In this document: positions 1-64,000 of the stretch, piece by piece | Position numbering within the stretch: position 1 is the stretch's first letter | How the letters are laid out: each line of letters opens with the position of its first letter | Source: an uncultured Candidatus Saccharibacteria bacterium | GTDB taxonomy: Bacteria; Patescibacteriota; Minisyncoccia; Phycocordibacterales; UBA12088 | Length of the DNA: 64,000 nt | Assembly: GCA_964562615.1 (NCBI GenBank) | Contig: CAZLUD010000001.1 | Location: 327,628-391,627, forward strand | Direction: 5' to 3' | Translations under genes and position numbers: made by a program | The notes under the pieces: generated by a model | Seen by the model: the letters and a program-made list of their open reading frames with translations, nothing else | Told to the model about the DNA's origin: nothing | Databases searched by the model: none

Positions 1-53
1 TCCTAGACGATAGAATCCAGAATCGTATTTTGCGCCCTTCTCTGATATTTCTC

Positions 54-236
54 AATACATAATGCCCTATCGGGCATATCTTTTGTGCGGGAATTTCCGA
101 CCTTGGAAACCTTCGGTTTTCCAACGTTCGCTTTGCTCACTGCCTTCCACCACGGGAGAGAATTCTCTCCCACCGATCTCATTCCGGTATCCCTCAGTAC
201 ATAATGCCCTATCGGGCATATCTTTTGTGCGGGATA
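54..236. repeat. tRNA-Gly(TCC)-linked palindromic element. A 38-bp direct repeat (56-93 and 198-235, consensus ATACATAATGCCCTATCGGGCATATCTTTTGTGCGGGA) contains the tRNA 3' terminus plus its trailer. The ~100 bp core between the copies holds an inverted copy of the tRNA T-arm/acceptor (rc of ATTCCGGTATCCC) and of the anticodon-stem segment (GGAAGGCAGT).
   Basis: The repeat and the inverted segments were aligned by eye. The repeat includes the perfect hairpin ATGCCC-GATA-GGGCAT. Confidence 0.6.
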
Positions 237-298
237 CCGGAATCGAACCGGTACCTACTGCTTGGAAGGCAGTCATTCTACCACTAAACTAATCCCGC
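228..298 (-). tRNA. tRNA-Gly (anticodon TCC). The minus-strand sequence folds as a cloverleaf: GCGGGAT acceptor, anticodon stem ACTGC/GCAGT with loop CTTCCAA, T-arm GGTTCGATTCC. No CCA is encoded.
   Basis: The cloverleaf was read directly from the reverse complement of 228-298. It is 71 nt with a 7-bp acceptor stem, a TTCGATT T-loop and anticodon TCC. Confidence 0.8.
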
Positions 299-330
299 AA
301 TTGCAATGTAGATGATTCTACCAAATAACA

Positions 331-362
331 ACAAGTCCCGCCATAGAGCGGGACTTGTTGTT
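331..362. terminator. Perfect 14-bp hairpin AACAACAAGTCCCGC-cataga-GCGGGACTTGTTGTT with T-rich tracts on both sides. It is a probable bidirectional intrinsic terminator.
   Basis: Inverted repeat seen directly; TTATTTG follows on the plus strand and TTATTTGGTAG on the minus strand. Confidence 0.55.
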
Positions 363-370
363 ATTTGACC

Positions 371-505
371 TTATTCTGACATGTCTGCATCTTTTTCTTC
401 GACAGTTGCATCTTCTGTCATATCACCCTCTTCCTTCTCTTCTTCTTCCATAGGCACTTCTTGAGCGAACAAATGACTCAGATCAAGTAATTCTAGAGTT
501 TGCAT
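371..505 (-). CDS. Small, very acidic 44-aa ORF (MQTLELLDLSHLFAQEVPMEEEEKEEGDMTEDATVEEKDADMSE) that lies directly upstream of the hairpin at 331-362. It is not in the ORF track because it is shorter than 60 aa.
   Basis: Manual translation of the minus strand. The ATG start is at 505 and the TAA stop at 371-373. A terminator hairpin follows. Confidence 0.25.
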   Translation of the reverse strand: MQTLELLDLSHLFAQEVPMEEEEKEEGDMTEDATVEEKDADMSE

Positions 506-656
506 ATACTTATTCAATTACTCAATATCTATTTGATATTGGGTCTGATAAACGGCTTCGCTAAAGAAGCGAATAAAAATAGTATACACAAAAAATGCCA
601 ACTTTCAATCGAAAGTTGAGTATTTGAGGTTCGCTAATAAGTGATATACTCGGCAT

Positions 657-1889
657 ATGACGTATTCAGCACATCGTGCCGCGCTCCTGTTGCTTAGCCT
701 TTTCTTGTTGGTTGTTTTTGGCCTGCAATCACTATACGCACCAAAAAGGCAATTAACGATTACAACCCCAGCACAAAATGCAACCACCACGCAAGCGGTA
801 GAAGAAACCCCAATGGATAAAGTTACCGCACTCATCAAAGAAGAAATAGCTGCGACAACCACCACACCACTTTCACTACTACCAACAAAAAAAGAAACAG
901 TACCGATAAAAACAAAGAGTGTAGCCACCACCAACGAACAAAAAGAGCCGACAAAAGAAGAGGCTCCCATCACTCCAGCAACACTAAGTAAAACAGTAAC
1001 CGAAACACTCACCCCTCCCCTTCCGGTGGATATATTTCCTGTGTCGTTTTCAAGTATCAACGAAGACGTTCGCGCGTCACTCGTCAATATTCTTTGCGTA
1101 ACTAAATCTGGTGGGCCGCTTATGCCCATCTCAGGATCAGGCATTATTATCGATTCTCGTGGAGTCATACTCACTAATGCACACATTGCTCAGTACTTAC
1201 TGCTCAAAGATTACATTGTAAAAGACTATGTCGAATGCATTATCCGTACCGGATCACCTGCGTATCCGCTCTACACCACAGAGCTACTGTATGTATCAGA
1301 AGCATGGGTACGCGAAAATGCAGTACAAATTGATAGCGAAAATCCCGTAGGTACGGGAGAACATGACTATGCGCTATTGCGAATTACTGGCACGGTTGAT
1401 GGTGATCCTGTTGGGGCTATTTCACACACTCCGGTAGATACAAAAGAGGTAGCGGTTGATGTTGGTTCTGAGGTGCTTGTCGCTGGATATCCAGCAGGCT
1501 TTGTGGGTGGTATTACCATACAAAAGTCTCTGTATCCTGCATCAAGTGTTACGAGCGTACGTGAGGTGTTTACCTTTGCCACCTCTACCGTTGATCTTAT
1601 CTCTGTTGGTGGAAGTATTGTCGCACAAAAAGGCTCTTCTGGTGGCGCGGTAGTGGGAAGAGACGGCAGATTAAAAGGTCTTGTGGTTACCTCAACACAA
1701 GCAGCATCAACCAATGACCGTGATTTGCGGGCTATTACCCTCTCGCATGTAAACAGAGACATCAAACTATCTACCGGCTACTCTCTTGGTGAATTTCTTT
1801 CAAAAAATCTACCTGCTGAGTCACATCGATTTATAACCACCGTCGCCCCTACCCTCACTCGTCTACTTGAAAATGCGCTCAGGGACTAG
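657..1889 (+). CDS. Secreted trypsin-like serine protease (S1/HtrA-like fold). It has an N-terminal transmembrane/signal segment and a Thr/Pro-rich linker. The C-terminal domain carries the catalytic His motif GSGIIIDSRGVILTNAHIA and the Ser motif GSSGGAVV.
   Basis: The TNAHI and GSSGG motifs match S1 peptidases. The N-terminus is hydrophobic. The exact start is uncertain. Confidence 0.6.
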   Translation: MTYSAHRAALLLLSLFLLVVFGLQSLYAPKRQLTITTPAQNATTTQAVEETPMDKVTALIKEEIAATTTTPLSLLPTKKETVPIKTKSVATTNEQKEPTKEEAPITPATLSKTVTETLTPPLPVDIFPVSFSSINEDVRASLVNILCVTKSGGPLMPISGSGIIIDSRGVILTNAHIAQYLLLKDYIVKDYVECIIRTGSPAYPLYTTELLYVSEAWVRENAVQIDSENPVGTGEHDYALLRITGTVDGDPVGAISHTPVDTKEVAVDVGSEVLVAGYPAGFVGGITIQKSLYPASSVTSVREVFTFATSTVDLISVGGSIVAQKGSSGGAVVGRDGRLKGLVVTSTQAASTNDRDLRAITLSHVNRDIKLSTGYSLGEFLSKNLPAESHRFITTVAPTLTRLLENALRD

Positions 1890-2998
1890 CGCGCATCCTC
1901 GCTACGTATAGCAACCTTTTTGATAAAGGCGTGTAGTACCTCACGGTATCTCTCTAGATCGTTAATATCTACCCACTCATCATCACTATGAGCGCCACCA
2001 CCGCGTGGATACACAAGGAGTGAAGGGATGCCATATCGTGCAAAATGACGTGCGTCTGATGCCCCATGAGAGCGAGTCCACCCCATAGTAATACCGTAAA
2101 GGGTGCGGGCAATGCCAGCAAACAACAGCGCTTCTTTGTTGTGTGGTGAAATGCCACATGCCGGCTCATCCATCACAATGTGGTATGAAACTCTTGGGTC
2201 TTTAGCTACTATTGTTTTTATACCCTCTAAGATAGCCTCTCTATCCGCCTCATCAATCACTCGTATATCAGCAGACACCGATGCTCTGTCTGGTACCTGA
2301 TTTACCGCCTCGCCTCCCTCTATGCGAGAAAAGGTTATCGTTGAGTGCCAATGATGTTCATCATCAGTTATAAATGTCGAACCAAATGCACTGATAGCGT
2401 TAATGGTATTGAGTAGTGTTGTTATTGCATTATCTCCTAACCATGGCCGTGATGCGTGTGCTGAAGCGCCAACCACCTCTATACGGATGCGAATCATACC
2501 TTTTGCAAATTCTTCAAAACACCACTCGCCACCCCCATCTGGAATAATTGCGAGGTCGCCTCTATACCCTTCTTTTTCGAGTAACGCACGAACACCATCC
2601 ATACCCCCCACCTCTTCATCTGCGGTAATCATGAGACCGAGGTCATAGTTTGATGCTTCATCTCCAAGGGAGCGCAAAATATCCACATATATAGCGATAG
2701 CAAATTTCATATCAAATACTCCTCGCCCACGTAACACACCCCTCTCTTGTTGCGGATGAAACAGCGATCTTCCCCCTGGTACCACATCGATATGAGCACT
2801 GAGCCAAAGCTTTGGTGACCTAGTAGCTGAGCTAGTTGCCAGCAATGACTCATGCCCGCCAAAGGCATACCGATGCAGATGTAGTGGTATACCACGCAGT
2901 TGTTCTTCAATATAATCATACGCCCTTGCTATCTCGTCATGATTGCCGGTAACCGTATGAAAGGTGATTAGTTTTTTGAGGGTTTCAACTAGGTACAT
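1886..2998 (-). CDS. M20 family metallopeptidase/deacylase (ArgE/DapE-like).
   Basis: The HIDVVPGG and GRGVFDMK motifs are typical of M20 zinc peptidases. Length is 370 aa. Confidence 0.65.
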   Translation of the reverse strand: MYLVETLKKLITFHTVTGNHDEIARAYDYIEEQLRGIPLHLHRYAFGGHESLLATSSATRSPKLWLSAHIDVVPGGRSLFHPQQERGVLRGRGVFDMKFAIAIYVDILRSLGDEASNYDLGLMITADEEVGGMDGVRALLEKEGYRGDLAIIPDGGGEWCFEEFAKGMIRIRIEVVGASAHASRPWLGDNAITTLLNTINAISAFGSTFITDDEHHWHSTITFSRIEGGEAVNQVPDRASVSADIRVIDEADREAILEGIKTIVAKDPRVSYHIVMDEPACGISPHNKEALLFAGIARTLYGITMGWTRSHGASDARHFARYGIPSLLVYPRGGGAHSDDEWVDINDLERYREVLHAFIKKVAIRSEDAR

Positions 2999-3033
2999 AT
3001 AAGGACTGTAAACTATTTATTACGGTTTGAAAA

Positions 3034-3065
3034 CAAAACCACACCCTGTGAGGGGTGTGGTTTAC
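3034..3065 (-). terminator. Intrinsic terminator hairpin AACCACACCC-tgtgag-GGGTGTGGTT, followed on the minus strand by TTTTGTTTTC. It lies downstream of ORF 3071-3298.
   Basis: Perfect 10-bp stem plus a U-tract, seen directly. Confidence 0.6.
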
Positions 3066-3070
3066 GAACA

Positions 3071-3298
3071 TCAGCAAGTGTTTTTATTTTTGGGACTCAT
3101 GGATGTCAATCTATCGAGTAAAATTCTCATAGCATTTTCTCTATCTGAATGAATTGCTGCTTCAGCAACCGCAGCTGCAGTTGCTGGATTACGAATAACA
3201 AACTGAACAAATGGGACAGCATCTGATCCTCCACCCAAAAGCCTTGAGAACATGTCAAATATAGCAAATTGTGCATGGTCAAGATCTTGTACTTGCAT
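3071..3298 (-). CDS. Hypothetical small protein (75 aa).
   Basis: ORF with a downstream terminator. No recognisable motif. Confidence 0.3.
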   Translation of the reverse strand: MQVQDLDHAQFAIFDMFSRLLGGGSDAVPFVQFVIRNPATAAAVAEAAIHSDRENAMRILLDRLTSMSPKNKNTC

Positions 3299-3562
3299 TG
3301 TTGACCCCCTTTCAAAGAACTTCGCGTTTTTGCGACCAAGCCAATTGCGACTTGGAGCGTGTGTCTATGTGCCATGGGCACACACTCCAAAGAACAATTT
3401 GCACAAGAGCCCCTTTTGGAGGGGCTCTTGTTGATGTTTCTTAAGATTTATTTCAACTAAAAGCACCCTCCGTGTTGGAGTGTAATCAGTACGAGGGTAA
3501 TCAGCGCTATTTGCTTCATAAAAATATAGTACCGAAGCAAAAAATACTGTCAAGAATAAAGA

Positions 3563-3608
3563 GAAACGGCGCCCGAAGGCGCCGTTGAAGTGGGGCATTA
3601 TGCCCCGT
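3563..3608 (-). terminator. Two adjacent hairpins (AAACGGCGCCCGAAGGCGCCGTT and GTGGGGCATTATGCCCCGTG), followed on the minus strand by TTTCTCTTTATTCTT. Probable terminator of ORF 3623-4054.
   Basis: Seen directly. Confidence 0.5.
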
Positions 3609-3622
3609 GATAATACCAAGCA

Positions 3623-4054
3623 CTATTGTCTATCTGGCGGGAGCACAACCGTATGAGCTTCTCTAAAAAGCACCACATCGTCCCTTCCGTCGAGATCGGC
3701 GCCAGATACCCTAGTTCCTGCACGTATATCAATCGTTGGAAAAACTGGTAGCCTTGTACTGGGTGACATCACCTGCCCACCTTCTGTTGGTGGTATTGAT
3801 CTGGTGGAGTGACCTCCTCCACCACTACCCCAACCGATTCGGGGATTTATCCTTGCAGATCCGCCAGGGATTAGCTTCCCCGGGACTGGGGAATCAACGA
3901 AACTGAAACCATTTTTATCAGCCACGAAAGCCTCCTTGCGTCGCCAGGGTCGACGCGCTGTTTCCACTATTACCCCCTGGAGTGTGATCACTACGCAATA
4001 ACCACACTTCAGGGGGTAATACCTTAATAACCTCTTATTTTCCTCAAAGAACAA
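3623..4054 (-). CDS. Hypothetical Gly-rich small protein. The ORF-track start at 4054 is a TTG codon. A GTG at 3925, preceded by a perfect AAGGAGG Shine-Dalgarno 7 nt upstream, is a more plausible start and would give ~100 aa (3623-3925).
   Basis: Manual codon check of the minus strand. No family recognised. Confidence 0.3.
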   Translation of the reverse strand: MFFEENKRLLRYYPLKCGYCVVITLQGVIVETARRPWRRKEAFVADKNGFSFVDSPVPGKLIPGGSARINPRIGWGSGGGGHSTRSIPPTEGGQVMSPSTRLPVFPTIDIRAGTRVSGADLDGRDDVVLFREAHTVVLPPDRQ

Positions 4055-4225
4055 TCCATCTATACGACAACCAGCCCCTGTGTGGGGCCGGTTGAATGTT
4101 TTTGATGAAGCAATCTATTACACATCAAACCGGCCCGAATGATTTCCGGCAAACCAGAGCGATGTATATGCAAAAAACTGTTGCATATACACATGCTATC
4201 TCTAGCTATGTTATATGTCAACAAA
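3926..4225 (-). promoter_or_regulatory. Sigma70-like promoter on the minus strand (-35 TTGACA at 4217-4222, 17-nt spacer, -10 TAGCAT at 4194-4199). It is followed by a ~270 nt hairpin-rich leader ahead of the putative GTG start at 3925. This is a candidate cis-regulatory leader or riboswitch.
   Basis: The promoter hexamers have ideal spacing. The leader contains an 11-bp perfect hairpin (TGTATATGCAA/TTGCATATACA), a CAACCGGCCCC/GGGGCTGGTTG hairpin and a 17-bp near-perfect stem (TTACCCCCTGAAGTGTG/CACACTCCAGGGGGTAA). Confidence 0.35.
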
Positions 4226-4245
4226 AAGCGAGCCATGTGGCTCGC
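4222..4245 (-). terminator. Hairpin GCGAGCCACATGGCTCGC plus TTTTTG on the minus strand; terminator of ORF 4261-4518.
   Basis: Seen directly. Confidence 0.5.
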
Positions 4246-4260
4246 ATCATCTATGCGCTT

Positions 4261-4518
4261 TTATATGGCGCCTTGTGAGGTGTCTATTCGTATAGTACTC
4301 ACGTTTGGTAATCCTTTGAGCACCTCTCTTAAAGAAGTAATATCCACCTGCTTGTTGCCAGTATAGGCAAAAAAGGGCATTTTTGCTCCTTCAGCAAAAA
4401 GACAAAAGTGACGGCAATCACGAACATTGTTCAGTATTGTTGTGGTGGTGTCTTGAGAATTGTCTTCAATAACCACAAGGAAGCTTTGCATCATTTTTAC
4501 TCCTGCTGCCGACAGCAT
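4261..4518 (-). CDS. Hypothetical 85-aa protein (MMQSFLVVIEDNSQDTTTTILNNVRDCRHFCLFAEG...). Family not recognised.
   Basis: ORF lying between a structured GC-rich leader and a terminator. Confidence 0.35.
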   Translation of the reverse strand: MLSAAGVKMMQSFLVVIEDNSQDTTTTILNNVRDCRHFCLFAEGAKMPFFAYTGNKQVDITSLREVLKGLPNVSTIRIDTSQGAI

Positions 4519-4554
4519 AATACGACAAAAAATACGCTATGCCTACTACCATAA

Positions 4555-4800
4555 ATGAAAGAGCGGCCCCAAAGTTGGGGCCGCTCGGAGGGGGTAAAAC
4601 CCCCTCCTCGACGTGTGACCTTCGTTGGTCAGGCGCTGCCGGTCGAGTGCCTGGCCGACGGGTTGGTGCCGGTGGTGTCGACCCTGCGCGCCGACGGGTC
4701 GGTGCCGAGATTCGCCATGCTGATGACAGAAAACGGAGGATGCTTCGTTCGAGTCATTGCCATTCTCCATGAGCTAGGGTGGGGCTCTATGCCCCAATCC
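4555..4800 (-). ncRNA. GC-rich structured element of ~250 nt, far above the local GC content. Its minus-strand 3' end has two stacked perfect hairpins (GGAGGGGGTTTTACCCCCTCC then GAGCGGCCCCAACTTTGGGGCCGCTC) followed by TTTCATTT, about 40 nt upstream of ORF 4518-4261. It is a candidate riboswitch/leader or a small RNA; the identity is unknown.
   Basis: Hairpins seen directly. There is an internal 19-nt direct repeat GCCGACGGGT(T/C)GGTGCCG x2. The overlapping ORFs look like random translation of GC-rich sequence. No match was found to the RNase P P4, tmRNA or SRP motifs I could recall. Confidence 0.3.
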
Positions 4801-4972
4801 CATGCCTCAAGTAATATACACCAAACTAAAAATAAGTCAATAGACTGTAAACGAATTTTGCATGAGTTAAAAACCCCTCCAAAAAACCATTATGTGTAGC
4901 TATTTTTTGGAGCCACTCCTACATTTGTTCAAAAAAATCTTTTATTTCGAATTTTTTTATACTTTGAAGGCT

Positions 4973-5767
4973 TTATAGCTCTGCTCCTATCGCAAAAGAG
5001 AATCGGTCTTTAGCACTCTCGCCTTGAACGACGATTTCAACAAATCTATGCCCGTGTATGCCAGAACTGCCTATGATAAGGGCGCTTTCGCCCTTTGGTA
5101 CTGCAGCAAGATGCTCATAGCAGGTAAATGTCCCAAGCTTTGTTTGTACCTGCGCGCCTTCTGTGAAAGAAATTTCTTCTGGAAGAATGGTGGTCTTTGC
5201 ATTGCCAAAGTTATCTATCCACCATACCGCCCTTGGCGCTGTAGGAATTTCTTGTATTGAAATATTCTCTGCAGGAACCGTATTACCTTTTAAGAGATAG
5301 TCGAGCACCCTCGGGGTAAAATCAAAACTTCTAAATTGTGAGCCGATTATTCTGTTTCTCTCCTCTTCAGTTAAAGCACCTACACCCACCATTGCCTCCG
5401 TCACGGTAGGAATATCCATGAGCGCTACAGAATCCGCAAGCCCAAGCTTTTTGATAAGCGAGAGGGTAAGGCCATCAAATGATGATACAACAAGGGTGTT
5501 GTGTACCAAAAAGTGGCAAAACGGCGTGCCGTTTTGCCACTTTTTGCTTCCCTTATGGCGAGGTGCCACATTTACCAATACCGCGCTTGTGTGTGGGGTA
5601 TCACGATACGCATCAAGCACATCAATAAGGTTGCCAGCAGCTGAAAGATCACCGTAATCCCCCACCCCCACCAAAGAAACAGAAGCTCCAGAAAGCGCCG
5701 CGGCGCGAGCTAGCTGTCTTCCTCCTGCATTGTCATCGTGACAATCATTGATAACGGTAATATGCAT
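4973..5767 (-). CDS. SAM hydroxide adenosyltransferase-like protein (DUF62, the chlorinase/fluorinase-related family).
   Basis: The C-terminal motifs VWWIDNFGNAKT and ALIIGSSGIHGHRFVEIVVQGESA resemble the DUF62 signatures (I.YIDHFGN...LIGSSG.LEIAV..GSA). The N-terminus is less typical. Confidence 0.45.
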   Translation of the reverse strand: MHITVINDCHDDNAGGRQLARAAALSGASVSLVGVGDYGDLSAAGNLIDVLDAYRDTPHTSAVLVNVAPRHKGSKKWQNGTPFCHFLVHNTLVVSSFDGLTLSLIKKLGLADSVALMDIPTVTEAMVGVGALTEEERNRIIGSQFRSFDFTPRVLDYLLKGNTVPAENISIQEIPTAPRAVWWIDNFGNAKTTILPEEISFTEGAQVQTKLGTFTCYEHLAAVPKGESALIIGSSGIHGHRFVEIVVQGESAKDRFSFAIGAEL

Positions 5768-5855
5768 GGTATGACGATAAATATGTAAACGTCATTTGAG
5801 CATACCCCAGAGCACTAGGCTCGTCTACCCTATACCGTAGGAGTATTATGGCGCT

Positions 5856-6995
5856 TTATAGCGAGAGTATCCCCGGCGTGCTTGTAGCAGTATCGTCTTC
5901 ACTCACTTCCTTATCTATTGATACCTCTTCTACCACTTCAAATACAAGCGCATTGTCGTCTTTTAGAATAGATACAAGCGCTGCGTCCTTAGCAGCAGAT
6001 ATAGAAACACTGAAGATATTCGTTGTATCTTTATCCTCACAATCACCCTCTACTACAGAATCAGTAAGTTGTATGAATATCTCTTCATTATCATTAGTAG
6101 TATGGGTGGTTGCTTCTGCAGCAAGGTCGCACGCACCAACTTCTAGTGATCCAGTATAGTGGTGTATCCCTTCTTCGTATCGATGGGTAACTACCAGCGG
6201 CATAGTGTGCGCTACCACCGCCGTTACCGATTGTGGTATACCTGCGATACGCGATTGTACGGTATCAATGACAGGAGTAAGCGCGGTGGTAGGTACCGCA
6301 TACATTGCAATTTCTGTACCAACATGAGCAGCAACCTTTGCTGATACTTCTGATGAGCCCTCTATAGAAAGCGGTTGAGTATCTACCGCCTTGTTGAGGG
6401 CAAGTACCGCACCTTCTTCTATGATACTGCTCTCGATTGCCATAAGCTCCTCAGAACCTTTAACCAATGCTTGAGCAAATAACGTACTGATGCTGTCAGC
6501 TGCTTCAGGGCTTTCTATCCTTAGCTTTGCTATTTTTTCTGATGCGCGTGATGCAAAAGTATCAATATCAACCGCAAGTGAAGCAAATACCGCCTCAGGA
6601 ATGTTTTTTGAATTGCGAGCGAGTGTAATAGCTTCCTCAAGACGGCGCTCGGCACGACGTATTTCCCACTTTGCTGACGCTTCGTCGCTAAAGGCAAACA
6701 ATAGACGGGCTTCTTCGTTTACATTTACTTTTATTGCATACAAAGAATCTCCTGGAAGCGCGTCTTCTGCCGCATACGAAACACCAGATAGCGCAACAAT
6801 CGCAACCAAAGAAGCTGCCATGACGGGGCGTGTGTGATATGTAATCCAAGAAAATAGCGATGGAGTGGCTACAGCTTTGCTGTGCGTCACCTCAGTGCGT
6901 GGTGGTGTCATGGCAACATACTCACGCAACACATTTTTCATGTGCTCGCGCTCCTCTATTGAGAGGTTAAATTGTTGCGTAGTATTATCCTTCAT
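5856..6995 (-). CDS. Membrane-anchored anti-sigma factor-like protein. It has a short cytoplasmic N-terminus, one transmembrane segment (RPVMAASLVAIVALSGVSYAA) and a large extracytoplasmic domain. Its start overlaps the stop of the upstream ECF sigma gene.
   Basis: Gene context (ATGA overlap with the sigma factor) and topology. No specific domain motif recognised. Confidence 0.45.
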   Translation of the reverse strand: MKDNTTQQFNLSIEEREHMKNVLREYVAMTPPRTEVTHSKAVATPSLFSWITYHTRPVMAASLVAIVALSGVSYAAEDALPGDSLYAIKVNVNEEARLLFAFSDEASAKWEIRRAERRLEEAITLARNSKNIPEAVFASLAVDIDTFASRASEKIAKLRIESPEAADSISTLFAQALVKGSEELMAIESSIIEEGAVLALNKAVDTQPLSIEGSSEVSAKVAAHVGTEIAMYAVPTTALTPVIDTVQSRIAGIPQSVTAVVAHTMPLVVTHRYEEGIHHYTGSLEVGACDLAAEATTHTTNDNEEIFIQLTDSVVEGDCEDKDTTNIFSVSISAAKDAALVSILKDDNALVFEVVEEVSIDKEVSEDDTATSTPGILSL

Positions 6996-7533
6996 ATATA
7001 AATTGCTTTTCCGTTGCTACTCGTTTAAGCGCCTTGAGCGCGCGGTGTAGTCGTACTGAAATTACATTTTCACTCTCACCGGTGATGATTGCTATCTCCT
7101 TTGGTGATAGCTCGTCGATAAAGCGCATAGTCACCACCTGCGCGTATTGATCTGGGACATGGGTAAGCAAATCGTATACCTTCTCAGCATCAATACTCCT
7201 TACCGTGTCTTTATGAGAGAGATCAACAAGCTCAGGAAAGTCTCCTTCTTGTACATGATCACTCTCAAGAATTTCGTCTAGTGATGAGGTCTTTTTCTTT
7301 CTGTACTCATCTATGATGAGGTTATTGAGTACTCGATATAAAAATGAACGGTATTCATCAATAACTCCCCCCTCACTTATGAACTTCCACGTTTTCATGA
7401 ACGTATCTTGCACCACATCCTTTGCTCGTTCTCTATCTGAGAGGCGAAATACGGCATGACGAAAAAGTACATCCGAATACTCATCAAATGACGAAATAAA
7501 CCCTTCTTCTGTTACTTTTTTGTTCTCACCCAT
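6985..7533 (-). CDS. ECF-type RNA polymerase sigma-70 factor.
   Basis: Region 2 (DVVQDTFMKTWKFI) and region 4 helix-turn-helix (LSPKEIAIITGESENVISVRLHRALKALK) patterns. Length 182 aa. Confidence 0.8.
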   Translation of the reverse strand: MGENKKVTEEGFISSFDEYSDVLFRHAVFRLSDRERAKDVVQDTFMKTWKFISEGGVIDEYRSFLYRVLNNLIIDEYRKKKTSSLDEILESDHVQEGDFPELVDLSHKDTVRSIDAEKVYDLLTHVPDQYAQVVTMRFIDELSPKEIAIITGESENVISVRLHRALKALKRVATEKQFIYEG

Positions 7534-7584
7534 AATGAAGACGATTGAGGTATGCCTACTCTTTCATACACATCTTTTGGCTTA

Positions 7585-8415
7585 CTATATCCCTAAAAAC
7601 GCCTCTACACCCTTTAGTACCCGTGGTACAAGCAGAGAGCTTACCCCATAGTGACCCCCCTTTTTGTGCGTCACCATGCGTATTCCCATTTCTTTAGCAA
7701 ACTCCTTTACTGGCGCACTTAGTACTACGGTATCATCATCAGCATGAAAGATACACACCTTTTCACTCACAATGAGATTGGTACTGTGTACTGGGTTGTA
7801 AAGGGTACCCTTTTTTAGTTTCTCTACTACATTCTTTGTCCATCTATACCCATTACCAAATGCGTGTACCGCATACGCGTGCATTGCCTCAAATGGTTTG
7901 CTATTTGAGGGATGTGACCAATCTACTACTGGTGATAGTGCTATTACCTTTTCAACTAATGGATGGTGCGATGCCATAAGCACGGCAGGCCCACCAAAAC
8001 TTGCTCCCACAAGATGTATAGAGGCAATTGGGATACGTGTCATTTGCTTACTCCACGAATCCTCAAAACCTTGCTCGATACCAGCAATAACATCAAGCAC
8101 GTCGTGGTGGTGCGACTTCGCAAGAAACACTCCTCCGCTTTCCCAGCATCCTCTGTATCGTGGCTGAAACGCCCAATATCCCTTGTTCGAAAAATATTCG
8201 AGCAGCTCTGGTGCGCCAGGAGTGCTTGGTGCGCCCTTCATTATGATGACCACCTTTCGTGGTGATTGCTTTGGTGGAGTCGCCTTTTTTCCTTGTGCAA
8301 CTGCTTTCATATACGCATACACATCCTTTGGGGGTAGGTATTCTGAGACTATGTCGTGTGAGAAGCGGGTGCGAAACATATTATATCCACTTGTTCCTCG
8401 CAAAAAGAAATCCAA
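7585..8415 (-). CDS. Alpha/beta hydrolase fold protein (GxSxG nucleophile elbow HLVGASFGG).
   Basis: GASFG serine motif; C-terminal His in HADDD context; 276 aa. Confidence 0.5.
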   Translation of the reverse strand: MDFFLRGTSGYNMFRTRFSHDIVSEYLPPKDVYAYMKAVAQGKKATPPKQSPRKVVIIMKGAPSTPGAPELLEYFSNKGYWAFQPRYRGCWESGGVFLAKSHHHDVLDVIAGIEQGFEDSWSKQMTRIPIASIHLVGASFGGPAVLMASHHPLVEKVIALSPVVDWSHPSNSKPFEAMHAYAVHAFGNGYRWTKNVVEKLKKGTLYNPVHSTNLIVSEKVCIFHADDDTVVLSAPVKEFAKEMGIRMVTHKKGGHYGVSSLLVPRVLKGVEAFLGI

Positions 8416-9316
8416 TCACCCCTGCAGATATCATAATAATGGCGATTACCGCCCAAAATGCAAGCGGGTGATCTCGTAATGGCAATGGAACATTCATACC
8501 AAAAAGAGATGACACAATAGTTGGTATGGTAAGCAGGATGGTAAGCGCGGTTAGCGTGCGTACAGTTGTGTTTAATTTAGTAGACATGACTGTCATGTAC
8601 GCGTTTTTAATATTTTGGATTGATTTAAGAAGCGCCTTACCGTTTTCAACTAACTGACTATTGGCAAGCAACATGTCTTCCATTATTTCTTCGTCTTCTT
8701 TAAATAAAGGAAGATGCTTCCCTGCCCTTAATCGTATAAGCGCAATATTGGTAGGAACAAGTGAGCTGATGTAATCGTTTACGGTGTTTTCGTACTTAAC
8801 AAATTGTTCAAGATCCTTGTCGGTAATTTTATCAAGCGGCACCCTACTCTCTCGCACCTCTTTTCTGATGGTAATAAAGGATCGGGTATACTCTGCAGTT
8901 ATCGCGTGCATCACGCTTATAAAAAACTTTGCTTTCTGCGTGGTATACAACTCTATCTTTCTTGTGCCAGCACTAAAGAATAGTTTAAAGAAGGGAGGCT
9001 TTCCAAATGAAGCAGTAAGGACAAAGTCCTCCCCTACCGCAAGAAGAATTGGCTTAGTTATAACTTCACCAGACTTTTCATCTACAGTTGGATATCGAGT
9101 GAAAAGATACGAGACGCTGCCGTGATGCTCGAATCGAGGTACTTCAAAAAAGTCATTGGCATCTTCAAGAAGACCTCTATCTAAGCCGTGCTTATCAACT
9201 AGTTCAGCTATCTCTTTCTCGGTGAGAGTTTCAACATAAATCCACATCCCCACCCGTGGGGTGCTGATTTCTTTTATTTCTTTATCTTTAAGAGTGCGAA
9301 AATAATATGCCAACAT
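8381..9316 (-). CDS. corA: CorA-family magnesium/cobalt transporter.
   Basis: GMN signature (LFGMNVPLP) between two C-terminal transmembrane helices. 311 aa. Confidence 0.8.
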   Translation of the reverse strand: MLAYYFRTLKDKEIKEISTPRVGMWIYVETLTEKEIAELVDKHGLDRGLLEDANDFFEVPRFEHHGSVSYLFTRYPTVDEKSGEVITKPILLAVGEDFVLTASFGKPPFFKLFFSAGTRKIELYTTQKAKFFISVMHAITAEYTRSFITIRKEVRESRVPLDKITDKDLEQFVKYENTVNDYISSLVPTNIALIRLRAGKHLPLFKEDEEIMEDMLLANSQLVENGKALLKSIQNIKNAYMTVMSTKLNTTVRTLTALTILLTIPTIVSSLFGMNVPLPLRDHPLAFWAVIAIIMISAGVIGFLFARNKWI

Positions 9317-9343
9317 ATCGCTGTATGAAGTATCCGTACACCA

Positions 9344-9835
9344 CTATGGTATAAGTACGGCACGAGGGTTTATAAGGTGTACATGAAAATGATCAGGGAT
9401 AGATTTAAATTTTTTTGTCGCTTCGATTACATACTGATAGGTATCAGCAATGTGTGTATGTTTAATCTCAATCAATTCCTCCTTCTCTTCTTGGGTTAGC
9501 CCTCGTTCGTCTATGTGACGAATTGGAATAAGCATGTGGTGTACTTCAGCAATCTTTCCGTACGGGAAGGCATTGATAACTATCCGCCAATGAATAAATG
9601 TGTGAATCGCTGGTTCATCACTACAAAGCGGACATCCAGCATCTACTAGTAGCGACTTACGACGAGCTCTATATGCTTCTTCTACCTCGGGTAGTCTCAG
9701 TGATACTGGTGTATACGACATAGTCTGAGTATACATCAATGTTGGTAGTAGATAAAAATAGTGGTCTTGTAACGCTTTTATATCAAACAACACTCGATTC
9801 GGGGCGCCCTTGGCCAAAATATTATCGTGCCACAA
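9344..9835 (-). CDS. HIT (histidine triad) family hydrolase. The annotated N-terminus (MWHDNILAKGAPNRV) is encoded by a repeat unit, so the true start is probably an internal Met.
   Basis: HFHVHLI histidine-triad motif; CPLC zinc-type motif. The first ~15 codons lie in repeat R2, which is duplicated at 10048-10080. Confidence 0.55.
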   Translation of the reverse strand: MWHDNILAKGAPNRVLFDIKALQDHYFYLLPTLMYTQTMSYTPVSLRLPEVEEAYRARRKSLLVDAGCPLCSDEPAIHTFIHWRIVINAFPYGKIAEVHHMLIPIRHIDERGLTQEEKEELIEIKHTHIADTYQYVIEATKKFKSIPDHFHVHLINPRAVLIP

Positions 9836-10126
9836 GGGTACTTCAAGAAATATAGTCGCGTTGCTCCTTATTTCTTTGGTCGCTCGAAGCGTTGCTTCTC
9901 TCTCTGTATTTTGTCGGGGCGCCGAGAAGGGGTCAGCTCACTAAGTACATTGAGTCGCAAACTCCTCAATGTACTAAGTGGCTCCTCCCCGGCCTCGCAG
10001 CCCCATTTCTCACGTTGTTCGAAATGGGGACCCGCTGCTCCGGCTTTCGATTCTCGGCGCCCTTGGCCAAAATAGTATCGCTCGAAGCGTTGCTTCTCTC
10101 TCTGTATTTTGTCGGGGCGCCGAGAA
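9795..10126. repeat. tRNA-Pro-linked composite repeat. A 46-bp direct repeat (9883-9928 and 10081-10126) contains the tRNA-Pro 3' end plus 30 nt of trailer. A ~33-bp direct repeat sits at 9795-9826 and 10048-10080. An inverted copy of the tRNA T-arm/acceptor (TTTCGATTCTCGGCGCCC, 10045-10062) faces the direct copy (GGGGCGCCGAGAA, 9915-9928) across a 120-nt hairpin-rich core. The segment 9827-9882 is an inverted copy of 10915-10975.
   Basis: Aligned by eye. Core hairpins: ACTAAGTACATTGAG/CTCAATGTACTAAGT and CCCCATTTC/GAAATGGGG. Confidence 0.6.
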
Positions 10127-10182
10127 TCGAACTCGGGCTACACGGTCCCAAACCGTGCGTACTACCTCTATACGACGCCCCG
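10112..10182 (-). tRNA. tRNA-Pro (anticodon TGG).
   Basis: Minus-strand cloverleaf: acceptor CGGGGCG/CGCCCCG, anticodon stem CACGG/CCGTG with loop TTTGGGA, T-arm CCGAG-TTCGATT-CTCGG. 71 nt; no CCA encoded. Confidence 0.8.
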
Positions 10183-10253
10183 CGAGACAAAACAATATGA
10201 CTCGTTAAGATAACGTACCACAAAATAAGAATAAAATGAAGCGTATAGCGCTC

Positions 10254-10742
10254 CTAGAAAGAGACATTCTCAAAGAATTCACACTTTGCTAGTTTTTTAT
10301 CTTCATCTATATAGACCGTAACAAGATCAACCTGCCACTCCCCCACCTCACGCTCTTCCAGATACATTTCTATGGTGCTAAGTAATTTTGCCAGCTTGTG
10401 GCGAGTCATGTTTTCTTCAGGTCGTATACCCGGTACTGACTGGACATACAATCCATTAGACTCGGCAATAGTACATACAGCACTCTTTACTTCTATAAAA
10501 TGAGTTACTCCCCCGCTCATGGTTACAACATCTATCTCTCCATGATTAGTACGAATATTTCTATCCACCACATCGTGACCTCTATCTAAAAGCCACTTCA
10601 CGGCCAAATCCTCACCTAATTTTCCTGTCTTTTGAGCGGTAGTTGTACCATAGTTCCACATATTCATAGTATAAGCCATATTCTGGTATTTTGGTAGAAA
10701 AAGTCCCTTTATAAGAGACCAAAAAAGTCGTCCTTTATACAC
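10254..10742 (-). CDS. YraN/UPF0102 family endonuclease-like protein (restriction-endonuclease-like fold).
   Basis: Pattern GEDLAVKWL...GHDVVDRNIRTNHGEIDVV...THFIEVKS resembles the YraN consensus (GE..A..YL...G...L.RN.R...GEIDLI....FVEVK.R). The start is probably an internal Met. Confidence 0.5.
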   Translation of the reverse strand: MYKGRLFWSLIKGLFLPKYQNMAYTMNMWNYGTTTAQKTGKLGEDLAVKWLLDRGHDVVDRNIRTNHGEIDVVTMSGGVTHFIEVKSAVCTIAESNGLYVQSVPGIRPEENMTRHKLAKLLSTIEMYLEEREVGEWQVDLVTVYIDEDKKLAKCEFFENVSF

Positions 10743-10879
10743 TAATCCCCAGAGTTATCCACAGTTTTGACCTATTCTGTGTATTTCTTTTAGGCTGTTT
10801 CGGCACGAATTATACCGAGGATAGGCGCAATAATAGGATGAAAGAATAAAGCAAAATATATCCCTAATGCTCCCGCTCT

Positions 10880-11175
10880 CTCCTCTTATTTAGTGTGCGA
10901 CCTAATTTTGTTGAGCGACCAAAGAAATAAGGAGCAAAGCGACTATATTTCTTGAAGTACCCCTTGTGGCACGTAGCGATTACAAAATGGAAGTACTCTC
11001 TGTGGTGCGACCTAATTTTTACGACCGTAGGGAGATAAAAATGGAAGTACTCTTTGTGGTGCGACCTAATTTTGTTGAGCGACCAAAGAAATAAGGAGCA
11101 AAGCGACTATATTTCTTGAAGTACCCCTTGTGGCACGTAGCGATTACAAAATGGAAGTACTCTTTGTGGTGCGGG
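10880..11175. repeat. Tandem array of two ~115-bp units (approx. 10893-11009 and 11056-11172) separated by a truncated 54-bp unit. Each unit ends with the motif AAAATGGAAGTACTCT(C/T)TGTGGTGCG. The array begins with a duplicate of the tRNA-Gly(GCC) trailer (CTCCTCTTATTTAGTGTGCG).
   Basis: Direct repeats aligned by eye. This is not CRISPR-like: the units are long and the spacer is itself repeat-derived. Confidence 0.7.
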
Positions 11176-11309
11176 TAGGGAGAATCGACCCGCTTTTGCT
11201 AAGCTCGCAATGCTCGCTAAGCACGCTGGTCGCGCCTCGCCGACAATTTTACTTCGCTTTGCTACGTAAAATCGTAGACCGGCTCCGGCGTTCGATTCTC
11301 CCTACCCGC
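11169..11309. repeat. tRNA-Gly(GCC)-linked palindromic element. Perfect 18-19 bp terminal inverted repeats (GTGCGGGTAGGGAGAATCGA ... TTCGATTCTCCCTACCCGC) are copies of the T-arm/acceptor 3' strand of the adjacent tRNA-Gly, and they flank a ~100 nt core. In tRNA sense, the distal arm reads ...CCCGCACCA, ending in a CCA that the genomic tRNA lacks.
   Basis: Seen directly. The core is homologous to the Lys-linked element at 61377-61526 (shared blocks GCTAAGCAC, TCGCCGACAATTTT, CGTAAAATCGTAGACC, GCTCCGGCGTTCGA). Confidence 0.7.
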
Positions 11310-11354
11310 CTAAAATATATCGTCAAAGCTCCGCTTTCTCCTCTTATTTTAGTG

Positions 11355-11425
11355 TGCGGGTAGGGAGAATCGAACTCCCGTCTGCTCCATGGCAAGGAGC
11401 CGTCATACCACTAAACTATACCCGC
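11355..11425 (-). tRNA. tRNA-Gly (anticodon GCC).
   Basis: Minus-strand cloverleaf: acceptor GCGGGTA/TACCCGC, anticodon stem GCTCC/GGAGC with loop TTGCCAT, T-arm GGGAG-TTCGATT-CTCCC. 71 nt; no CCA encoded. Confidence 0.8.
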
Positions 11426-11491
11426 AGTTGAGGTGACATACGCCCCTCAATTGCTCAAAACAATACCACTTATCCCCTCCCCTCTCAAGTT

Positions 11492-11701
11492 TTAATGAAC
11501 GTCCTGCTTTAGCTCCTTTAACGAAAGATCATTAAAGTAAAGGTATGCAAGCGCAACAACTCCAGGAAGGATGTCTCCCAAAAATGAATTGCCAAAAAAG
11601 TAGTCAGCGCCGTGCCATATCGCTCTCCAAATAAGTGCCAAACACACTACCACAAGGACCGAGTTAATTACCCCATGACGCTTTATAAAGTCTTGAAACA
11701 T
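11492..11701 (-). CDS. Hypothetical small membrane protein (69 aa, two hydrophobic segments).
   Basis: ORF only; it overlaps the tRNA-Arg trailer region. Confidence 0.25.
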   Translation of the reverse strand: MFQDFIKRHGVINSVLVVVCLALIWRAIWHGADYFFGNSFLGDILPGVVALAYLYFNDLSLKELKQDVH

Positions 11702-11764
11702 GATACTGCGCAGTTAGCTATAGAATTAAATCCCCTATTATTCGCTTTCCACTCCTTTGTTTTG

Positions 11765-11836
11765 TGCGCCCGCCAGGACTCGAACCCAGAATAACTGATC
11801 CGAAGTCAGTTGTGATATCCATTTCACCACGGGCGC
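11765..11836 (-). tRNA. tRNA-Arg (anticodon TCG).
   Basis: Minus-strand cloverleaf: acceptor GCGCCCG/CGGGCGC, D-arm GTGA-AATGGAT-ATCAC, anticodon stem ACTGA/TCAGT with loop CTTCGGA, T-loop TTCGAGT. 72 nt. The trailer CACAAAACAAAGGAG resembles the other tRNA trailers. Confidence 0.7.
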
Positions 11837-11896
11837 ATATGCGGAATAATAGCCTAGTATAGAGAAAATACAAAGTCTGGAGTACACTATACCTAC

Positions 11897-13369
11897 ATGG
11901 AGATCACACTACCATACATACCAAATGAAGTGTTACGTGTTACAGAAACACTAGAAAAAGCTGGTTTTGAAGCATATTTAGTTGGTGGTTGCGTTCGTGA
12001 TCTTCTCCTTGGAAGAGCCCCAAAGGATTGGGATATAACCACCAACGCGGTGCCGAGCGAAATCCAATCACTATTTGAAGAAACCTATTACAACAATGAC
12101 TTTGGAACTGTCGGGGTTGTCACCACAAGTGAGCGTGCTTCCCTAAAGGTCATTGAGATAACTCCGTATAGGACAGAAGGTACATATACTGATGCGAGGC
12201 GCCCTGATAGCGTGTCCTTTAGCAAAAAACTATCTGACGACCTTGAAAGGCGTGATTTTAGTATCAATGCAATGGCGTTTCGTGTTTCATCCGAAACACT
12301 TGTTGATATGTTTAATGGTAAGGAAGACCTGAAAAAGGGCCTTATCAGAGCTGTTGGTGATGCAAATAAAAGGTTTTCTGAGGACGCCCTACGCATTTTA
12401 CGTGCTGTTCGCCTTTCTGCTGAACTTGGATTTGTTATTGAAGCAGATACCCTATCCGCAATAGTTACATGTGTAACGCAGCTTGAGAAAATTTCTAAAG
12501 AAAGAATAAGGGATGAATTTTCAAGAATTATGCTTTCAGATAGACCAGCCGAGGCACTGTTTCTCATGAAACAAGTCAAAATGCTTCAGTTTGTGATCCC
12601 TGACATTATGAGATCAATTAATGTTGAGCAGAATAAATCGCACAAATACAACGTATTTGAACACTTGGTGCGCAGCGCACAGCACGCCGCGGACAAAAAT
12701 CTTCCTCTTGATATGAGGTTGGCGGCTCTATTCCATGATATTTCAAAGCCTGAAAGCAGAAGGTTTTCACAGGAAACACATGACTATACGTTCTACGGAC
12801 ATGAAGTAATCGGTGCAAGAGTAACAAAAAGAGCTCTACAAAGCCTTAAATACCCAAACGAACTAGTTGAAAGGGTGTCACTACTGGTCAGGTGGCATAT
12901 GTTTTTTTCTGACCCAGACGAAATTACCCTCTCTGCTGTAAGGAGAATGATCAGTAATGTGGGCAAAGATAATATATGGGACCTACTCGAGCTTAGAATA
13001 TGCGACAGAATTGGTAGTGGTAGACCGAAAGAACAGCCGTTTAGGTTTAGAAAGTATAAGGCAATGGTAGAAGAAGCACTTCGCGACCCGGTGAGTGTTG
13101 GTATGTTAAAGGTTGACGGTGCAAAAATAATGGAAACATTTCATGAGAAACCAGGACCGAGAATTGGATGGACACTGCACGCACTACTTGAAGAAGTTAT
13201 AGAGGATCCTACAAAAAACACAGAGATATTGCTTCTAAAGCGTGCAAAAGAGCTTCTTGAGCTACCAGACCAAGAACTTGAAGTACTAGGAAGAAAAGGG
13301 AAAGAAAAGCGTGATGAGGTTGACGATGCAGAGATAGCTCAGATACAAAAAAAGTACGGTGTACAATAG
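11897..13369 (+). CDS. cca: CCA-adding tRNA nucleotidyltransferase/poly(A) polymerase family enzyme with an HD domain and a Lys/Glu-rich C-terminal tail.
   Basis: Head-domain motif LVGGCVRDLLLGR...DWDI; an HD region (FHDISKPE...H) follows. Confidence 0.75.
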   Translation: MEITLPYIPNEVLRVTETLEKAGFEAYLVGGCVRDLLLGRAPKDWDITTNAVPSEIQSLFEETYYNNDFGTVGVVTTSERASLKVIEITPYRTEGTYTDARRPDSVSFSKKLSDDLERRDFSINAMAFRVSSETLVDMFNGKEDLKKGLIRAVGDANKRFSEDALRILRAVRLSAELGFVIEADTLSAIVTCVTQLEKISKERIRDEFSRIMLSDRPAEALFLMKQVKMLQFVIPDIMRSINVEQNKSHKYNVFEHLVRSAQHAADKNLPLDMRLAALFHDISKPESRRFSQETHDYTFYGHEVIGARVTKRALQSLKYPNELVERVSLLVRWHMFFSDPDEITLSAVRRMISNVGKDNIWDLLELRICDRIGSGRPKEQPFRFRKYKAMVEEALRDPVSVGMLKVDGAKIMETFHEKPGPRIGWTLHALLEEVIEDPTKNTEILLLKRAKELLELPDQELEVLGRKGKEKRDEVDDAEIAQIQKKYGVQ

Positions 13370-13408
13370 TGGCTTAACAAAGCCGTTATTCAAAATAATC
13401 GCAGTTTC

Positions 13409-13612
13409 ATGGGAAACGAAAAATGCCCCGTTGGCATTGTGGAGAAAGCCGACGAGGCATTGACGATCCGCAAATCGCGGAAAGAACTAAAACTGCTTAA
13501 GAACAATTATCTATTCTGGGGTGATGTCACTTTATACAAAATTTTATTGTCTATGAGTGAGGACAAACACATTCCAGGGCAACGCCAAGATTATTATTCT
13601 CAAGAACCTTAA
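13409..13612 (+). CDS. Hypothetical 67-aa ORF.
   Basis: ORF only. Confidence 0.15.
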   Translation: MGNEKCPVGIVEKADEALTIRKSRKELKLLKNNYLFWGDVTLYKILLSMSEDKHIPGQRQDYYSQEP

Positions 13613-13699
13613 GAACAGAAAGAACTAAGCTACGATCTCAAGGAGAAGCGAGACCGTATTTGGCACACACCATATTTATTGATCTACTAGTAGTATCTG

Positions 13700-13760
13700 T
13701 CCTTTATGCAATCATGTAAAGGACAAGGGTGTGGATAACTTGTCCTTTATAAAACAGTGC
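13700..13760. terminator. Overlapping alternative hairpins (TGTCCTTTA-tgcaatcatg-TAAAGGACA and AAAGGACAAG...TTGTCCTTT) between the convergent genes 13409-13612(+) and xth(-).
   Basis: Seen directly. Confidence 0.4.
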
Positions 13761-14523
13761 CTAGAGTGAGGGTAATAGGGCAGTGGTCAGAACCTAGTAT
13801 ATCGCTTTGTATAGTCGCATTTTTAAGATGAGGAAGAAGCTCTGTTGATATAAAAAAGTAGTCAATACGCCACCCAACATTTCTATTTCTTGCAAATGTT
13901 TTCATATCCCAGTACGTATATGCATCTTTTTTGTTTGGGTTGAGATGCCGGTAGGTATCTATAAATCCGGCACCGATAAGCTCATCAACCCACGCTCGCT
14001 CTACCGGAAGAAATCCGACATGGGTTTCATTTTCTTTTGGTCTTGCTATGTCTATTTCTTCGTGAGCAACATTTACATCGCCCATGATTATCACCTGCAT
14101 GCCTTTCTTTTTTAGTGATTGTACGTAGGAGAGAAATGCGTCATAAAATGCAAGCTTGTATACAAGACGCTCTGGCGCGCCACCACCGTTAGGGAAGTAG
14201 ACGTTGCAAATTACGGTGGTGCCAAAAAACGCAATAATTACGCGCCCTTCTTGATCATTTGTCCCAAAATCATATAACACTGAGTCGGGCTCCTTTTTGG
14301 TATAAAGCGCGACACCGCTATATCCTTTTTTTGTTTTGGATGAATTAAAATACGCGTGGTATCCCTTCATTGCCCGAACATCTTCAGGTAATTGATCTAC
14401 TTCGGCTTTTGTCTCCTGTATACCAATAACATCCGCGTCAAAACAACTAATTAAAAAGGTGTTCCAATGACCCTGCTTGTGTGTTGCTCGTATACCATTA
14501 GTGTTCCAAGAAACCAGTTTCAT
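13747..14523 (-). CDS. xth: Exodeoxyribonuclease III (AP endonuclease, Xth/ExoIII family).
   Basis: N-terminus MKLVSWNTNGIRA. EEP-fold motifs: IGIQETK, GDVNVAHEEIDIA, SDHCPI at the C-terminus. Confidence 0.85.
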   Translation of the reverse strand: MKLVSWNTNGIRATHKQGHWNTFLISCFDADVIGIQETKAEVDQLPEDVRAMKGYHAYFNSSKTKKGYSGVALYTKKEPDSVLYDFGTNDQEGRVIIAFFGTTVICNVYFPNGGGAPERLVYKLAFYDAFLSYVQSLKKKGMQVIIMGDVNVAHEEIDIARPKENETHVGFLPVERAWVDELIGAGFIDTYRHLNPNKKDAYTYWDMKTFARNRNVGWRIDYFFISTELLPHLKNATIQSDILGSDHCPITLTLGTVL

Positions 14524-14605
14524 TTAGATATCGTAGCATGCAAATGATGTCTGTGTATCTAGCACAGAATTACGTTGTTATATGTACTGAACCGTAACAA
14601 AAGGA

Positions 14606-15010
14606 ATGACAATGGGTACAGAACACAACAACACAGGGGATGCCACTCTTGTAACAACCAACAGAGTTACAAGAGCTAGGTCGTTTTATGAAGGCATGTG
14701 GTGGTTATATATTGGCGGTACTGAGAATGCCATCAAGGTAATACACGACATGAATTATTCCCAAAAGATACTATTCCTTAGCTGGATACGGGGGCAGGTA
14801 ATCTTAGGGTGGCAGGTGTTTATCGAGCATCTCCAGTGCCACAGGGCGTTACCCTTTAACAATGCACCAAAAAAGAGGCCGTATTCACTCATTGGTGACG
14901 CATCAGGCAGAGCGCTGTTTGATTTTATGGTCACCCTAGAGAGGCAGCTTGTGCAAGTAAATGTAAGCGCAGCTGAGCTCCTTGAGCAAAAGTACAAAGA
15001 TAGATATTGA
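14606..15010 (+). CDS. Hypothetical protein (134 aa).
   Basis: ORF only. Confidence 0.3.
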   Translation: MTMGTEHNNTGDATLVTTNRVTRARSFYEGMWWLYIGGTENAIKVIHDMNYSQKILFLSWIRGQVILGWQVFIEHLQCHRALPFNNAPKKRPYSLIGDASGRALFDFMVTLERQLVQVNVSAAELLEQKYKDRY

Positions 15011-15042
15011 GAGGTGTGTGCCTAGGTTACACCTGGCACACA

Positions 15043-15993
15043 CTATCTTTTTGTGTGAAAACGTTTATGCACCTCACGGAGGTGTTTGTCTGTAACGTGT
15101 GTATACACTTGTGTAGTAGCAATATTTGCATGACCAAGCAGTGCTTGTACAGAACGCAAGTCTGCACCATTTGAAAGAAGGTCGGTGGCAAATGAGTGTC
15201 TAATGACGTGAGGGGTAACTTTTTTAGTAATACCTGCTTTTATGGCGTACTGCTTGACTATTCTTTCAACAGAGCGGGGATTGAGGCGAGTGGTGGTGGC
15301 GTTTTTTGAACGATTTGATGTCTGCACAAACAGCGCATCATCCATATCTTTTCTTTTGACTAGATAGGCGCGAATAGATTCACGCGCTGAATCAGACAAA
15401 AATACAACGCGCACCTTTTCACCTTTACCACGTACAGAAAACTCTTCCTTTGAAATATCTAAATCACGAGAAAGCGAACAAAGCTCTGACACGCGCAATC
15501 CAGTAGAAAAAAGCAGCTCGAGCATGGCTCTATCACGGAGTGATTTAACATCATCACCATTAGCTGCGGCCATTAAACGGGTGAGTTCTTCAAACGATAT
15601 AAGATCGAGTGATCGTTCTCCAACTTTAGCTAGCTCTATTCGCTCAGGTGAAAGAGATTCAATGCCACGCTTTCTTAAATATTTTAGAAACGCACGTAAA
15701 GCAATAAGGTAGTAATTCTGTGTCTTTTTTTTGAGTGTTTCTTTTCTTCCACCTATTGCAGCGCCAGATTCTTGGCGATTTAGCCATAATCGGTATTCTC
15801 TAAGAAGAGTGTCATCAATGGTTGATGGATTTTCTACCTTTGCAAAGGCAAGAAAACGAGAGAGGTATCGCTCATAATTCTCTATAGTATTGAGAGAGCG
15901 TCCTTTTTCAATCTCAAGGTGTTCTAAAAACTCACGCTTTAGTGTTTCTATGTGCGTGGATGACATGTCACAAGTATGACATCTATGTCGCAA
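15043..15993 (-). CDS. Tyrosine site-specific recombinase, XerC/XerD-like.
   Basis: C-terminal catalytic region HVIRHSFATDLLSNGADLRSVQALLGHANIATTQVYTHV with the catalytic Tyr. The N-terminal SAM-like domain is typical of Xer recombinases. Confidence 0.8.
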   Translation of the reverse strand: MRHRCHTCDMSSTHIETLKREFLEHLEIEKGRSLNTIENYERYLSRFLAFAKVENPSTIDDTLLREYRLWLNRQESGAAIGGRKETLKKKTQNYYLIALRAFLKYLRKRGIESLSPERIELAKVGERSLDLISFEELTRLMAAANGDDVKSLRDRAMLELLFSTGLRVSELCSLSRDLDISKEEFSVRGKGEKVRVVFLSDSARESIRAYLVKRKDMDDALFVQTSNRSKNATTTRLNPRSVERIVKQYAIKAGITKKVTPHVIRHSFATDLLSNGADLRSVQALLGHANIATTQVYTHVTDKHLREVHKRFHTKR

Positions 15994-16284
15994 AACAAAA
16001 AGAGCGCCGCCTTGTGGGCGGCGCTATCTGCGCCATGTTCTTTTATTTTGAACACAGCGGTAGGGAAACCACTCTATGTCCGGCGAAGGACAGAGTGGAT
16101 TTGGTAACTCAATTTTGTATGTAGGGGTTCTTCCGCCCCTTTCAAATCCGGCATCGCCGGAGAGGGCGCACCCTCCAAATAGGTGGAGTGCGCAAAGAGC
16201 CATTAGCAATCTCATATTTCTCTCCTTCCGTACCAGACTTCACCACCCCTTGCCAAAAAAGTCAATACGTGCTATAAATGTGCC

Positions 16285-16551
16285 ATGCTGACAAAGCGAC
16301 AAAAAGAGAATGCAATACGCGAAATAAAGCGCCACGATACTGACACTGGGTCACCGGAGGCTCAAATCGCGCTTCTCACTAAAGCAATAAACGAACTAAC
16401 CGACCATCTAAAAAAGCATGGGAAGGATCTTCATTCTCGTCGCGGTCTTTTGGGAATGGTTGCTGATAGACGTTCACACCTTCGCTATCTCGAAAAAAAG
16501 GATAAAAAGCGTTACAACGCGGTAGTAAAGAAGCTTGATCTCAAAAAGTAG
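16285..16551 (+). CDS. rpsO: 30S ribosomal protein S15.
   Basis: TGSPEAQIALLT...HSRRGLL..V..RR.HLRYL pattern; 88 aa; upstream of pnp. Confidence 0.9.
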   Translation: MLTKRQKENAIREIKRHDTDTGSPEAQIALLTKAINELTDHLKKHGKDLHSRRGLLGMVADRRSHLRYLEKKDKKRYNAVVKKLDLKK

Positions 16552-16565
16552 TTGGTGTTGTGTCG

Positions 16566-16601
16566 CTCGACACAACAATGGTGTGTCTTTTTGTATAAAC
16601 G
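16566..16601 (+). terminator. Hairpin GTTGTGTCGC-TCGACACAAC followed by a T-tract. This is the rpsO terminator/attenuator ahead of the downstream genes.
   Basis: Seen directly. Confidence 0.55.
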
Positions 16602-16649
16602 CGTTATAGTTAGGCGAGGGTATTTTTATATTTATATATAGTATTTTTT

Positions 16650-17192
16650 ATGGCTGCAATTAAACATGGGGCGCAACGAGTAGGGATATTTATTGATACG
16701 CAAAACCTATATCACAGTGCAAAGCATTTGTATCAAGCAAAGGTTAATTTTGGATCAGTATTAAAAGATGCACTTGCGGGACGTACGCTTATACGAGCAA
16801 TTGCGTATGTGATAACCACCGAGAGTGGGGAAGAGCAAGGCTTTTTTGAAGCACTTGAAAAAGTTGGTATTGAAACAAAAACCAAAGACCTTCAAGTATT
16901 CTATGGTGGAGCAAAAAAGGCAGACTGGGATGTTGGACTTGCTGTTGACGCAATCAAAATGGCATCAAAATTGGATACGGTCATTATCGCCTCTGGTGAT
17001 GGTGATTTCGCCCCACTTGTTGAATACCTCAAAATGAATGAGGGATGCCAAGTTGAAGCCATCTCATTTGGTCGCTCTACCTCGGGACTACTCAGAGAGG
17101 CCGTAGACGTTTTTACCGACCTCGACGAAAATCCAAAGAATTTTCTCATTGGGTACCGCGGCGCAAAATTTATACCGCGAACAAAGAAATAG
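16650..17192 (+). CDS. NYN (LabA-like/DUF88) domain protein, a predicted RNA nuclease fold. It sits between rpsO and pnp.
   Basis: Pattern GIFIDTQNLYHSAK...IASGDGDFAPLVEYL. Confidence 0.55.
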   Translation: MAAIKHGAQRVGIFIDTQNLYHSAKHLYQAKVNFGSVLKDALAGRTLIRAIAYVITTESGEEQGFFEALEKVGIETKTKDLQVFYGGAKKADWDVGLAVDAIKMASKLDTVIIASGDGDFAPLVEYLKMNEGCQVEAISFGRSTSGLLREAVDVFTDLDENPKNFLIGYRGAKFIPRTKK

Positions 17193-17314
17193 CTCTCGCT
17201 CATTTTCTCTGTTACACTCGAAGTGTTATAAGCTCGCTTTCCTTTAGAGAGCGAGGTTTGAAGCTGTATAGCACATGCTCAGTTTCAAGTCTTTACTCTG
17301 AAGGAGAGCGGTAA

Positions 17315-19474
17315 TTGGATTATATGCTAAAGAAAACCTTTTCAGTGGAGCTAGGTGGAAAAACCCTGACGGCAGAATTTAGTGATCTCGCAGATCAAGC
17401 AAATGGTTCGGTTATTTTGCGATACGGTAAAACGGTGGTACTCGCAACCGCAACAATGGGACAAACAGAGCGACACGAGATTGATTATTTTCCCCTTACG
17501 GTTGATTACGAGGAGCGCTTTTATGCAGCTGGGCAAATACTAGGGTCACGCTTTATGCGACGCGAAGGGCGCCCAAGCGAAGAAGCAATACTCTCTGGAA
17601 GAATTGTAGACAGAACTATACGACCACTTTTCAATCACCACTTGAGAAATGAAGTGCAAGTTGTGCTAACTATTCTTTCAATTGACGAGGATGATCCTGA
17701 TGTGCTCGGTGTCATTGCTGCATCATTAGCGCTTGGTGTAAGCGATATACCGTGGAATGGACCAGTCTCTGCGGTACGCATAGGCAAGAAAAAGGGAGGG
17801 GAAGTAATTATAAACCCTACCTATGTCGAGCGTGCGTTTGAGGATTATCATTATGATGTGCTTGCCTGTGGTAAGGATGGATCAATCAATATGATTGAGA
17901 TTGCATCAGATGAAGCGAGTGAGCACGAGATTCTTGAGGCGCTTCGCGAAGCAACACGCATACACACCACACTAGGTGCGTGGCAACAAGAAATAATTGC
18001 AGAAATAGGCAAAGAGAAAAAAACAGTTACTCACCTTGCCTACGCTGATGAAATTATCGCTCACTTTAATGAACACGCAGCGGCACTCATGTCTGCTGCA
18101 TTGATTACTGGCGAGCCAGGTAAGGCGGGGATTAAAAAACTCAAAGATGAGTGGCTCGCAAAAGTTGCCGTGGATATTCCTGATTTCTTGAAACGAGCAG
18201 GGCATTACTTTGAGGAGAAAGTAGACGAACAACTACACAGCGAAGCTACCGCAAACGGCAGACGTCCTGATGGTAGAGCGATGGATGAGGTACGACCACT
18301 GTTTGCCCTCGCGGGTGATATGTCACCTATGGCACACGGTACTGGCGTATTTTATCGTGGAGGAACACACGTATTTACCGCACTCACCTTAGGAGGACCC
18401 GGTGATTCACAAATTGTTGATTCAATTGAGCATCAGGACGAGAGCAAGCGATTCATGCACCACTACAACTTCCCACCATTTAGCTCAGGAGAAACGGGCA
18501 GACTTGGTGGTGTTAATAGAAGAGCGGTGGGACACGGCGCGCTTGCAGAAAAAGCACTCCTTCCAATGATTCCAAAAAAAGAAGACTTCCCGTACACCAT
18601 TCGTTTGGTTTCAGAGTGTATGGCGTCAAACGGATCGACCTCAATGGCATCAACGTGTGCTTCAACACTTGCGCTTATGGATGGAGGTGTGCCAATCAAG
18701 CGACCCGTAGCGGGTATCGCTATGGGGCTAATGCTACACGGCTCTACCTATAAAGTACTTACTGACATTCAAGGCCCTGAAGATCATCACGGTGATATGG
18801 ATTTTAAAGTTGCCGGCACCACAGAAGGTATTACCGCAGCACAGATGGATGTGAAAGTCGGAGGTATTCCACTCTCTATTCTTGAAGAAGCTCTAACAGG
18901 TGCTAAGAAGGCCCGTCTCCATATACTTGAAACAATGCGTGGCGCTATTAGCGCCCCTCGCGAAGACATCTCGCCACTTGCACCAAAAATAATTGCATTA
19001 AAGGTGCGCGTAGATCAGATCGGACTAGTTATTGGCCCAGGAGGAAAGACCATTAATGGTATTAAGGATAGAACGGGAGTTACCGACATCACCATCGAAG
19101 ATGATGGGTCAGTATTTATCACCGGAAAGGACGGTACTGCAGAGCTAGCGCGTGATGAAATCGCAAGTCTTACTCATGTCTACACCGCGGGTGAGCGGCA
19201 CGAGGGTGAGGTGGTGCGTCTTATGGACTTTGGAGCATTTGTAAAAATAGGGAAAAACGCTGAAGGATTGGTACACATTTCAGAAATTGCTCCATTTAGA
19301 ATTCAAAAAGTTGAAGATGTGCTTTCTGTAGGAGAGGTTGTTCCGGTTATAATACGAGAGATAGATGAGAAAGAAAGAATTAATCTTTCTATCAAAATGG
19401 CAGACCCAGAGTTTGCACAGCGTAAAGGTATAAACCCCGACATAAAGGGAACAAGTACCAATGGATCCAACTAA
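17315..19474 (+). CDS. pnp: Polyribonucleotide nucleotidyltransferase (PNPase).
   Basis: 719 aa with two RNase PH-like domains, then KH (GPGGKTINGIK) and S1 (GEVVRLMDFGAFVKIG) domains. The rpsO-pnp gene order is conserved. Confidence 0.9.
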   Translation: MDYMLKKTFSVELGGKTLTAEFSDLADQANGSVILRYGKTVVLATATMGQTERHEIDYFPLTVDYEERFYAAGQILGSRFMRREGRPSEEAILSGRIVDRTIRPLFNHHLRNEVQVVLTILSIDEDDPDVLGVIAASLALGVSDIPWNGPVSAVRIGKKKGGEVIINPTYVERAFEDYHYDVLACGKDGSINMIEIASDEASEHEILEALREATRIHTTLGAWQQEIIAEIGKEKKTVTHLAYADEIIAHFNEHAAALMSAALITGEPGKAGIKKLKDEWLAKVAVDIPDFLKRAGHYFEEKVDEQLHSEATANGRRPDGRAMDEVRPLFALAGDMSPMAHGTGVFYRGGTHVFTALTLGGPGDSQIVDSIEHQDESKRFMHHYNFPPFSSGETGRLGGVNRRAVGHGALAEKALLPMIPKKEDFPYTIRLVSECMASNGSTSMASTCASTLALMDGGVPIKRPVAGIAMGLMLHGSTYKVLTDIQGPEDHHGDMDFKVAGTTEGITAAQMDVKVGGIPLSILEEALTGAKKARLHILETMRGAISAPREDISPLAPKIIALKVRVDQIGLVIGPGGKTINGIKDRTGVTDITIEDDGSVFITGKDGTAELARDEIASLTHVYTAGERHEGEVVRLMDFGAFVKIGKNAEGLVHISEIAPFRIQKVEDVLSVGEVVPVIIREIDEKERINLSIKMADPEFAQRKGINPDIKGTSTNGSN

Positions 19475-21074
19475 CGAAACAACAAAAGACGTACAACCAT
19501 CCACCGCTCCACAACCTGATGTGGTGCTTGATGATCTTGATGTAAAACTTTCTGAAGCTGAACACTCACTCTCAGAGAGAGATATCTCTGCGCGCACAAG
19601 AGCCGAAGAGGAGCTTGCTGCTGAGCTTGCGAGCGGAGGAAACCAAGACATCTCACTCGATTTTCCTGATGCCTCTACTACACCATGGTCTGCTGCAGCG
19701 GTAAAACCCCCAACCAAAAAAGAAGAGGTGATTCACGTAACCCCTAACACCACGCAAGGGGAGGCAATACCACAGCAAAAGAGCGAGGTTACCGAGACGT
19801 CTACCGCTACACCATTTGCCTACAGAGGTTCTGTCACTCCACTTGAACAAAGAGGAGCAAAAGAGGTGAGTGCTCCAGCGGTAGTGGTGCCTACCCAGCC
19901 ACAAAGCGCACTTGCATCTGCTAAATCTGCACTTCTTGGTGGTGGTAATGAGGTGCGGGACCTATCAAAAAGTGGTTCAATAAATCAAACACCTACACCT
20001 GTTGCTCCAATAGCGGCGTCACCTCTTACGAACCTACAGAGCGAGAATCCTACACCCGCTATTCCTACGACTCCCGTAGCACCACCCACACCGACTCCTG
20101 TTGCGCAGGTTGTTCAAAACACCGAGCGCGATACCGCCCCACAAACAACTACACCACGCCCACAAGCAAGTGAGCGTGATGATTCTGTACGACCAATACG
20201 TACCTTTAGAGACGACATTGCCCGTGTGCTGCAGAAGAAGAAAACAACCTTGGTAGATGCAGTCGTTGCTGAAGAAAATCGTTCAAATCGAGAAAAGGAG
20301 GTGGAACCACCAAAGGGAGCGCCGCGATCGTTTGTATCGTACCTTGTGGTATTTTTTAGTGGACTTCTTATAACCGGCGGAGTAAGTGCGTACGCAATCT
20401 ATTATTTCTTTGGACCGACCGATATAACCCGAATAGATGTTGCTGAAGTGCCGTCCATTATATTCGTAGAAGAGCAAAAAGAATTTGAGATTTTTGATGA
20501 CGAAAGCAAGCGAGATATCTTCAGAAGAATTGGTGTAGAGAAAGATTCTGCACTACTACGCCTAGGTAGCATAGAGCAACTCTATTTCACACGAAGCATC
20601 TATGATGAAAGCATTGCTTCTACTAAAAAAATGCTTGTATCTTCTGCAGAATTTATTGCTCGAAGCGAATTTCGTATAGACAGCTCATTCACCAGAAACC
20701 TTTTGCCTGAGATGACGTTTGGCTACCACTCATTTGATGGTACTCAACCATTTATCGTCTTTAAAACAGAGTTTTATGAAGACGCATTTGCCGCAATGCT
20801 TGATTGGGAGGCGCGCATGAATGAAGATTTGTCGCCACTTTTTGGAGATATAGTGATGGAAACGTATTTGGTAGGATCATCAACCAGAACAAGACCAGCG
20901 AGTCTTACCTTTGAAGATGTGTTGGTTAAAAACAAAGAAGTAAGGGTACTCTATGACAGCACCGGTAAAGAGTTGCTCCTGTATGGATTTCCCGACTCAG
21001 AAACAATAGTAATCACCACCAATCAATACACCTTTACAGAAATAGTCACACGGCTGCAATCAATCCGAATATAG
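19461..21074 (+). CDS. Hypothetical membrane protein. It has a Pro/Thr-rich N-terminal half, one transmembrane helix (LVVFFSGLLITGGVSAYAIYYFF) and a C-terminal globular domain.
   Basis: Composition and hydrophobicity only. Confidence 0.35.
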   Translation: MDPTNETTKDVQPSTAPQPDVVLDDLDVKLSEAEHSLSERDISARTRAEEELAAELASGGNQDISLDFPDASTTPWSAAAVKPPTKKEEVIHVTPNTTQGEAIPQQKSEVTETSTATPFAYRGSVTPLEQRGAKEVSAPAVVVPTQPQSALASAKSALLGGGNEVRDLSKSGSINQTPTPVAPIAASPLTNLQSENPTPAIPTTPVAPPTPTPVAQVVQNTERDTAPQTTTPRPQASERDDSVRPIRTFRDDIARVLQKKKTTLVDAVVAEENRSNREKEVEPPKGAPRSFVSYLVVFFSGLLITGGVSAYAIYYFFGPTDITRIDVAEVPSIIFVEEQKEFEIFDDESKRDIFRRIGVEKDSALLRLGSIEQLYFTRSIYDESIASTKKMLVSSAEFIARSEFRIDSSFTRNLLPEMTFGYHSFDGTQPFIVFKTEFYEDAFAAMLDWEARMNEDLSPLFGDIVMETYLVGSSTRTRPASLTFEDVLVKNKEVRVLYDSTGKELLLYGFPDSETIVITTNQYTFTEIVTRLQSIRI

Positions 21075-21115
21075 AACCTATTGCATCGCATGTAGGGAGG
21101 CGTTATCATGGAAGC

Positions 21116-21514
21116 ATGAATCACCCAGACATTACGCCATCACAACTGGAATCCTTTAAAAATAGACTCCTTACTGAGAAAGCAGAGGTAGAAGAATCAC
21201 TTAAAGAAGTAGGTGTTCGTAATCCACAAAACCCAAGCGATTGGGTAGCAACCCCAGGTGATATGCCTGAGATAAATGCCGATGCAAATGAGCTTAGTGA
21301 TAAGTTTGAAGAATACGGCCAAAATCAAGGGTTGGTAAATAATCTCGAAGTACGACTTGCAAACATCACTCGTGCCCTCGAAAAAATAGAAAACCAGGAG
21401 TACGGTATCTGCGAAATCTCAAGCACACCAATTGAACTAGACAGGCTTGAGGCTAATCCTGCTGCTCGCACCTGCAAGGCTCACATGGAGGAAGGTGACT
21501 CGCTTCAAGCATAG
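21116..21514 (+). CDS. DksA/TraR-family C4 zinc-finger protein.
   Basis: C-terminal CEIS...C..H with a second Cys pair (CEISSTPIELDRLEANPAARTCKAH) preceded by a coiled-coil. Confidence 0.5.
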   Translation: MNHPDITPSQLESFKNRLLTEKAEVEESLKEVGVRNPQNPSDWVATPGDMPEINADANELSDKFEEYGQNQGLVNNLEVRLANITRALEKIENQEYGICEISSTPIELDRLEANPAARTCKAHMEEGDSLQA

Positions 21515-21517
21515 TGT

Positions 21518-23017
21518 ATGGCGGTGGCTCGGGTAACAAGCGCCCAACCAAGCTACCCGCATGCGATTATTGTTGATGTTGAAACAGACCTCAGTAAAGG
21601 ACTCAACGCTTTTTCTATTGTTGGACTTCCTGATAAAGCGGTTGATGAGGCGAAAGATAGAGTATCGTCCGGAATAAAAAATTCGGGCTATCCCTCACCA
21701 AAAAGCACCAATCTTAAAACAGTGGTGTCCCTTGCTCCTGCTGATTTTAAAAAAGAGGGTACACACTACGACCTACCAATAGCCATTTCGTACCTCATTG
21801 CAAGCGGGGCAATTCCCGCTATTTCACGATCAATACTTATTGTTGGAGAGCTTACCCTTGATGGGAGCGTGCGGGGAGTGCGCGGAGTATTGTCATGTGC
21901 TATCGCAGCAAAAAAAGAAGGATTCGAGGCTATTTTTGTACCTCGTGCCAACGCAGAAGAGGCGTCGCTTGTTGATGGCATTTCAATCTACCCCGTAACC
22001 TCTCTTACAGAGATATTGTTACACCTTCGAAATGAGGCGATGATATCAGCGTACACCTCTTCAGGTGTGAGTGCGGAATCGCCCACCGCGCGTATAGATT
22101 TTTTTGATATTAGAGGACAAGAGAGTGCAAAGCGCGCGCTTGAAGTAGCAGCTGCAGGGAGACACAACATCGTACTCTATGGCCCACCGGGCACTGGTAA
22201 ATCAATGCTCGCGCAAGCATTCTGTGGTATTTTGCCGCCCCTTACCCACGAAGAAGCACTCGAAGCAACAATTATTCACTCACTTGCGGGAGTGTTACAT
22301 ACCACTCACATTGCTCAGCCTCCAATGAGAGCCCCGCACCATACAAGCTCACACATTGCTCTTGTTGGGGGCGGAAGCACTCCTCGCCCTGGAGAAATTA
22401 CCCTAGCACATCGAGGTGTGCTGTTTTTAGATGAGTTTCCAGAGTTTGAACGAAGGACTATAGACGCACTACGTGAGCCACTTGAAGGAGGAGAAATAAC
22501 CATCGCAAGAGCGAGAGGCGCGGTGAGGTATCCAGCAAACTTTATTCTTGTTGCGGCAATGAATCCAACAAGGGGTCATGATGGTATCGCAAATTTAAGC
22601 GAAAAGGAGCGTCTCCAAAAAAAGATATCGGGGCCAGTGGCTGACAGAATAGATATCTGGATAGAGGTGGGACACATTACTCACCACACCCTCTCTGATA
22701 TGCCACATGGTGAACGTTCTGCTGTTATACAAAAAAGAGTAGAGGGAGCGAGGGAGGTGCAGTACAAACGATTTGCCTCAAGCGGTAAAACTAATTCAGA
22801 AATGTCGGTGCGCGACCTGGATTCTTTTATCCATATGAGCCAGCACGCAAAAGAGGTGCTCAATCAATCGGCCACACGCCTTCAGCTTTCACCCCGAGCA
22901 TATCATCGAATTGTAAAGCTTTCTCGTACTATTGCCGATTTATCTAACAGCGATAGCGTAGAAGATACTCACGTACTTGAAGCTCTTCACTACAGACCTA
23001 AAAACTTATTTGATTAG
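21518..23017 (+). CDS. comM: YifB/ComM family Mg-chelatase-like AAA+ ATPase.
   Basis: Lon-like N-domain. Walker A (VLYGPPGTGKSML), Walker B (VLFLDEFPEF). 499 aa. Confidence 0.8.
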   Translation: MAVARVTSAQPSYPHAIIVDVETDLSKGLNAFSIVGLPDKAVDEAKDRVSSGIKNSGYPSPKSTNLKTVVSLAPADFKKEGTHYDLPIAISYLIASGAIPAISRSILIVGELTLDGSVRGVRGVLSCAIAAKKEGFEAIFVPRANAEEASLVDGISIYPVTSLTEILLHLRNEAMISAYTSSGVSAESPTARIDFFDIRGQESAKRALEVAAAGRHNIVLYGPPGTGKSMLAQAFCGILPPLTHEEALEATIIHSLAGVLHTTHIAQPPMRAPHHTSSHIALVGGGSTPRPGEITLAHRGVLFLDEFPEFERRTIDALREPLEGGEITIARARGAVRYPANFILVAAMNPTRGHDGIANLSEKERLQKKISGPVADRIDIWIEVGHITHHTLSDMPHGERSAVIQKRVEGAREVQYKRFASSGKTNSEMSVRDLDSFIHMSQHAKEVLNQSATRLQLSPRAYHRIVKLSRTIADLSNSDSVEDTHVLEALHYRPKNLFD

Positions 23018-24012
23018 AAAGGATTTTTAGCACCGCGAACCTCAAAGTGGAGGTGAGGACCAGTTGATCTACCGGTATTGCCCACGTATCCGATAACCTG
23101 CCCTTGTACTACTTGTTGCCCTGCATACACGATGTTTCCTGAGAGGTGAGCATAGAGTGTTTGTGTACCGTTTTGGTGTTCTACTACAATGTAGTTACCG
23201 TACCCACCATTCCATCCGCTTGTGCGTGAGACGAGTACCTTTCCACCTGCTGATGACCTAACCGAGGCGCCAACCCTCGCACCAAAGTCAATACCATTGT
23301 ATCCATGAATACCCTGTGTCTTAATCGCTCCTGGGACTGGGTGTATGAAATATCCTGAATATGAGCTTGCTTTTGAGCCACTTGAAGCATATGCAGGCTT
23401 TGGTGCCTCTATTTCTCCACCTGGAATTGTGAGGGTTTCACCTACAGAAATAGCTTCTGCTGATGCAAGGTGGTTGTATGAAATGATTTCCTCCTCATTT
23501 CCTTTGAATTTTTTGGCAATAGAGGCGAGGGTGTCGCCCTTTTTGACGGTATATTGAACACCATTGATTGGTAGAATGAGCAATTCTTGTCCCGACACAA
23601 TGGCACTACCCTTAGCAATATTGTTTGCCCACAAGATGGTATTAGGAGAAACACCAAACATTTGAGCAATCTGGGAGAGCGAATCTCCGTCCTTTACTAC
23701 ATAAAGAGAAATCTCTCCATTTCCTGATGTTTCTTCAATATTTGCCATTGAGCCAGCAGGTCCGGTCTCGGCGCGTAGCGCGCTGTCAGAAACCACAATA
23801 ATATCGCCACCTCCCTTTGAAGGATTGGGGTCAACATTATACGCCCCCTTTAGTAGGGGTAGGGTTTGTGAGCTGTATGCCTCATAGGTATCGTCTCCTG
23901 TCTGTCTTTCAGAAGAGAAAAATGAGGTCATTCGGGAAAGCATACTGCCCTCTACAGCCATAGGCATACTTATTAGACCTAAGATGGCAATGTATGTCCC
24001 GAAATATGTCAC
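23014..24012 (-). CDS. LysM-domain M23 family peptidoglycan endopeptidase.
   Basis: Two LysM repeats (YVVKDGDSLSQIAQMF, YTVKKGDTLASIAKKF). M23 motifs HxxxD-like and GPHLHFEV. Confidence 0.75.
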   Translation of the reverse strand: MTYFGTYIAILGLISMPMAVEGSMLSRMTSFFSSERQTGDDTYEAYSSQTLPLLKGAYNVDPNPSKGGGDIIVVSDSALRAETGPAGSMANIEETSGNGEISLYVVKDGDSLSQIAQMFGVSPNTILWANNIAKGSAIVSGQELLILPINGVQYTVKKGDTLASIAKKFKGNEEEIISYNHLASAEAISVGETLTIPGGEIEAPKPAYASSGSKASSYSGYFIHPVPGAIKTQGIHGYNGIDFGARVGASVRSSAGGKVLVSRTSGWNGGYGNYIVVEHQNGTQTLYAHLSGNIVYAGQQVVQGQVIGYVGNTGRSTGPHLHFEVRGAKNPF

Positions 24013-24253
24013 CGAAGGGGAGTGCGATACGCTCGTAGCCTTTGGATCTTTGTAAGTTTTTTTGATAAGCCGTTTTTTAGCCCAATCAACCGGAAATTTC
24101 TGGAAATGGCTTTGTTAAGCCGTAGGTCAATCAGTCGTATGCGTCAGTACCTAAGCACTATAGCGGTCTATAAAATGCTGTCAACGCCTTTTATACACCA
24201 AAAAATAAAGAAATATTATTGGACAATTAGTCAAGTTTTGTTGTCTTATTTTA

Positions 24254-26200
24254 TTGGCAGTATGCTATAGTCCATGCATGACATATTTAGATGAACTGAA
24301 CACGCATCAATATGAGGCAGCAACCACCATCACGGGACCGCTCCTTGTCATTGCGGGAGCAGGCGCAGGCAAAACAAAGACCATCACCCACCGAATACTC
24401 CATATTATTAACTCTGGGGTAGCTCCTCGGAATATTCTTGCCGTTACCTTTACCAACAAAGCAGCTAGCGAGATGAGAGAGCGGGTGCTATCCCTCATGA
24501 ACAAGGAGGGTATATCAAACGAAGAGGGGTTACCCACTGTTGCCACCTTTCACTCATTGTGTGCCACCATCCTAAGAAACGAGTCTGAGGCTATTGGCAT
24601 AAAAAGGCATTTTGTCATACTCGACAGAACTGATTCTATGAAGGCAATAAAAGAGGCGATGGAAAAGTCAGGTGTGTCCGATAAGCAATTTGAGCCGCGG
24701 ACAATACTGGGGCATATATCAAGACAAAAGGGGGAGGGTAATACTGCGCAGGTGTATGAACGAAACTACGGATCAGAGTATGTTCCTGGTGTAATAGCAA
24801 AGGTGTGGCGAAACTATGAAGTAATACTCGAGCGTGAGCAGGCACTTGATTTTGACGACCTACTCTTGAAAACCATGCTACTGTTCAGCACACGTAAAGA
24901 TATACTCTCGCGATATTCATCAACGTGGCAATACATTCATATTGATGAGTACCAAGATACCAACAAGGTACAGTTCAGCATCGCTCGTCTTCTTGCGAGT
25001 GAACATGGCAACATGTGTGTTGTTGGTGATATTGATCAAAACATTTACTCATGGCGCGGCGCCTCTATCGATAATATTCTTGATTTTGAAAAAGAATTTC
25101 CGGGCGCCAAGGTAGTTACCCTTGAGCAAAATTATCGCTCAACAAAGACTATTGTGCATATTTCAAACAAGGTCATAGAGAAAAACCTTCGAAGAAAAAA
25201 GAAGGTGGTCTTTACTGAAAATGAAGATGGGGAGCCGATTTCTTTATTCTCTGCATTTGATGAACAAGATGAAGCGAGATTTATTGCCCACACCTCAAAA
25301 AAACTTATTGAGGGTGGTGTGTCTCCAAGCTCGATTGCGGTACTCTATAGAGCCAATTTTCAATCACGCGTACTTGAAGAGGCATATCTCTCTAGCGAAG
25401 TGTCATATCGTGTATTGGGAGTAAAGTTCTTTGATAGAAAAGAAGTCAAAGATGTCCTCTCGTACGTACGCGCATCACTCAATAGAGATTCTCATTTTGA
25501 TATCTCACGTACCGCAAACGTACCGGTGCGGGGTATCGGCAAAGTAACGTTGATTAAAATGCTTGCGGGGCAAATAGACGACCTCCCACCAGCTACAAAG
25601 AAAAAGGTGGCGGATTATTACACACTTCTCGACTCGATTAAAACCCACGCCTCGAATGACAAACCATCAGAGACAATAAAATTTGTCCTCGATGCAAGTG
25701 GCTACCTACAAAGTCTTGAACACACTAAAAAGGAGGAGGACCTTGAACGGGCTGAAAACCTCAAAGAGCTCGTAACATTGGCGCAAAAATATGATGACCT
25801 AAGCCCACTTCAAGGCATTGAAGCCCTGCTTGAATACGCCGCTCTTGAAAGCGATCAAGATAAACTTGAACAAAAAGAGAAAGCGGTAACATTAATGACT
25901 GTGCACGCAGCAAAAGGTCTTGAGTTTGATTACGTATTTATTGCAGGACTTGAAGATGGGCTATTTCCACACGAAAGAATGGGGGATAGTGGTGTTGATA
26001 ACGAGGAAGAGCGCCGACTCTTCTACGTAGCAGTGACGAGAGCAGCCAAAAAAATATATCTCACACACGCGGCAACGCGCACCATATATGGAACAAAACA
26101 AGTAAACCTCCCCTCAGAATTCTTAGCTGATATAGATGAGGAGTTTCTTGTTGCCGAAGAGAGGCCAGATGGATTTAGTAGGGTAATATACCTTGATTAA
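24254..26200 (+). CDS. pcrA: UvrD/PcrA-type superfamily-1 DNA helicase.
   Basis: N-terminal motif I AGAGAGKTKTITHRI. DExx (HIDEYQDTN). 648 aa. Confidence 0.8.
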   Translation: MAVCYSPCMTYLDELNTHQYEAATTITGPLLVIAGAGAGKTKTITHRILHIINSGVAPRNILAVTFTNKAASEMRERVLSLMNKEGISNEEGLPTVATFHSLCATILRNESEAIGIKRHFVILDRTDSMKAIKEAMEKSGVSDKQFEPRTILGHISRQKGEGNTAQVYERNYGSEYVPGVIAKVWRNYEVILEREQALDFDDLLLKTMLLFSTRKDILSRYSSTWQYIHIDEYQDTNKVQFSIARLLASEHGNMCVVGDIDQNIYSWRGASIDNILDFEKEFPGAKVVTLEQNYRSTKTIVHISNKVIEKNLRRKKKVVFTENEDGEPISLFSAFDEQDEARFIAHTSKKLIEGGVSPSSIAVLYRANFQSRVLEEAYLSSEVSYRVLGVKFFDRKEVKDVLSYVRASLNRDSHFDISRTANVPVRGIGKVTLIKMLAGQIDDLPPATKKKVADYYTLLDSIKTHASNDKPSETIKFVLDASGYLQSLEHTKKEEDLERAENLKELVTLAQKYDDLSPLQGIEALLEYAALESDQDKLEQKEKAVTLMTVHAAKGLEFDYVFIAGLEDGLFPHERMGDSGVDNEEERRLFYVAVTRAAKKIYLTHAATRTIYGTKQVNLPSEFLADIDEEFLVAEERPDGFSRVIYLD

Positions 26201-27008
26201 TATGCGTGCCAAAAAAAGCCTTGGGCAGCACTTTTTAACCAGCGAATCAGCAATTACTGCTATTATTGCCGCTGCAAAGCTTAATAAAAGTGATTCGGTA
26301 CTTGAAATTGGACCAGGTAAGGGTGTGCTCACCAAGGCACTGCTTAAACACGCGGGTAAGGTGGTTGCTATTGAAAAGGACCCCGACATGATTGCTTACC
26401 TTACCGAAGAATTTGCAAATGAGCTTAAAAATGGCTCACTTACGCTATATGAAGGATCGGCTGAGGATATTGCCTTTGATGCGGTATTGCCCGGCGAGTA
26501 CAAAGTGGTAGCAAACATACCCTACTACATAACCGGGTTACTACTTCGGCATATGTTTTCACAAAAGACCTTACCCACTTGTGCGGTGGTACTAGTGCAA
26601 AAAGAGGTAGCGACACGCATTGCAAGAGAAAAAAAGGAAAGCATTCTCTCACTTTCTGTAAAAGTATATGGGACACCGGTATATATTCAAACCGTAAAAG
26701 CGGGGAGTTTTTCACCTGCGCCGAAGGTAGATTCGGCCATTTTAGCCGTATACGACATACAAAGAAGTGCTGTTGATTCCCCAAACAAAGAAAAAGTGTT
26801 TTTTACCTTACTAAAAGAAGGGTTTAGCAAAAAAAGAAAGCTCCTTGTGTCCAATCTTTCACACCTACTACCTCGAGAGGAGATTTTGAGCGCGTTTACT
26901 GATGCTGGTATATCACATAGTGCACGTGCAGAGGATGTACCGCTCTCACAATGGCTTGCTATTACCTCTACACTCGAGAGACTAATCCACAGCAACACCA
27001 CAAAGTAG
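26193..27008 (+). CDS. rsmA: 16S rRNA (adenine1518/1519-N6)-dimethyltransferase RsmA/KsgA.
   Basis: SLGQHFL N-terminal motif. SAM-binding LEIGPGKGVLT. NIPY motif (ANIPYYIT). Confidence 0.85.
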   Translation: MINMRAKKSLGQHFLTSESAITAIIAAAKLNKSDSVLEIGPGKGVLTKALLKHAGKVVAIEKDPDMIAYLTEEFANELKNGSLTLYEGSAEDIAFDAVLPGEYKVVANIPYYITGLLLRHMFSQKTLPTCAVVLVQKEVATRIAREKKESILSLSVKVYGTPVYIQTVKAGSFSPAPKVDSAILAVYDIQRSAVDSPNKEKVFFTLLKEGFSKKRKLLVSNLSHLLPREEILSAFTDAGISHSARAEDVPLSQWLAITSTLERLIHSNTTK

Positions 27009-27052
27009 CTATTCTACAAAAAAACTCTGCTATACTTTGAAGAAGGGTATCT

Positions 27053-28090
27053 ATGAATGAATCCATACTTCCAAGTAAGCAGTTTATTATTACCGTGATT
27101 GTCATTACGGTACTACTCGGTGGTGGCATCGCGGTATTTTTGAGTACACGAGAATCAGCAAGTAAATTTTTTGCCGAATCAAACGAAAAAGAGATGCGAG
27201 AAATCGCAGAAAAGCTGGTTGCCTCTGACGAAGATGAAGATGGGCTTCTTGATTGGGAAGAATCTCTTTGGAAAACTGATGTAAAAAACCCTGACACTGA
27301 TAGCGACGGCACTTCAGATGGCGAAGAAATCCGCATCGGAAGGGATCCACTTAAACCAACTCCTGGTGATGAAATTACTGTTCAAAGTATTGAGGTATTT
27401 AGAGATACTGCGGTAACTGATGCGCAAATTAAAAACAGCAACCTAACCGCTGAATTTGCCAAAAACTTTTTTGTTGAATACGCAAAAACCAAAGAGGCAG
27501 GTTTACCAGTTGGGATCATGGGAGCAAGTATAGAAAAGGTAGAGAACTTGATTCCGCAAGACCAGTACGAGAATAGAGAGCCTCTTTTTACAGAAGAAGA
27601 TATTTTGATAGCGCCATCTGAAGATAATTACTCCCTACGCGAGTATGGAAATGCTGTTGGGCGTGCATTTGAAAATCACCCGGTTGTAGGGGAGAACATG
27701 CTTGATGTTCTCTATCGAGCGTTGCGTAGCGGAAATAAAGCTGAGCTCGACAAACTACGAGATGCTGCTTCTTCAGTAAGCCTGCTCGCTGAAGAGATTA
27801 TTTCGATTCGAGTCCCTGAACCTCTCGTAGAAAATCATCTTGATTTGCTTAATGCTCTAGCATTTTTTAATGAGATACTTGTCGCATTTGGCAATACATA
27901 CGAAGATCCGCTTGGTGCAACTATTGCAATGACCTACTACCCTAAGACCGCTAAAGAATTAGCAATTATCGGGATATCAACTGCAAAGTACCTTGAGTCG
28001 AGAAATATTGTATACACACGAAATGACCCTGGACATGTATTCAATGAACTACTTGTAATTTATAAGAGATCGCCGAATCTATTTATATGA
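27053..28090 (+). CDS. Hypothetical protein with an N-terminal transmembrane anchor and an acidic Asp-rich segment (DEDEDGLLDWEE...DTDSDGTSDGEE).
   Basis: Hydrophobic N-terminus. Ca-binding-like D-x-D repeats are possible. Confidence 0.35.
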   Translation: MNESILPSKQFIITVIVITVLLGGGIAVFLSTRESASKFFAESNEKEMREIAEKLVASDEDEDGLLDWEESLWKTDVKNPDTDSDGTSDGEEIRIGRDPLKPTPGDEITVQSIEVFRDTAVTDAQIKNSNLTAEFAKNFFVEYAKTKEAGLPVGIMGASIEKVENLIPQDQYENREPLFTEEDILIAPSEDNYSLREYGNAVGRAFENHPVVGENMLDVLYRALRSGNKAELDKLRDAASSVSLLAEEIISIRVPEPLVENHLDLLNALAFFNEILVAFGNTYEDPLGATIAMTYYPKTAKELAIIGISTAKYLESRNIVYTRNDPGHVFNELLVIYKRSPNLFI

Positions 28091-29808
28091 AATCAGTTGC
28101 TAGGGTAGTCACATCTCTTCTGACTCGCTACGTAGCGCCATCTACCATAATAATGGCGTTATTTGCTCCTTCAGTATTTGTTATTGCAACCCCACAAAAA
28201 ACTGAGGCTATTTTTGGATTTGGTGACACTGTAGTTGAGGTGGGTGCAAACCTATATACAAATGTTGCCAATACCGTGGAAGCAGTTTGGGCAACCCTCA
28301 AGGAAGCATCGCTTGATGGTATTGCGTGGTACCTCGCTAAGTTAGTAATACAACGAATGACCGTTGAGATTATCAACTGGATCAATAGAGATTTTGAGGG
28401 CTATCCACAATTTGTTAATAATCTTGGCGTATTTCTTACTGATGTAGTAGACCAAGCCACCGGGGCATTTATACGCGAAAACAATCTTGAGTATTTATGT
28501 AACCCACTGAGTATTCGTATTGCGCTGTTAACGTATCAATACCAACCCATTCAACAGAGGTATTCGTGTACGCTTTCTCAAGTGGTAAACAACGTAGACT
28601 CATTCATACAAGGAAACTTTGCGGAGGGAGGTTGGACGGGATGGTTTTCACACGCCACCATCCCTACCAATAACTTGCCTGGGCAATATCTTGTCATACA
28701 AGGAGAGCTTGTTAAGTACGCCAACAAAAAAGAAGAGAATCAAAAAAACTACCTTTCCTTTGGGCAAGGCATGTTCTCAGACCTTTCGTTTGAGTGGTGC
28801 CAATCAGTAGAAAATACTGAAGGGGTTCCAGATGGATCAGGGGGCGTTCGTTATCAAACCGGTATGACAAGAGATGATTGTCAAATAAAAACACCAGGTA
28901 AATTGATAACAGATCAACTAAGTTGGGTCACGACAAGCCCACTCAGACAACAAGAGCTTGCTGATGAACTAAACGAAGCGATTTCAGCAATCCTCAGTAC
29001 GCTCATGAGTAAATTGCTCTCTGATGGTCTTGCATACCTTACCTCAAGTGGTCTTGGAAGAGGTGCAGCTGGCTCTTCGTATGATGATCTTTTGCGAGAA
29101 GATATTGCACGCCAACAAGAGCGCGTAACAGAAGACATTATCCTTCAGATTGATCAACAAATTGAAGAGGAGCTTGCGCTTGGTAGAGAGCTTGGCTGTT
29201 ATGGCGAAGATCCTGGAGACGGTGATGGAGGGGGCGGGGGTGATGGAGGGGGAGGTGATATTGGTGGAAATGAATTTCACGATGTGCCTATTGGTGACCG
29301 ATCAATACTTCCTGATACCACCACATTCTCAAATATCAGATATACCCCAGCTGATTCATACGCAGCGTACCAAACATCAGGACTAGAACCTCTTACGCCA
29401 ACAGAGTACTATCAAGAACTCACCCTTGCAGGACTCATCGACAGTCCAACCAGCACTACCTGGAGTGAGAATTATACCCTTAGAGAGGTTGGTATCGACG
29501 AGGGCGCAATCATTATTGAGAGAACCGGCGAAGATGCATATCGAGTACTATATGACGCTGACGGAGACGATGTGCGAGAAGTTATCGCAACATCAAGAGA
29601 AGTAGAGGGTCAGTCTGGTACATACACCTTTACCCGCGTCACCGGAGAAGACCTTGGATTTCAAACGCTTGGGGTAAGAAGTAGTGTTGCGGCAGGAGCA
29701 GTAAATGAGGCCTTGAGAGAGTACTACCTAATTAACGAAAACCCTCCTCAAACAAAACTGGAGCCAGTTGGAGGTACAGGCTCAAATGGCACAACAGGGA
29801 ATCGTTAG
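28087..29808 (+). CDS. Hypothetical secreted or membrane-anchored protein (573 aa) with a Gly/Asp-rich linker (GDGDGGGGGDGGGGDIGG).
   Basis: N-terminal hydrophobic segment. Translationally coupled to the upstream gene. Confidence 0.35.
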   Translation: MKSVARVVTSLLTRYVAPSTIIMALFAPSVFVIATPQKTEAIFGFGDTVVEVGANLYTNVANTVEAVWATLKEASLDGIAWYLAKLVIQRMTVEIINWINRDFEGYPQFVNNLGVFLTDVVDQATGAFIRENNLEYLCNPLSIRIALLTYQYQPIQQRYSCTLSQVVNNVDSFIQGNFAEGGWTGWFSHATIPTNNLPGQYLVIQGELVKYANKKEENQKNYLSFGQGMFSDLSFEWCQSVENTEGVPDGSGGVRYQTGMTRDDCQIKTPGKLITDQLSWVTTSPLRQQELADELNEAISAILSTLMSKLLSDGLAYLTSSGLGRGAAGSSYDDLLREDIARQQERVTEDIILQIDQQIEEELALGRELGCYGEDPGDGDGGGGGDGGGGDIGGNEFHDVPIGDRSILPDTTTFSNIRYTPADSYAAYQTSGLEPLTPTEYYQELTLAGLIDSPTSTTWSENYTLREVGIDEGAIIIERTGEDAYRVLYDADGDDVREVIATSREVEGQSGTYTFTRVTGEDLGFQTLGVRSSVAAGAVNEALREYYLINENPPQTKLEPVGGTGSNGTTGNR

Positions 29809-29817
29809 AACAGCAAT

Positions 29818-31596
29818 ATGAATGCAACAAGATCAATCATAATTTCATCGCTTCTGATCATCAGTGCGTACGCATCTTCTGTTTGGATATATTCCCCAAA
29901 GCTCTCTGCTCAGACACCTCCTCAAGAACCAGTTACCTGTGAAGAAGTAGACACCACCATCGCACAGCTCACCGCCCTTCGAGCACGAGCAGAGGCAGCA
30001 GACACTCCAGAGGAGATGCAGGCAGTAGTGGATGAATTTAATAGACTAGAGACACATAATGGTAACGATTTGGTGGTAGCACAACAAGAAAATCAACTTG
30101 AAGATAGAAGAGCATATTTAATAAGTAGAATAGAGGACACAAAGGAGGTTGATGCAGCACAAGGTGGAAGAAATGCAGAAGAGCTTGATGAGCTACTTGC
30201 ACGAGCAGAGGCTGCAGATGACTTTACCGAGCTTGGACGAGTAGAAGGAGAGCTTGGTGAGATACGAGGGAGATTGGGGCTTAGCGGTGGAGGAAGTGGT
30301 GGGGGTGGGGGAGGAGGGGGAGGTGGAGTAATTGGTGGAGGAGGCGATGGATCATGGGCTGGAGGAGTGCTTGATGGCAGTGGCAAAAACAACAGAGCGC
30401 CCGTTCCTGCATTTACAAGAACAGTTGTGCTTGGGCCAGGAGATGATATACAAGGGGCAATTAATAGTGCTACCCCAGGCACTGACATCCAACTCAAAAG
30501 TGGTACGTACAATTACTCCAACCTAAGCATAAGCGGAAAGGGTGGAAATCCGAACGCATGGATACGGCTTGGCAATGCTCCTGGAGAACATCCTATTCTT
30601 AGGCCGACAGGAGGATATGCAACCCTAAACGTGGCAGGCGGTTCGAGCTATATTCTAATTGAGGGACTGGAAATAAATGGGAGTAGGGTGGGAACAACAC
30701 TTCCTGATGGGACATATATTGGATCATGGAATGATATGCTTGCCTACTCTAATAGGAGTTGCAGTAATATCGGATACCATTGCAATCAGGGTATAATGCT
30801 CGGTTGCGGAGGCTGTAATACCAATCAAGGGCACCACATTGTCGTTCGAGATAATGTTACCCACGACTTTGGAGGCTCTGGTATTAGCACCTTTGGTGTT
30901 GATTATGTGATTATTGAAGACAATGTTTCTTTCAATAATGGCAATTTCTCTCGTTATGGGGAGAGTGGTATATCTGCTGGATTTCCAGCACTGGTAGGGG
31001 GAGGAAGCATGAGTGACTACGGCTTTATTGTAAGGAGAAACACCACCTACGATAATAAGCAATACTTGGGGTCAATAGACTGTGGTTGTGGCCCAGGTAT
31101 TACCGATGGTAACGGCATAATTCTTGACGGTATGGATCATAATGGTGCATACAGAAGAGTTCTTGTTGAGAGTAATCTTTCGTACAACAATGGTGTTGAG
31201 GTGCCTGGGCAGGGTGTGCATGGGTCAGGAATGCATTCAGTCGATTCTTCTAATGCAGAGTTCATAAATAACACCGCGTATGGTAATGCAGCTGCGCAGA
31301 TATTTGCATGTTGCGCCTCAAACAACAATAAGTTTTACAACAACATAGCAATAGGCAATAGGCCGTTGTTTGCTGCCCACGGTGTCCCTTTTACTGGAGG
31401 ATGTAACATATCGAGTGGTTCTGAAAATGTACCTACTACTGTTACTGACCCAATGTTTGTAAACCCTAGCGCTGGAGACTTTAGCTTGCGGGCGGGATCT
31501 CCGGCAATAAACGCCGCATGCGGACAAACCGCATCAAGCGACCTTAATGGAGCCCTCGCAAATGGGGCAAAAGATATCGGTGCTATAGAAATGTAG
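29818..31596 (+). CDS. Secreted protein with signal peptide, shared coiled-coil N-module, Gly-rich linker (GGGSGGGGGGGGG) and a C-terminal right-handed parallel beta-helix domain (pectate-lyase/polysaccharide-lyase-like repeats).
   Basis: Recurrent N-x-G/NNG-type beta-helix coil motifs (VRDNVTHDFGGSGIST, IEDNVSFNNGNFSRYGESGISAG, VESNLSYNNGVEVPG, INNTAYGNAAAQ). Confidence 0.5.
   Translation: MNATRSIIISSLLIISAYASSVWIYSPKLSAQTPPQEPVTCEEVDTTIAQLTALRARAEAADTPEEMQAVVDEFNRLETHNGNDLVVAQQENQLEDRRAYLISRIEDTKEVDAAQGGRNAEELDELLARAEAADDFTELGRVEGELGEIRGRLGLSGGGSGGGGGGGGGGVIGGGGDGSWAGGVLDGSGKNNRAPVPAFTRTVVLGPGDDIQGAINSATPGTDIQLKSGTYNYSNLSISGKGGNPNAWIRLGNAPGEHPILRPTGGYATLNVAGGSSYILIEGLEINGSRVGTTLPDGTYIGSWNDMLAYSNRSCSNIGYHCNQGIMLGCGGCNTNQGHHIVVRDNVTHDFGGSGISTFGVDYVIIEDNVSFNNGNFSRYGESGISAGFPALVGGGSMSDYGFIVRRNTTYDNKQYLGSIDCGCGPGITDGNGIILDGMDHNGAYRRVLVESNLSYNNGVEVPGQGVHGSGMHSVDSSNAEFINNTAYGNAAAQIFACCASNNNKFYNNIAIGNRPLFAAHGVPFTGGCNISSGSENVPTTVTDPMFVNPSAGDFSLRAGSPAINAACGQTASSDLNGALANGAKDIGAIEM
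29954..30320 (+). repeat. Copy 1 of a 367-bp near-identical intragenomic repeat encoding the shared N-terminal module. It pairs with 31741-32107.
   Basis: Nucleotide alignment by eye; only a handful of mismatches. Confidence 0.85.
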
Positions 31597-31607
31597 ATTG
31601 TTGCTTC

Positions 31608-33065
31608 ATGAAAAACGCAATCAGTATAAGTAGTTTTGTATCACTCGTAGTGATCGCGCTATCGTGCGTGAGCATCATTCCAACAAGAAGTAGTGCGCAA
31701 ACACCACCGCAAGAACCGATTACTTGCCAAGAAGTTTCTTCCACCATCGCACAACTCACCGCCCTTCGAGCACGAGCAGAGGCAGCAGACACTCCAGAGG
31801 AGATGCAGGCAGTAGTGGATGAATTTAATAGACTAGAGACACATAATGGTAACGATTTGGTGGTAGCACAACAAGAAAATCAACTTGAAGATAGAAGAGC
31901 ATATTTAATAAGTAGAATAGAGGACACAAAGGAGGTTGATGCAGCACAAGGTGGAAGAAATGCAGAAGAGCTTGATGAGCTACTTGCACGAGCAGAGGCT
32001 GCAGATGACTTTACCGAGCTTGGACGAGTAGAAGGAGAGCTTGGTGAGATACGAGGGAGATTAGGGCTTAGTGGTGGAGGAAGTGGTGGGGGTGGGGGAG
32101 GAGGGGGCACAGTAGGTGGAGGAGGCGGGGGCACCACCACACCAGGAACAGGGGTGGGCTCAGGTACCGCTGCGGGTACACCAACAGACACTGGCTTTGC
32201 TCCAGCAGGGTATACACTTGCGTGGAATGATGAATTCAATTCTCTTAGCTTAGGAAGTGGTTCAGCGTTTAGATGGACGCCATTTGATACGCTTGCTGCA
32301 AATGCTGGATATGATGCAAAAGGAAGAATACTTGCAAGTAACAGCTCTGATGCTATATGGGTTGCTGATTACGAAACAAATGCAGGTGGGACACGAACGT
32401 ATGGTGACGCATTTAAGGCAGCCGGCACCTACGGTGAGGGGCCATTCTTCCATGAGGTAAGTGATGGCGCACTTGCTATGCGTGCGTATCCAGTACCAAG
32501 CTCAGTACGCAACGAATTTATTGCGTATGGATGGCCGCAGGGTGCTCCATACGCCGCAGGTGGAATATTTGGATCACTCTCACATACCCAAACATACGGC
32601 TACTATGAAGTGCGGCTGCGTGTAAATTCAATAACAAGAGGCCAACATTTTGCGCTTTGGCTACTCCAAGACGACCTTGCATGGCCTCCTGAGATAGACA
32701 TGCTTGAGGTTATTGGTGAAAATCCTCAGTTTTATCACACTACCGTACACGGCGAAGGGCCAAATGGCTCTGACCCAACCACCTCATTTAAGCTGCTTCC
32801 AGCAGGAGGGAGCGGGACATGGCACACCTACGGATTTTTGTGGACACCTGAAAGTATGCGATTTTTTGTCGATGGAAAGGAGTATTTCTTAAGAGAAAAT
32901 TATGGGGAAGGGGCAGAAATAGGAACATTACCTAACTTTGTAAACAAGCCAATGTACCTCCTTGCAACCTGGGAAATGGCAAGCTATTGGCCAGGAGATC
33001 CTGATGCAACTACCGTGTGGCCAGCAGAGGTTGAGCTTGATTACGTCCGCATCTACAAACCATAG
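31608..33065 (+). CDS. Secreted protein: the same N-module plus Gly-rich linker as 29818-31596, fused to a glycoside hydrolase family 16-like (beta-glucanase/laminarinase-type) domain.
   Basis: GH16-like motifs WNDEFN and catalytic E-I-D-M-L-E (PPEIDMLEVIGE). Confidence 0.55.
   Translation: MKNAISISSFVSLVVIALSCVSIIPTRSSAQTPPQEPITCQEVSSTIAQLTALRARAEAADTPEEMQAVVDEFNRLETHNGNDLVVAQQENQLEDRRAYLISRIEDTKEVDAAQGGRNAEELDELLARAEAADDFTELGRVEGELGEIRGRLGLSGGGSGGGGGGGGTVGGGGGGTTTPGTGVGSGTAAGTPTDTGFAPAGYTLAWNDEFNSLSLGSGSAFRWTPFDTLAANAGYDAKGRILASNSSDAIWVADYETNAGGTRTYGDAFKAAGTYGEGPFFHEVSDGALAMRAYPVPSSVRNEFIAYGWPQGAPYAAGGIFGSLSHTQTYGYYEVRLRVNSITRGQHFALWLLQDDLAWPPEIDMLEVIGENPQFYHTTVHGEGPNGSDPTTSFKLLPAGGSGTWHTYGFLWTPESMRFFVDGKEYFLRENYGEGAEIGTLPNFVNKPMYLLATWEMASYWPGDPDATTVWPAEVELDYVRIYKP
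31741..32107 (+). repeat. Copy 2 of the 367-bp near-identical repeat (pairs with 29954-30320).
   Basis: Nucleotide alignment by eye. Confidence 0.85.
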
Positions 33066-33131
33066 CGGCGGTACCGACCACACAACAAGAAACTGTGGAG
33101 TAATCTATGCTTCACACGCTAACATGGTGGT

Positions 33132-35558
33132 ATGATAGGTGTATCGCTGTGCATCTTGCACTGTTATATGGCTGCATCACCATTACATAATTTGTATACT
33201 CGCATAAAAAACTTGGTGGTATGTGGATTTGCTGAGCATAAACGCATACTCGCTATCTCGCTTGTGGTAGTGGTGACGCTACTTTTTAGTGCTACTCCAT
33301 ACGCAACACACGCTGCCAATTTGTGGGAAATTATAACCACACCACAGCTTATGTTTGCGTGGGTTGGCTCAGGAGTGTTGTGGCTCATGAGCGGTATCTT
33401 GGGTATTACGGCAATCCTCCTCAATATCACAATTTTGCAAACCGTAACCGGGATGGGAAATCACATCAACGACATAATAGGTATACAAATTGCCTGGGCA
33501 CTACTACGTGATATGGCAAATATATTGTTTATCTTTGGCATTGTATACATAGGCTTGAATCTTATTCTTGGCAACAATAGACACGGGCATCAGCAAGCAC
33601 TTGCACGACTTGTGATTATCGCGCTCGTCATTAACTTTAGTCTCTTTATAACAAAAACCGTAGTCGAGACATCGAATGTAATGGCGAACACGATATTTAG
33701 ACTCATTATTCCTCCGGGCACAACTGGGAGTCAAGCGTGTGATGGAAGAAGCACGCTTCCAGAAAACGTAATACAATGCGTAAATTTTGGTATTACAGGA
33801 ATTATTAATAACTCCCTTGGTCTTACTACGGTATTTAACGTTGGGGGTACTGCAAACTCAGCTGGATTTACCTCTCCAACACTTAACAGCGCTACAGCAA
33901 TTGATGCGTCTAAAATCTTCTACATAACAGCACTCGGTTCAATATTTATTCTCATTACTGCGTTTGTCTTTGCGTCCGCTGCCGTGTTGTTGGTTATTAG
34001 ATTTGTCATACTGATTATACTCATGGTGTTTTCACCGCTTGCGTTTGCGGCGTGGATACTGCCTTCAACGAGTGGTTACTTTTCTTATTGGTTAAAATCA
34101 CTTCTCAATCAATCGTTTTTTGCGCCTGCCTACATGCTTATGATGTGGATCGCAATAAAAATAATCGAGGGGTATGGTGTCTCTACGGTTACTGGTGTTG
34201 CCACACGATCAAACAATTTTGGCGCAGCGCTCTTGGGCGCAAATGTTAGCTTTGCAAACGTATTCTTAAACTTTGCCATTATCACCGTATTTATGGTGGC
34301 AGCGCTTGTAGTTGCAAAGAAACTTGGCGCCATTGGCGCTGATAAGGCATACGGCATTGGTAAGGGATGGGTCAACACCGCACAGTCAACCGCGTATAAG
34401 TACAAGAGCACAATTGCGGCTGGAGCAGCGGGTGCAACTGTATTTCCTGCGCTTGTTGGAGGGGGGGCACTCCTTGGCGCAGCGGCTGGTGTTGCTGGGT
34501 GGAAGGGAACGAGAGTTGGCACGAAGGTAATTGCTGACGAGAGTGCAAGGTTTGCCGGCAGAAAGGTAAACGCGATAAATGAAAGATTGATGAAGGCCCC
34601 AGTAAAAGAAGGTGGTGTTAAAGACACAATAAGAAAAGCGACAATTGGACGATTAGACAATGCACTAGGCTACAGCCAAACAGTGGCAGCTGATGTGAAG
34701 TCAGCACAAGAGAAAGTAAAAGCCCTTTCTAGAGATGGAAATACAAAGGGATCATCTGATTTCCTTCTCGCACAACGTGAAGACGTAAGAAATACGCTAT
34801 TTGCAGGACTATCACCATCTGAACAAATTACTGTGGGGGCAGAGATGGGTAAGAATGTAGTGACTCGAGACGGACTGGTTGATAAGAAAGCTACGGATAA
34901 AAATATCAAGAAAAAAGCCGTCGCACTCTCAAGCCTACGTGAAAGCGCAAGAGAAAAATACCTTGAAGCCATGACAAAGGATTTTGCAAACGACTCAAAA
35001 GAGTTGTACAAACAAATCTCAACGCTTAATGGTGATGATCTAACCTACGCATACTCAAAAATGACTCCACGCATCAGAGCGGCGTACGAAACAGAACTTA
35101 ACAAGGCGACTGGAAATGATACTCGCACAAAATCTCTTAGAAAGACAATATCAATTGAGGATCAAGAAAAAACAGAGAAAGAAGCAGGTGAAGTAAAAGC
35201 TCGTACAGAGAAAAAATCAAGATCTGGAGACCTTATCACCTTGATACAGCAACATCAAACACTCTCTACAACACCAACAACCTCAAATCCATCTTCACCT
35301 ACCGGCACAGAGATTGATAATAAAATCCGTAACATTATTAGAGTAATGGGCGACAAAGAAGTAACGGATCTAAAACCAGATGTGTTGAAGAGTAAAGAAT
35401 TTGCAAAGCATGTAACAGTAGGAATGCTCTCTAAAATTGCTGCGGTAGACAATATCACGCAAGAGACCAAACAAACACTTAGAGATAATGTTATGAGTGT
35501 AAACAATACAAAAGGAATCAGTTGGCTACAAGACAAAGGTAAAGATTTATTCCAATAA
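33132..35558 (+). CDS. Polytopic membrane protein, VirB6/TrbL-like component of a type IV secretion system. It has a long hydrophilic C-terminal tail. The start is probably downstream of 33132.
   Basis: Six or more transmembrane segments in the first ~400 aa; Gly-rich intramembrane stretches. It is in a cluster with a VirB4 ATPase and PrgI-like proteins. Confidence 0.45.
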   Translation: MIGVSLCILHCYMAASPLHNLYTRIKNLVVCGFAEHKRILAISLVVVVTLLFSATPYATHAANLWEIITTPQLMFAWVGSGVLWLMSGILGITAILLNITILQTVTGMGNHINDIIGIQIAWALLRDMANILFIFGIVYIGLNLILGNNRHGHQQALARLVIIALVINFSLFITKTVVETSNVMANTIFRLIIPPGTTGSQACDGRSTLPENVIQCVNFGITGIINNSLGLTTVFNVGGTANSAGFTSPTLNSATAIDASKIFYITALGSIFILITAFVFASAAVLLVIRFVILIILMVFSPLAFAAWILPSTSGYFSYWLKSLLNQSFFAPAYMLMMWIAIKIIEGYGVSTVTGVATRSNNFGAALLGANVSFANVFLNFAIITVFMVAALVVAKKLGAIGADKAYGIGKGWVNTAQSTAYKYKSTIAAGAAGATVFPALVGGGALLGAAAGVAGWKGTRVGTKVIADESARFAGRKVNAINERLMKAPVKEGGVKDTIRKATIGRLDNALGYSQTVAADVKSAQEKVKALSRDGNTKGSSDFLLAQREDVRNTLFAGLSPSEQITVGAEMGKNVVTRDGLVDKKATDKNIKKKAVALSSLRESAREKYLEAMTKDFANDSKELYKQISTLNGDDLTYAYSKMTPRIRAAYETELNKATGNDTRTKSLRKTISIEDQEKTEKEAGEVKARTEKKSRSGDLITLIQQHQTLSTTPTTSNPSSPTGTEIDNKIRNIIRVMGDKEVTDLKPDVLKSKEFAKHVTVGMLSKIAAVDNITQETKQTLRDNVMSVNNTKGISWLQDKGKDLFQ

Positions 35559-35570
35559 ATACTAATTGCC

Positions 35571-36167
35571 ATGGATGAACTAGAACTAAAGTTTAAAGAG
35601 CACTTTGATCGACTACCAGAGGTTGTGCAAGAGTATGTGCTTCATGGTAATTACTCATCTGAAATAGCGTCCATAGGGCATCTATTCAAATTTCACATTG
35701 ATACGATGGGGCAACTTTCCGATTTTGTCACCTATGTCTTGGTTGGTATTATACCCACCCACGAAGCAGAGAAGAAATTTACTGAGTTCTTACCTGAGTA
35801 TTCAGCTCAAACAAAAGCAATCTTACAAGAAATTGAGCGCCGAATCTTGAGTAGTGTACGCACCATGACCACAATTAAATCTGATTCGACTGCTCCCATT
35901 GAACAGGTGACGGCACCGAGTGCTATTTCCAATCTCCCTACAACACCAGCACAACAAGCACAGACTGTGCCAATAAACACCGCACAAGTACCTGTTGCTG
36001 TTTCGCCACAAAAATTACCAATGGTTACACCAGCCACTCCACCAACAAGTCAAACAGCACCGAACCAAAATGCTTCTACACCAATGAAAACGGTAGGGAA
36101 GGAGATAGTTATTCCAGACACTGCACCGAAAAAATCAACGGATCCCTATCGAGAGCCAGTTGACTAA
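35571..36167 (+). CDS. Hypothetical protein with a Pro/Thr/Gln-rich C-terminus, associated with the T4SS cluster.
   Basis: ORF, tightly spaced within the cluster. Confidence 0.35.
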   Translation: MDELELKFKEHFDRLPEVVQEYVLHGNYSSEIASIGHLFKFHIDTMGQLSDFVTYVLVGIIPTHEAEKKFTEFLPEYSAQTKAILQEIERRILSSVRTMTTIKSDSTAPIEQVTAPSAISNLPTTPAQQAQTVPINTAQVPVAVSPQKLPMVTPATPPTSQTAPNQNASTPMKTVGKEIVIPDTAPKKSTDPYREPVD

Positions 36168-36197
36168 ATAATGTTTTCATGGTATAAATAATATAGT

Positions 36198-37523
36198 GTG
36201 CTCTTTGACAGAGCGCTTTCTAAACACTTAACTGGAGGTCATCCGATGACGAACAGTGTACTGGATCTGGTCTCGATTATCCTATTTCCACACACGTTTG
36301 CGCTTTTTGTGGGTCTGTTTTCGGTGCTATACGCACCATTTACCATTAACTCAGCAAAAAATCCTGCGAGATTTCTCTCCATGTTCACACGTGTCTCTCC
36401 AAACCAACTCAAAATTATTGAGTGGGGTGGAACATTTGTGAGGGTTATTTGTGTCAACCCTGGGTACGCCTTCAGAGCGTGGGTTGATAGTGGTGGTAAC
36501 ATGTTGCCTTCAAAAAACAACTTACATGAATGGGAGGTGGTTGAAAGACCTCCAACCTGCCCTCCAATGCCAGAAGTTGTGCCTGGAAGTATATTTTCTG
36601 GGCGCTACACGAAATGGCTTTCTCCGCTCTTTGTGTTTAGACTGGTATCCTACAAGATAACAGGTCTTCACTTTTATGGCATCGCGCCATATGTGCAGGT
36701 CAGATCACAAGACTACAAGCGCGGAAAGGTGCCTGACTCTGGTGAAATATCACTAGAGACCGTAACACAGGTTGTAGATGAGACCGATCATTTTAGACTA
36801 AGTGCGTTTACAAACCTCACCGTATCGGGAAAGCTCCCAACACAGCAGGGGTGGGGGGTGTCTGTACTTGTTGCGCTTGAGCTGTCAATTACCGACGCTC
36901 CGAGCGCTGCCTATTCGGTGAATAGGTGGGACCAAAACATACAGCAACGCGTTGTTGCTGCCATTGCTGAAGCGATGCATGGAGCAAACATCGGTTCGGT
37001 ATATGGAGGTGGTGATATCTCTCACAAGAACGCCATCGTGGATAAGTGTTGGTTCTTCTTGACGGGGCTTGATACTAACGCACGAGCCACCAATGCCAGA
37101 TACTTCCGTACTGTTGCTGATTTGGGAAGCATCAACGTGCACAACATTCGAGTTGTGGATATGAATGCTGATCAGCATTCACAAGAAGCGGTGGAGCAAG
37201 CACTCTCTGCTGCCTTTGTTGGGACCCAGGAAGGAAACAAGATCAAGAACAAACTTACCCTTGAAGGAGAAGGTAGGCAGGCTTTCCTGAGTAACCAAAT
37301 TAGCGGCGTAAGCGAGAGCCTAACCGACCAAGAAAAAATGAGGTTGGCCATACGCATCATTGAGGGGGAGGCACTTCGAAACGCAGTGATAGATGGAGGC
37401 GCGAAGGTAATAGCCACGTTTGGTAACCAGCAGCAAGAACCAGGCGCTCCGCTTTCGTTGCCTCAATTTATTGCGGCAACGAAAGAAGATTCTCAGCAGA
37501 ACACGGAAGGAGACCGTCAATGA
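36198..37523 (+). CDS. Hypothetical membrane-anchored protein (441 aa), associated with the T4SS cluster.
   Basis: N-terminal transmembrane segment (LVSIILFPHTFALFVGLFSVLYAPF). Its stop overlaps the next gene. Confidence 0.35.
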   Translation: MLFDRALSKHLTGGHPMTNSVLDLVSIILFPHTFALFVGLFSVLYAPFTINSAKNPARFLSMFTRVSPNQLKIIEWGGTFVRVICVNPGYAFRAWVDSGGNMLPSKNNLHEWEVVERPPTCPPMPEVVPGSIFSGRYTKWLSPLFVFRLVSYKITGLHFYGIAPYVQVRSQDYKRGKVPDSGEISLETVTQVVDETDHFRLSAFTNLTVSGKLPTQQGWGVSVLVALELSITDAPSAAYSVNRWDQNIQQRVVAAIAEAMHGANIGSVYGGGDISHKNAIVDKCWFFLTGLDTNARATNARYFRTVADLGSINVHNIRVVDMNADQHSQEAVEQALSAAFVGTQEGNKIKNKLTLEGEGRQAFLSNQISGVSESLTDQEKMRLAIRIIEGEALRNAVIDGGAKVIATFGNQQQEPGAPLSLPQFIAATKEDSQQNTEGDRQ

Positions 37524-38206
37524 CACAAGAGGGAGGTGGGTGGACGCTGGATATACTTCCCATAATACCAGCATCAATAGAGATAGCTGTAATACTAGCT
37601 ATCCTTTTCACCCTTCTGGTGGTAATCATTTCTGTTTTCAAATCGGAATCCTCAGGAGCAGCGCCCTCAACCACTAAACGTATCTCGCTTAGTGGGAGTC
37701 TTATACCACTTGGGGGGGTAATCCTGATCGGTGTCACCATTCTTGTGGTAGCACTGTACTGGCCATCACAAACCCCATTCCTCGCATTGGTGTTGCCAAT
37801 ACTCTGGCACTACACCGCCTCAAGGACAAAAGCTGAGGCGCATTTTTGGGGGATCACGTGGAGGGATGGTGAACAATACCTTTCCTCGTACTTGATGCTC
37901 CAATTTATGTTCCAAATGCTGTTCCTTGTAGGGGTTATTTTACTCCTACTATTGTGGGGGCCTTGGTTCCTTGCTAAGGCACTCCAAGGATCCGCGCTCT
38001 ATATAATTCTTGGTGTTGGTATAATTTTTACCACCTGGTTCTTTGAGAGCTGGGGCAAATTTACCAGGATGATGCTATATGCATTTGGTGGAGGCGTCAC
38101 CCTATTATGGTTGTTTGGCAGAAAACTTGCTGCCCAAAATGATTTCGCCACCATAGAGTTGTGGCGAAATAACATACTCGAGCTAGATAAGCTATTTTAT
38201 CTCTAG
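37520..38206 (+). CDS. Polytopic membrane protein (about 6 transmembrane segments), associated with the T4SS cluster.
   Basis: Hydrophobicity; ATGA overlap with the upstream gene. Confidence 0.4.
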   Translation: MTQEGGGWTLDILPIIPASIEIAVILAILFTLLVVIISVFKSESSGAAPSTTKRISLSGSLIPLGGVILIGVTILVVALYWPSQTPFLALVLPILWHYTASRTKAEAHFWGITWRDGEQYLSSYLMLQFMFQMLFLVGVILLLLLWGPWFLAKALQGSALYIILGVGIIFTTWFFESWGKFTRMMLYAFGGGVTLLWLFGRKLAAQNDFATIELWRNNILELDKLFYL

Positions 38207-38280
38207 CTCGAAGAGGCTTGAAGCCGTGATGCAATATCATCACGGCTTCTTTTATTTGTGATACACAGTCAAAAGCAGAG

Positions 38281-38784
38281 TTGCCAACAATTATTTATAT
38301 AAATGACTTAGCTATAGGTTGTATTCGAGGTACAATATACTCACATACCCCTATGCGTTATCACGTACCACAATTTATTGATATCGAAGATAAAGTGGTT
38401 GGACCACTTACCATAAAACAGTTTGTGTACATCGCGGGAGGTGTAGGGTTTGTTGCACTTCTTACCGCATTTATGCCGTGGCAGTGGGCTGCTATTGTGG
38501 GTAGTCCGCTTGTACTCCTTGGATTACTCCTTGCCTTCTATCAAGTAAACAATCAACCTTTTATCGCAATAATGGAAGCGGCATTTTATTACCTTGTGAG
38601 TAAAAAACTCTATCTTTGGAAAAAGAATACTGGGGTAAAAGATGAAGCAAAAGAAATGGTAGGGAAGGAAGCGCTCGTGCATACTCCCTATGTGCCAAAA
38701 GTCTCTAATAATAGACTTAAAGAGCTTGCGTGGTCACTAGACATAAAAGATAAAACTGGTGGTTCAACACTAAATCAATCGTAG
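38281..38784 (+). CDS. PrgI/TcpE/VirB3-like small membrane protein of Gram-positive-type T4SS.
   Basis: Motif GPLTIKQFVYIAGGVG followed by two transmembrane helices. It lies immediately upstream of the VirB4-like ATPase. Confidence 0.45.
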   Translation: MPTIIYINDLAIGCIRGTIYSHTPMRYHVPQFIDIEDKVVGPLTIKQFVYIAGGVGFVALLTAFMPWQWAAIVGSPLVLLGLLLAFYQVNNQPFIAIMEAAFYYLVSKKLYLWKKNTGVKDEAKEMVGKEALVHTPYVPKVSNNRLKELAWSLDIKDKTGGSTLNQS

Positions 38785-38785
38785 T

Positions 38786-39430
38786 ATGAAAGAAGTTAAT
38801 AAAAAATCAGGCGCATCACAAGCATTTGTACCCATCGAGGAGGTGCGAGATGGAATTGTCATACTTAAAGACGGCTCATTGCGCGGAGTGTTTATGGCGT
38901 CATCGACCAACCTCGCCCTAAAGGGGCAAGACGAGCAACAAGCTATCCTCACCCAGTTTGGACAATTCCTTGATTCGCTTGATTTTTCAGTGCAATTTTT
39001 TGTGCAATCACGAAAACTTGATATTCGCCCCTATGTCGCCATGCTTGAAGCGCGCTATGTTGAACAAACAGAAGAGCTCATGAAAATACAGGTACGTGAG
39101 TATGTAGATTTCATAAAAACATTTACCGAGGGTGCCAATATCATGACAAAAAGCTTCTTTGTGGTAGTGCCATACGCACCAGCAATTATTGGTAGCGCAT
39201 CATCAATAAATCCTTTTGCAAAAAAAGACGAAAGTGGTGAAGCGTCCAATGCCACCTTTGAAGAGAGCAGGTCACAACTTGAGCAGCGCATGGGCATCGT
39301 ACAACAGGGGTTGCTACGATCTGGAGTACGGGTCGCACAACTCGGAACCGAAGAGGTGATAGAATTGTTTTACAAGATGTTTAACATGGGTGAACTAGAG
39401 CGCCCTATCCCTCTTGATAACAGAGCATAG
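38786..39430 (+). CDS. T4SS-associated hypothetical protein (214 aa) whose N-terminus resembles the N-terminal region of VirB4-family proteins (VPIEEVRDGIVILKDGSLRGV).
   Basis: Motif similarity by recollection only. Its stop (TAG at 39428-39430) lies 5 nt before the VirB4 start. Confidence 0.35.
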   Translation: MKEVNKKSGASQAFVPIEEVRDGIVILKDGSLRGVFMASSTNLALKGQDEQQAILTQFGQFLDSLDFSVQFFVQSRKLDIRPYVAMLEARYVEQTEELMKIQVREYVDFIKTFTEGANIMTKSFFVVVPYAPAIIGSASSINPFAKKDESGEASNATFEESRSQLEQRMGIVQQGLLRSGVRVAQLGTEEVIELFYKMFNMGELERPIPLDNRA

Positions 39431-39435
39431 TATAT

Positions 39436-41271
39436 ATGGGACTATTTGATATCTTTAACAAAAAAGGCGACAAAGAGTCGATGGAGGATTACCACATCCA
39501 GCCCGTACTTCCTGCAGAGATGTTTGAAGTTGGCTCTCTTGAGCTTAAAGATGTTATCGCACCATCTGCGCTAGAGATTACCCCCAAAGAAATGAACTTG
39601 GGTGACAAAGTAGTCCGAACATTTTTTGTTATTTCGTACCCGAGCTTTCTCTCTGATAACTGGTTTTCTCCAATTATCAATCTCGATAAAGTGTTTGATG
39701 TCTCAATCTTTGTTCATCCTATAGACACCGCCTCGGTACTTAAAAAGTTTCAAAAAAAGGTAGCAGAGGTACAAAGCCAGATTCAACTACGCGAAGAAAA
39801 AGGACTTGTCCGCGACCCAAAACTAGATAGTGCATATCAAAACCTCGAGGAACTCCGTGATAAATTGCAACAAGCACAGGAGCGTCTGTTTGATGTTGGT
39901 TTGTATATCTCTATATACGGAGACAGTAGGGAGGAGCTTGATAAAATTGAATCAGAGATAAAATCAATTCTAGAAGCGCAGTTGGTCTATTTAAAGCCCG
40001 CACTCTTTCAACAGGAGCAGGGGTGGAAGAGTGTCATACCTATTTCTACCGACTTACTTAGTGTGCATTCAAAACTAAACTCTCAACCACTTTCAAGCTT
40101 TTTTCCTTTTATTTCTTTTGATCTCTCTGCAGATACCGGTATCCTCTATGGTATCAACCGCCACAACTCATCTTTGGTGTTGTTTGACCGATTCTCAATG
40201 GAAAACTACAACTCTGTGGTATTTGCAAAATCTGGTTCTGGAAAGTCCTACACCATAAAGCTAGAGATTTTGCGTTCACTCATGTTTGATACAGACATCA
40301 TTGTTATCGACCCAGAACGTGAGTATGAATATATCGCTGAAGCAACTGGCGGGCGTCACTTTAACATTTCACTTTCATCAGGTCACCATATCAATCCGTT
40401 TGATCTTCCTATACCCCGAGAGGACGAGTCTCCTTCAAACGTTCTTCGATCACACGTGGTATCGCTGGTGGGATTGTTTCGTATTATGCTCGGCGGGCTT
40501 TCTCCAGAAGAAGACTCAATTATAGACAGGGCAATAACCGAGACCTACGCACTAAAAGACATCACCGGTGAACATGACTTTTCAAGCATGAACCCACCGC
40601 TTCTCTCTGATTTTGAACTAGTACTTGCTGGTATGGATGGAAGTGAATCACTTGTACAACGACTCACCAAGTACACCAAGGGTACGTGGGCAGGATTTAT
40701 TAACCGTCCTACCAATGTTGATATCAACAAACGATTCGTGGTGTTTTCAGTACGTGACATGGAAGACGAGCTGAAGACTGCCGCGATGTACATCATCACT
40801 AACTTTATTTGGGCAACCATACGCAAAGAGCTCAAAAAGAGGCTCTTGGTGGTAGATGAGGCGTGGTGGATGATGAAATCAGAAGACACCGCATCATTTC
40901 TCTATGGTATTGCAAAGCGAGGACGAAAATACTATCTAGGTTTGGCAACCATCACTCAAGACGTTGATGACTTTTTGAAAAGCCCATATGGCGTACCGAT
41001 GATCACCAACTCATCTATACAATTACTCCTTAAACAATCTCCAACCTCAATAGGAACAATCCAGCAGGTATTTAACCTTACCGATGAAGAGAAATATCTT
41101 CTTCTTGAATCTAATGTGGGGGAGGGGATATTCTTTGCTGGCATGAAGCACGTAGCGATAAAGATAATTGCTTCGTACACCGAGGATCAGATTATTACCT
41201 CTGATCCGTCACAGCTCCTCTCTATAAAGAAAGCACGCGATGAAAAAAAGGCGTCTGTTGATACGGTATAA
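39436..41271 (+). CDS. virB4: VirB4/TrbE/CagE-family type IV secretion ATPase.
   Basis: Walker A (VVFAKSGSGKSYTIK), Walker B (LLVVDEAWWMM). The N-terminal block APSALEI...RTFFVISYPSFLSDNWFSPIINLDKVFDVSIFVHPID is typical of Gram-positive VirB4 homologues. Confidence 0.8.
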   Translation: MGLFDIFNKKGDKESMEDYHIQPVLPAEMFEVGSLELKDVIAPSALEITPKEMNLGDKVVRTFFVISYPSFLSDNWFSPIINLDKVFDVSIFVHPIDTASVLKKFQKKVAEVQSQIQLREEKGLVRDPKLDSAYQNLEELRDKLQQAQERLFDVGLYISIYGDSREELDKIESEIKSILEAQLVYLKPALFQQEQGWKSVIPISTDLLSVHSKLNSQPLSSFFPFISFDLSADTGILYGINRHNSSLVLFDRFSMENYNSVVFAKSGSGKSYTIKLEILRSLMFDTDIIVIDPEREYEYIAEATGGRHFNISLSSGHHINPFDLPIPREDESPSNVLRSHVVSLVGLFRIMLGGLSPEEDSIIDRAITETYALKDITGEHDFSSMNPPLLSDFELVLAGMDGSESLVQRLTKYTKGTWAGFINRPTNVDINKRFVVFSVRDMEDELKTAAMYIITNFIWATIRKELKKRLLVVDEAWWMMKSEDTASFLYGIAKRGRKYYLGLATITQDVDDFLKSPYGVPMITNSSIQLLLKQSPTSIGTIQQVFNLTDEEKYLLLESNVGEGIFFAGMKHVAIKIIASYTEDQIITSDPSQLLSIKKARDEKKASVDTV

Positions 41272-41279
41272 TACGGGGT

Positions 41280-41756
41280 ATGCACGTAGATAACGACAAT
41301 TACAGAATTTCCTCCTTTACAGGAGGCATGATGGTGAGTGTTGCCATGATAACCGACGTGGTGCAAATGGCACTCACCGGGCTACACCTATTTATCCCCC
41401 TCTTTGGGAGTATGCTTTCTATACTTAGTATCTTTGGTATAACCACCCTCGGGGGGCTTATTTTCTTTCTTTGGTTTCATATTCTTGATGTGAGTCAAAT
41501 AGATTCAGCGCTTGATAACCCTGGCGCAACATTTGCCTTTTCGATTGCAGAACTATCGCCGTTTGTTAACTTTCTCCCTTTTATGACTATAAAAGTAGCG
41601 TGGGAGGTATACTCATCGAGGCTTTCAGACAAAAAAGAGATGGAGAAAAGCAAGAAGAAAAAAGCACAACTACGACAACGTCAGTTACAACAGGCGATGA
41701 ATGCTCGTATGTTGGCACAAAATGCAAATAATCAAGTAATTCAAGATGCGAGCTAG
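41280..41756 (+). CDS. Small polytopic membrane protein with a Lys/Gln-rich C-terminal tail; a T4SS cluster component.
   Basis: Hydrophobicity only. Confidence 0.35.
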   Translation: MHVDNDNYRISSFTGGMMVSVAMITDVVQMALTGLHLFIPLFGSMLSILSIFGITTLGGLIFFLWFHILDVSQIDSALDNPGATFAFSIAELSPFVNFLPFMTIKVAWEVYSSRLSDKKEMEKSKKKKAQLRQRQLQQAMNARMLAQNANNQVIQDAS

Positions 41757-41789
41757 AGGAGGGGGGTAAAAAGGTGGTATACTTTTTTT

Positions 41790-42806
41790 ATGATTCGTAT
41801 AGGTATGATGATGGTGATATGGAGTGTGGGGATATTGGTATCTCTTAGTCCTTTACCGTTGCTTGCACAGTCATTTGGTATTGGCATACCATCGCCAACT
41901 ATTGGCGGTTCGCCTCTTACCATGGAAATGTTTCCTCAATACGCACGCCCGGGTGAGTATGTGGAGTTTTCTTTAGTTAGCTCAACCATCGCACTTTCAA
42001 CCGCTACTGTCACCTGGACAGTAAATGGTACTCGAGTATTTTCTGGTGCATCGGCAACAAAATACGTGTATAAAATCCCAGAGAGTACTGATCCATTTGT
42101 GGTGGTAGCAGATGTCTACACAAGAACAAATCAGTACTTTACGACACGTCTTACCGTACAACCATCATCTCTTACCCTCCTCTATGAAGGCGCCACCTAC
42201 GCGCCGCCACTATATGCCGGAAGACCAACACTCTCACCAGAGGCAAGTCTTTCGGTACACGCGATTCCTGCTGTGATAGAAAACGGCATAGAGCTACAAC
42301 CGGATGATCTCTATTTTAAGTGGACCGTGAATGGAAAGTTTGTTTCTGAATTATCTGGACTTGGCAAAAGCTCTGCGATTGTAGCAAACACTGGGTACCT
42401 CCGTCCTTTAGATATTATTGTGGAGGCATCATCAGATAACGGAACCATTGCAGGGGATAGAATAAAAGTGTCGGTAGAAAATCCGTGGGTTGTCTTCTAT
42501 GAAAATGATCCGTTGCTTGGCATTCGCTACGACAAAGCACTTGGAACATACTCGCTAAAAAATGAGGAGGTGACAGTTATTGCAGAGCCCTACCATATGA
42601 GCGCATACAAAAGAAATGATGCTACCCTTGAGTATTCTTGGGGAATCAATCAGGAACGACAGGCAGAAACCACTGCACCGAGCATCACCCTTCGTCCACA
42701 GAGCGATACAGGTAGTGGAATCTCTACCATAGGTGTTTATATACAAAATACCGTCTTCGAACTGCAAAACGTAGCTAATGCATTTAGAATAAACCTCTCA
42801 CAATAA
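41790..42806 (+). CDS. Secreted protein (signal peptide, 338 aa), likely beta-rich; a T4SS cluster component.
   Basis: N-terminal signal-like segment MIRIGMMMVIWSVGILVSLSPLPLLA. Confidence 0.35.
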   Translation: MIRIGMMMVIWSVGILVSLSPLPLLAQSFGIGIPSPTIGGSPLTMEMFPQYARPGEYVEFSLVSSTIALSTATVTWTVNGTRVFSGASATKYVYKIPESTDPFVVVADVYTRTNQYFTTRLTVQPSSLTLLYEGATYAPPLYAGRPTLSPEASLSVHAIPAVIENGIELQPDDLYFKWTVNGKFVSELSGLGKSSAIVANTGYLRPLDIIVEASSDNGTIAGDRIKVSVENPWVVFYENDPLLGIRYDKALGTYSLKNEEVTVIAEPYHMSAYKRNDATLEYSWGINQERQAETTAPSITLRPQSDTGSGISTIGVYIQNTVFELQNVANAFRINLSQ

Positions 42807-42812
42807 TATTGT

Positions 42813-43298
42813 ATGAATGTTGTAACTATACTAAAAGGGCTGCTCATATTCATGGTCACGCTAGTTATCGCGGTACCATCATACGCCCTTGCTGCTGATC
42901 CAATCGAGCCGTTAATTTTCCTTCCACGGATTGTTGGTGATGCATCATCTCCGACAAGCGTAGAGGGGCTGCTTCAAGGATTGTTTCAACTTTCCATTTC
43001 AATCGGTGCGATTTTGGCAGTGATAATGATTGCTGTTGGTGGTATTGAGTATATGGGTAGTGACGCAATATCAAGCAAGCAAGCAGGGAGAGAGCGTATG
43101 TTTAATGCAGTACTTGGGCTAGTGCTTATACTTGGTACCTATGTGATTTTAAATACAATAAATCCCAATCTCCTTAGCTTTGCTATTTTCTCCGCCCCTG
43201 GTAATCAGGTTGAATCTAGAGCTGATTTTCCAACTGAGGCAGTAACAAATCCAGGCAGTGGGCCTACACAGGGGGTACCTGCTGGTACCAGTGGTTAA
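42813..43298 (+). CDS. VirB2/TrbC-like pilin-type protein: a signal peptide followed by two hydrophobic helices separated by a short polar loop.
   Basis: Topology (signal, then LFQLSISIGAILAVIMIAVGGIEYM, polar loop, then AVLGLVLILGTYVILN) resembles T4SS pilins. There is no sequence-level proof. Confidence 0.35.
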   Translation: MNVVTILKGLLIFMVTLVIAVPSYALAADPIEPLIFLPRIVGDASSPTSVEGLLQGLFQLSISIGAILAVIMIAVGGIEYMGSDAISSKQAGRERMFNAVLGLVLILGTYVILNTINPNLLSFAIFSAPGNQVESRADFPTEAVTNPGSGPTQGVPAGTSG

Positions 43299-43374
43299 GC
43301 ACTTTGCTTGACTTGCGCTTGGGTCTAATTAGTTGTATAAAATATACAGTGAAAACCTGAAGTAGGAGGTACTC

Positions 43375-43815
43375 GTGTTTAAGGCACTACTGAGGAGTGT
43401 GTTGCTCCTTGCTTTTCTTGGGAGCCCCATTTATGGGGCTGAATACAGCAAAAAACCAATTGTAGTGGACGCACTGGGGGGGAGGATGTTAGGGGTTAAT
43501 GCCCTAACACAAAACGACAACTACATTTGGTATGGGAAAGACGAAGAAGTTCGGGATGTGACGATGAAAGTCATCTGCACTCTCGAACAGGCGAACACCG
43601 AATTTGTGGTTCTTGTCGATCCACAAACTAACAGTGCGGTTGAGGTGCGAGGGCATCACTTCATCTATCTCAAGTATTTTAGGGTGGACGGCATATCCAC
43701 CCACAAGTGCGACAAACGAGTCGTCGCGATCGAGAAGGGTACCTTAAAGAGTATCCTTCAGATAAACGAAGAAAAGCTGCAAATCAGGCAGGTGGCAGTT
43801 GTAGCTACAAACTAA
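43375..43815 (+). CDS. Small secreted protein (146 aa).
   Basis: Signal-like N-terminus. Confidence 0.3.
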   Translation: MFKALLRSVLLLAFLGSPIYGAEYSKKPIVVDALGGRMLGVNALTQNDNYIWYGKDEEVRDVTMKVICTLEQANTEFVVLVDPQTNSAVEVRGHHFIYLKYFRVDGISTHKCDKRVVAIEKGTLKSILQINEEKLQIRQVAVVATN

Positions 43816-45237
43816 ATGGGAGGTATCCTCAATGAGGATAACCGGAGGCAGAAGGAGCGCATCGAGATGAAATACGATGCGCTTTTTCAATTATGCCATT
43901 TGGCATACGTTGATAATTACAAACACCCGCACCCTCCACGCGTTAGTAAATCCATGAGATACTACAGCTACATGGAGGATCTAAAAAAGAAACTTGCCGA
44001 AAATTGGAAGCAACTAGTACTACTCATCATAGTAGTGCTTATACTCATTGCGGTTGCAATGTTTATGTTTTTACGAAGTGACACTAACTCCACCAACACA
44101 ACAGAGACTGGGGTATTTCCACAAGCGGGGGATAGGGGGATTGGCTTTCCTAACACCAACGAGCAAGGCGGTATAAGCAATACACCCGCAACAACCACAA
44201 ACGAGATTCCGCTATTAAGACAATTGTGGAGTAAGCCTGTTTCTGGGGCTGGGTATTTTCGAAGCAATGAAGAGACTCTTGCGGTGCGCTTTGTTGAAAG
44301 AGCTAGCGGCCATATATATGACATACCTACAGATAGCCTTACCGCTACCAAAATACTCAATATTACTATCCCTCGTATTCAACACGCATTCTTTTTTAAT
44401 AACGGAGGAAATCTAATTCTTCAATATCTTAGCGATCTGCATACCAGCATCGAAACCTATAGCGCCACCCTTATACCCGTCTTGGATGATGGAGAAAACG
44501 CTTATTCGCTTGATGGGACATTCTTACCCGCTGACATTACGGCAATAACCCCATCACCGGATGGCAAATCGCTTTCATTTATTCAAAAGAACGAAACCGG
44601 TTCAACACTATATAAGTCGTCACTTGATGCGGGAAGCGCGGTTGAGTTGTTTAGAAGTCCTTTTAAGAGTTGGCGATTAGAGTGGGCAAGTCCAAGTAGG
44701 GTAGTGCTTACCTCTGCACCTCATCCAGGCGCAATTGGTTCCACTTTTGCTATTGCAACAGAAGATGGGGCACTCAAAAGTTTGGTCACCTCTAAGAATG
44801 GTTCATTTACCGCATCAAGTAATGACAACCTTACCTATACTGTTTTCTCTGAAGAGATTGATAAAGTGGTGAGATTGTATGCCTATGACTACGCAAAAAA
44901 GGAGCGCAAGAATCTTAATTTGAGTACATTTATGGATAAATGTGTGTGGAGTAATGTCTCCAACACCACCCTATACTGTTTTGTGCCTAATCAGCTTGTC
45001 ATACCTGGAAACATCTTGGCGTGGAACCAAGGTGGAGGTAATTTTGCTGACAACATGTGGAAGATTGATGTCAGCACTGGAGAAGCCGTACTCCTATACC
45101 AAATTGATAAAGAGTTTAGCAAGTACCTCGATGTAATAAAGCCTGTACTTGCCGATGATGATTCAAGTATTACCTTTATAGACAAAAACGACCTCACACC
45201 GTGGCTCCTTTTATTTAGTACCTCAAAAGGAGAGTAG
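43816..45237 (+). CDS. Membrane-anchored protein with a large extracytoplasmic domain (possibly beta-propeller-like). The real start is probably an internal Met near MRYYSYMEDLKKK.
   Basis: Single transmembrane helix (LVLLIIVVLILIAVAMFMFL), then ~400 aa of Ser/Thr-rich beta-type sequence. Confidence 0.35.
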   Translation: MGGILNEDNRRQKERIEMKYDALFQLCHLAYVDNYKHPHPPRVSKSMRYYSYMEDLKKKLAENWKQLVLLIIVVLILIAVAMFMFLRSDTNSTNTTETGVFPQAGDRGIGFPNTNEQGGISNTPATTTNEIPLLRQLWSKPVSGAGYFRSNEETLAVRFVERASGHIYDIPTDSLTATKILNITIPRIQHAFFFNNGGNLILQYLSDLHTSIETYSATLIPVLDDGENAYSLDGTFLPADITAITPSPDGKSLSFIQKNETGSTLYKSSLDAGSAVELFRSPFKSWRLEWASPSRVVLTSAPHPGAIGSTFAIATEDGALKSLVTSKNGSFTASSNDNLTYTVFSEEIDKVVRLYAYDYAKKERKNLNLSTFMDKCVWSNVSNTTLYCFVPNQLVIPGNILAWNQGGGNFADNMWKIDVSTGEAVLLYQIDKEFSKYLDVIKPVLADDDSSITFIDKNDLTPWLLLFSTSKGE

Positions 45238-45261
45238 GGTACCGAGTACGTATACAAGTTA

Positions 45262-45756
45262 TTACACCAGCTCCGCGTCTCCTGTAGGAATAAAGCCGGC
45301 GTTTCGTGGTGTGATAACAATATGTCGATCTCTTCCTTCTCCACGAGATTCGGTTTTTATATCCTTATCTTCAGAAAAGAGGGCGTGTATTATCATGCGT
45401 TCATATGAGCTCATTGGTTGAAGGGGTACTTCTGCTTTTAACGAACGTACTCGCTCTGCGAGCATTTTTACTGTACTGACAAGGGTATCAATCTTATTCT
45501 TTTGGAAGTTGTTCACATCAAGCATGAAATGCCTTCCTTCTTCGCCATATTTCTTCTCTGTTATCCTTTTTACAATATGCGTTAGCGCTTGCAGTGTCTC
45601 ACCGCGCTCACCAACAAGTACTTGATTAGGAGAAGTGACCATCACAGAAGGGTGTATATCTGACGCCTCAACTACCACACTCTCATACTCTGCCCCCATG
45701 GCGGCAAGTACCTCTTCTACTATTGTTTTAAGTTCTTGGGGATTCATACTAGGCAT
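45262..45756 (-). CDS. Jag/KhpB-type RNA-binding protein (KH plus R3H domains).
   Basis: C-terminal R3H-like region (ERMIIHALFSED...ESRGEG). Conserved position after yidC. Confidence 0.65.
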   Translation of the reverse strand: MPSMNPQELKTIVEEVLAAMGAEYESVVVEASDIHPSVMVTSPNQVLVGERGETLQALTHIVKRITEKKYGEEGRHFMLDVNNFQKNKIDTLVSTVKMLAERVRSLKAEVPLQPMSSYERMIIHALFSEDKDIKTESRGEGRDRHIVITPRNAGFIPTGDAELV

Positions 45757-46471
45757 CGTTCTTTATATGCTTCTTTACATACATCTCTTGGAAAATTTGG
45801 AACACATTACTTGTTATCCAGTACAACGCAACCGCAGCAGGAAGTGCGTATGAAATACCAGTAATAATAAGAGGGAAGACATACTTCATTTGAAGCTGAA
45901 AACTTCGTTGAAAATCATCACTAAATGAAGCGTTATCTTTTCGCTTTGTGATTTCAGGCATCACAATATGCATTTGTATGTATTGGGTGATACCGGTAAG
46001 GAGCGCAAGGAATATATTTCTCTCAGCAACATTAATAAGCCCCAAGAAATTCATATCGATTGTAGCTGGAGTTGGTATAAAGCTATACAGAATGTCAGTG
46101 TTAATACTTGGTAGTCCTCCGCTTGAGAAAACCCAAAAAAGCCCAAGAATGATAGGTATCTGAACAAGAAGAGGGATAAACAATGAAAATGGGCTTATGT
46201 TGTACTCTCGGTAGAGCTCCATTGTTTTAAGGGCAAGTGCTTGCTTATCTTCTTTGTATTGCTCTTTTAGCGCCTCCAGCTTTGGTTGCATGAGACGAAT
46301 TATTTGTTGAGTTTTGGCCGCTTTAAGGGAGATAGGGAAGAGGAGAAACTTTACCGCTAGAGTAAGTACAATAACCGCAATACCAAGCTCTGCGTACGGC
46401 ACCACAGAAACGATTCCCACAAGGGCGTTATATAAAGGGTTATATACTACCGCATTAAATATGTCTGCCAT
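45749..46471 (-). CDS. yidC: Membrane protein insertase YidC (short form).
   Basis: 240 aa polytopic protein in the rnpA-yidC-jag context. Motif PLLVQIPIILGLFWVF. Confidence 0.75.
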   Translation of the reverse strand: MADIFNAVVYNPLYNALVGIVSVVPYAELGIAVIVLTLAVKFLLFPISLKAAKTQQIIRLMQPKLEALKEQYKEDKQALALKTMELYREYNISPFSLFIPLLVQIPIILGLFWVFSSGGLPSINTDILYSFIPTPATIDMNFLGLINVAERNIFLALLTGITQYIQMHIVMPEITKRKDNASFSDDFQRSFQLQMKYVFPLIITGISYALPAAVALYWITSNVFQIFQEMYVKKHIKNDA

Positions 46472-46534
46472 TATCCAGCTATTCTAGCTGAATAATGGTA
46501 CTAAATCTACTTGCGCTAATGAGAAAAAGTGCCG

Positions 46535-46867
46535 TTATGCGTGATGTCTATTTATTGACTTACTAACCATACTATCAATCTCTGCTTTAATCTGCTTTTG
46601 CTTTGCCTTGAGTATTCCTTTGTTTGGAAAAACCACATATGATCCCTTGGGTATAGTGTGTAGAATATCCTTAAAAAGACTATATATTCTGCGCTTTATT
46701 ACATGGCGCTCATGTGCCATAGACAATGTTTTTTTAGAAATAACCACAGACATCTTGGTGAGGGTGCCTTTATAGACGCGTATAGTAAGCAAATCACCTC
46801 TATGCGTAGTAGGTGACGATCCCTTCGGGAATTCTTCTCGAGATAGTCTCGAGACAGCTCTTAGCAT
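46535..46867 (-). CDS. rnpA: Ribonuclease P protein component.
   Basis: 110 aa basic protein; RNR-like motif region (KKTLSMAHERHVIKRRIYSLF). Position between rpmH and yidC. Confidence 0.75.
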   Translation of the reverse strand: MLRAVSRLSREEFPKGSSPTTHRGDLLTIRVYKGTLTKMSVVISKKTLSMAHERHVIKRRIYSLFKDILHTIPKGSYVVFPNKGILKAKQKQIKAEIDSMVSKSINRHHA

Positions 46868-46876
46868 GAAATGGTA

Positions 46877-47014
46877 TTAAACCGCTAATCTAGCTCTGCC
46901 CTTCATTCTTCTTCGCTTGAGCACTCTGGTGCCTGTTTTGGTCCTGGATCTAACTAAAAATCCGTGAGTGGTCTTTCTTTTTTTGTTTTTTGGTTGGTAG
47001 GTTCTCTTTGGCAT
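46877..47014 (-). CDS. rpmH: 50S ribosomal protein L34 ([45 protein letters not shown]). It is not in the ORF track because it is shorter than 60 aa.
   Basis: Manual translation of the minus strand. The L34 signature is nearly invariant. Start ATG at 47014; stop TAA at 46877-46879. Confidence 0.9.
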
Positions 47015-47070
47015 ATAAACATCTTATACACATCTTATTAACATAATTACTCATAAATCGCAAGTTTTTA

Positions 47071-48453
47071 TTGCATGAAGAGACAGCTATAATAGGGGAC
47101 ATGCACACTCAAAACAATAGAGAGCTCTGGCAAAATATCCTTACTGAAATAGAGCTGACTATTCCCGGACCACATTTTAAGACATGGTTTAAAGATACCT
47201 CAATAGTAAAAATAGAAGACGGCGTAGCAACCATTGGTGTTCCTACAGAAGTTGCAAGAGAGTGGCTTCAAAAGAAGCATAGTAAGTTACTTCTTAAATC
47301 ACTACGAAGCCATCTTGATTCTGCTCGGTCTCTTGAGTTTATCGTACATAAATCAAACAAGCTCAAGCAACAAGCACCTACATCACGTAGTCCATTTTTT
47401 GCCCAAGAGTTGCCGCTCGGTGAGCATTACGTAAACAGAAGTGATAACCTCAATCCAAAATACGTATTTGAAACCTTTGTGGTTGGACCATTTAACGAAA
47501 TCGCCTTTTCTGCAGCACAGGGTGTGGTAAAAGAGCCTGGAATTACCTACAACCCATTGTTTATATATGGAAATACTGGATACGGTAAAACACACCTCAT
47601 CCAAGCTATTGGTAATCAAATAAAAAAGCAGAGCCCGAACAGAAAAGTATTCTATGTCACGAGTGAAAAATTCACTATGGATTTTGTAAACGCTCTTCAA
47701 AGCAACTCCGTTAATGCATTCAAAGAAAAGTATCGTCAATATGATGTACTTATCATGGATGATATTCAGTTTTTTGCTCAAAAAGAAAAAACACAGGAAG
47801 AGCTCTTTCACTTGTTTAACTCACTTTATCAAAACAATAAGCAGATAATCTTCTCTTGCGACAAGCACCCAAACTATATTCAGGATCTGGAAGATAGATT
47901 GAAGTCTCGATTTGCACAGGGAATGATTATTGATATATCAGAGCCAGATAGCGAGTCGCGTATCGCCATCCTTAAAACCAAGGCAGCACAACACAATTTT
48001 CACATAGAAGACTCCATGCTTACCTTTATTGCGTCACTTGTAGACGGCAACATACGAGACCTCGAGGGTATGCTTAATGCTGTTATTTGCCAAACACAAC
48101 TACGTGGTAGAGCGCTTAATCCCGGAGAAATAAAACATCTTATCAAGGATAGTTCGAGACCAAAAAGAGCCATCTCTCCAAAGGAGATAGTAAAGCGAGT
48201 AGCGGAGTTTTATGATCTTGAAGAAAATGCTATTTATGAAAAGACAAGAAAGAAGGAAGTAGTTCGTCCTCGACAACTCATTATGTACATCCTGAGAGAG
48301 GATTATAACGTGTCATATCCACTTATCGGTGAAAAGTTAGGAGGGAGAGATCACACCACTGTTATTCACTCATGTGAAAAAATCAAAAAAGATATTCAAC
48401 ATAACAGCGTATTACAACAAGAATTGCAGCATATACGCATGATGTTGAAATAG
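47071..48453 (+). CDS. dnaA: Chromosomal replication initiator DnaA.
   Basis: AAA+ Walker A (GNTGYGKTHL), sensor regions, C-terminal DNA-binding domain (QLIMYILRE...GGRDHTTVIHSCEKI). Confidence 0.9.
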   Translation: MHEETAIIGDMHTQNNRELWQNILTEIELTIPGPHFKTWFKDTSIVKIEDGVATIGVPTEVAREWLQKKHSKLLLKSLRSHLDSARSLEFIVHKSNKLKQQAPTSRSPFFAQELPLGEHYVNRSDNLNPKYVFETFVVGPFNEIAFSAAQGVVKEPGITYNPLFIYGNTGYGKTHLIQAIGNQIKKQSPNRKVFYVTSEKFTMDFVNALQSNSVNAFKEKYRQYDVLIMDDIQFFAQKEKTQEELFHLFNSLYQNNKQIIFSCDKHPNYIQDLEDRLKSRFAQGMIIDISEPDSESRIAILKTKAAQHNFHIEDSMLTFIASLVDGNIRDLEGMLNAVICQTQLRGRALNPGEIKHLIKDSSRPKRAISPKEIVKRVAEFYDLEENAIYEKTRKKEVVRPRQLIMYILREDYNVSYPLIGEKLGGRDHTTVIHSCEKIKKDIQHNSVLQQELQHIRMMLK

Positions 48454-48689
48454 TGTGGATATATATGTGGATAACAAATGAACAGTACTGTGGAAAAGAG
48501 ATGAATGAGAAAGGTGATAACTCGAGGACAACACAACTAGTACATTTCAAAAATAGGTATACGAGCCGTATGAACACTTATACACAAACATCTATGCATA
48601 AATACCTACCTGTGTAGCTATGGTTAGAAGTTATCCACGTATCCACACCCCTAATAATAAAACTATCTTTATAAGCAAAAAAACTCACT
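48454..48689. promoter_or_regulatory. Probable oriC. The DnaA-box cluster lies between dnaA and dnaN: TGTGGATAT (48455-48463), a perfect TGTGGATAA (48467-48475), TTATCCACG (48631-48639) and TATCCACAC (48640-48648). A further near-consensus box, TTATACACA, sits at 47024-47032 upstream of dnaA.
   Basis: 9-mer matches to TTATCCACA or its complement seen directly. AT-rich spacer. Classic dnaA-dnaN intergenic origin. Confidence 0.65.
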
Positions 48690-49790
48690 ATGAACTTCAC
48701 TACACCTACTGCAACGCTACTCACCATAAGCTCAATAGTTGAAAAGGTAAGTGGGAGAAATCTAACACTCGCTAATCTCAATGGGGTGTATGTTGAAGCG
48801 AGTAAGGGGCAGGTCATTCTTAGAGCAACAAACCTGGACGTTGCGGTAGAGATAAAAGTACCTGCAAAGGTGGAAGAAGACGGTGTGGCTTCAATACCGG
48901 GGAGTATGCTCTCTCAGATACTCTCAAACAGCTATAAAGGCGATAGCGTGAGCGTAGTGCGCAAAGACGGTACATTGTCCATAAAAACAGGGGACGGCCT
49001 CTCTACCATCAAAATATTGCCTGATGAGGACTTTCCAACACTCCCAAGTGTTGTTGATGGTAATAAGATAACCTTAAAGGCTAAAGATTTTATTGATGGC
49101 ATTGCTAATGTCTGGCACTGCGCATCTACGTCAACAATTAAACCGGAGCTAGCAAGTGTGTACGTATATCCTGACGGGAAGAATCTTATTTTTGTCGCAA
49201 CAGACTCATTTAGATTGGCAGAAAAGAAGGTAGCAGCACAATTTACCGGAGAGTTTGACTACATGCTCATTCCCTCAAGAAACATTCCGGAGATTATTAA
49301 GGTACTTGAGATTGCTGAAGGAGAAGTCGAACTTACCTTTAATGATCATCAGCTTTCATTTACCTTTGACTCGGTACACCTTACTACGCGTCTTACTGAC
49401 GGGGTATTCCCTGACTACAGACAAATTATTCCAAAGCAACGTGTTGCCGAAGTAACGGTACTTACTAAGGATTTGCAACAAGCATGCAAAAGAACCAGCA
49501 TGTTCTCTGATAAGTTTAATCAAGTGCAGTTTTCGATACAACCATCAAAAAAGATATGTAGAGTTATTGCTAAAAACCCAGATGTTGGCGAGTCAGTAAC
49601 TGATCTTGATGCAGTTATAGAAGGGGAGGAGCTTGATATCTCGTTTAATGTTAAGTACATCAGTGAAGTGTTTCAGGCACTACAAGCGGATAGTGTCTCG
49701 CTCTCATTTTCAGGAACCGCAAAACCTTTAGTTATTAAAGGGGTGAGTAATGCATCATTCCTTTACTTAGTGATGCCAATGAACAGATAA
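48690..49790 (+). CDS. dnaN: DNA polymerase III beta sliding clamp.
   Basis: 366 aa, three-domain length. Position after dnaA. Confidence 0.8.
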   Translation: MNFTTPTATLLTISSIVEKVSGRNLTLANLNGVYVEASKGQVILRATNLDVAVEIKVPAKVEEDGVASIPGSMLSQILSNSYKGDSVSVVRKDGTLSIKTGDGLSTIKILPDEDFPTLPSVVDGNKITLKAKDFIDGIANVWHCASTSTIKPELASVYVYPDGKNLIFVATDSFRLAEKKVAAQFTGEFDYMLIPSRNIPEIIKVLEIAEGEVELTFNDHQLSFTFDSVHLTTRLTDGVFPDYRQIIPKQRVAEVTVLTKDLQQACKRTSMFSDKFNQVQFSIQPSKKICRVIAKNPDVGESVTDLDAVIEGEELDISFNVKYISEVFQALQADSVSLSFSGTAKPLVIKGVSNASFLYLVMPMNR

Positions 49791-49804
49791 TTACTCCACG
49801 GTAT

Positions 49805-50068
49805 ATGGCCTTTGAAGGTATCCGCAGCTATTTTGATAAATTCACCACGCTACGCCCCCCGCAGCGGTTTATCGGCGGTATGGTTATTGATGCGTGTTAT
49901 GCAATCTGTGGTATCACGCTCAAAGAGCACGAGGTAGTGGTTCGCGATTCTGTAGTGTACATCACTACTAATCCAATGATAAAGAATGAAATTTTAGAGA
50001 GGCGATCAGAAATACTTTCTCGGGTATGTGAGAGAGCGCGAACGAGGGTGATTACTGAGATACGCTAA
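49805..50068 (+). CDS. DUF721/DciA-like small protein, commonly encoded after dnaN(-recF).
   Basis: Size (87 aa), position, and pattern FIGGMVIDACYAICGITLKEHEVVVRDSVVYI. Confidence 0.4.
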   Translation: MAFEGIRSYFDKFTTLRPPQRFIGGMVIDACYAICGITLKEHEVVVRDSVVYITTNPMIKNEILERRSEILSRVCERARTRVITEIR

Positions 50069-52532
50069 AGATAGTAGATATCTCGTTTTTATTTCGTACC
50101 ACATCATACACTATCATCTTAAGTGTGTTTGATTCTGTAATGGTTGGTTGTGATGCAGGAGTAAACATAAATTGGAACGGTTCTTTTGTGGCAGTGCCAA
50201 TGTGTACGTTGTTTACATAAAACTCTACTTCACTAATTGGAAATTTACCTTTAACTTGTGGGATAAGAAGCATACTCTCGTTCTTATTGAATGTTTGACC
50301 ATACGCAGGGGAAATAATACTTATGGTAGGGATATTTTCTCTCGTATGTATGGTGTCTACTGCGGTAGGAGGTGTAAAGATGGTCTCATCAGTAAGTCCA
50401 AGTGCTGACTTGTAGCGCTGAACTCCCGCCTCCCAGAATGGGTACTGTGGGTCGTTTGCTGGATTTGAAGGGAATGGGCCAAGTGGATCACTCTTGTTTA
50501 CCCAATGTAATATTGTATGGATATTAATTATCATATGCTCTTTTACAAGCTCTTGTGGTGTGTATTCTGTTGCTAAATTACCAGTAAGTGAATCAACAAG
50601 ATATGATTCGCCACCTTGCCATTTGCCTCGTAATACTGGTTTTATTTCTGTAGAAATAGGTGGAGGAGTAGGGAATGTTTCTTGTGGATACTTTTGTAGC
50701 GCGTAGGTAAAAAATTCATTCCACATAGGTGCAATGATGAATCCTGCCACCTTCTTTTCCATGGGGGTATTGTCATTGTTTCCTGCCCATGCACCTGCTG
50801 CAAATGAAGGGGTGTATCCTATTATCCATGCATCACGGTACTCATTAGTGGTACCGGTTTTAACCGCCACCTGTCTGTTAGGGAAGTATAAAGCTGAGGT
50901 GGCGCCGAATGCGGGAGCTCTTGCGACATTATCAGAAAGCATATCAGAAATAGTATGTGTTACTGGAGCCTCCAATACCCTTGTTGCTTTCGGGGTGAAT
51001 TCCTCTACCAGCGCGCCGGTAGAATCCTCTATTTTAATGATACCAGTGTACGGGTTTCTGATTCCATCGTTTGCAAAGACTCCATAGGCGCTAGTCATAT
51101 CAAGTAGTGATACTTCTCCACCTCCAAGTACTAACGTAAGCCCGTATCGTGATATATCACCAAGTGACTCTACGCCCATACCTTGAGCAAGTTTTAGCGT
51201 GTCTTTAATACCAGCAAGGTACAATACTTTAATAGCGGGTATGTTCATTGATTGAGCAAGCGCCTCACGGAAGGTGACCGGGCCTCTGAATTTACCGTCA
51301 TAGTTTGTTGGGGCATAGCAATCACCTCCATTTGTTAAATCATATGGACTACAAGAGGTAGAGAATTGCGTCGCAACGTCAAACACTACGGTGTTTGCGG
51401 TGTAGCCTTTTCTGAGTGCTTCTGCATACGCAAATGGTTTAAAGGCAGAACCAGGTTGTCGGTGGGCGAGTGCAACGTTAAAGTTGCCATCTATTTCTTC
51501 ATCAAAATAATCACGTGACCCTACCATAGTAAGGATTTGTCCTGTCTTAGGATCAACAGCAACCAATGATGCGTTAGATGCATTAAAACTTTTTGCATTT
51601 TCTAACGCATATTTTTTTACAGTCTCCTCTGCTTTAGCCTGAAGGTCGTAGTCGAGTGAGGTGATAACCCTGAACCCTCTCTCTTCTAGCGCTCGCTGAC
51701 CATACTTATTTTCTAAGTATTCTCGTATAAAGAATACAAAGTGAGGCGCGAGAATACCCTTATCTCTAGATGGTTTAAATTCAACAGTGGTAGATTTTGC
51801 GCCTTCATACTCTTCTTCTGTAATAAAGCCATTCTCAAGCATTTTGCTCAAAACTAGATTCTTTCTTGATTCTAGCTTTTCTCTATTGTTGCCATATGGA
51901 GAATAGTAGGTTGGTGCTTGGGGAAGTGCTGCAAGGTACGCAGACTCAACCAATGTTAGGTCGGTAGCTGATTTACCAAAAAATTGCTCACTTGCTTCTT
52001 CGATACCATATATATTTCCTCCATATGGTGATTCGTTTAGGTAGAATTCGAGAATCTTCTCTTTTGAATACTCACGCTCAAGTTTTATAGCAAGCACCCA
52101 CTCTTTAAGCTTTCGAGAAATTGATTTTTCTTGGCTAAGAACACTATTTTTAATTACCTGCTGGGTAATAGTAGAGCCACCTTGTGAATACTCAAGGGTA
52201 GTAAGGTTAACCAAAATCGCCCGCAAAATAGCATCTGGTTTTATTCCACCGTGTTCATAAAACTCGGCATCTTCAATTGCAACAGTGGCGTTTTTGATGT
52301 GGTGGGCAATTGAGTCAAATGGTACTACCGTGCGTTGTACCTCGTTGTGGAGCTCGTAAAGAAGTATCTCACCAGTGCGGTCATAAATTTTTGTTGATTG
52401 CGCCACCTTTCGTGTATCAAATGATCCTAGATCAGGTGTCTTAAGTGATGCTACCCACAATACTGATATGCCAGAGATAAAGAATCCCCCAATAACACAG
52501 TATATAAATATTTTCCACGCTAATTCACGCAT
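50052..52532 (-). CDS. Class A penicillin-binding protein (PBP1A-type, bifunctional glycosyltransferase/transpeptidase).
   Basis: GT51 motifs (IEDAEFYEHGGI, ITQQVIKN); transpeptidase SxxK (GSAFKPF), SxN, KTGT (VAVKTGTTN). N-terminal transmembrane anchor. Confidence 0.85.
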   Translation of the reverse strand: MRELAWKIFIYCVIGGFFISGISVLWVASLKTPDLGSFDTRKVAQSTKIYDRTGEILLYELHNEVQRTVVPFDSIAHHIKNATVAIEDAEFYEHGGIKPDAILRAILVNLTTLEYSQGGSTITQQVIKNSVLSQEKSISRKLKEWVLAIKLEREYSKEKILEFYLNESPYGGNIYGIEEASEQFFGKSATDLTLVESAYLAALPQAPTYYSPYGNNREKLESRKNLVLSKMLENGFITEEEYEGAKSTTVEFKPSRDKGILAPHFVFFIREYLENKYGQRALEERGFRVITSLDYDLQAKAEETVKKYALENAKSFNASNASLVAVDPKTGQILTMVGSRDYFDEEIDGNFNVALAHRQPGSAFKPFAYAEALRKGYTANTVVFDVATQFSTSCSPYDLTNGGDCYAPTNYDGKFRGPVTFREALAQSMNIPAIKVLYLAGIKDTLKLAQGMGVESLGDISRYGLTLVLGGGEVSLLDMTSAYGVFANDGIRNPYTGIIKIEDSTGALVEEFTPKATRVLEAPVTHTISDMLSDNVARAPAFGATSALYFPNRQVAVKTGTTNEYRDAWIIGYTPSFAAGAWAGNNDNTPMEKKVAGFIIAPMWNEFFTYALQKYPQETFPTPPPISTEIKPVLRGKWQGGESYLVDSLTGNLATEYTPQELVKEHMIINIHTILHWVNKSDPLGPFPSNPANDPQYPFWEAGVQRYKSALGLTDETIFTPPTAVDTIHTRENIPTISIISPAYGQTFNKNESMLLIPQVKGKFPISEVEFYVNNVHIGTATKEPFQFMFTPASQPTITESNTLKMIVYDVVRNKNEISTIFSVSQ

Positions 52533-52606
52533 AATGAGTATAGTAATAGTAGCATGTACCCTCTGTAGTACTTAACAGAAGACCATGAACAGCAGCAGCA
52601 TGAGCC

Positions 52607-52645
52607 AAAATAGAAATGCGATTCATATGAATCGCATTTCTATTT
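52607..52645. terminator. Perfect 18-bp palindrome AAATAGAAATGCGATTCA-ta-TGAATCGCATTTCTATTT. It is probably the terminator downstream of the minus-strand gene at 52657-52869 and upstream of the PBP1A gene.
   Basis: Seen directly. Confidence 0.55.
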
Positions 52646-52656
52646 GATCATACTCA

Positions 52657-52869
52657 CTAAAACGCCTCTTCATCATCAACCATTCCAAAAACATCATCCT
52701 CGTCCTCTTCTTCATCTGCGGCGTCCTCTACGTCCTCAATTCCATCTTCGATACCTTCTAGATCTACCGCATCGTCTTCTGGAAGCTCTATCTCTTTCTC
52801 GTCATCTACCTCTTCTTCCTCGGTGGAAAAAAACGACCACCAAGGTAAATCATATGCATCAGCAAACAT
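52657..52869 (-). CDS. Small, extremely acidic protein (70 aa, mostly Asp/Glu).
   Basis: ORF with a downstream palindromic terminator. Composition only. Confidence 0.3.
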   Translation of the reverse strand: MFADAYDLPWWSFFSTEEEEVDDEKEIELPEDDAVDLEGIEDGIEDVEDAADEEEDEDDVFGMVDDEEAF

Positions 52870-52985
52870 GGTCTATACCGCGTACATTACTAGTAAAATA
52901 TTTTCCTATGACTTCGTCACAGTTGTATCAAAACCTCACCTTTTTTCAATACCCCCCTATGGGGAAAAGTAAGACTCGCAGTACC

Positions 52986-53465
52986 TTAGCGTTTCTCTCT
53001 GTAATATGCAAGGGAAGTAATACCAATTGCAATGGCGTCATATTCGTCATCAAGCATATCGGTACGTGGTAGTGATACTAATTTAGGAAGTAGGCGCATC
53101 ATACTACGCTTGTCTGAGCGACCTTCTCCCGTAATTGCGATTTTTACTTCTTGTGGTGAGTACTCTTCAATTATTAAATTATGACTTTTTGCAATATGAA
53201 GTAGCATGCCTCGAACCTCAGCAACTTTCATTGCTGTCTTTTGATTCTTTTGAAAGAAAAGTTTTTCCATAGCGCAATGGGTGGGAGTGTGCGTGTTGAT
53301 GAATGATTCAACCGCACTCGCAAGTATGGCAAGACGAGTAGGAAAATCGTCTTCTTTATTTGTCCGTACTGTGGTGGAAAAAAGGACTACATCCTTTCCA
53401 GAGTTTTTTTCTAGCAAGGCAACACCAAGTCGTTCGTACCCAGGATCAAAGGCGATGACTCGCAT
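52986..53465 (-). CDS. ruvC: Holliday junction resolvase RuvC.
   Basis: N-terminus MRVIAFDPGYERLGVALLE (catalytic Asp). 159 aa. Confidence 0.8.
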   Translation of the reverse strand: MRVIAFDPGYERLGVALLEKNSGKDVVLFSTTVRTNKEDDFPTRLAILASAVESFINTHTPTHCAMEKLFFQKNQKTAMKVAEVRGMLLHIAKSHNLIIEEYSPQEVKIAITGEGRSDKRSMMRLLPKLVSLPRTDMLDDEYDAIAIGITSLAYYREKR

Positions 53466-53468
53466 ATA

Positions 53469-53999
53469 TTAGAGGGCATTAGCATACACTGCAGTAACAT
53501 CATCAATTTCTTCAAGTACATCAACAAGAGAGGTAAGCTTCTCCATATCCTCAGGTGAAAGGGTAAGGGTGACACTTGGAACCCACTCACCATCGGTCTT
53601 AGTAAATGCCCAGCTCGCAGATCCACTTTCAGCAAGTACATGCCCATAGACAGACAGAGCACGCTTTACTTCTTGAACACTTCTGTTTCGGTTATCGGTC
53701 AATCCTTCGATAATAAGTGCAACGCCAGCAGGCCCGTATGCTTCATAGACCACCTTCTCAAGTGGGGCGCTTGTATCAAGTACACCCTTTTGTACTGCGC
53801 GCTCGATATTTTCTTTAGGCATGTTTATCGACTTTGCCTTATCAATAACCATCTTAAGCGATGGTGACGAGGTGTCGCCTTGTACAAGGCGAGATTCGGT
53901 ACTAATAAGACGAGAGTATTTTGAAAACTCCTTACTCTTCTTCGCATCTGAAGAAGCCTTTTTGTGCTTTATTTTTGACCATTTATTATGACCAGACAT
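53469..53999 (-). CDS. YebC/PmpR-family DNA-binding regulator. It is shorter than typical (176 aa, against ~240).
   Basis: N-terminus MSGHNKWSKIKHKKASSDAKKSK matches the YebC signature. Position between ruvC and ruvB. Confidence 0.65.
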   Translation of the reverse strand: MSGHNKWSKIKHKKASSDAKKSKEFSKYSRLISTESRLVQGDTSSPSLKMVIDKAKSINMPKENIERAVQKGVLDTSAPLEKVVYEAYGPAGVALIIEGLTDNRNRSVQEVKRALSVYGHVLAESGSASWAFTKTDGEWVPSVTLTLSPEDMEKLTSLVDVLEEIDDVTAVYANAL

Positions 54000-54004
54000 A
54001 GGTA

Positions 54005-55015
54005 TTATAGTGACAAGGTTGATTGGTTTTGTGGCGGCACTTCTTTAAGGTGAGTGTACGCGTGGGGGGTGGCCACTCTACCTCGTTGTGTTCTCTCTAT
54101 AAGCCCACACTGAAGAAGAAACGGTTCATGGACATCAGCAATGGTGGACTCTTCATCCCCAAGCGCTGCAGCAAGAGTGCTTAATCCAACGGGACCACCA
54201 GAGAATTTTTTTATAAGTACTCGCAACAATTCTCTGTCTCCTTCAGTTAATCCCAAGTCATCTACTCCAAGGAGTGAGAGTGCTTCAATAGCCATTGCTT
54301 TAGTGAGTGGTTGGTTGTGTACTTGCGCGTAGTCACGGCATCGCTTTAGCAAATAATTTGCGATGCGTGGAGTTCGTCTACTTCTTTGTGCGATGGTTTG
54401 TATTGAATCACTATCAATCTCAGTGCCAAGAATTGTGGCAGATCTCTCTACAATGCGCTCAATTTCTTGTGGAGAGTAAAACTCAAGCCTGAATGATCCA
54501 CCAGAAAAACGTGAGCGTAGTGGGGCAGAGACATTAGCTACCTGCGTGGTGGCAGCAATAAGGGTAAATGGTGGTAATTCAAGTTGAATTGTTCTTGCTG
54601 ATGGACCTTTACCTAAAATTATGTCCAATACGCCAGATTCAAGTGCGGGGTATAGTACCTCCTCAATTGATTTATTAAGACGATGCACTTCATCGATAAA
54701 TAAAATGTCTCCTTCGCCTAGGTTGGTGAGAATTGCCGCAAGATCACCCACTCGCTCTATTGCAGGACCCGAGGTTATTTTCATTTGTGCATTAAGTTCA
54801 CGTGCGACAAGGTGAGCAAGAGTGGTCTTTCCTAACCCTGGTGGACCGTAGAGAAGGATATGTTCAGGGGAGTGACCTCTTGTGGCAGCGGCACCGAGTA
54901 AAATTCGCAAATTTCCTTTTATGGTTTCTTGCCCAATATACTCATCCCATGAGGATGGCCTGAGGGTTTTGTCTAGGTAGGTGTCCTTTTCTTGAGTTGT
55001 AGGGGGGGTTGACAT
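54005..55015 (-). CDS. ruvB: Holliday junction branch-migration ATPase RuvB.
   Basis: Walker A LLYGPPGLGKTTLAHLVA, Walker B ILFIDEVHRL, sensor and C-terminal winged helix. 336 aa. Confidence 0.9.
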   Translation of the reverse strand: MSTPPTTQEKDTYLDKTLRPSSWDEYIGQETIKGNLRILLGAAATRGHSPEHILLYGPPGLGKTTLAHLVARELNAQMKITSGPAIERVGDLAAILTNLGEGDILFIDEVHRLNKSIEEVLYPALESGVLDIILGKGPSARTIQLELPPFTLIAATTQVANVSAPLRSRFSGGSFRLEFYSPQEIERIVERSATILGTEIDSDSIQTIAQRSRRTPRIANYLLKRCRDYAQVHNQPLTKAMAIEALSLLGVDDLGLTEGDRELLRVLIKKFSGGPVGLSTLAAALGDEESTIADVHEPFLLQCGLIERTQRGRVATPHAYTHLKEVPPQNQSTLSL

Positions 55016-55312
55016 AATATTTTTTTCGTGCTAAATTCTATGATAGTACGGGTGCGGTATGAAGTGACTTCATTTGAGTGGTAGCTGAAGTATAGCAAAA
55101 AACCAGCTCAAATAGATAAATCCGATTCAGCACCCTCTAAGCGACGCGCCGCGCATGGCAGTGGTTCTTCTTGCGAGGGTTTTCTGGTTCTACCTTCGGG
55201 TGTGTTACTGGAAAATTCCTTAGAGGAAAGAACCAACTTTCAATTTCGGTTGAAAGTTTCACTTAGAGGGTGGTGTACCGGATTTGATTCGGTCGTCTCT
55301 AATAATTCTTTC

Positions 55313-57151
55313 TTATGAAAGAATATGATCATTGAAGGTGTCTATATCCACCTCAATAACACGCGCTAATTCTTCAAGGGTGGTAACTCCATCAAGTACT
55401 TTTATAACCCCATCTTGAATCATGGTGAGGGTTCCTTGTTTTGCAGCTTCAAGTGCAATTTCGCGCTCGGTAGCAGTACTATTCATCATTTCTTCGATGG
55501 CTGGAGTTACTTCGATTGCTTCAAATACTGCAAGTCTACCCCTAAATCCAGTAATACAAGCGCCACCAGTTTTTGCTTTATATGCAACAGTAGTGTTTTG
55601 AGGAATGAGAGATGTGTCCTCAATAGTTGCAAGGACTCTATCGACAAATGCTTTTTCTGTACCCTCTAATGTATAAGGTTCACGACAATCTTCTCGTAAT
55701 ATACGCACTAGACGCTGTGCCATCACCACATTCACCGATGAACCAATAAGTGCCGGATTAACACCAAGTCCTATTAGTCGTGGAAACGCACCCGCAGCAG
55801 TGTTGGTGTGTAGTGTTGAAAATACAAGGTGTCCCGTAAGTGATGCTTGAATTGCAGTATCGGCAACTTCTGGGTCACGAATTTCTCCCACCATAATAAT
55901 GTCAGGGTCTTGTCGGAGTGATGATCGAAGTCCAAGCTCAAACGTGTAGTCTTTTTTATTTACTTGTGTTTGTACTATGCCGGGTACGTGGTACTCGATA
56001 GGGTCTTCGATGGTGATTATTTTTATTTGAGGATTTTTTACTCGCTGAAGAAACGCGTAGAGGGTGGTGGTCTTTCCTGATCCAGTTGGTCCGGTGTTGA
56101 GGATCATCCCGTTTGGTTTATGGATTTCTCTTTCAAGAAGTGGAAACAACTTTTTATTCATACCGAGCTTTTCCATGGGAATAGTTAGGGTGGTTGGATC
56201 AAGCACACGAAGCACTACAGATTCTCCATAGTTTCCTGGGAGTACTGACGTACGAATCTCTATCTCTTTGTTATCAATACGTACACTAAATCGTCCGTCT
56301 TGCGCGGCGTTTTTAATATTGATTTTTAGGCCTGAAAGAAGCTTCATGCGAGAGAGGAGGAGATTGTGCGTCTCGTGATCAAACGAAAGAATATCAGTAA
56401 GTACACCATCGAGTCGGTATCGCAACTTCACTGATATTTCTTCTGGTTCGATATGTACGTCGGAGGCAAAGGTAGCAAGTGCTCCAGCAAGAATGGTCTC
56501 TAAGATACGAGAAATTTTGTATATCTTCTTCATCCCAAGTACGTTGGTAACTTGCTCAACCACGTCTTCAATAGAATGAATGGTAGCCATGAGGTGTTGC
56601 ACCTCTTCACCTGAAATATCTAGTACCCCCGCCTTAGTTTCAATGGCAAAGGAAAGGTCTTTGTACCTACTCCATGCTCGCTCTAGTGAGAGATGTGATG
56701 CCATAAAGAGAGAGACCACAAACCCTCTTTTTGTAAGATCATCGACTATCTCTTTTACTTTTTGATTATTGGGAGAAATAACCGCAAGAGAAACTTTTTT
56801 ATTGAGTTGATTAAATGGACACAACCCTGCGTCTCGCGCTCGCTCCTCATGTACTAGTCGCAAGGAGTCTGTGTCGATAGGTAGTTGTGTTAGGTCAACA
56901 TACCCAATGCCGTATTTCTCAGAAAGCATTCTGGCAAGCTCTTCCTCTTCGTGTCTTCGAAGAGTTTCTAATTTCTTCTCTTGTTTTTCTTCATTAAATT
57001 CAGCCACAGTACTATGATACCTGCTTTGGGTATAAAAAACGAGAAAAAAACCAACAGCAAAAAGAAATGCTAGAATAGATGTATGAAAGAGGTATTCAGC
57101 ATCGAAAGTGAAGATGACCTTAAAGAGGTCCTCGTAGGAATAAGTAAGCAC
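55313..57151 (-). CDS. GspE/PilB-family type II/IV secretion or pilus assembly ATPase. The annotated N-terminal 45 aa are hydrophobic, so the start is probably an internal Met.
   Basis: Walker A (LNTGPTGSGKTTTLYA), Asp box, Walker B (IIMVGEIRD), His box (LVFSTLHTN). Confidence 0.8.
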   Translation of the reverse strand: MLTYSYEDLFKVIFTFDAEYLFHTSILAFLFAVGFFLVFYTQSRYHSTVAEFNEEKQEKKLETLRRHEEEELARMLSEKYGIGYVDLTQLPIDTDSLRLVHEERARDAGLCPFNQLNKKVSLAVISPNNQKVKEIVDDLTKRGFVVSLFMASHLSLERAWSRYKDLSFAIETKAGVLDISGEEVQHLMATIHSIEDVVEQVTNVLGMKKIYKISRILETILAGALATFASDVHIEPEEISVKLRYRLDGVLTDILSFDHETHNLLLSRMKLLSGLKINIKNAAQDGRFSVRIDNKEIEIRTSVLPGNYGESVVLRVLDPTTLTIPMEKLGMNKKLFPLLEREIHKPNGMILNTGPTGSGKTTTLYAFLQRVKNPQIKIITIEDPIEYHVPGIVQTQVNKKDYTFELGLRSSLRQDPDIIMVGEIRDPEVADTAIQASLTGHLVFSTLHTNTAAGAFPRLIGLGVNPALIGSSVNVVMAQRLVRILREDCREPYTLEGTEKAFVDRVLATIEDTSLIPQNTTVAYKAKTGGACITGFRGRLAVFEAIEVTPAIEEMMNSTATEREIALEAAKQGTLTMIQDGVIKVLDGVTTLEELARVIEVDIDTFNDHILS

Positions 57152-57526
57152 CTAACACCGCAAGAAGAAGGGGCAACGGTGATAGGTCTTGTTGGAGAAT
57201 TGGGAGCGGGAAAGACCACTTCTGCTCAACTACTAGGGAGGCATATTGGAGTGGTAAGCACCATGCAGAGCCCCACGTTTGTGATTGAGCGGGTATACCC
57301 AATTGCGTGGAATGGATTTACCACACTTGCACATCTTGATATGTATCGACTTTCTCCTGGAGATCTCCCCTCGGTAAAACTTCACGAACGATTAAGAGAC
57401 GTGCAGACGCTACTAATTATTGAGTGGGCAGATATGATAAAAGATACCCTTCCAAAAAACACCCATTGGATAACCCTTGCTCGTACGAAAGACGATACGC
57501 GTGAGGTAGAGTACAACCATGAGTAA
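57083..57526 (+). CDS. tsaE: tRNA threonylcarbamoyladenosine biosynthesis ATPase TsaE (YjeE).
   Basis: P-loop GELGAGKTT; ~150 aa. The start is likely downstream of 57083. Confidence 0.65.
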   Translation: MKEVFSIESEDDLKEVLVGISKHLTPQEEGATVIGLVGELGAGKTTSAQLLGRHIGVVSTMQSPTFVIERVYPIAWNGFTTLAHLDMYRLSPGDLPSVKLHERLRDVQTLLIIEWADMIKDTLPKNTHWITLARTKDDTREVEYNHE

Positions 57527-59891
57527 AAAACAGACAAAAAAAAGAATAGTCCTCCTTGATACGCATGCAATTTTGCATAGGGCGTATCATGCGCTGCCAG
57601 ATTTTGTTGCGCCTGATGGATCACCTACTGGAGCGCTCTATGGACTAGTAACTATGCTACTTAAACTTGGAAGTGATCTTACCCCAGACTATATCGTTGC
57701 TTGCTATGACTTGCCGGGCCCAACGTATCGACATCACGCATTTGAAGGGTACAAGGCAACACGAGAAAAAATGGAGGATGCGCTTTCTTCTCAGATTGAA
57801 AAATCGCGCACGCTACTTGCTGCATTTGGTATTCCTGTATACGAGGCACCGGGATTTGAAGCGGATGATATTTTAGGAACTATTGCCGCCCAGACAAAAA
57901 AACAAAAAGATATTGAAATAGTCATTGCGTCAGGTGATATGGATACCATGCAATTAGTGACAGATGGTCACGTGCGTGTGTTTACCCTGAAAAAGGGTAT
58001 CAAAGAGACAATCCTATACGACGAAGCAGCGGTGGTGGAGAGGTTTGGCTTTCGCCCCACACTACTTCCTGACTTTAAAGGGTTACGAGGAGACCCATCA
58101 GACAACATACCAGGTATTCATGGTATCGGAGAGAAAACGGCAACCATCCTTATTACCAACTTTGGTGGTATTACAGATATATACAAGACAATAAAAAAAG
58201 ACCCAGAAGCTATACGAAATGCAGGTATAACGGAGAGAATGCTACAAAAGCTTATCGAAGGTGAGGAGGACGCACTTTTTTCAAAGGAGCTTGCAACTAT
58301 TCGTACTGATGCACCCATCACCTTTTCACTACCCACAAAGCCGTGGCAAGAGGGAATTGATATTGATACCATCGTGTCATTGTTTGATGCGTATGCATTT
58401 CGCACGCTCACCCAACGAGTGCGGGCGCTTAAAGGGGTGCAAGAGAGTGCGGAGAGCATACAAGCAACTGAGCCTAAAGAAGATATAGACGAGGTGTTGC
58501 TCGCAAAAGCAAAAATAGCGTTATGGCTTTTAGATTCAGAACGAACAAATCCAGGGTATGAAGAAGTGCTTGATTATACACAAAAGAAAAACCTAAGAGA
58601 GGCGCATGAGCACCTACTCCTTTTATTAGAAAAAGACACTCTTCTACGAGTGTATACAGATATTGAGCTGCCTCTTATACCGGTGGTGATGCGAATGAAA
58701 GAGCGAGGGGTGCTCATAGACAGAACGTATCTACACGAGCTGTCTGTTACGTATCACAAAGAACTAGAAGCAATCGAACGTGATATTTATGAGCTTGCAG
58801 GAACTACCTTTAACATCAACTCACCAAAACAATTAGGTGACATTTTATTTGGAACATTAGAACTTGAGGTAAAGGGAGTTAAAAAAACAGCGACAGGGCA
58901 ACGATCAACTCGTGAAAGTGAGTTGGCAAAAATCGCAGACCAACATCCAATAGTTGCAAAGATTCTTACCCATCGCGAACTTTCGAAGCTTTTAAGTACC
59001 TACATAGACACCATACCAAATCTACTTGGTGACGATTCACGGCTTCATGCTGATTTTATACAAACAGGTACCACCACAGGAAGAATGGCAAGTCAGAATC
59101 CAAACATGCAAAATCTTCCTATACGGACAGAGCATGGAAAAAACATACGCAAGGCAATTACCGCCCCTGAAGGATTTAGTATTTTAGCGCTCGATTATTC
59201 GCAAATAGAGCTGAGGATTGCCGCTATTCTTTCTGGGGATGAAAAGTTAACTCGGGTATTTCTTGAGGGGAGAGATATTCATCTTGCGGTAGCGGCAGAA
59301 GTATTTGGTGTTCCACCAGAAGAAGTTGATAAAGAAATGCGCCGCCGTGCAAAGGTAATTAACTTTGGCATTCTCTACGGGATGGGTGTTTCTGCGTTGA
59401 TGCAAAACCTAGGAACTTCTCGGAAGGAAGCGCAAGATTTTTATAACCACTACTTTGAATCGTTCCCTGGAATTACCCACTACTTAAATAAAACAAAAGA
59501 CGAGGTGCGGCGTCTGGGGTACACCGAGACGCTTTATGGAAGAAAGCGCCGGTTCCCAGGCATTCGCTCTCCGCTTCCATACGTGGTGGCGCAAGCTGAG
59601 CGCATGGCAATCAATGCACCAATCCAAGGTACGCAGTCAGATATTATAAAAATTGCGATGAGCCGTATTCATCAACAGATTGAAAAAAATAAATGGAATA
59701 ATGATGCCTACATGATTATGCAGGTGCACGATGAACTGGTGTTTGAGGTACGGGATGAGATTGTTGACGATGCCATTCACGTGTTTTCAGAGATTATGGA
59801 GGGCGTGCTCCCAAAGAATGAATCAAGAGGTATAACCCTTAAGGTGGATGCAGAAACTGGAGTATCGTGGGGCGACATGAAAGAACTATGA
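57519..59891 (+). CDS. polA: DNA polymerase I (5'-3' exonuclease domain plus polymerase domain). At 790 aa it is shorter than E. coli Pol I, so the 3'-5' proofreading domain is probably reduced.
   Basis: 5' nuclease motifs in the N-terminus. Polymerase motif A (LALDYSQIELRI), motif B (RRRAKVINFGILYGM), motif C (QVHDELVFE). Confidence 0.9.
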   Translation: MSKKQTKKRIVLLDTHAILHRAYHALPDFVAPDGSPTGALYGLVTMLLKLGSDLTPDYIVACYDLPGPTYRHHAFEGYKATREKMEDALSSQIEKSRTLLAAFGIPVYEAPGFEADDILGTIAAQTKKQKDIEIVIASGDMDTMQLVTDGHVRVFTLKKGIKETILYDEAAVVERFGFRPTLLPDFKGLRGDPSDNIPGIHGIGEKTATILITNFGGITDIYKTIKKDPEAIRNAGITERMLQKLIEGEEDALFSKELATIRTDAPITFSLPTKPWQEGIDIDTIVSLFDAYAFRTLTQRVRALKGVQESAESIQATEPKEDIDEVLLAKAKIALWLLDSERTNPGYEEVLDYTQKKNLREAHEHLLLLLEKDTLLRVYTDIELPLIPVVMRMKERGVLIDRTYLHELSVTYHKELEAIERDIYELAGTTFNINSPKQLGDILFGTLELEVKGVKKTATGQRSTRESELAKIADQHPIVAKILTHRELSKLLSTYIDTIPNLLGDDSRLHADFIQTGTTTGRMASQNPNMQNLPIRTEHGKNIRKAITAPEGFSILALDYSQIELRIAAILSGDEKLTRVFLEGRDIHLAVAAEVFGVPPEEVDKEMRRRAKVINFGILYGMGVSALMQNLGTSRKEAQDFYNHYFESFPGITHYLNKTKDEVRRLGYTETLYGRKRRFPGIRSPLPYVVAQAERMAINAPIQGTQSDIIKIAMSRIHQQIEKNKWNNDAYMIMQVHDELVFEVRDEIVDDAIHVFSEIMEGVLPKNESRGITLKVDAETGVSWGDMKEL

Positions 59892-60610
59892 TATACGCGT
59901 ATCTCATCGAGCATAATGAAGGATTAGCAAAAGTAAGATCATTAGAATCTACACTCAGAGCAAAACAGCCTGATGCGGGGTATTTTGTTGTTGATGAAGA
60001 AAATCTATCCTTGTCACTTATACATGAACTTACTGAATCACAGGGATTATTTGCAAAACGATATTTGGTACGGGTGGAGGGAAATTTTTCATCAGCAGAA
60101 CACAAAGAAGTAATCAAAAAGGCAATACCGCTTATGGCGGAATCAGAGAATGTGTTTATTGTTCTTTCTGAGCAGGTAGATAGCGCAACAAAAAAACTTC
60201 TTGCAACACATGCAGAGAAAGTACTAGAGCCAAAAAAAGCGCTAGATGATGTGAAAGAGAAACAGAGCGGTAACCTTTTTAGACTAACTGATGCTTTTGG
60301 TGATAGAAACACAAACCGTATGTGGAGCTTGTATAGAGAAGCAAAAGAAAATGGTGCATCAGACGAAGAGATACATGGACTCCTGTGTTGGCAGTATCGG
60401 CAGATGCTATTTGCAACAAAAGAATCATCTGCTGAAAATGCCGGTATGAAGTCATTTATCTATACTAAGGTCACTCGTCAGGCGAGGAACTTCTCTGCAG
60501 CGGAGTTGGTACACATTGGCACTACGCTAACGGCGATGAATCATGATGATAGGCGAGGGCTGCGAGACTTAGCGACATCACTTGAATTGTTTACCCTTAC
60601 CCTTCGGTAG
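59867..60610 (+). CDS. DNA polymerase III delta subunit-like protein (HolA-like).
   Basis: Size and weak pattern (LF.LTDAF..RN...MW.LY......GA....I..LL.WQYRQML). Confidence 0.4.
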   Translation: MGRHERTMIYAYLIEHNEGLAKVRSLESTLRAKQPDAGYFVVDEENLSLSLIHELTESQGLFAKRYLVRVEGNFSSAEHKEVIKKAIPLMAESENVFIVLSEQVDSATKKLLATHAEKVLEPKKALDDVKEKQSGNLFRLTDAFGDRNTNRMWSLYREAKENGASDEEIHGLLCWQYRQMLFATKESSAENAGMKSFIYTKVTRQARNFSAAELVHIGTTLTAMNHDDRRGLRDLATSLELFTLTLR

Positions 60611-60729
60611 GTGTAAGAATGGGTGATGGGTGGCGTCACCGCAATAGGAAGCACATCTATGCTTGGTACCCTGGAGCAAAATGCCGTCTAGTGATTTGGG
60701 CATTTTACGCAGAGCACCTAGCGTAAAAA

Positions 60730-61266
60730 ATGAGGAGGACGCTGATGACTCTCAGCAGGATCGTCGAAATAACGAGCAACAAACACAGAAACAGAATACG
60801 GCGCACGCCTATTCTCATTCTCGTTGGTGCTTTTATTCTTTTGCTTTTTCTATCGAAGATTGCAAACGCAACTCAAAACGATATTGAGTGCTTGGCTAAC
60901 AATGCTGCCTATGAAGCGGCAGGTCAGGGTGTGACTGCAATGGCAAATGTTATTGAAGTAACCATCAATAGAGCAAATGGAAAGAGTATATGCCAGGTAG
61001 TGTATGAAAAAACTACCAATGGTGTTTGCCAATTTTCTTGGGTGTGCATGCAAAAAAGGAGAGTGCTCACTCACAGGGAAAAGAAGCTTGCTATAGATAT
61101 TGCACAATCAGCGTTATACGGAGGAGCTACCCTCAACTCCCCATTTACAGAGGATGCACAATATTTTTGTGTACCAAAGGCATGCAAAAAATGGCATGCA
61201 AAAAGCCCGCAACTAGAACGGGTAGGATATGATGGTGCCCACGTGTATTACAGAGTAGCATCGTAA
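60730..61266 (+). CDS. Cell-wall hydrolase of the SleB/CwlJ family (Hydrolase_2 domain) with an N-terminal membrane anchor.
   Basis: Motifs CLANNAAYEAAGQG...VIEVTINRA...CQVVYE...CQFSW. Confidence 0.55.
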   Translation: MRRTLMTLSRIVEITSNKHRNRIRRTPILILVGAFILLLFLSKIANATQNDIECLANNAAYEAAGQGVTAMANVIEVTINRANGKSICQVVYEKTTNGVCQFSWVCMQKRRVLTHREKKLAIDIAQSALYGGATLNSPFTEDAQYFCVPKACKKWHAKSPQLERVGYDGAHVYYRVAS

Positions 61267-61276
61267 TATGTGTGGA

Positions 61277-61308
61277 AAGGGCTCGACAATGTCGAGCCCT
61301 TTCTGTGT
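61277..61308 (+). terminator. Intrinsic terminator hairpin AAGGGCTCGAC-aat-GTCGAGCCCTT plus TTCTGTGT.
   Basis: Seen directly; it follows the stop of the SleB-like gene. Confidence 0.6.
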
Positions 61309-61526
61309 ATGGAAGTACATTTGTGGTGCGACCAAAAAATAATGAGCTCTGCGAATATATTTTTTGAAGTACTCTTGTGGTGCGCCCGGGAGCTCGGTCA
61401 CTAGTTGCTAACCATTTTGTACGCTTCGCTTCAAAATGCTAAGCACTTGCGACCCCGACTCGGCGACAATTTTGCTCCATTTCATTTCGCAAAATCGTAA
61501 ACCGCCTCCGTCTTTCGAACCCTACG
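61309..61526. repeat. tRNA-Lys-linked element. It has two copies of the motif (ATGGAAGTACATTTGTGGTGCG at 61309-61330; TTGAAGTACTCTTGTGGTGCG at 61364-61384). The 5' arm is a copy of the tRNA-Lys 3' end including CCA (GTGGTGCGCCCGGGAG, 61377-61395). The ~115 nt core is homologous to the Gly-GCC element core. The distal arm is a degenerate inverted T-arm (TTTCGAACCCT, 61511-61525).
   Basis: Aligned by eye with 11169-11309. Confidence 0.6.
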
Positions 61527-61596
61527 CAAAGCACGAAGGTGCTTTGCTCCACGGGGCACCTAATCAAAATGGAACACCTACGTGTTCTATTTTTCA

Positions 61597-61672
61597 TGGT
61601 GCGCCCGGGAGGGTTCGAACCTCCGACCAATGGCTTAAAAGGCCACTGCTCTACCAGCTGAGCTACAGGCGC
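61597..61672 (-). tRNA. tRNA-Lys (anticodon TTT) with genomically encoded CCA.
   Basis: Minus-strand cloverleaf: acceptor GCGCCTG/CGGGCGC, D-arm GCTC-AGCTGGTA-GAGC, anticodon loop CTTTTAA, T-arm GGAGG-TTCGAAC-CCTCC, 3' ACCA. Confidence 0.85.
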
Positions 61673-61715
61673 GTACGAGACGCACTATACCACAAATAGC
61701 GTTCAAGTCGATATG

Positions 61716-62165
61716 TTAGAGCCGCGGAATATCAATAGCGAGTACTCCAGCGCCACTAAGTAACAAAGAAAGGCACACGACAAAGATAAGTATATAGGTT
61801 GCTCGTTCATTTTTTGCTACTGATGGGTAGGTTCGTTGTAGGTAGTAGAGCTTTCCTGCGATGAGCATACCGCCAATAGCTGCTGCTTGAGTAAGGAAGC
61901 CGGTAATAAGGAATGCTCCCACAATGATTTCAAAAAATGATAAATACCATATAAATAAGATACCAAGCGATCCCCACTCGACTCGCAAGCTTGTGGCACA
62001 GTCAGCATATCTATCTTTCTTTAGGAACTCTATTCCCCAGTATAAAAAGTAGGATCCAACCACCACGCGTAGGAGTAATGGAGCAAAAAGCACAAAGGTG
62101 ATTAGTTCTGGAAATATGTTAAGCATAAGGGTATTGTAGCAGGACAGGGCAAAAAACACTTCCAC
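61716..62165 (-). CDS. DoxX-like small polytopic membrane protein.
   Basis: Four predicted transmembrane helices; 149 aa. Confidence 0.35.
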   Translation of the reverse strand: MEVFFALSCYNTLMLNIFPELITFVLFAPLLLRVVVGSYFLYWGIEFLKKDRYADCATSLRVEWGSLGILFIWYLSFFEIIVGAFLITGFLTQAAAIGGMLIAGKLYYLQRTYPSVAKNERATYILIFVVCLSLLLSGAGVLAIDIPRL

Positions 62166-62167
62166 AC

Positions 62168-62635
62168 ATGAAAATACTTATTCTTGAAAACATACGAAGC
62201 GCCGAAAATACAGGCTCAATTCTGCGTACGGCAGAAGCGCTGGGTGTTGAAGAGGTGTTGCTCGTAGGAACCACACCAACCCCAATTGATAGATTTGGCA
62301 GAGTAAGAAACGACATCAAAAAAGTTGCCCTAGGGGCAGAGAGTATGCCGTGGAAATTTTTTGAGACAATGCGTGAGGCGGTTGACTATGTGCGTACGCA
62401 TAAGCTTTGCCTGCTTGTGCTTGAACAAGATGTTCGCTCGATATCGTATCAGTCGTGTCAGGTACACAACGACTTTGCGCTGGTTGTTGGTAACGAGGTG
62501 GAGGGGGTAAGTGCATACGCAAAAGATAGCGCCGATACCATTATAGAAATACCTCTTTTAGGTAAAAAGGAATCCCTCAATGTCTCGGTAGCGCTTGGGA
62601 TAGCACTTGCGTCACTTGTTCACGGTAGGAGTTAA
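62168..62635 (+). CDS. SpoU/TrmH-family RNA 2'-O-methyltransferase.
   Basis: SPOUT motifs LVVGNEVEGVS and ESLNVSVALGIAL; N-terminal ILILENIRSAENTGSILRTAEALGV. Confidence 0.7.
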   Translation: MKILILENIRSAENTGSILRTAEALGVEEVLLVGTTPTPIDRFGRVRNDIKKVALGAESMPWKFFETMREAVDYVRTHKLCLLVLEQDVRSISYQSCQVHNDFALVVGNEVEGVSAYAKDSADTIIEIPLLGKKESLNVSVALGIALASLVHGRS

Positions 62636-63588
62636 TACCGTATTCTGTCTACCACCACACCTGATGGATCAATAAGATCTATAACGTCATGCTCGTTATT
62701 CCAAAGCTCTTTGGTGAGTCCAAAAAACAGACGCCACTCTGGTCTAAAAAATCCACGCACTTCACTAAATCTATCAACGCATCCAGCATAGGTAAGCTCG
62801 TTTTGTATAAAAGTGACACACTCAGAAGAGAAGGTTTTTGGTAGTTCTTCTAGCACCATCTCGCACCGAGGTATGCGTGATATGTATTCAGTGCAGGATT
62901 CACCAAGACCGTCAGAGAGCTTTTTCATATCAAAGGTTTCGCTTGGGAGTGGGCAGTAATGATAGAGGCGGGGGAAGTAGTCTTGAAATTGATCAAAGTA
63001 CCCAGTACATCCGTTTACCCTAAAGGATGATCCGATAGGAGATTCACCAGTAGTTAGGTATACCCGTTCTCCAGGGGCAAGATATACCGGCGCTTCTTCG
63101 TTAATGCGTGAAGTGTACGCTATTCTTGCTGCCTCAGGAATAATAGCCTCAGCTCCACTGTTGTTGCTTCGTATTTTCCACCCACTTATATTAACGGACT
63201 CTGTCGCATCGGGAGCCACTTCAAGCACGAGGTACTCTTTTTTAGTCTCAGAATATTGTGTCCCGGTTGGGCCATCAACAAAGCGAACTTTGTTCCATAA
63301 TGGAGAAGTACTTTTGAACGAGCTATCTCTTCCTATAGAAAAAGAAATACCAAGATTGTCGGTAAAGCCATCGCCATAATATTCTTGTCCTTCTGTCCTT
63401 CCTGTAAAGAGCTCGCCTATTGTATTTGGGTCAGTTTCTCCAGAAAAAGTACCAGTCTGATTAGGGGCGGTGATAAAGGGGCGCTTTGATTGTTCGCGCG
63501 AAGGTCCTCCCATAGATACCCATACAAAAAAGAGCACAATAAAAATGCCTATCACGAAAAAGAGATCTTTTTTTGCATCGCCATCCAT
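62632..63588 (-). CDS. Hypothetical membrane-anchored or secreted protein (318 aa).
   Basis: N-terminal transmembrane segment (LFFVIGIFIVLFFVWVSM). Several Cys residues in the C-terminal half. Confidence 0.35.
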   Translation of the reverse strand: MDGDAKKDLFFVIGIFIVLFFVWVSMGGPSREQSKRPFITAPNQTGTFSGETDPNTIGELFTGRTEGQEYYGDGFTDNLGISFSIGRDSSFKSTSPLWNKVRFVDGPTGTQYSETKKEYLVLEVAPDATESVNISGWKIRSNNSGAEAIIPEAARIAYTSRINEEAPVYLAPGERVYLTTGESPIGSSFRVNGCTGYFDQFQDYFPRLYHYCPLPSETFDMKKLSDGLGESCTEYISRIPRCEMVLEELPKTFSSECVTFIQNELTYAGCVDRFSEVRGFFRPEWRLFFGLTKELWNNEHDVIDLIDPSGVVVDRIRY

Positions 63589-63597
63589 ACTGCTATC

Positions 63598-63960
63598 CTA
63601 CGCTTTAGAGGATGTATTGTGAAGCACTTCAATTTCTTCTGCGGCAACAGCGCTATCACTCCAAGGAGTTTTTTTACCTCCCGCTTCCATTATATAAGGA
63701 TCAGTACCTTTACCGGTAATAAGTACTACATCCTTTTCTTTTGCGAGGTGTAACGCTTCACGTATTGCATGTCGTCTATCAAGAATTATTTTTGGCGTGA
63801 TGGTAGTAAAGCCAGGAAGCATGTCTTGTAGTATTTGCTTTGGGTCCTCGTCATAGGGATCCTCATTGGTGAGGATTGCAACATCACAATAGGTATCAGC
63901 AACCTTTGCCATGAGTGGGCGCTTCCACTTGTCACGGCCACCACCACAGCTCCCAAGCAC
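63598..63960 (-). CDS. C-terminal domain of a Mur ligase (MurE/MurF-type). The gene is partial within the window and probably continues upstream beyond 64000.
   Basis: Pattern GG.RDK.KRPLMAK.A...CDVAILTNEDP..EDP..I and VVLITGKGTDPYI...G...PWSD, typical of the Mur ligase C-terminal domain. Confidence 0.5.
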   Translation of the reverse strand: MLGSCGGGRDKWKRPLMAKVADTYCDVAILTNEDPYDEDPKQILQDMLPGFTTITPKIILDRRHAIREALHLAKEKDVVLITGKGTDPYIMEAGGKKTPWSDSAVAAEEIEVLHNTSSKA

Positions 63961-64000
63961 GCATATTTTTCTTTTTGTTTTAAATGCAGCATAGAGCTTT

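Follow-up and report, generated by a model that had tools for sequence, protein, structure and literature searches.

The tRNA-Gly(GCC) gene of the window (the whole stretch of 64 kb that was analysed) is followed by a palindromic trailer and an inverted-repeat element, both read on the minus strand (Table 1). An earlier note had described a 141-bp element here and had derived its arms from the tRNA 3' end, and this was borne out; the element lies at 11169-11309. The arms (11171-11188 and 11292-11309) are 100% complementary over 18 nt with a spacing of 103 nt; 11169-11188 is a direct copy of the tRNA 3' end at 11354-11373 (20/20), and 11287-11309 is an inverted copy of it (23 nt, 96%) lying 46 nt away. 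The tRNA 3' end, trailer B, and the antisense arm were predicted to fold into a single hairpin of ~80 nt (29 pairs on one axis), with an apex 21 nt past the tRNA end. The element is best delimited as the trailer hairpin together with the antisense arm, the core, and the sense arm, not as the 141 bp alone. Within core arm 2, helix P2 has a conserved G.U pair and a bulge of 4 nt, which reads GUCU here and takes the UCUA register when the family is aligned; P3 in core arm 3 carries a conserved CUUAG/CUUAG U.U mismatch. Both strands fold far below shuffled sequences, namely -76.6 kcal/mol for the minus strand (z -7.7) and -68.6 kcal/mol for the plus strand (z -6.2).

The lack of a CCA at the genuine gene and its presence after the distal arm had also been noted, and the two ends indeed read ...CCCGCACAC and ...CCCGCACCA, respectively. 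This CCA is the junction with a second small repeat family, not the signature of a retro-copy: the second repeat (CCACAARGRGTACTTC) opens with an apparent CCA, and five copies of it were found versus 0.02 expected.

Table 1. Coordinates of the element behind tRNA-Gly(GCC) and of its sister elements in the 64-kb window.
Feature	Position	Strand	Description
tRNA-Gly(GCC)	11354-11425	-	CCA not encoded; master copy for both arms; ARAGORN; Rfam tRNA 65.8 bits
Trailer B	11310-11353	-	44 nt; palindromic ends CTAAAATA / TATTTTAG
Proximal arm a'	11290-11309	-	tRNA sense GCGGGTAGGGAGAATCGAAC; antisense copy of tRNA positions 54-72; 5' strand of helix P1
Core arm 2	11233-11290	-	helix Ha (CGCC/GGCG), purine internal loop GGA/GA, P2
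Core arm 3	11187-11231	-	P3: GACCAGCG..GCUUAGC..hairpin..GCUUAGC..GCGGGUC
Distal arm A	11169-11188	-	tRNA sense TCGATTCTCCCTACCCGCAC; begins in T loop; 3' strand of P1
Array of second small repeat family	10895-11168	-	inserted between distal arm and trailer copy
Displaced trailer B copy	10850-10894	-	about 85% identical to 11310-11353
Element behind tRNA-Pro(TGG)	9794-10110	-	tRNA 10111-10182; 51 bits; fold z -8.4
Pro element, parts			B 10063-10110; a' 10046-10062; core 9929-10045; distal arm 9914-9928
Pro element, second B	9880-9913 and 9810-9827		halves divided by a 52-nt insertion, 9828-9879
Pro element, degenerate second a'	9794-9809
Element behind tRNA-Lys(TTT)	61378-61596	-	tRNA 61597-61672, CCA encoded; 105 bits
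Lys element, parts			B 61562-61596; a' 61514-61561; core 61393-61513; distal arm 61378-61392
Divergent element behind tRNA-Gly(TCC)	41-226	-	tRNA 227-298
Gly(TCC) element, parts			B 194-226; a' 181-193; core 94-180; distal arm 85-93
Gly(TCC) element, further parts			B copy 52-84; degenerate a' 41-51

Elements occur behind four of the five tRNA genes of the window, and the same architecture reported earlier at three other tRNAs was recovered at each of them. Besides Gly(GCC), the covariance model matched 61389-61523 (105 bits, Lys) and 9924-10055 (51 bits, Pro), with no further match elsewhere in the 64 kb with filters off. The Gly(TCC) copy (85-193) belongs to a divergent subtype that model R1 did not match, and it was identified by its architecture and its homology to the orthologous copy in L039. 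The a' segment of the Lys element (61514-61561) contains an embedded conserved hairpin.

The family was searched for with a core pattern and the covariance model (E<0.01) in 300 kb of fetched Patescibacteria loci, and yielded 49 covariance-model copies from about 30 independent assemblies, including two chromosome-level genomes and one single-cell genome; the pattern favours similar copies in the sample. Three pattern matches (L016, L020, and L030) were chance hits in coding DNA. All 49 copies lie in tRNA sense, 34-86 nt 3' of a tRNA or tmRNA gene or behind another unit, with five for which the fetched DNA stops too near the upstream end for the neighbour to be judged. Within the searched loci, the elements were found only in the 3' flank of Patescibacteria tRNA and tmRNA genes. 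They serve tRNAs of about 20 anticodon types. The sole array without a tRNA (L017) lies behind a gene that matches the tmRNA family RF00023 of Rfam at 72.6 bits. Its arms are copies of the 3' end of this tmRNA, and its units are of mixed core subtypes. Units measure 140-210 nt and contain no ORF, their cores are about 90% or more identical across class-level lineages, and arrays, fragments, and chimeric copies also occur. The absence of further copies, arms that fail to co-vary with the neighbour, and an assembly artefact had been listed earlier as grounds against such an element; all were examined and none held: further copies exist, the arms co-vary with the neighbouring gene, and an assembly artefact was excluded. 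A reading in which the element strand is the lagging-strand template was unsupported because the Lys element still follows its tRNA (61.6 kb), which opposes the local skew and gene orientation.

In tRNA sense, each unit runs from A (the gene 3' end, T-loop position 56 onward) through a palindromic, terminator-like B to a', the conserved core of ~100 nt, and a sense copy of A, often followed by B again. At nearly every locus, C56 of the T loop is the first position of the distal arm, and a' terminates in the complement of T54. Direct repeats of 12-67 nt that always start at C56 and comprise copies of the tRNA 3' end and the trailer flank the units. The arms vary with the neighbouring gene at every locus and have in common among loci only 6-9 nt of T-loop origin. 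The tRNA and both arms are identical at 317/371 aligned positions, and at only two of the 371 do the arms share a base that differs from the tRNA. Mismatches in P1 (13 G.U, 10 A.C, and 18 other) have no strand bias, and the arm helix decays neutrally, with no compensatory or G.U bias. The T-loop bases of the arms are paired away in the fold. In about 20 of the 29 loci, the tRNA end, B, and a' make up a single hairpin that measures about 82-86 nt and has its apex 21-24 nt past the tRNA end, and in most loci a terminator-like hairpin with a T run separates the tRNA from the element. Trailer apex loops are frequently of RNA type in tRNA sense (GAAA, GAGA, and UUCG). In the window Lys element and in L002 Tyr, a conserved hairpin is embedded in a' between two tRNA-specific segments. 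A fold-back origin of trailer B was rejected, since distal copies may hold the entire palindromic B and part from it exactly at the expected start of a' (L032 and window Pro).

The core is a Y-shaped three-way junction whose secondary structure is conserved and supported by covariation on one strand. Pairing holds in 95.7% of cells, and both sides change in 28/32 pairs; the covariation score is 0.463, compared with at most 0.077 for slid partners and at most 0.153 for shuffles. Compensatory changes keep the three-way junction. G.U (G.T) pairs, the U.U mismatch, the conserved bulge, and GNA triloops are features of the tRNA-sense strand only: G.U outnumbers A.C by 67 to 17, GCGAAGC occurs 13 times in sense and never in antisense, and CGAAG occurs 31 times in sense versus twice in antisense. 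Most P2 tips are GNA triloops or GCGAAGC, which are hallmarks of DNA minihairpins rather than of RNA. On inspection, a K-turn reading of the GGA/GA internal loop was rejected, as its geometry of 3 x 2 unpaired bases is unsuitable.

Comparison of orthologous sister loci revealed variable occupancy. The site behind tRNA-Gly(GCC) is empty in L040 and L038, holds a' only in L042 and L043, and carries different core subtypes in the window and L039. Among the orthologous sites compared behind tRNA-Pro, only that of the window has an element. One core subtype stands behind Gly-GCC, Gly-TCC, Asp, Ser, and Tyr across different genomes, and the Gly-TCC subtype has been kept vertically in the window and L039. 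Two strains that are 99.8% identical differ by one tandem unit. In the closest relatives (cca gene 100% and 89% identical), contigs stop 136-280 nt upstream of cca. A true island of 3.2 kb occupies the tRNA-Val 3' end in L029.

No described repeat or RNA family fits the element. Rfam searches of the whole window at gathering scores, of the window locus (E<=10), and of the L017 tmRNA array (E<=1) returned only tRNA, tmRNA, and chance microRNA-like matches, and a description of such a tRNA-tail element was not found in the literature searched. The exact core pattern was absent from the viral contigs searched, and phage and plasmid collections searched with the core by blastn gave no match. No protein family recurs within 3 kb of the elements, neither integrase nor cargo lies in or near the units, and no recombinase recurs nearby; the flanking ORFs were assigned by Pfam to housekeeping genes and an Xer-like recombinase that is syntenic in all relatives. 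Xer-like recombinases are encoded in all genomes examined. No mobilising enzyme, free form, or excision junction was found in the searched loci, no circular or empty-site junction was seen, and neither the 300 kb of loci nor the surroundings of the window copies contained an autonomous relative with the same ends. Integron context was absent around the elements. A promoter consensus scan predicted promoters upstream of the tRNAs and none between tRNA and element. An origin of IS200/IS605 type, with insertion 3' of a TTCGAA-like target and subterminal hairpins, was considered and rejected, as no transposase was seen and the locus-specific arms would stay unexplained.

These observations are consistent with a previously unannotated, non-autonomous, strand-specific family of palindromic repeats that colonises the tails of tRNA and tmRNA genes, a reading for which the chances appear about even. 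The core would be the selected, selfish part, recognised as a folded single strand of either DNA or read-through RNA, and its spread to new tails would involve the universally conserved T-loop sequence, where recombination or a template switch during replication would take place. The neighbouring gene would be the source of both arms through hairpin-templated synthesis of DNA (quasipalindrome correction), nucleated by the palindromic trailer first and by the arm helix thereafter. Inverted-repeat arms are known to be made alike by template switching (PMC7202029, PMC8604942), a process that high transcription stimulates (PMC3820800). In a read-through transcript, the arms would pair mutually as P1 and spare the tRNA from invasion by the antisense arm. 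The earlier proposal of a mobile or recombinogenic unit for which tRNA 3' ends serve as att-like sites was supported in substance by the co-variation of the arms with their neighbour, the use of tmRNA, the mixed arrays, and the variable occupancy, although the system is not of the classical att/integrase kind. Several points weigh against the main reading. No mobilising enzyme, free form, excision junction, or autonomous relative was found in the searched loci; the fixed orientation (50 of 50 in tRNA sense) is not predicted by symmetric DNA copying and fits co-transcription equally; the core identity between class-level lineages could mean strong functional constraint instead of horizontal spread, although the search pattern favours similar copies; the hairpin embedded in a' is awkward for wholesale templated rewriting; and elements at four of the five window tRNAs in a streamlined genome suggest tolerance or usefulness. 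The DNA reading is drawn from sequence, in which single-stranded DNA and RNA would look alike. At a likelihood somewhat short of even, the element may be of a new kind that adapts itself to its host gene: a conserved Y core folded as a single strand would dock at the T-loop sequence, which is universal among tRNA and tmRNA genes, and both arms would be rewritten from the gene concerned into a folded mimic of its 3' end. It would then be either mobile DNA that needs no transposase and uses its target as template, or a source of read-through RNAs that are neighbour-specific mimics of tRNA ends or antisense guides in the tRNA metabolism of ultra-small bacteria.

The same data may be read as a cis-encoded, structured non-coding RNA that is transcribed by read-through from the tRNA promoter, which is less probable but a serious rival. 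Its three-way junction would be functional, for instance as a protein-binding or processing platform, closed by the arms and tied by them to the tRNA, with candidate roles in 3'-end processing, read-through quality control, or as a decoy for tRNA 3'-end enzymes. Constant co-orientation with the tRNA, the placement of predicted promoters, strong covariation with G.U bias and conserved unpaired bases, RNA-type trailer loops, high occupancy in a streamlined genome, and vertical retention of the Gly-TCC subtype all point to an RNA. However, a terminator-like hairpin with a T run precedes the element in most loci, some orthologous tRNAs have no element, arrays, fragments, and chimeric copies occur, P1 decays neutrally, the P2 tips are of DNA-minihairpin type, and Rfam offers no match. 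The stable minihelix RNA envisaged by the earlier note is likewise made less probable by the arm decay and by the pairing away of the T-loop bases. The units could also be miniature integrative elements, in which A-B-a'-core is inserted by a tyrosine recombinase crossing over in the T loop and the folded A-B-a' hairpin rebuilds a double-stranded tRNA att site, as happens when the single-stranded CTX phage genome integrates or at integron attC sites. Direct repeats of the tRNA or tmRNA 3' part from the T loop flank each unit, the hallmark of islands integrated at these genes (PMC4383910), and mycobacteriophage Ms6 is described as crossing over in the T loop (PMC1762012); tmRNA serves too as a site, mixed-subtype arrays with unit-specific trailers resemble successive insertions, and the tRNA-Val island and the Xer-like recombinases of all genomes examined would fit. 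Nevertheless, this origin is improbable: integrase and cargo are absent in or near the units, one core serves about 20 tRNAs, integration at a new tRNA would swap in a foreign 3' strand, the identity block varies by locus, circular or empty-site junctions were not seen, and viral, phage, and plasmid collections held no match.

A SINE-like retro-copy of a mature, CCA-tailed tRNA, as proposed earlier, is very improbable. The CCA that follows the distal arm of the window Gly(GCC) copy and is missing from the gene speaks for it, but this CCA opens the second repeat inserted at that point, and the genuine copy of the trailer is found 275 nt beyond. Moreover, in other copies the distal arm is followed by the gene trailer, not by CCA, except where the gene encodes CCA; L039 has the reverse pattern, with CCA in the gene and none after the distal arm; and copying is limited to the final ~20 nt of the tRNA, one copy being inverted. 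An inverted chimera or other artefact of assembly or amplification would agree with the break of short-read contigs of close relatives at this place, but it can hardly be entertained for an architecture that recurs in about 30 independent assemblies, including two chromosome-level and one single-cell, and whose copies are distinguished by compensatory substitutions.

Patescibacteria account for much of bacterial diversity, and their genomes are tiny and streamlined. If the element is mobile DNA, its ends are copied from the target instead of being fixed, a mode of spread for which no described precedent was found; if it is RNA, it represents a widespread unannotated family tied to tRNA 3' ends. 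Either way, it accounts for assembly breaks at tRNA loci in Patescibacteria genomes, and a covariance model is available for its annotation. Furthermore, duplicated tRNA 3' ends in these genomes need not mark the boundaries of integrated islands.

Several known systems share part of this architecture. Like the tRNA-like domain of tmRNA, viral tRNA-like structures, and YrlA, the element has a 3' strand that equals the acceptor and T-stem 3' strand, and in some subfamilies a side hairpin sits close to the acceptor/T boundary. In contrast to them, its T loop is paired away, its helix is uncompensated, it fits no Rfam model, and it generally has no NCCA end; an unpaired discriminator with CCA was not seen, and CCA occurs only where gene-encoded or at the window junction. 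Quasipalindrome template switching starts at a hairpin that nucleates it and makes imperfect inverted repeats perfect and longer, above all where transcription is high (PMC7202029, PMC3820800, PMC8604942), but it is known for point and patch mutations and has not been described for locus-specific arm acquisition.

MITEs and REP/BIME repeats resemble the element in being short, non-coding, multi-copy, and hairpin-forming, with inverted termini, arrays, fragments, and assembly breaks. However, MITE termini, as transposase binding sites, are constant within a family, whereas the arms of the element vary by locus and equal the 3' end of the adjacent gene. It has no short target-site duplication, was never found away from tRNA or tmRNA genes in the loci searched, has an orientation fixed to the gene, and contains an internal three-way junction under covariation; REP/BIME palindromes of 20-40 nt with a conserved GTAG head are spread between genes all over a genome, whereas the 64 kb held no copy of the element away from these genes with filters off. 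Integron attC sites and the attP(+) site of CTX phage are imperfect palindromes of about 60-150 nt in which one folded strand is functional, with mismatches, bulges, a variable or branched tip, and arrays. The element has a strand asymmetry with conserved bulge, U.U, and G.U features, for which a role in recombination is at most putative, and it lacks R/L boxes, integron integrase, attI, and cassette ORFs; no R''/R' sites (RYYYAAC / GTTRRRY) lie beside an integrase and attI, and its outer stems are copied from the tRNA gene. Islands and prophages at tRNA and tmRNA genes likewise target the 3' part, leave a direct repeat from the T loop at the far boundary, where a displaced 3'-end fragment is present here as well, and accrete in tandem at one gene. 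In contrast, the element is only 140-210 nt long with neither integrase nor cargo, and its identity block is not tied to a single tRNA or tmRNA gene; a further, inverted copy of the att segment is present, its repeat often spans the whole trailer, and a single core serves about 20 tRNAs.

The palindromic element that an earlier note had described behind tRNA-Gly(GCC) is real, and the feature is widespread, conserved and unannotated. Its arms pair in a perfect 18-bp helix (P1), with an exact sense copy of the tRNA 3' end as the distal arm, and both strands folded far more stably than shuffles, the tRNA-sense strand best (-76.6 vs. -68.6 kcal/mol for the opposite strand). The recurrence claimed at three other tRNAs was borne out at Pro, Lys, and Gly(TCC), and tRNA-Arg was the sole exception among the four other tRNAs. 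With filters off, the covariance model matched nothing in the window besides three tRNA tails. The exact core pattern CGACAATTTT..AAAATCGTARACC was searched in species-representative genomes and metagenomes. The genomes contained 14 loci, every labeled one from Patescibacteria (Saccharibacteria, Paceibacterota, Lloydbacteria, and one single-cell genome), and the metagenomes contained 20, including three chance matches in coding DNA. When 20 cores were used to build a covariance model and this was run over 300 kb of loci, it identified 49 copies, each on the strand of a tRNA and located 34-86 nt 3' of it (about 20 anticodon types) or behind the preceding unit of a tandem array; in five copies the fetched sequence stopped too soon on the upstream side for the neighbor to be read. 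The sole array without an upstream tRNA was found 3' of a tmRNA gene (Rfam 72.6 bits), and its arms were copies of the tmRNA 3' end. In its unit 4, a paired change was present in both arms (ACTCCC/GGGAGT vs. ATTCCC in tmRNA). The expectation that the arms match the local gene held in every locus.

Coordinates and occupancy of the elements and associated features (L-numbers, loci or contigs from other Patescibacteria assemblies and metagenomes)
Feature	Source	Position	Strand	Description
tRNA-Gly(GCC)	window	11354-11425	minus	ends ...GGGAGTTCGATTCTCCCTACCCGCA in tRNA sense
Trailer, 44 nt	window	11353-11310	minus	between tRNA-Gly(GCC) and a'
a' GCGGGTAGGGAGAATCGAAC	window	11309-11290	minus	exact antisense of tRNA positions 54-72
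Core, ~100 nt	window		minus	between a' and distal arm
Distal arm TCGATTCTCCCTACCCGCAC	window	11188-11169	minus	sense copy, 20/20, of tRNA-Gly(GCC) 3' end
Second repeat family	window	10895-11168		
Second repeat family	window	61311-61377		beside Lys element
Second repeat family	window	9828-9879		inverted
UPF0102 gene	window	10254-10742		between tRNA-Pro and tRNA-Gly(GCC) element clusters
Perfect DnaA boxes	window	10755; 13730		single boxes
Six DnaA-like boxes	window	48454-48647		between ORFs 47071-48453 and 48690-49790
Paralogous ORFs	window	28087-33065		three, adjacent
tRNA-Tyr element	L002	4955-5120	minus	
tmRNA array	L017	13154-14232		four tandem units, mixed core subtypes
Core-less a'-A remnant	L015	8020-8122		behind tRNA-Leu (gag); also in L029
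3.2-kb island	L029	1540-4731		no counterpart at L015 9951-9960
Gly(GCC) site	window; L039			full element; full element, different core subtype
Gly(GCC) site	L040, L038; L042/L043			empty; trailer and a' only
Pro site	window; L039, L040, L042/L043; L038			occupied; empty; outside fetched DNA
Gly(TCC) site	window, L039			same divergent subtype
Gly(TCC) site	L040, L042/L043; L038			canonical-like subtype; outside fetched DNA

In tRNA sense, a unit reads tRNA[..TT|CGAAT-A] - B - a' - core - A - (B) - (a'), in which B is the trailer, a' the antisense (proximal) arm, and A the gene 3' end or its sense copy (distal arm). The distal arm starts almost everywhere at C56 of the T loop, and a' ends at the complement of T54. 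B is locus-specific and nearly always a palindromic terminator-like hairpin with an A run on one side and a T run on the other. Its palindrome is carried on by a', which therefore forms, together with B and the end of the tRNA gene, a single hairpin of about 82-86 nt with the apex 21-24 nt past the tRNA end. Several subfamilies contain an additional hairpin within a' near the acceptor/T-stem boundary, which was identical in the window Lys and L002 Tyr elements, although the adjoining arm segments were tRNA-specific. The core forms a three-way junction with P1. Its second arm is built from helix Ha (3-4 bp), an internal loop of purines (GGA/GA), and P2, in which a bulge of 4 nt (UCUA or UUUA) occurs along with one conserved G.U pair. 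The third arm, P3, contains a U.U mismatch (CUUAG/CUUAG), and its tip is variable. The L002 Tyr element harbored two tandem P3 arms of different subtypes, which points to recombination between subtypes.

A retro-origin from CCA-tailed mature tRNA, as the earlier note had considered, did not survive comparison. The sequence after the Gly(GCC) distal arm, CCACAAAGAGTACTTCC..., is the opening of a second repeat family, five starts of which occurred at 10954-11169 (0.02 expected). Its unit starts with CCACA[AG][AG]G[AG]GTACTTC, contains an A/T-stem hairpin with the loop ..AGTCGCTTTGCTCC.., and ends with ..GGTCGCA. The last array unit has this same end, after which comes CACTAAATAAGAGGAG..., a duplicate of the tRNA-Gly trailer. 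This arrangement indicates that the array is an insertion at ...CCCG^CAC... and the CCA its junction. Across the family, distal arms continue into the gene trailer, and CCA follows solely where the gene encodes it; L039 has CCA in the gene and TGG in a', and neither in the distal arm. Judged from these sequences, the arms are copies of the gene, not of mature tRNA. Elements in L021 and L025 have the second-repeat hairpin module at their P3 tip, and in L009 and L002 it is inserted at TT^CGAA.

The core is structured, conserved, and strand-specific, and the arms are copied from the neighboring gene and bounded in the T loop. In an alignment of 45 distinct cores fitted to the covariance model, 95.7% of cells were paired and 28 of 32 pairs had changes on both sides, with a covariation score of 0.463 vs. 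<=0.077 for slid partners and 0.153 for shuffles. G.U pairs outnumbered A.C pairs (67 vs. 17; 36 vs. 16 without the conserved pair), GCGAAGC was counted 13 times on the sense strand but was absent from the antisense strand, and CGAAG 31 times vs. twice; all strand-specific features favored the tRNA-sense strand. In contrast, the arms behaved as plain gene copies: 317 of 371 aligned positions were identical across the tRNA and both arms, 38 differed in a' only, 14 in the distal arm only, and just two had both arms agreeing against the tRNA, and P1 mismatches lacked wobble bias (13 G.U, 10 A.C, and 18 other). This pattern indicates that the core is the part under selection and that the arms take their sequence from a local template and decay afterward.

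Behind tRNA and tmRNA genes, elements are gained, lost, and amplified, and subtypes are exchanged. The gene order Gly(TCC) ... Pro - UPF0102 - Gly(GCC) - Arg - cca is kept in relatives with a CCA-adding enzyme (cca) 63-67% identical, and the occupancy of their orthologous tRNA sites varied, as the sister-genome comparison proposed earlier revealed. One core subtype (Ha CGCC/GGCG, P3 GCGACCAGCG..AAAAGCGGGT) was found behind five different tRNAs across genomes (window Gly(GCC), L040 Gly(TCC), L005 Asp, L009 Ser, and L002 Tyr). Arrays mix subtypes, each unit possibly with a separate trailer, and one tandem unit distinguished two strains 99.8% identical. The tRNA-Leu remnant comprises the tRNA, a terminator, a' with its internal hairpin, and, immediately after it, an incomplete sense arm (..ACTTGAA-A-CAAGTCC..); it may represent either the footprint of an excision or a precursor. 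Within 3 kb of the elements, no protein family was linked to them, and the flanking genes were housekeeping.

UPF0102, a YraN-like predicted nuclease gene, was syntenic in all relatives examined, and the DnaA box at ~10755 was kept upstream of it. GC skew and gene orientation switch at about 12-14 kb (region ~10750-13750); this region and the cluster of six DnaA-like boxes are both candidate sites of the replication origin. The paralogous ORFs share 300-nt blocks 95% identical and Gly-rich GGN-type repeats. Three short-read contigs (L035-L037), with 100% and 89% identical cca, all terminate within the tRNA/repeat region, 136-280 nt upstream of cca; assemblies appear to break at the elements. 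The L029 island, which distinguishes two strains 99.8% identical, codes for a DUF4238 protein and also carries what is left of a serine-recombinase zinc ribbon. Its insertion site is the final ~10 nt of tRNA-Val, where it parts the tRNA from the hairpin that trails it, and a direct repeat of 10 nt accompanies the insertion.

We give about even chances to a DNA element, which would be a non-autonomous selfish repeat. Its core would gain new tails via the universally conserved T-loop sequence, by recombination or replication template switching, and hairpin-templated synthesis would rewrite its arms to match the adjacent gene, with nucleation at the palindromic trailer first (yielding a') and at the arm helix next (yielding the distal copy). 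In a read-through transcript, a' would be paired with the distal arm and thereby prevented from unzipping the tRNA. Arm homogenization and inverted-repeat extension are an established, transcription-stimulated mutational mechanism (PMC7202029, PMC8604942, PMC3820800). However, such DNA copying accounts neither for the constant orientation nor for the conserved hairpin embedded in a', and mainly on these grounds two other explanations are retained: an RNA gene, which we consider rather unlikely, and site-specific recombination of a folded single strand, which seems improbable. Short P2 tips were mostly GNA triloops by inspection. Because such triloops, like d(GCGAAGC), are well-known minihairpins of DNA, the folded core may be single-stranded DNA rather than RNA.

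The element had no match in Rfam families or in phage, plasmid, or viral contig collections, and no description was found in the literature, of which coverage was incomplete. On these grounds, and because known systems differ, we rate the element, with its inferred mechanism, as a kind not previously described. It did not qualify as a tRNA-like RNA. Integrating islands (PMC4383910, PMC1762012) likewise carry the tRNA/tmRNA 3' end as a direct repeat and use tmRNA, but possess an integrase, cargo, and single-target specificity, all absent here. MITEs and REPs are similar in size and hairpin form, but, unlike the element, they have constant termini and short target duplications and are dispersed. 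On the other hand, attC and CTX attP have core sites and a context that are missing from the element, and resemble it in the strand-specific folded palindrome.

Follow-up and report, generated by a model that had tools for sequence, protein, structure and literature searches.

The window, by which we mean the whole stretch of 64,000 nucleotides analyzed here, contains five tRNA genes, four of which are followed on their 3′ side by a palindromic element (~86-205, 9913-10062, 11171-11309 and ~61378-61560). Read in the tRNA sense, the tRNA at these loci leads into its trailer, which forms an AT-rich hairpin, and then into the palindrome: first the final 17-23 nt of the tRNA in inverted form, then a core of ~100 nt, then the tRNA end once more in direct orientation. 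The trailer is repeated after that. The palindrome cores at tRNA-Pro and tRNA-Gly(GCC), as well as a Gly core at another locus (L158), have AATCGAA-N-GCCGGAGC in common, and GGCGAGGCG is common to the Gly(GCC) and L158 cores. The tRNA-Arg gene has no palindrome in the window; a 131-nt copy is present in the 99%-identical strains L003 and L004 at the position equivalent to 11738/11739 (L003:677-790), showing that the palindromic elements are polymorphic among strains. tRNA-Lys is the only tRNA gene of the window with an encoded CCA (region 61545-61603).

At tRNA-Gly(GCC), the arms of the palindromic element, P-Gly (11171-11188 and 11292-11309), repeat the final 18 nt of the tRNA, the first in direct and the second in inverted orientation; in strain L004, the arm equivalent to 11174-11188 reads GGTAGACCGAATCGA and not GGTAGGGAGAATCGA. 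An array of repeated units occupies precisely the interval from the second trailer copy (10853-10899) to the direct tRNA-like arm (11171-11188). It abuts the tRNA-like end of P-Gly, and a homologous arrangement with a single element of the same kind is found at L158. A UPF0102/YraN nuclease-like gene (10254-10661) adjoins the locus, as it does at L158 (1618-2082), and is the only nuclease-like neighbor to recur near these elements (four further loci), an adjacency that probably reflects conserved gene order. The features of the array and of two related sites in the window are collected in Table 1.

Table 1 Features of the Gly(GCC) array and of related sites in the window.
Feature	Coordinates	Strand	Evidence
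tRNA-Gly(GCC) trailer, second copy, displaced; ends GTGCG, the complement of the tRNA end CGCAC and the insertion target	10853-10899	−	Repeat families D10, D12
Long unit 1: outer E2 (10900-10917 and 10974-11009) split by nested E3	10900-11009	+	Repeat finder, strain comparison, nhmmer matches
E3a, 56 nt, inside the hairpin loop of E2, immediately 3′ of GAGCG	10918-10973	+	Alone as a 55-nt element at 9826-9880; hairpin fold
E1, complete 54-nt element of another subfamily	11010-11063	+	Best nhmmer match, E = 1e-12
Long unit 2: E2 (11064-11081 and 11138-11173) with nested E3	11064-11173	+	99% identical to unit 1
E3b, nested 56-nt element	11082-11137	+	Repeat, nhmmer and strain comparison
Palindromic element P-Gly	11171-11309	−	Inverted repeats I3, I4; direct family D4
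Native tRNA-Gly(GCC) trailer, AT-rich hairpin	11310-11353	−	Sequence and repeats
tRNA-Gly(GCC), CCA not encoded	11354-11425	−	tRNA/Rfam search
E3c, solitary 55-nt E3 after GAGCG in a duplicated tRNA-Pro trailer	9826-9880	−	Inverted repeats I1, I2 (98%), nhmmer
Mini-array at the tRNA-Lys palindromic element: tail-only remnant (61309-61330), then 54-nt E4 (61331-61384)	61309-61384	+	Tail scan, fold, nhmmer

We examined the array with a repeat finder, which returned two 115-nt copies (10895-11009 and 11059-11173) with 99% identity and a start-to-start distance of 164 nt, together with a three-member family of 48-nt repeats that ties these long copies to the shorter unit at 11010-11063. The array comprises three units, two of 110 nt that agree at 99% and one of 54 nt, each closed by a 26-nt motif, AAAATGGAAGTACTCTNTGTGGTGCG, which occurs exactly three times in the window (10984-11009, 11038-11063 and 11148-11173). 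No further site was found in the 64 kb when three mismatches were allowed, 100 shuffles gave 0 sites, and the array is absent from the Tandem Repeats Finder listing. On the plus strand, each unit opens with ACC directly after ...GCG and closes with GAAGTACYCYTTGTGGYRCG. A reading made from the sequence alone had described two full units of ~115 bp and a truncated one, 88-97% identical to each other. The array itself is real, but the long units agree at 99%, and the supposedly truncated unit is a complete, different member of the family with its own hairpin. Elsewhere in the window, two adjacent paralogous ORFs (29818-33065) have a 300-nt repeat in common (29907-30206 and 31694-31993, 95% identical) and carry Gly-rich GGTGG-type tandem repeats, the second ORF with a glycosyl hydrolase 16 domain.

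The long units are composite. An uninterrupted 54-nt element, E2, is present in strain contig L003, where ACCTAATTTTGTTGAGCG is joined directly to TAGCGATTACAAAATGGAAGTACTCTCTGTGGTGCG without the central 56 nt, and the central piece of the long unit (ACCAAAGAAAT...GAAGTACCCCTTGTGGCACG), E3, stands alone at 9826-9880 on the minus strand. Because uninterrupted E2 and solitary E3 both exist, we read the long unit as E2 with E3 in its loop. Relatives of E1 and E2 also adjoin each other in a Vogelbacteria MAG (L025). The apparent tandem array consists of hairpin elements of ~55 nt that are stacked side by side or nested in one another.

The sequence-only reading had further proposed that a copy of the tRNA-Gly(GCC) trailer seeded the array, through iterative copying of a cassette composed of a tRNA end and its trailer. 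The trailer copy exists (10873-10891 vs 11331-11349, 19 nt, 95%, 458 nt apart, family D12), and the match extends through 10853-10873 vs 11312-11332 (family D10). However, removing 10900-11173 in silico yields ...TTATTTAGTGTGCG/GGTAGGGAGAATCGA, the junction seen at the real tRNA-Gly gene. Since the trailer copy and the arm rejoin on removal of the array, the supposed seed belongs to the palindromic element, which insertions have split, and it did not seed the array. The end of each unit does read like a tRNA 3′ terminus with CCA, as had been claimed, and elsewhere this end is fused to real tRNAs, but what follows is not the native trailer: the tRNA-Gly(GCC) trailer reads CACTAAAATAAGAGG, whereas the array unit reads CACAAAGAGTACTTCC after CGCACCA, and the sequence at that point, CAAAGAGTACTTCC, differs from CACTAAAATAAGAGG. 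Only C72-A73-CCA (5-7 nt) is tRNA-like, and the same unit occurs near other tRNAs and far from any, which speaks against the cassette. These data also bear on a plain satellite, in which replication slippage or unequal crossing-over would have multiplied a cassette derived from the end of tRNA-Gly and no element would have moved. The trailer copy that flanks the array, the 99% identity of the long units and their 164-nt period would fit such an origin, whereas the adjacency of units from different subfamilies, the nesting of one in another and a remainder that is not trailer would not.

We call the family to which these units belong E. On its top strand, an E element begins with AC(C/A/T), forms an AT-rich hairpin of 7-9 bp and ends in a tail, GAAGTACYC(N)TGTGGTGCG, whose conservation is partly an ascertainment effect because the search patterns demanded it; the element is placed 3′ of GWGCG. 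Sizes range from 42 to 57 nt, with most elements at ~53-57 nt and a short class at 42 nt, and several loop subfamilies have the motif GAGCG-AAGCGA in common. Neither terminal inverted repeats nor a target duplication were found at the ends (ACC... and ...GTGCG) in filled/empty and strain comparisons, and the junction repeats in the filled/empty comparisons are merely 2-6 nt (CG, CGA, CGACCT). A scan of species-representative genomes yielded 12 true copies, all in CPR/Patescibacteria MAGs; the pattern used on this collection was too degenerate, and ~108 of its 120 matches were chance occurrences in coding DNA of unrelated bacteria. A metagenome scan with a tighter pattern recovered at least ~130 true elements among the 141 tails found (at least 120 loci). 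MAGs bearing E are labeled Vogelbacteria, Lloydbacteria, Paceibacterota, Parcubacteria and Saccharibacteria. Hundreds of unrelated contigs carry E, with only one match in viral contigs, and a phage origin was rejected on the strength of that single match. In a search of Rfam 15, only tRNAs passed the gathering scores, and nothing credible appeared at E ≤ 5 within 9700-11500. We found no published description of E, either by topic or by sequence string, and the family does not seem to have been described previously.

Among the 115 distinct copies listed, 104 have at least six consecutive Watson-Crick pairs, and the arms comprise 50 different sequences. A stem of at least 7 bp is found in 83% of copies compared to 8.7% of chimeric controls with mismatched halves. 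The hairpin is kept by compensatory change, since arms with 50 different sequences remain paired relative to the chimera controls. Individual hairpins have little thermodynamic stability, with DNA folding energies of −3 to −5 kcal/mol and z-scores between −0.3 and −1.8; at the level of sequence, it is covariation that supports the hairpin, not stability. RNAalifold applied to a MAFFT alignment did not recover the main stem because its register differs between subfamilies, and the stem was then measured directly with the chimera control. Only this hairpin is well supported; a 5-bp hairpin in the tail, almost invariant, is a candidate second.

Direct repeats with a period of 54-110 nt and a hairpin in each might also suggest a defense or regulatory array, either a degenerate CRISPR or a ToxI-like antitoxin array. 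CRISPR had already been dismissed in the sequence-only reading, and our data agree: there are no unique spacers, and the window has no cas genes. The stretches between tails are hairpin bodies of the elements, relatives of which recur across genomes, no toxin genes are present in the window, neighboring genes gave no PADLOC matches, and copies are dispersed as singletons and nested forms. We therefore regard an array of this type as exceedingly improbable.

The window has eight E tails, confined to three tRNA loci, compared to an expectation of 0.02, and an nhmmer profile found no copies in the 64 kb beyond those at these loci. The same elements lie 1 kb from the Gly array in the opposite orientation and again 50 kb away, a placement that argues against a satellite. 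The tRNA-Lys trailer, ACCTAAT..AAAATGGAA..TGGTGCG, resembles a decayed E and falls below the reporting level of the profile search. The cumulative GC skew has its minimum near 12 kb, and a lone perfect DnaA box (10755-10763) lies beside the array. Six DnaA-box-like sites cluster at 48454-48647, between dnaA (47071-48453) and dnaN (48690-49790), and this cluster is probably oriC. The array as part of a replication origin was rejected, given the position of that cluster and the presence of E at unrelated loci.

The flanks of E elements reveal a preferred target. Across the 104-115 distinct copies listed, positions −5 to −3 of the left flank are G (73-76%), A/T (72-74%) and G (86%), followed by CG. 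Positions −5, −4 and −3 are free of the boundary rule that set the element start, and the GWGCG preference is also seen in copies not preceded by another E. Orthologous sites were found in both filled and empty states: at one, a 56-nt E is present in L175 but missing from L162 and L224 (AATTGGC[CGACCT]TTCGC; flanks 92-97% identical), and L199 is filled where the orthologous site in L214 is empty. At a further pair of loci, L189 has a single E, and L159 has the same E with an E of a different subfamily right after its GTGCG; because the added element belongs to a different subfamily, this array grew by insertion and not by duplication of the resident. Nested elements occupy the same loop position in the window and, independently, in L117, L214, L243 and L047, with five nested insertions following the loop motif GAGCG/AAGCG/GAGTG. 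Approximately 10% of E sites lie in loops of flanking hairpins, one of them a 17-bp intrinsic terminator, compared to 2% of controls.

Variation of the array itself could be followed in two strain contigs that span the locus, L003 from an NCBI metagenome assembly and L004 from JGI (3300043411), whose flanking genes are ~99% identical. The Gly array reads E2[E3]-E1-E2[E3] in the window, E2-E2[E3]-E1 in L003 and E1-hybrid in L004, where the hybrid unit consists of an E2 head, an E3 body and an E2-type tail. The Pro-trailer site holds E3 in the window, L002, L004 and L006, E2[E3] in L003 and L009, and E1+E3 in L005. The recent dynamics suspected from the sequence alone, for which a count of units in independent assemblies had been proposed, are borne out by three different arrangements in three independent assemblies of ~99%-identical strains. 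A repeat-caused assembly artifact might be considered at such a locus: short-read contigs break exactly at the repeats (L001 starts at 11354, and L002 and L006 end at 9909), and the array of the window is known from the assembly. We nevertheless judge this very unlikely. All three assemblies, from different samples and collections, have an E array at the Gly site, k-mers diagnostic of the junctions of each variant can be found in Logan contigs, whose construction draws on no k-mers other than those in the reads, and the family recurs in the hundreds of unrelated contigs mentioned above.

Filled and empty orthologous sites, nesting at a recurrent loop position and the differences among strain arrays all point to site-specific insertion, and we infer that the strain and filled/empty differences arise by active transposition. 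The filled/empty differences could instead reflect exact loss of the element between the junction repeats of 2-6 nt, and the two long units could be the product of a single segmental duplication. Recombination between tails also contributes, as the hybrid unit of L004 attests. This unit, which looks like recombination between repeated tails, is what a satellite would predict as well, but related copies in many genomes, mostly away from tRNAs, and the existence of orthologous empty sites argue against that origin, and we consider it quite improbable.

On the tRNA-sense strand, the end of E reads CGCACCA, and several real tRNA genes run directly into an inverted E: tRNA-Gly(GCC) at L180 and L190, tRNA-Gly(TCC) at L241 and tRNA-Phe at L151. 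These fused genes end ...C72-A73-CCA, then CA(R)GAGTACTTC, with the displaced original CGCAC at the far side of E; E thus supplies the encoded CCA of fused tRNA-Gly and tRNA-Phe genes. The tRNA-Phe junction, CCTCGG/CACCA, places the cut at GWG^CG, in agreement with the 2-nt ambiguity at all other sites. Among the tails listed, only 28 of 146 have a tRNA at a distance of 400 nt or less, with every relative orientation represented, while ~80% lie farther away, and CCA derives from E in only 3-4 of the 26 CCA-encoding tRNA genes of E loci. The tRNA link is real but indirect, concerning the target and the end sequence and not an origin by copying of a tRNA cassette. Nor is E a satellite form of the palindromic elements, as had been suggested, being an independent family in many CPR genomes with ~80% of copies more than 400 nt from a tRNA. 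E being a widespread intergenic element, the specific cassette model fails by the refuting condition that the sequence-only reading had itself set.

The precise CCA mimicry makes an RNA-level role attractive. E might act in transcripts, its UGGUGCG tail pairing with tRNA ends (CGCACCA) or giving upstream RNAs a tRNA-like CCA end, or it might be a retroelement for which a tRNA primes reverse transcription and template jumping generates arrays. The last bases of the tail are exactly complementary to C72-A73-CCA, E-tRNA fusions give a mature-type CCA end, the hairpin is kept by covariation, and E top strands are mostly antisense to neighboring genes (26 to 10). In addition, a promoter-like site upstream of tRNA-Gly and no terminator before the array suggest that the array may be co-transcribed. 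Conversely, insertions occur at GAGCG sites without tRNA context (E loops and the Pro trailer), no reverse transcriptase is encoded in the window or near other copies, and E has no Rfam match. We consider an RNA-level element unlikely.

Sequence comparison instead leads us to favor, as probable though well short of certain, the reading that the array marks a hot spot for E, a non-autonomous mobile element of very small size (42-57 nt) that inserts at GWG^CG. E would insert in one orientation, at a junction ambiguous by the two bases CG. Each E ends in GTGCG and many have GAGCG in the loop, such that every insertion would create new targets; this recreation of the target would in turn generate both head-to-tail arrays and nested copies. 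At the Gly locus, E2, E3 and E1 would have gathered at the tRNA-like end of the P-Gly palindrome, which is marked by GTGCG, and recombination between the repeated tails would then have reshuffled the array. Insertion in the end of a tRNA gene would rebuild C72-A73 and add an encoded CCA, so that such insertions would be harmless.

By analogy, the most likely class of mover might be a strand-specific HUH enzyme of the IS200/IS605 type, acting in trans on single-stranded DNA. We lean tentatively towards this class because E combines the lack of inverted ends and target duplication with a hairpin, a fixed 5′ target and a liking for hairpin loops; a serine or tyrosine recombinase acting on the CG core would be an alternative mechanism. 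The 64-kb window encodes no transposase, HUH, reverse-transcriptase or recombinase gene except for an ordinary Xer-like integrase. Clustering of ORFs within 2.5 kb of the at least ~130 E copies revealed no enriched protein family, only syntenic housekeeping families, and L170, which has two identical arrays 3 kb apart, encodes no linked transposase. Relative to co-directional neighboring genes, the E top strand showed the antisense excess given above and not the IS608-like bias expected; relative to the local majority coding strand, the ratio was 26 to 34, with gene direction serving as a proxy for the replication strand. Among other gene content of the window, the region 38281-45237 resembles a type IV secretion/conjugation cluster, with a PrgI-family protein, a TraG/VirB4-like P-loop ATPase, a T4SS pilin and many ORFs without a Pfam match.

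We compared E with known systems of small or site-specific mobile DNA. Elements of the IS200/IS605 family such as IS608, and their miniature derivatives (PATEs, moved through single-stranded DNA by Y1 HUH enzymes; PMC6006769), resemble E in lacking inverted repeats and target duplication, in carrying hairpins (subterminal and at both ends in the family; one well-supported and one candidate hairpin in E), in strand-specific insertion directly 3′ of a fixed motif of 4-5 nt (GWGCG for E) and in inserting in hairpin loops or single-stranded contexts. Unlike them, E is merely 42-57 nt long and has a 3′ end that repeats the target, leading to arrays and nesting, and no TnpA gene or full-length parent was found for it in the 64-kb window or near E copies. 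REP/REPIN-RAYT systems, as outlined in PMC3337134, PMC3733652 and PMC2817692, are short intergenic non-coding hairpin repeats that presumably depend on a single-copy enzyme in trans and are long-lived in lineages. E is likewise a short intergenic hairpin repeat without coding capacity. However, REPs are palindromes of 20-40 nt with a GTAG/CGTC tag, typically arranged in inverted pairs (REPIN/BIME), whereas E has an AC(C) start, an AT-rich covarying stem, a 19-nt non-palindromic tail and a defined insertion motif, and occurs head-to-tail or nested, with no inverted E-E pairs seen in the copies found.

Like integrative elements of tRNA 3′ ends, E inserts in the last bases of tRNA genes and supplies the terminus, here C72-A73 and CCA. 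Those elements span kilobases, encode an integrase and duplicate 15-50 nt as att, while E restores ~5 nt and lies mostly away from tRNAs. Pneumococcal BOX elements are modular intergenic repeats with variable tandem internal modules (boxA-boxB(n)-boxC), for which no dedicated transposase and no defined target motif are known. Judged by this general description, BOX and E are both small modular intergenic repeats, but they differ in sequence, host range and architecture. A MITE of a DDE transposon was rejected, as E has neither terminal inverted repeats nor a fixed-length target-site duplication.

CPR genomes are ~1 Mb in size and thought to carry few repeats. A conserved, strain-variable insertion family of 42-57 nt would give these bacteria a previously unrecognized means of genome plasticity. 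E and the tRNA-like arms explain assembly breaks at tRNA loci in this lineage, E arrays offer a handle for strain typing, and E offers tRNA genes one way of gaining an encoded CCA. The puzzle that follows is that of an enzyme recognizing GWG^CG and a 19-nt tail across Paceibacterota/Parcubacteria, Vogelbacteria, Lloydbacteria and Saccharibacteria MAGs. A broader proposal, to which we give only slight credence, is that E is a CPR-wide selfish element that would exploit the universal C72-A73-C ends of tRNAs and other GWGCG sites, carry its own CACCA to rebuild an encoded CCA, and be moved by a conserved host-encoded enzyme or possibly by reverse transcription primed by tRNA, with jumps between templates. 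If this were true, E would rank as the smallest mobile element with site-specific insertion known to date, and encoded CCA ends in these genomes would stem in part from it.

Follow-up and report, generated by a model that had tools for sequence, protein, structure and literature searches.

Two adjacent genes on a Candidatus Saccharibacteria chromosome, here called A and B, share a segment of almost identical DNA near their 5′ ends and encode different C-terminal domains. What keeps this one segment alike, and what might it do for the proteins that carry it? We addressed both questions in the window, by which we mean the whole stretch of 64,000 nucleotides that was analysed (Table 1), and in related sequences from other assemblies (numbered L001 to L050).

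Two predicted secreted enzymes with a common N-terminal module

Gene A is predicted to encode a signal peptide, a ~120-aa N-terminal module of five helices (N-module), a poly-Gly linker and a right-handed β-helix, in this order. In gene B a signal peptide and the same N-module are followed by a linker rich in Gly and Thr and by a predicted GH16 domain. Read by eye, the signal peptide of A has a basic n-region, a hydrophobic stretch and an A-x-A-type site that is conserved across the family alignment; the signal peptide sequences of A and B have diverged from each other.

The original prediction had assigned a polysaccharide-lyase-like right-handed β-helix to one protein and a GH16-type domain with an ExDxxE motif to the other, and both assignments held. 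In the AF2 model of gene A, helices at residues 41-152 are followed by a β-helix of repeated short strands at ~200-560. Among PDB structures the model superposes best on the PL9 pectate lyase Pel9A (1ru4; Foldseek E 1.9e-11, TM 0.59 on target), with only 16% sequence identity, and tailspikes are also among its structural matches. In our own Pfam hmmscan runs gene A gave only a sub-threshold PF13229 match (18-21 bits, cut-off 25.9), and the precomputed annotation lists PF22842 (Pel9A-like_beta_helix); searched against the PDB, the gene A profile matched PL6, PL9, GH136 and GH120 β-helices about equally. The structural model confirms the C-terminal domain of gene A as a predicted right-handed parallel β-helix with Pel9A as its closest fold.

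For gene B, Pfam itself found a CAZyme-like domain above threshold (PF00722, 73.4 bits, cut-off 22, E 2e-20), and a profile of gene B with its homologues matched solved laminarinases (E 3e-69, ~1e-69); 3azx and 2hyk are examples of GH16 laminarinases. Within its ExDxxE motif, D364 is invariant in 21 aligned sequences and E362 and E367 are nearly so. Profile and motif agree in confirming a predicted laminarinase-like GH16 domain, although, unlike known laminarinases, the closest relatives of gene B form a distinct subgroup with an insertion. Four orthologues of gene B have at least 90% identity; those of gene A have 82% (L003) and 73% (L001).

The N-module matched no Pfam family, and a PDB fold search with its AF2 model (five helices, pLDDT 82.6) returned a generic helical bundle with no specific or significant match. 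When 1.84 billion proteins were searched exhaustively with the module profile, 10 module-bearing clusters at 50% identity were recovered (E 1e-66 to 8e-5), in which the module is always N-terminal (residues ~30-190) and is joined to five kinds of carbohydrate-active domain: GH16, GH5, Pel9A-like, Chondroitinase_B-like and RGL11-like. The family alignment has invariant C, L, R, F, L and A residues, and most members carry an ETHNG motif. No homologue was found in IMG/VR viral contigs. We propose the N-module as a new domain family, which is recurrent, alignable and absent from curated libraries; the suggestion that A and B belong to a wider set of enzymes with a common N-terminal module was well placed. 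A six-frame hmmsearch with the module profile found exactly two copies in the window, and relatives carry others with different C-terminal domains.

Table 1. Features of the A/B locus and its surroundings, with positions counted from the first letter of the window.
Feature	Position	Strand	Basis or remark
Upstream operon partners, 345-aa and 573-aa proteins	27053..29808	+	Overlap or 9-11 nt spacing
Gene A, predicted secreted modular enzyme, 592 aa	29818..31596	+	ORF
Gene A predicted Sec signal peptide, residues 1-31, cleavage after LSA	29818..29910	+	Read by eye
Gene A N-module, residues 32-155, invariant C41 then five-helix domain	29911..30282	+	Profile E 2e-44
Apparent gene-conversion tract, copy 1	29954..30320	+	367 nt, 3 synonymous differences from copy 2
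Gene A poly-Gly linker, SGGGSG10VIGGGG	30283..30345	+	AF2 pLDDT 25-28
Gene A predicted β-helix catalytic domain, lyase/hydrolase-like	30403..31593	+	AF2 model, Foldseek, profile
Gene B, predicted secreted modular enzyme, 485 aa	31608..33065	+	ORF
Apparent gene-conversion tract, copy 2	31741..32107	+	Repeat search, MAFFT alignment, offset comparison
Gene B predicted GH16 catalytic motif EIDMLE (E362, D364, E367), residues 362-367	32691..32708	+	Alignment A4
808-aa polytopic membrane protein, right edge of the slot	33132..35558	+	VirB6-like by position only
Intrinsic-terminator-like site	38220..38249	+	Only strong + strand site in the cluster; consensus scan
T4SS-like gene set as a whole	38281..43298	+	Pfam; precomputed matches in L003
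PrgI/VirB3-like	38281-38784	+	Pfam
TraC-like	38786-39430	+	Pfam
VirB4/TraG P-loop ATPase	39436-41271	+	Pfam
T4SS pilin	42813-43298	+	Pfam

Concerted evolution of the module segment

The near-identity of the two genes, reported at first for 367 nt, is borne out by repeat search, MAFFT alignment and ungapped comparison at an offset of 1787. All but three of the 367 bases match; the exceptions are at 29967, 30276 and 30285, and the longest perfect run has 308 bases (29968-30275). Because the encoded proteins are identical across the tract, all three differences are synonymous. Over the 47 nt preceding the tract (29907-29953) identity drops to ~75%, and further out on both sides it is ~30%, the random level. 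The tract spans from just after the Cys codon into GGN-rich linker DNA, and in gene A its 3′ end falls within the poly-Gly linker. Chance cannot explain such a tract.

A comparison between species bears on its origin. L003 is an independently assembled SPAdes NODE contig from a different species, with ~81% nucleotide identity to the window. It has the same A-B tandem pair, with 391 identical bases out of 391 at the same offset of 1787, and the 5′ boundary lies in the same place. The modules of the window and L003, by comparison, have 83.6% identity; of 111 codons, 36 differ synonymously and 13 non-synonymously. Within-genome identity between the paralogues (99-100% in the two species) thus exceeds between-species identity of the module (~84%). 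Since paralogues are near-identical within genomes while the module differs by 16% between species, synonymous sites included, these sequence comparisons show concerted evolution, that is, a module segment apparently homogenised by repeated intrachromosomal gene conversion, in agreement with the recent conversion first suspected. Variants in JGI sample 3300043411 point the same way: the module copies linked to A and to B have one private SNP in common, and at 29967 they carry G and A the other way round from the window.

Near-perfect repeats in a metagenome-derived genome can be artefacts, and the window is one assembly of such a genome; the original prediction itself had named an assembly duplication as a way to fail. 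We give practically no credence to the idea that assembly or polishing produced the second copy and that the genome lacks it. L003 has both genes with a perfect repeat of its own sequence, and contig L044 independently links the 3′ end of A to the signal peptide and module of B. The two open reading frames are intact and evolve under purifying selection: no A or B segment with estimable dS has a dN/dS above 0.083, dS being saturated for the signal peptide and catalytic domain of gene A. The latter is the part of gene A that diverges most between species (dN 0.146). Finally, L001 has two tandem module-bearing genes whose modules have diverged. Because distant relatives have diverged modules, the tandem array is probably old.

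Concerted evolution by intrachromosomal gene conversion is familiar from tufA/tufB in Salmonella and from the opa and pil loci of Neisseria. A and B resemble these in their sharp tract boundaries, homogenised synonymous sites and strain-level exchange of variants between copies. They differ from them in that conversion appears limited to one domain segment of ~370-390 nt, ending in GGN linker DNA, and in that A and B have kept unrelated signal peptides and unrelated catalytic domains.

A variable slot upstream of T4SS-like genes

A and B occupy a slot whose left edge is the 573-aa protein, with homologues flanking the slot in L001, L002, L003, L048 and L050. Homologues of the 808-aa protein at the right edge lie directly downstream of N-module genes in L003, L045, L048 and L050. 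No Pfam family was found for the 345-aa, 573-aa or 808-aa protein. With gaps of 11 nt between A and B and 66 nt between B and the 808-aa gene, the tight gene spacing, and the lack of a strong terminator before 38220, suggest that A and B may be co-transcribed with the genes at 27053-38206. Of the cluster genes that were scanned, none matched a coupling protein or a relaxase. An M23/LysM peptidase at 23014-24012 on the opposite strand is the sole enzyme of peptidoglycan type in the vicinity.

The slot between the 573-aa and 808-aa homologues, upstream of PrgI, VirB4 and pilin genes, is occupied in six lineages by one to four genes each. N-module genes number two in the window and in L003, at least two in L001, one in L050, at least one in L045, and three plus a degenerate one in L048/L049; relatives differ both in the enzyme domains and in the number of genes at this site. 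The placement upstream of a T4SS-like cluster, to which the original prediction drew attention, is therefore a recurrent one, but the family as a whole does not require it: the GH5 fusion lies with fusA on one side and tuf on the other, and no T4SS gene is close by.

The T4SS of Saccharibacteria is conserved, lies near dnaA and is essential in S. epibionticum, its function is unknown, and non-canonical glycosidases have been suggested as its companions (PMC11665869; 10.1101/2025.01.22.634366). Like the VirB1, PrgK and TraG hydrolases, A and B would be secreted glycan-cleaving enzymes encoded with T4SS genes, and a survey of CPR T4SSs proposes that other glycosidases might take the VirB1 role (10.1101/2025.01.22.634366). 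Unlike VirB1 and PrgK, however, their GH16 and β-helix domains are not expected to cut peptidoglycan (Pfam scans found no SLT, CHAP or lysozyme domain in A or B), and slot content varies among close relatives.

How might the slot vary? In three assemblies from two species (L002, L004 and L005) we found a single in-frame chimera in which the 5′ end and signal peptide of A and the module are joined to GH16, which would be the product of either a recombination deletion or an assembler collapse. If recombination made it, the identical modules could be portable homology arms, and deletion, duplication and allele replacement would switch the depolymerase behind the promoter and signal peptide of A; DNA acquired by natural competence may also recombine, and substrate or host range would be diversified within populations. 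The chimera recurs in independent assemblies, and the enzyme content of the slot does differ among lineages. Moreover, across 14 kb L002 matches the tandem L003 perfectly (100%), save for the deletion and a patch of 8 SNPs within the module. The contigs of Logan are unscaffolded, simplified k=31 unitigs, and no 31-mer occurs in them twice (PMC12424806); a Logan contig crossing the repeat therefore argues that alternative branches are absent or rare in that sample. L044, too, joins an A allele 75% identical to that of the window to a B 5′ end 100% identical to it.

Other points weigh against switching. A tandem repeat loops in an assembly graph, and collapse of the loop gives exactly the A-5′/GH16 chimera. 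The chimeric L004 coexists in the JGI sample with L044, the bearer of the A-3′/B-5′ junction; L044 stops 44 nt past its last private SNP, as expected for a graph merge, and could itself be a chimeric contig. A deletion would also be irreversible without an external donor. We hold switching through the repeats as a tentative explanation, and on balance lean against it.

Possible roles of the module

Taking these observations together, the account that we consider probable is that A and B are tandem paralogues, each encoding a modular enzyme that is exported by Sec and consists of a cleavable signal peptide, a helical ~120-aa module starting at the invariant Cys, a Gly-rich linker and a polysaccharide-degrading catalytic domain. 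Gene conversion in this genus would repeatedly homogenise the module-coding segment; the direct repeats may also serve deletion and allele exchange, which would be why the slot varies in the number and kind of catalytic domains among lineages. We infer that the N-module serves all these enzymes as a tether or dock that keeps interchangeable glycan depolymerases at the cell surface, that its partner is possibly a component of the T4SS-associated operon, and that the substrates are extracellular glycans, from the host envelope or from the environment. The invariant Cys may contribute a disulfide.

The partner domains (pectate/RG-lyase-like, cellulase and laminarinase) fit scavenging of plant or algal material as well as attack on a host envelope. 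The module might instead be a passive spacer or oligomerisation stalk of enzymes that scavenge environmental polysaccharides for fermentation, with no tie to the T4SS and with near-identity arising neutrally as close tandem repeats recombine. Its partners are indeed of classic biomass-degrading types (GH5 cellulase, laminarinase-like GH16, and pectate-, RG- and PL6-like β-helices), the GH5 member resides in the ribosomal str operon, the module fold is generic, and Patescibacteria are thought to ferment the products of their many glycoside hydrolases (PMC11665869). Against a mere stalk, the module is no low-complexity segment but is folded and conserved, with invariant residues, the separate Gly-rich linker already gives spacing, and six lineages keep these genes in the same slot of an operon leading to PrgI, VirB4 and pilin genes. 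We judge scavenging with a passive module somewhat unlikely.

Tethering has a precedent in cellulosomal dockerin and SLH-anchored enzymes, where many catalytic domains are likewise combined with one non-catalytic module and a flexible linker. Those systems place enzymes on the cell surface, and the anchoring of A and B is putative. The module of A and B differs in being N-terminal and all-helical and in its one invariant Cys; we identified no partner resembling a scaffoldin, and no dockerin, cohesin or SLH Pfam domain was found in A, B, their neighbours or ten family representatives.

A more specific form of docking would attach swappable depolymerases to the T4SS-like apparatus, its pilus or another product of that operon, as a tailspike-like kit with which the epibiont would breach the glycans on the surface of its bacterial host. 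Phage tailspikes and capsule depolymerases have a conserved N-terminal anchor and exchangeable C-terminal β-helix enzymes. The A/B family similarly joins a conserved N-module to varied glycan-degrading domains, several of them predicted right-handed β-helices, and its conserved part could act as a recombination site for enzyme swapping. Unlike tailspikes, A and B are chromosomal genes of a cellular epibiont with predicted Sec signal peptides, and the partners in their family include GH16 and GH5. We think such a kit improbable; were it real, the slot would be a host-range determinant and conversion would keep every enzyme fitting one docking partner.

The original prediction had also likened the locus to polymorphic effector or toxin systems. 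As an analogy of architecture this stands, although in a true system of this kind the module would route variable C-terminal effectors through the T4SS into a host cell: as in Rhs, CdiA and LXG/T7SS systems, a conserved N-terminal region is combined with variable C-terminal domains in tandem arrays, here adjoining T4SS-like genes. Known T4SS substrates, however, usually bear C-terminal signals. The Sec-type signal peptides with their conserved A-x-A site imply that export would precede any T4SS step, and every identified C-terminus is a carbohydrate-active fold and none a toxin. Nor are there small immunity-like genes, for which the 9-66 nt between genes would be too short, or orphan C-terminal cassettes in the window. 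We therefore regard effector delivery as highly improbable, and return to surface-held depolymerases as the preferred account.

Saccharibacteria depend for epibiotic growth on a T4SS-like system near the replication origin whose function has been called completely unknown (PMC11665869). The locus described here offers a testable accessory layer to it: variable, predicted secreted glycan-cutting enzymes in an apparent operon leading to T4SS genes, all enzymes of this set sharing one undescribed N-terminal domain that evolves in concert. It is also a clean natural example of what appears to be domain-restricted gene conversion, and its repeats might drive deletion and allele exchange as well. 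Should the enzymes do no more than scavenge nutrients, they would be tidy but ordinary modular CAZymes. If the domain docks or tethers them, it would be a handle for finding what the enzymes attach to, and would explain how ultrasmall epibionts handle polysaccharides on the surface of their hosts or food.

A near-identical module on two different enzymes

Two adjacent genes for secreted enzymes, A and B, had been predicted to share a near-identical 367-nt module. We confirmed this pair: positions 29954-30320 and 31741-32107 differ at three of 367 positions (29967, 30276, and 30285) and contain a perfect stretch of 308 nt (29968-30275), with repeat search, MAFFT alignment, and ungapped comparison at an offset of 1787 all in agreement. 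The A and B proteins are identical across the tract, and all three base differences are therefore synonymous. Over the 47 nt upstream of the tract the copies are about 75% identical; beyond, on both sides, identity is about 30%. A six-frame profile search found only these two module copies in the window, in genes separated by 11 nt.

Both N-termini open with a basic n-region and run through a hydrophobic stretch to a small-x-small site (LSA before Q in A, SSA before Q in B), which is kept as A-x-A across the module family; read by eye, they are predicted cleavable Sec signal peptides. The mature N-terminus carries a Cys (C41 in A) that, with a few other residues, is invariant across the family. 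The module (residues 32-155 in A) is modelled by AlphaFold2 as five helices (mean pLDDT 82.6), followed by a Gly-rich linker of very low pLDDT. No Pfam family matches the module, and a Foldseek search of the model against the PDB gave no specific structural relative (best E 0.54). The IMG/VR viral contigs hold no homologue, so a phage origin is unsupported. The module itself is undescribed.

The C-terminal 400 residues of A are predicted to form a right-handed parallel beta-helix. The closest solved structure is the pectate lyase Pel9A (1ru4, E 1.9e-11), followed by PL6 and PL9 lyases, alginate epimerases, GH136, and phage tailspikes. Sequence scans placed A below every Pfam gathering threshold, precomputed annotation assigns it to PF22842 (Pel9A-like), and a profile built from A and homologous proteins matches GH136, PL6, PL9, and GH120 beta-helices alike. 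The modelled fold is thus secure, but the chemistry, lyase or hydrolase, is not. The C-terminus of B is a GH16 domain (PF00722, E 2e-20) with the catalytic motif EIDMLE at residues 362-367, and its profile matches solved laminarinases at about 1e-69. The beta-helix foreseen in A is thus borne out by the AlphaFold2 fold and the Pel9A match, and the GH16 domain with an ExDxxE motif foreseen in B by PF00722 and EIDMLE.

Features of the locus and of related loci (plain coordinates refer to the window)
Feature	Location	Strand	Remarks
M23 peptidase with LysM repeats	23014-24012	-	
573-aa protein gene	28087-29808		linker DNA 29212-29275
Gene A	29818-31596	+	592-aa ORF
Gene B	31608-33065	+	485-aa ORF
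808-aa protein gene	33132-35558		
Terminator-like hairpin	38220-38249	+	12-bp stem, then T-run
T4SS-like genes to dnaA	38281-48453		dnaA at 47071-48453
Slot, window			2 module genes
Slot, L003			2 module genes
Slot, L001			at least 2 module genes
Slot, L050			1 module gene
Slot, L045			at least 1 module gene
Slot, L048/L049			3 module genes, plus 1 with degenerate module
GH5 cellulase-like gene with module	L046:10001-11722; L047:7539-9260		
Chimera compared with A-B pair	L002:9426-10892; L003:8211-11464		1.4 kb between repeats missing in L002
A-3'/B-5' junction contig	L044:1-1245		JGI 3300043411; 3' end of A, then 5' end of B

Concerted evolution and structural variants

A second species with an A-B pair (L003, GCA_964409035.1) shares about 81% DNA identity with the window. 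Its module copies have 391 perfect bases in common, also at an offset of 1787 nt, and since this separate species has its own perfect repeat we rejected the reading of the repeat as an assembly artefact. Between L003 and the window the module is 83.6% identical, with 36 synonymous and 13 non-synonymous codon changes over 111 codons. Module paralogues that are identical within each genome and diverged between genomes are the signature of repeated gene conversion, and on this comparison of sequences the gene conversion put forward in the original prediction is well supported. The genetics of the A/B module are of the textbook kind known as concerted evolution.

The 5' boundary of the tract is the same in both species, and the residues just upstream are paralogue-specific (EEVDTT in A, QEVSST in B) and retained in both. 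Two contigs of JGI sample 3300043411 represent an A-linked and a B-linked copy; both carry a private SNP absent from the window, and, compared with the window, the two copies have exchanged G and A at 29967. A more distant relative, L001 (A 73% identical), has two tandem genes with diverged modules, and the tandem modules of L048/L049 are only about 30-40% alike. These diverged tandem modules indicate that the array is old and its homogenisation recent and lineage-specific. Purifying selection acts on all segments of A and B for which dS could be estimated, and the catalytic domain of A evolves fastest (dN 0.146, versus 0.028 for that of B).

In three further assemblies (L002, L004, and L005) the 573-aa gene is followed directly by one in-frame chimera, which joins the 5' end and signal peptide of A to the module and GH16. 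Identity to the window is 99% for L004 and L005. L002 matches L003 at 100% over about 14 kb, except for the missing segment and an 8-SNP patch within the module. This patch encodes AEAADDFTE in L002 and AETANNITE in L003; the L002 version has the amino-acid sequence of the window, in different codons. Such a chimera is the expected product of a real deletion by recombination between direct repeats, and Logan contigs run through the repeat. As these are unscaffolded, simplified k=31 unitigs in which no 31-mer recurs (PMC12424806), they imply that other branches are absent or rare in the sample, as a real deletion would have it. Collapse of a tandem loop in the assembly graph, or a mixed population, also produces a chimera, and this reading is favoured by the JGI sample, which also holds the contig L044 with the A-3'/B-5' junction; this contig stops 44 nt past its last private SNP, where a graph merge would be expected to end it. 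The A part of L044 is about 75% identical to the window and 87% to L003; some 26 nt short of the stop codon of A (window position ~31570), identity to the window rises to 100%. L044 is either a recombinant allele in which the catalytic domain of A was replaced or a chimeric contig. In a collection of metagenome contigs searched with the catalytic domain of A there was no match; the GH16 domain of B, as positive control, missed the known JGI contig as well, which shows that the collection does not include this sample.

The module family and its conserved slot

Searching 1.84 billion representatives exhaustively with HMMER recovered 10 clusters with the module, which is always N-terminal. Its partner domains are GH16, a GH5 cellulase, a Pel9A-like beta-helix, an RGL11-like domain, and, in five clusters, a chondroitinase-B-like beta-helix; one short module protein has no recognisable partner. 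Among 185,579 species representatives, a 3-sequence module alignment matched only the genome of L003. A word-indexed protein search with an 11-sequence module alignment returned none although HMMER found the 10 clusters, which reflects a limit of the index and not absence. The A orthologue of L003 was missed by the homologue search and is represented by a 288-aa fragment (P0056) in the 90% clustering. In view of both cases, word-indexed negatives are unreliable for this Gly-rich family.

In six lineages, module genes occupy the slot that homologues of the 573-aa and 808-aa proteins flank. Slot content varies across these lineages, and relatives do hold different C-terminal domains at this locus, a possibility raised in advance. 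In the distant relative L048, the four-gene array opens with a gene (996-2303) for a 435-aa beta-helix protein. Its N-terminus retains the module's Cys and first helix but scores below the profile threshold, and looks like a decaying or shortened module. Two genomes of high GC (58%; GCA_026004575.1 and GCA_003694545.1) carry the module-GH5 gene in the str/S10 cluster of ribosomal genes, flanked by fusA (EF-G) and tuf (EF-Tu). A secreted GH5 enzyme is unusual at this site, where expression is probably high.

Genomic setting and possible function

The window is chromosomal. Its gene order starts with PNPase, ComM, the M23/LysM peptidase, UvrD, and KsgA, continues with a 345-aa protein, the 573-aa protein, A, B, the 808-aa polytopic membrane protein, and further unknowns, and proceeds through PrgI/VirB3-like, TraC-like, VirB4-like, and T4SS-pilin genes to DnaA. 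The T4SS-like genes stop about 2 kb upstream of dnaA, matching published CPR T4SS clusters near the replication origin. The T4SS of Saccharibacteria is related to monoderm conjugation systems, often adjoins dnaA, is essential in S. epibionticum, and has an unknown function (10.1101/2025.01.22.634366; PMC11665869). Gene spacing is tight, and the hairpin at 38220-38249 is the only strong plus-strand terminator-like site; together these weakly suggest that A and B are co-transcribed with the genes at 27053-38206. The hairpin parts the block of genes from the 345-aa to a 228-aa protein, with A and B, from the PrgI/VirB4/pilin block, and suggests two transcription units split at this site.

The 573-aa protein, hydrophobic in an N-terminal segment, also has a charged helical stretch and a Gly/Asp-rich linker encoded by GGN repeats of the same kind as the linkers of A and B; its relatives align mainly over residues ~70-370. 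At relaxed thresholds, the 573-aa, 345-aa, and other cluster proteins had no Pfam match. In all relatives examined, the 808-aa protein, which has a long charged C-terminal tail, borders the slot on the right. Since a Pfam scan that admitted hits up to E 5 gave it no match, only its position and topology suggest that it may be a VirB6-like component. The M23/LysM peptidase, kept in L002 and L003 and encoded in the opposite direction shortly before the cluster, is the only peptidoglycan-directed enzyme seen near the cluster.

A polymorphic-toxin reading, with A and B delivered as toxins by the T4SS, was rejected as unlikely, because both have predicted Sec signal peptides and there are neither toxin domains nor immunity genes. 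The module may instead be a tether or docking domain that holds the enzymes on the cell surface, perhaps through a product of their own operon. Homogenisation would then keep both enzymes compatible with one partner, or may be a neutral consequence of proximity. The architecture of module and enzyme resembles that of dockerin- or SLH-bearing enzymes and of phage tailspikes with conserved anchor domains, whose defining domains are absent from A and B. The variable catalytic domains of module genes between close relatives recall phage depolymerases. This variability would suit host-surface glycans as substrates; domains of these types are also suited to scavenging polysaccharides from plants or algae. 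Our literature search found no paper linking Saccharibacteria with GH16 or lyase arrays. The locus gives CPR biologists something concrete to follow up around an essential T4SS whose function is unknown; a functional link between the two is inferred.
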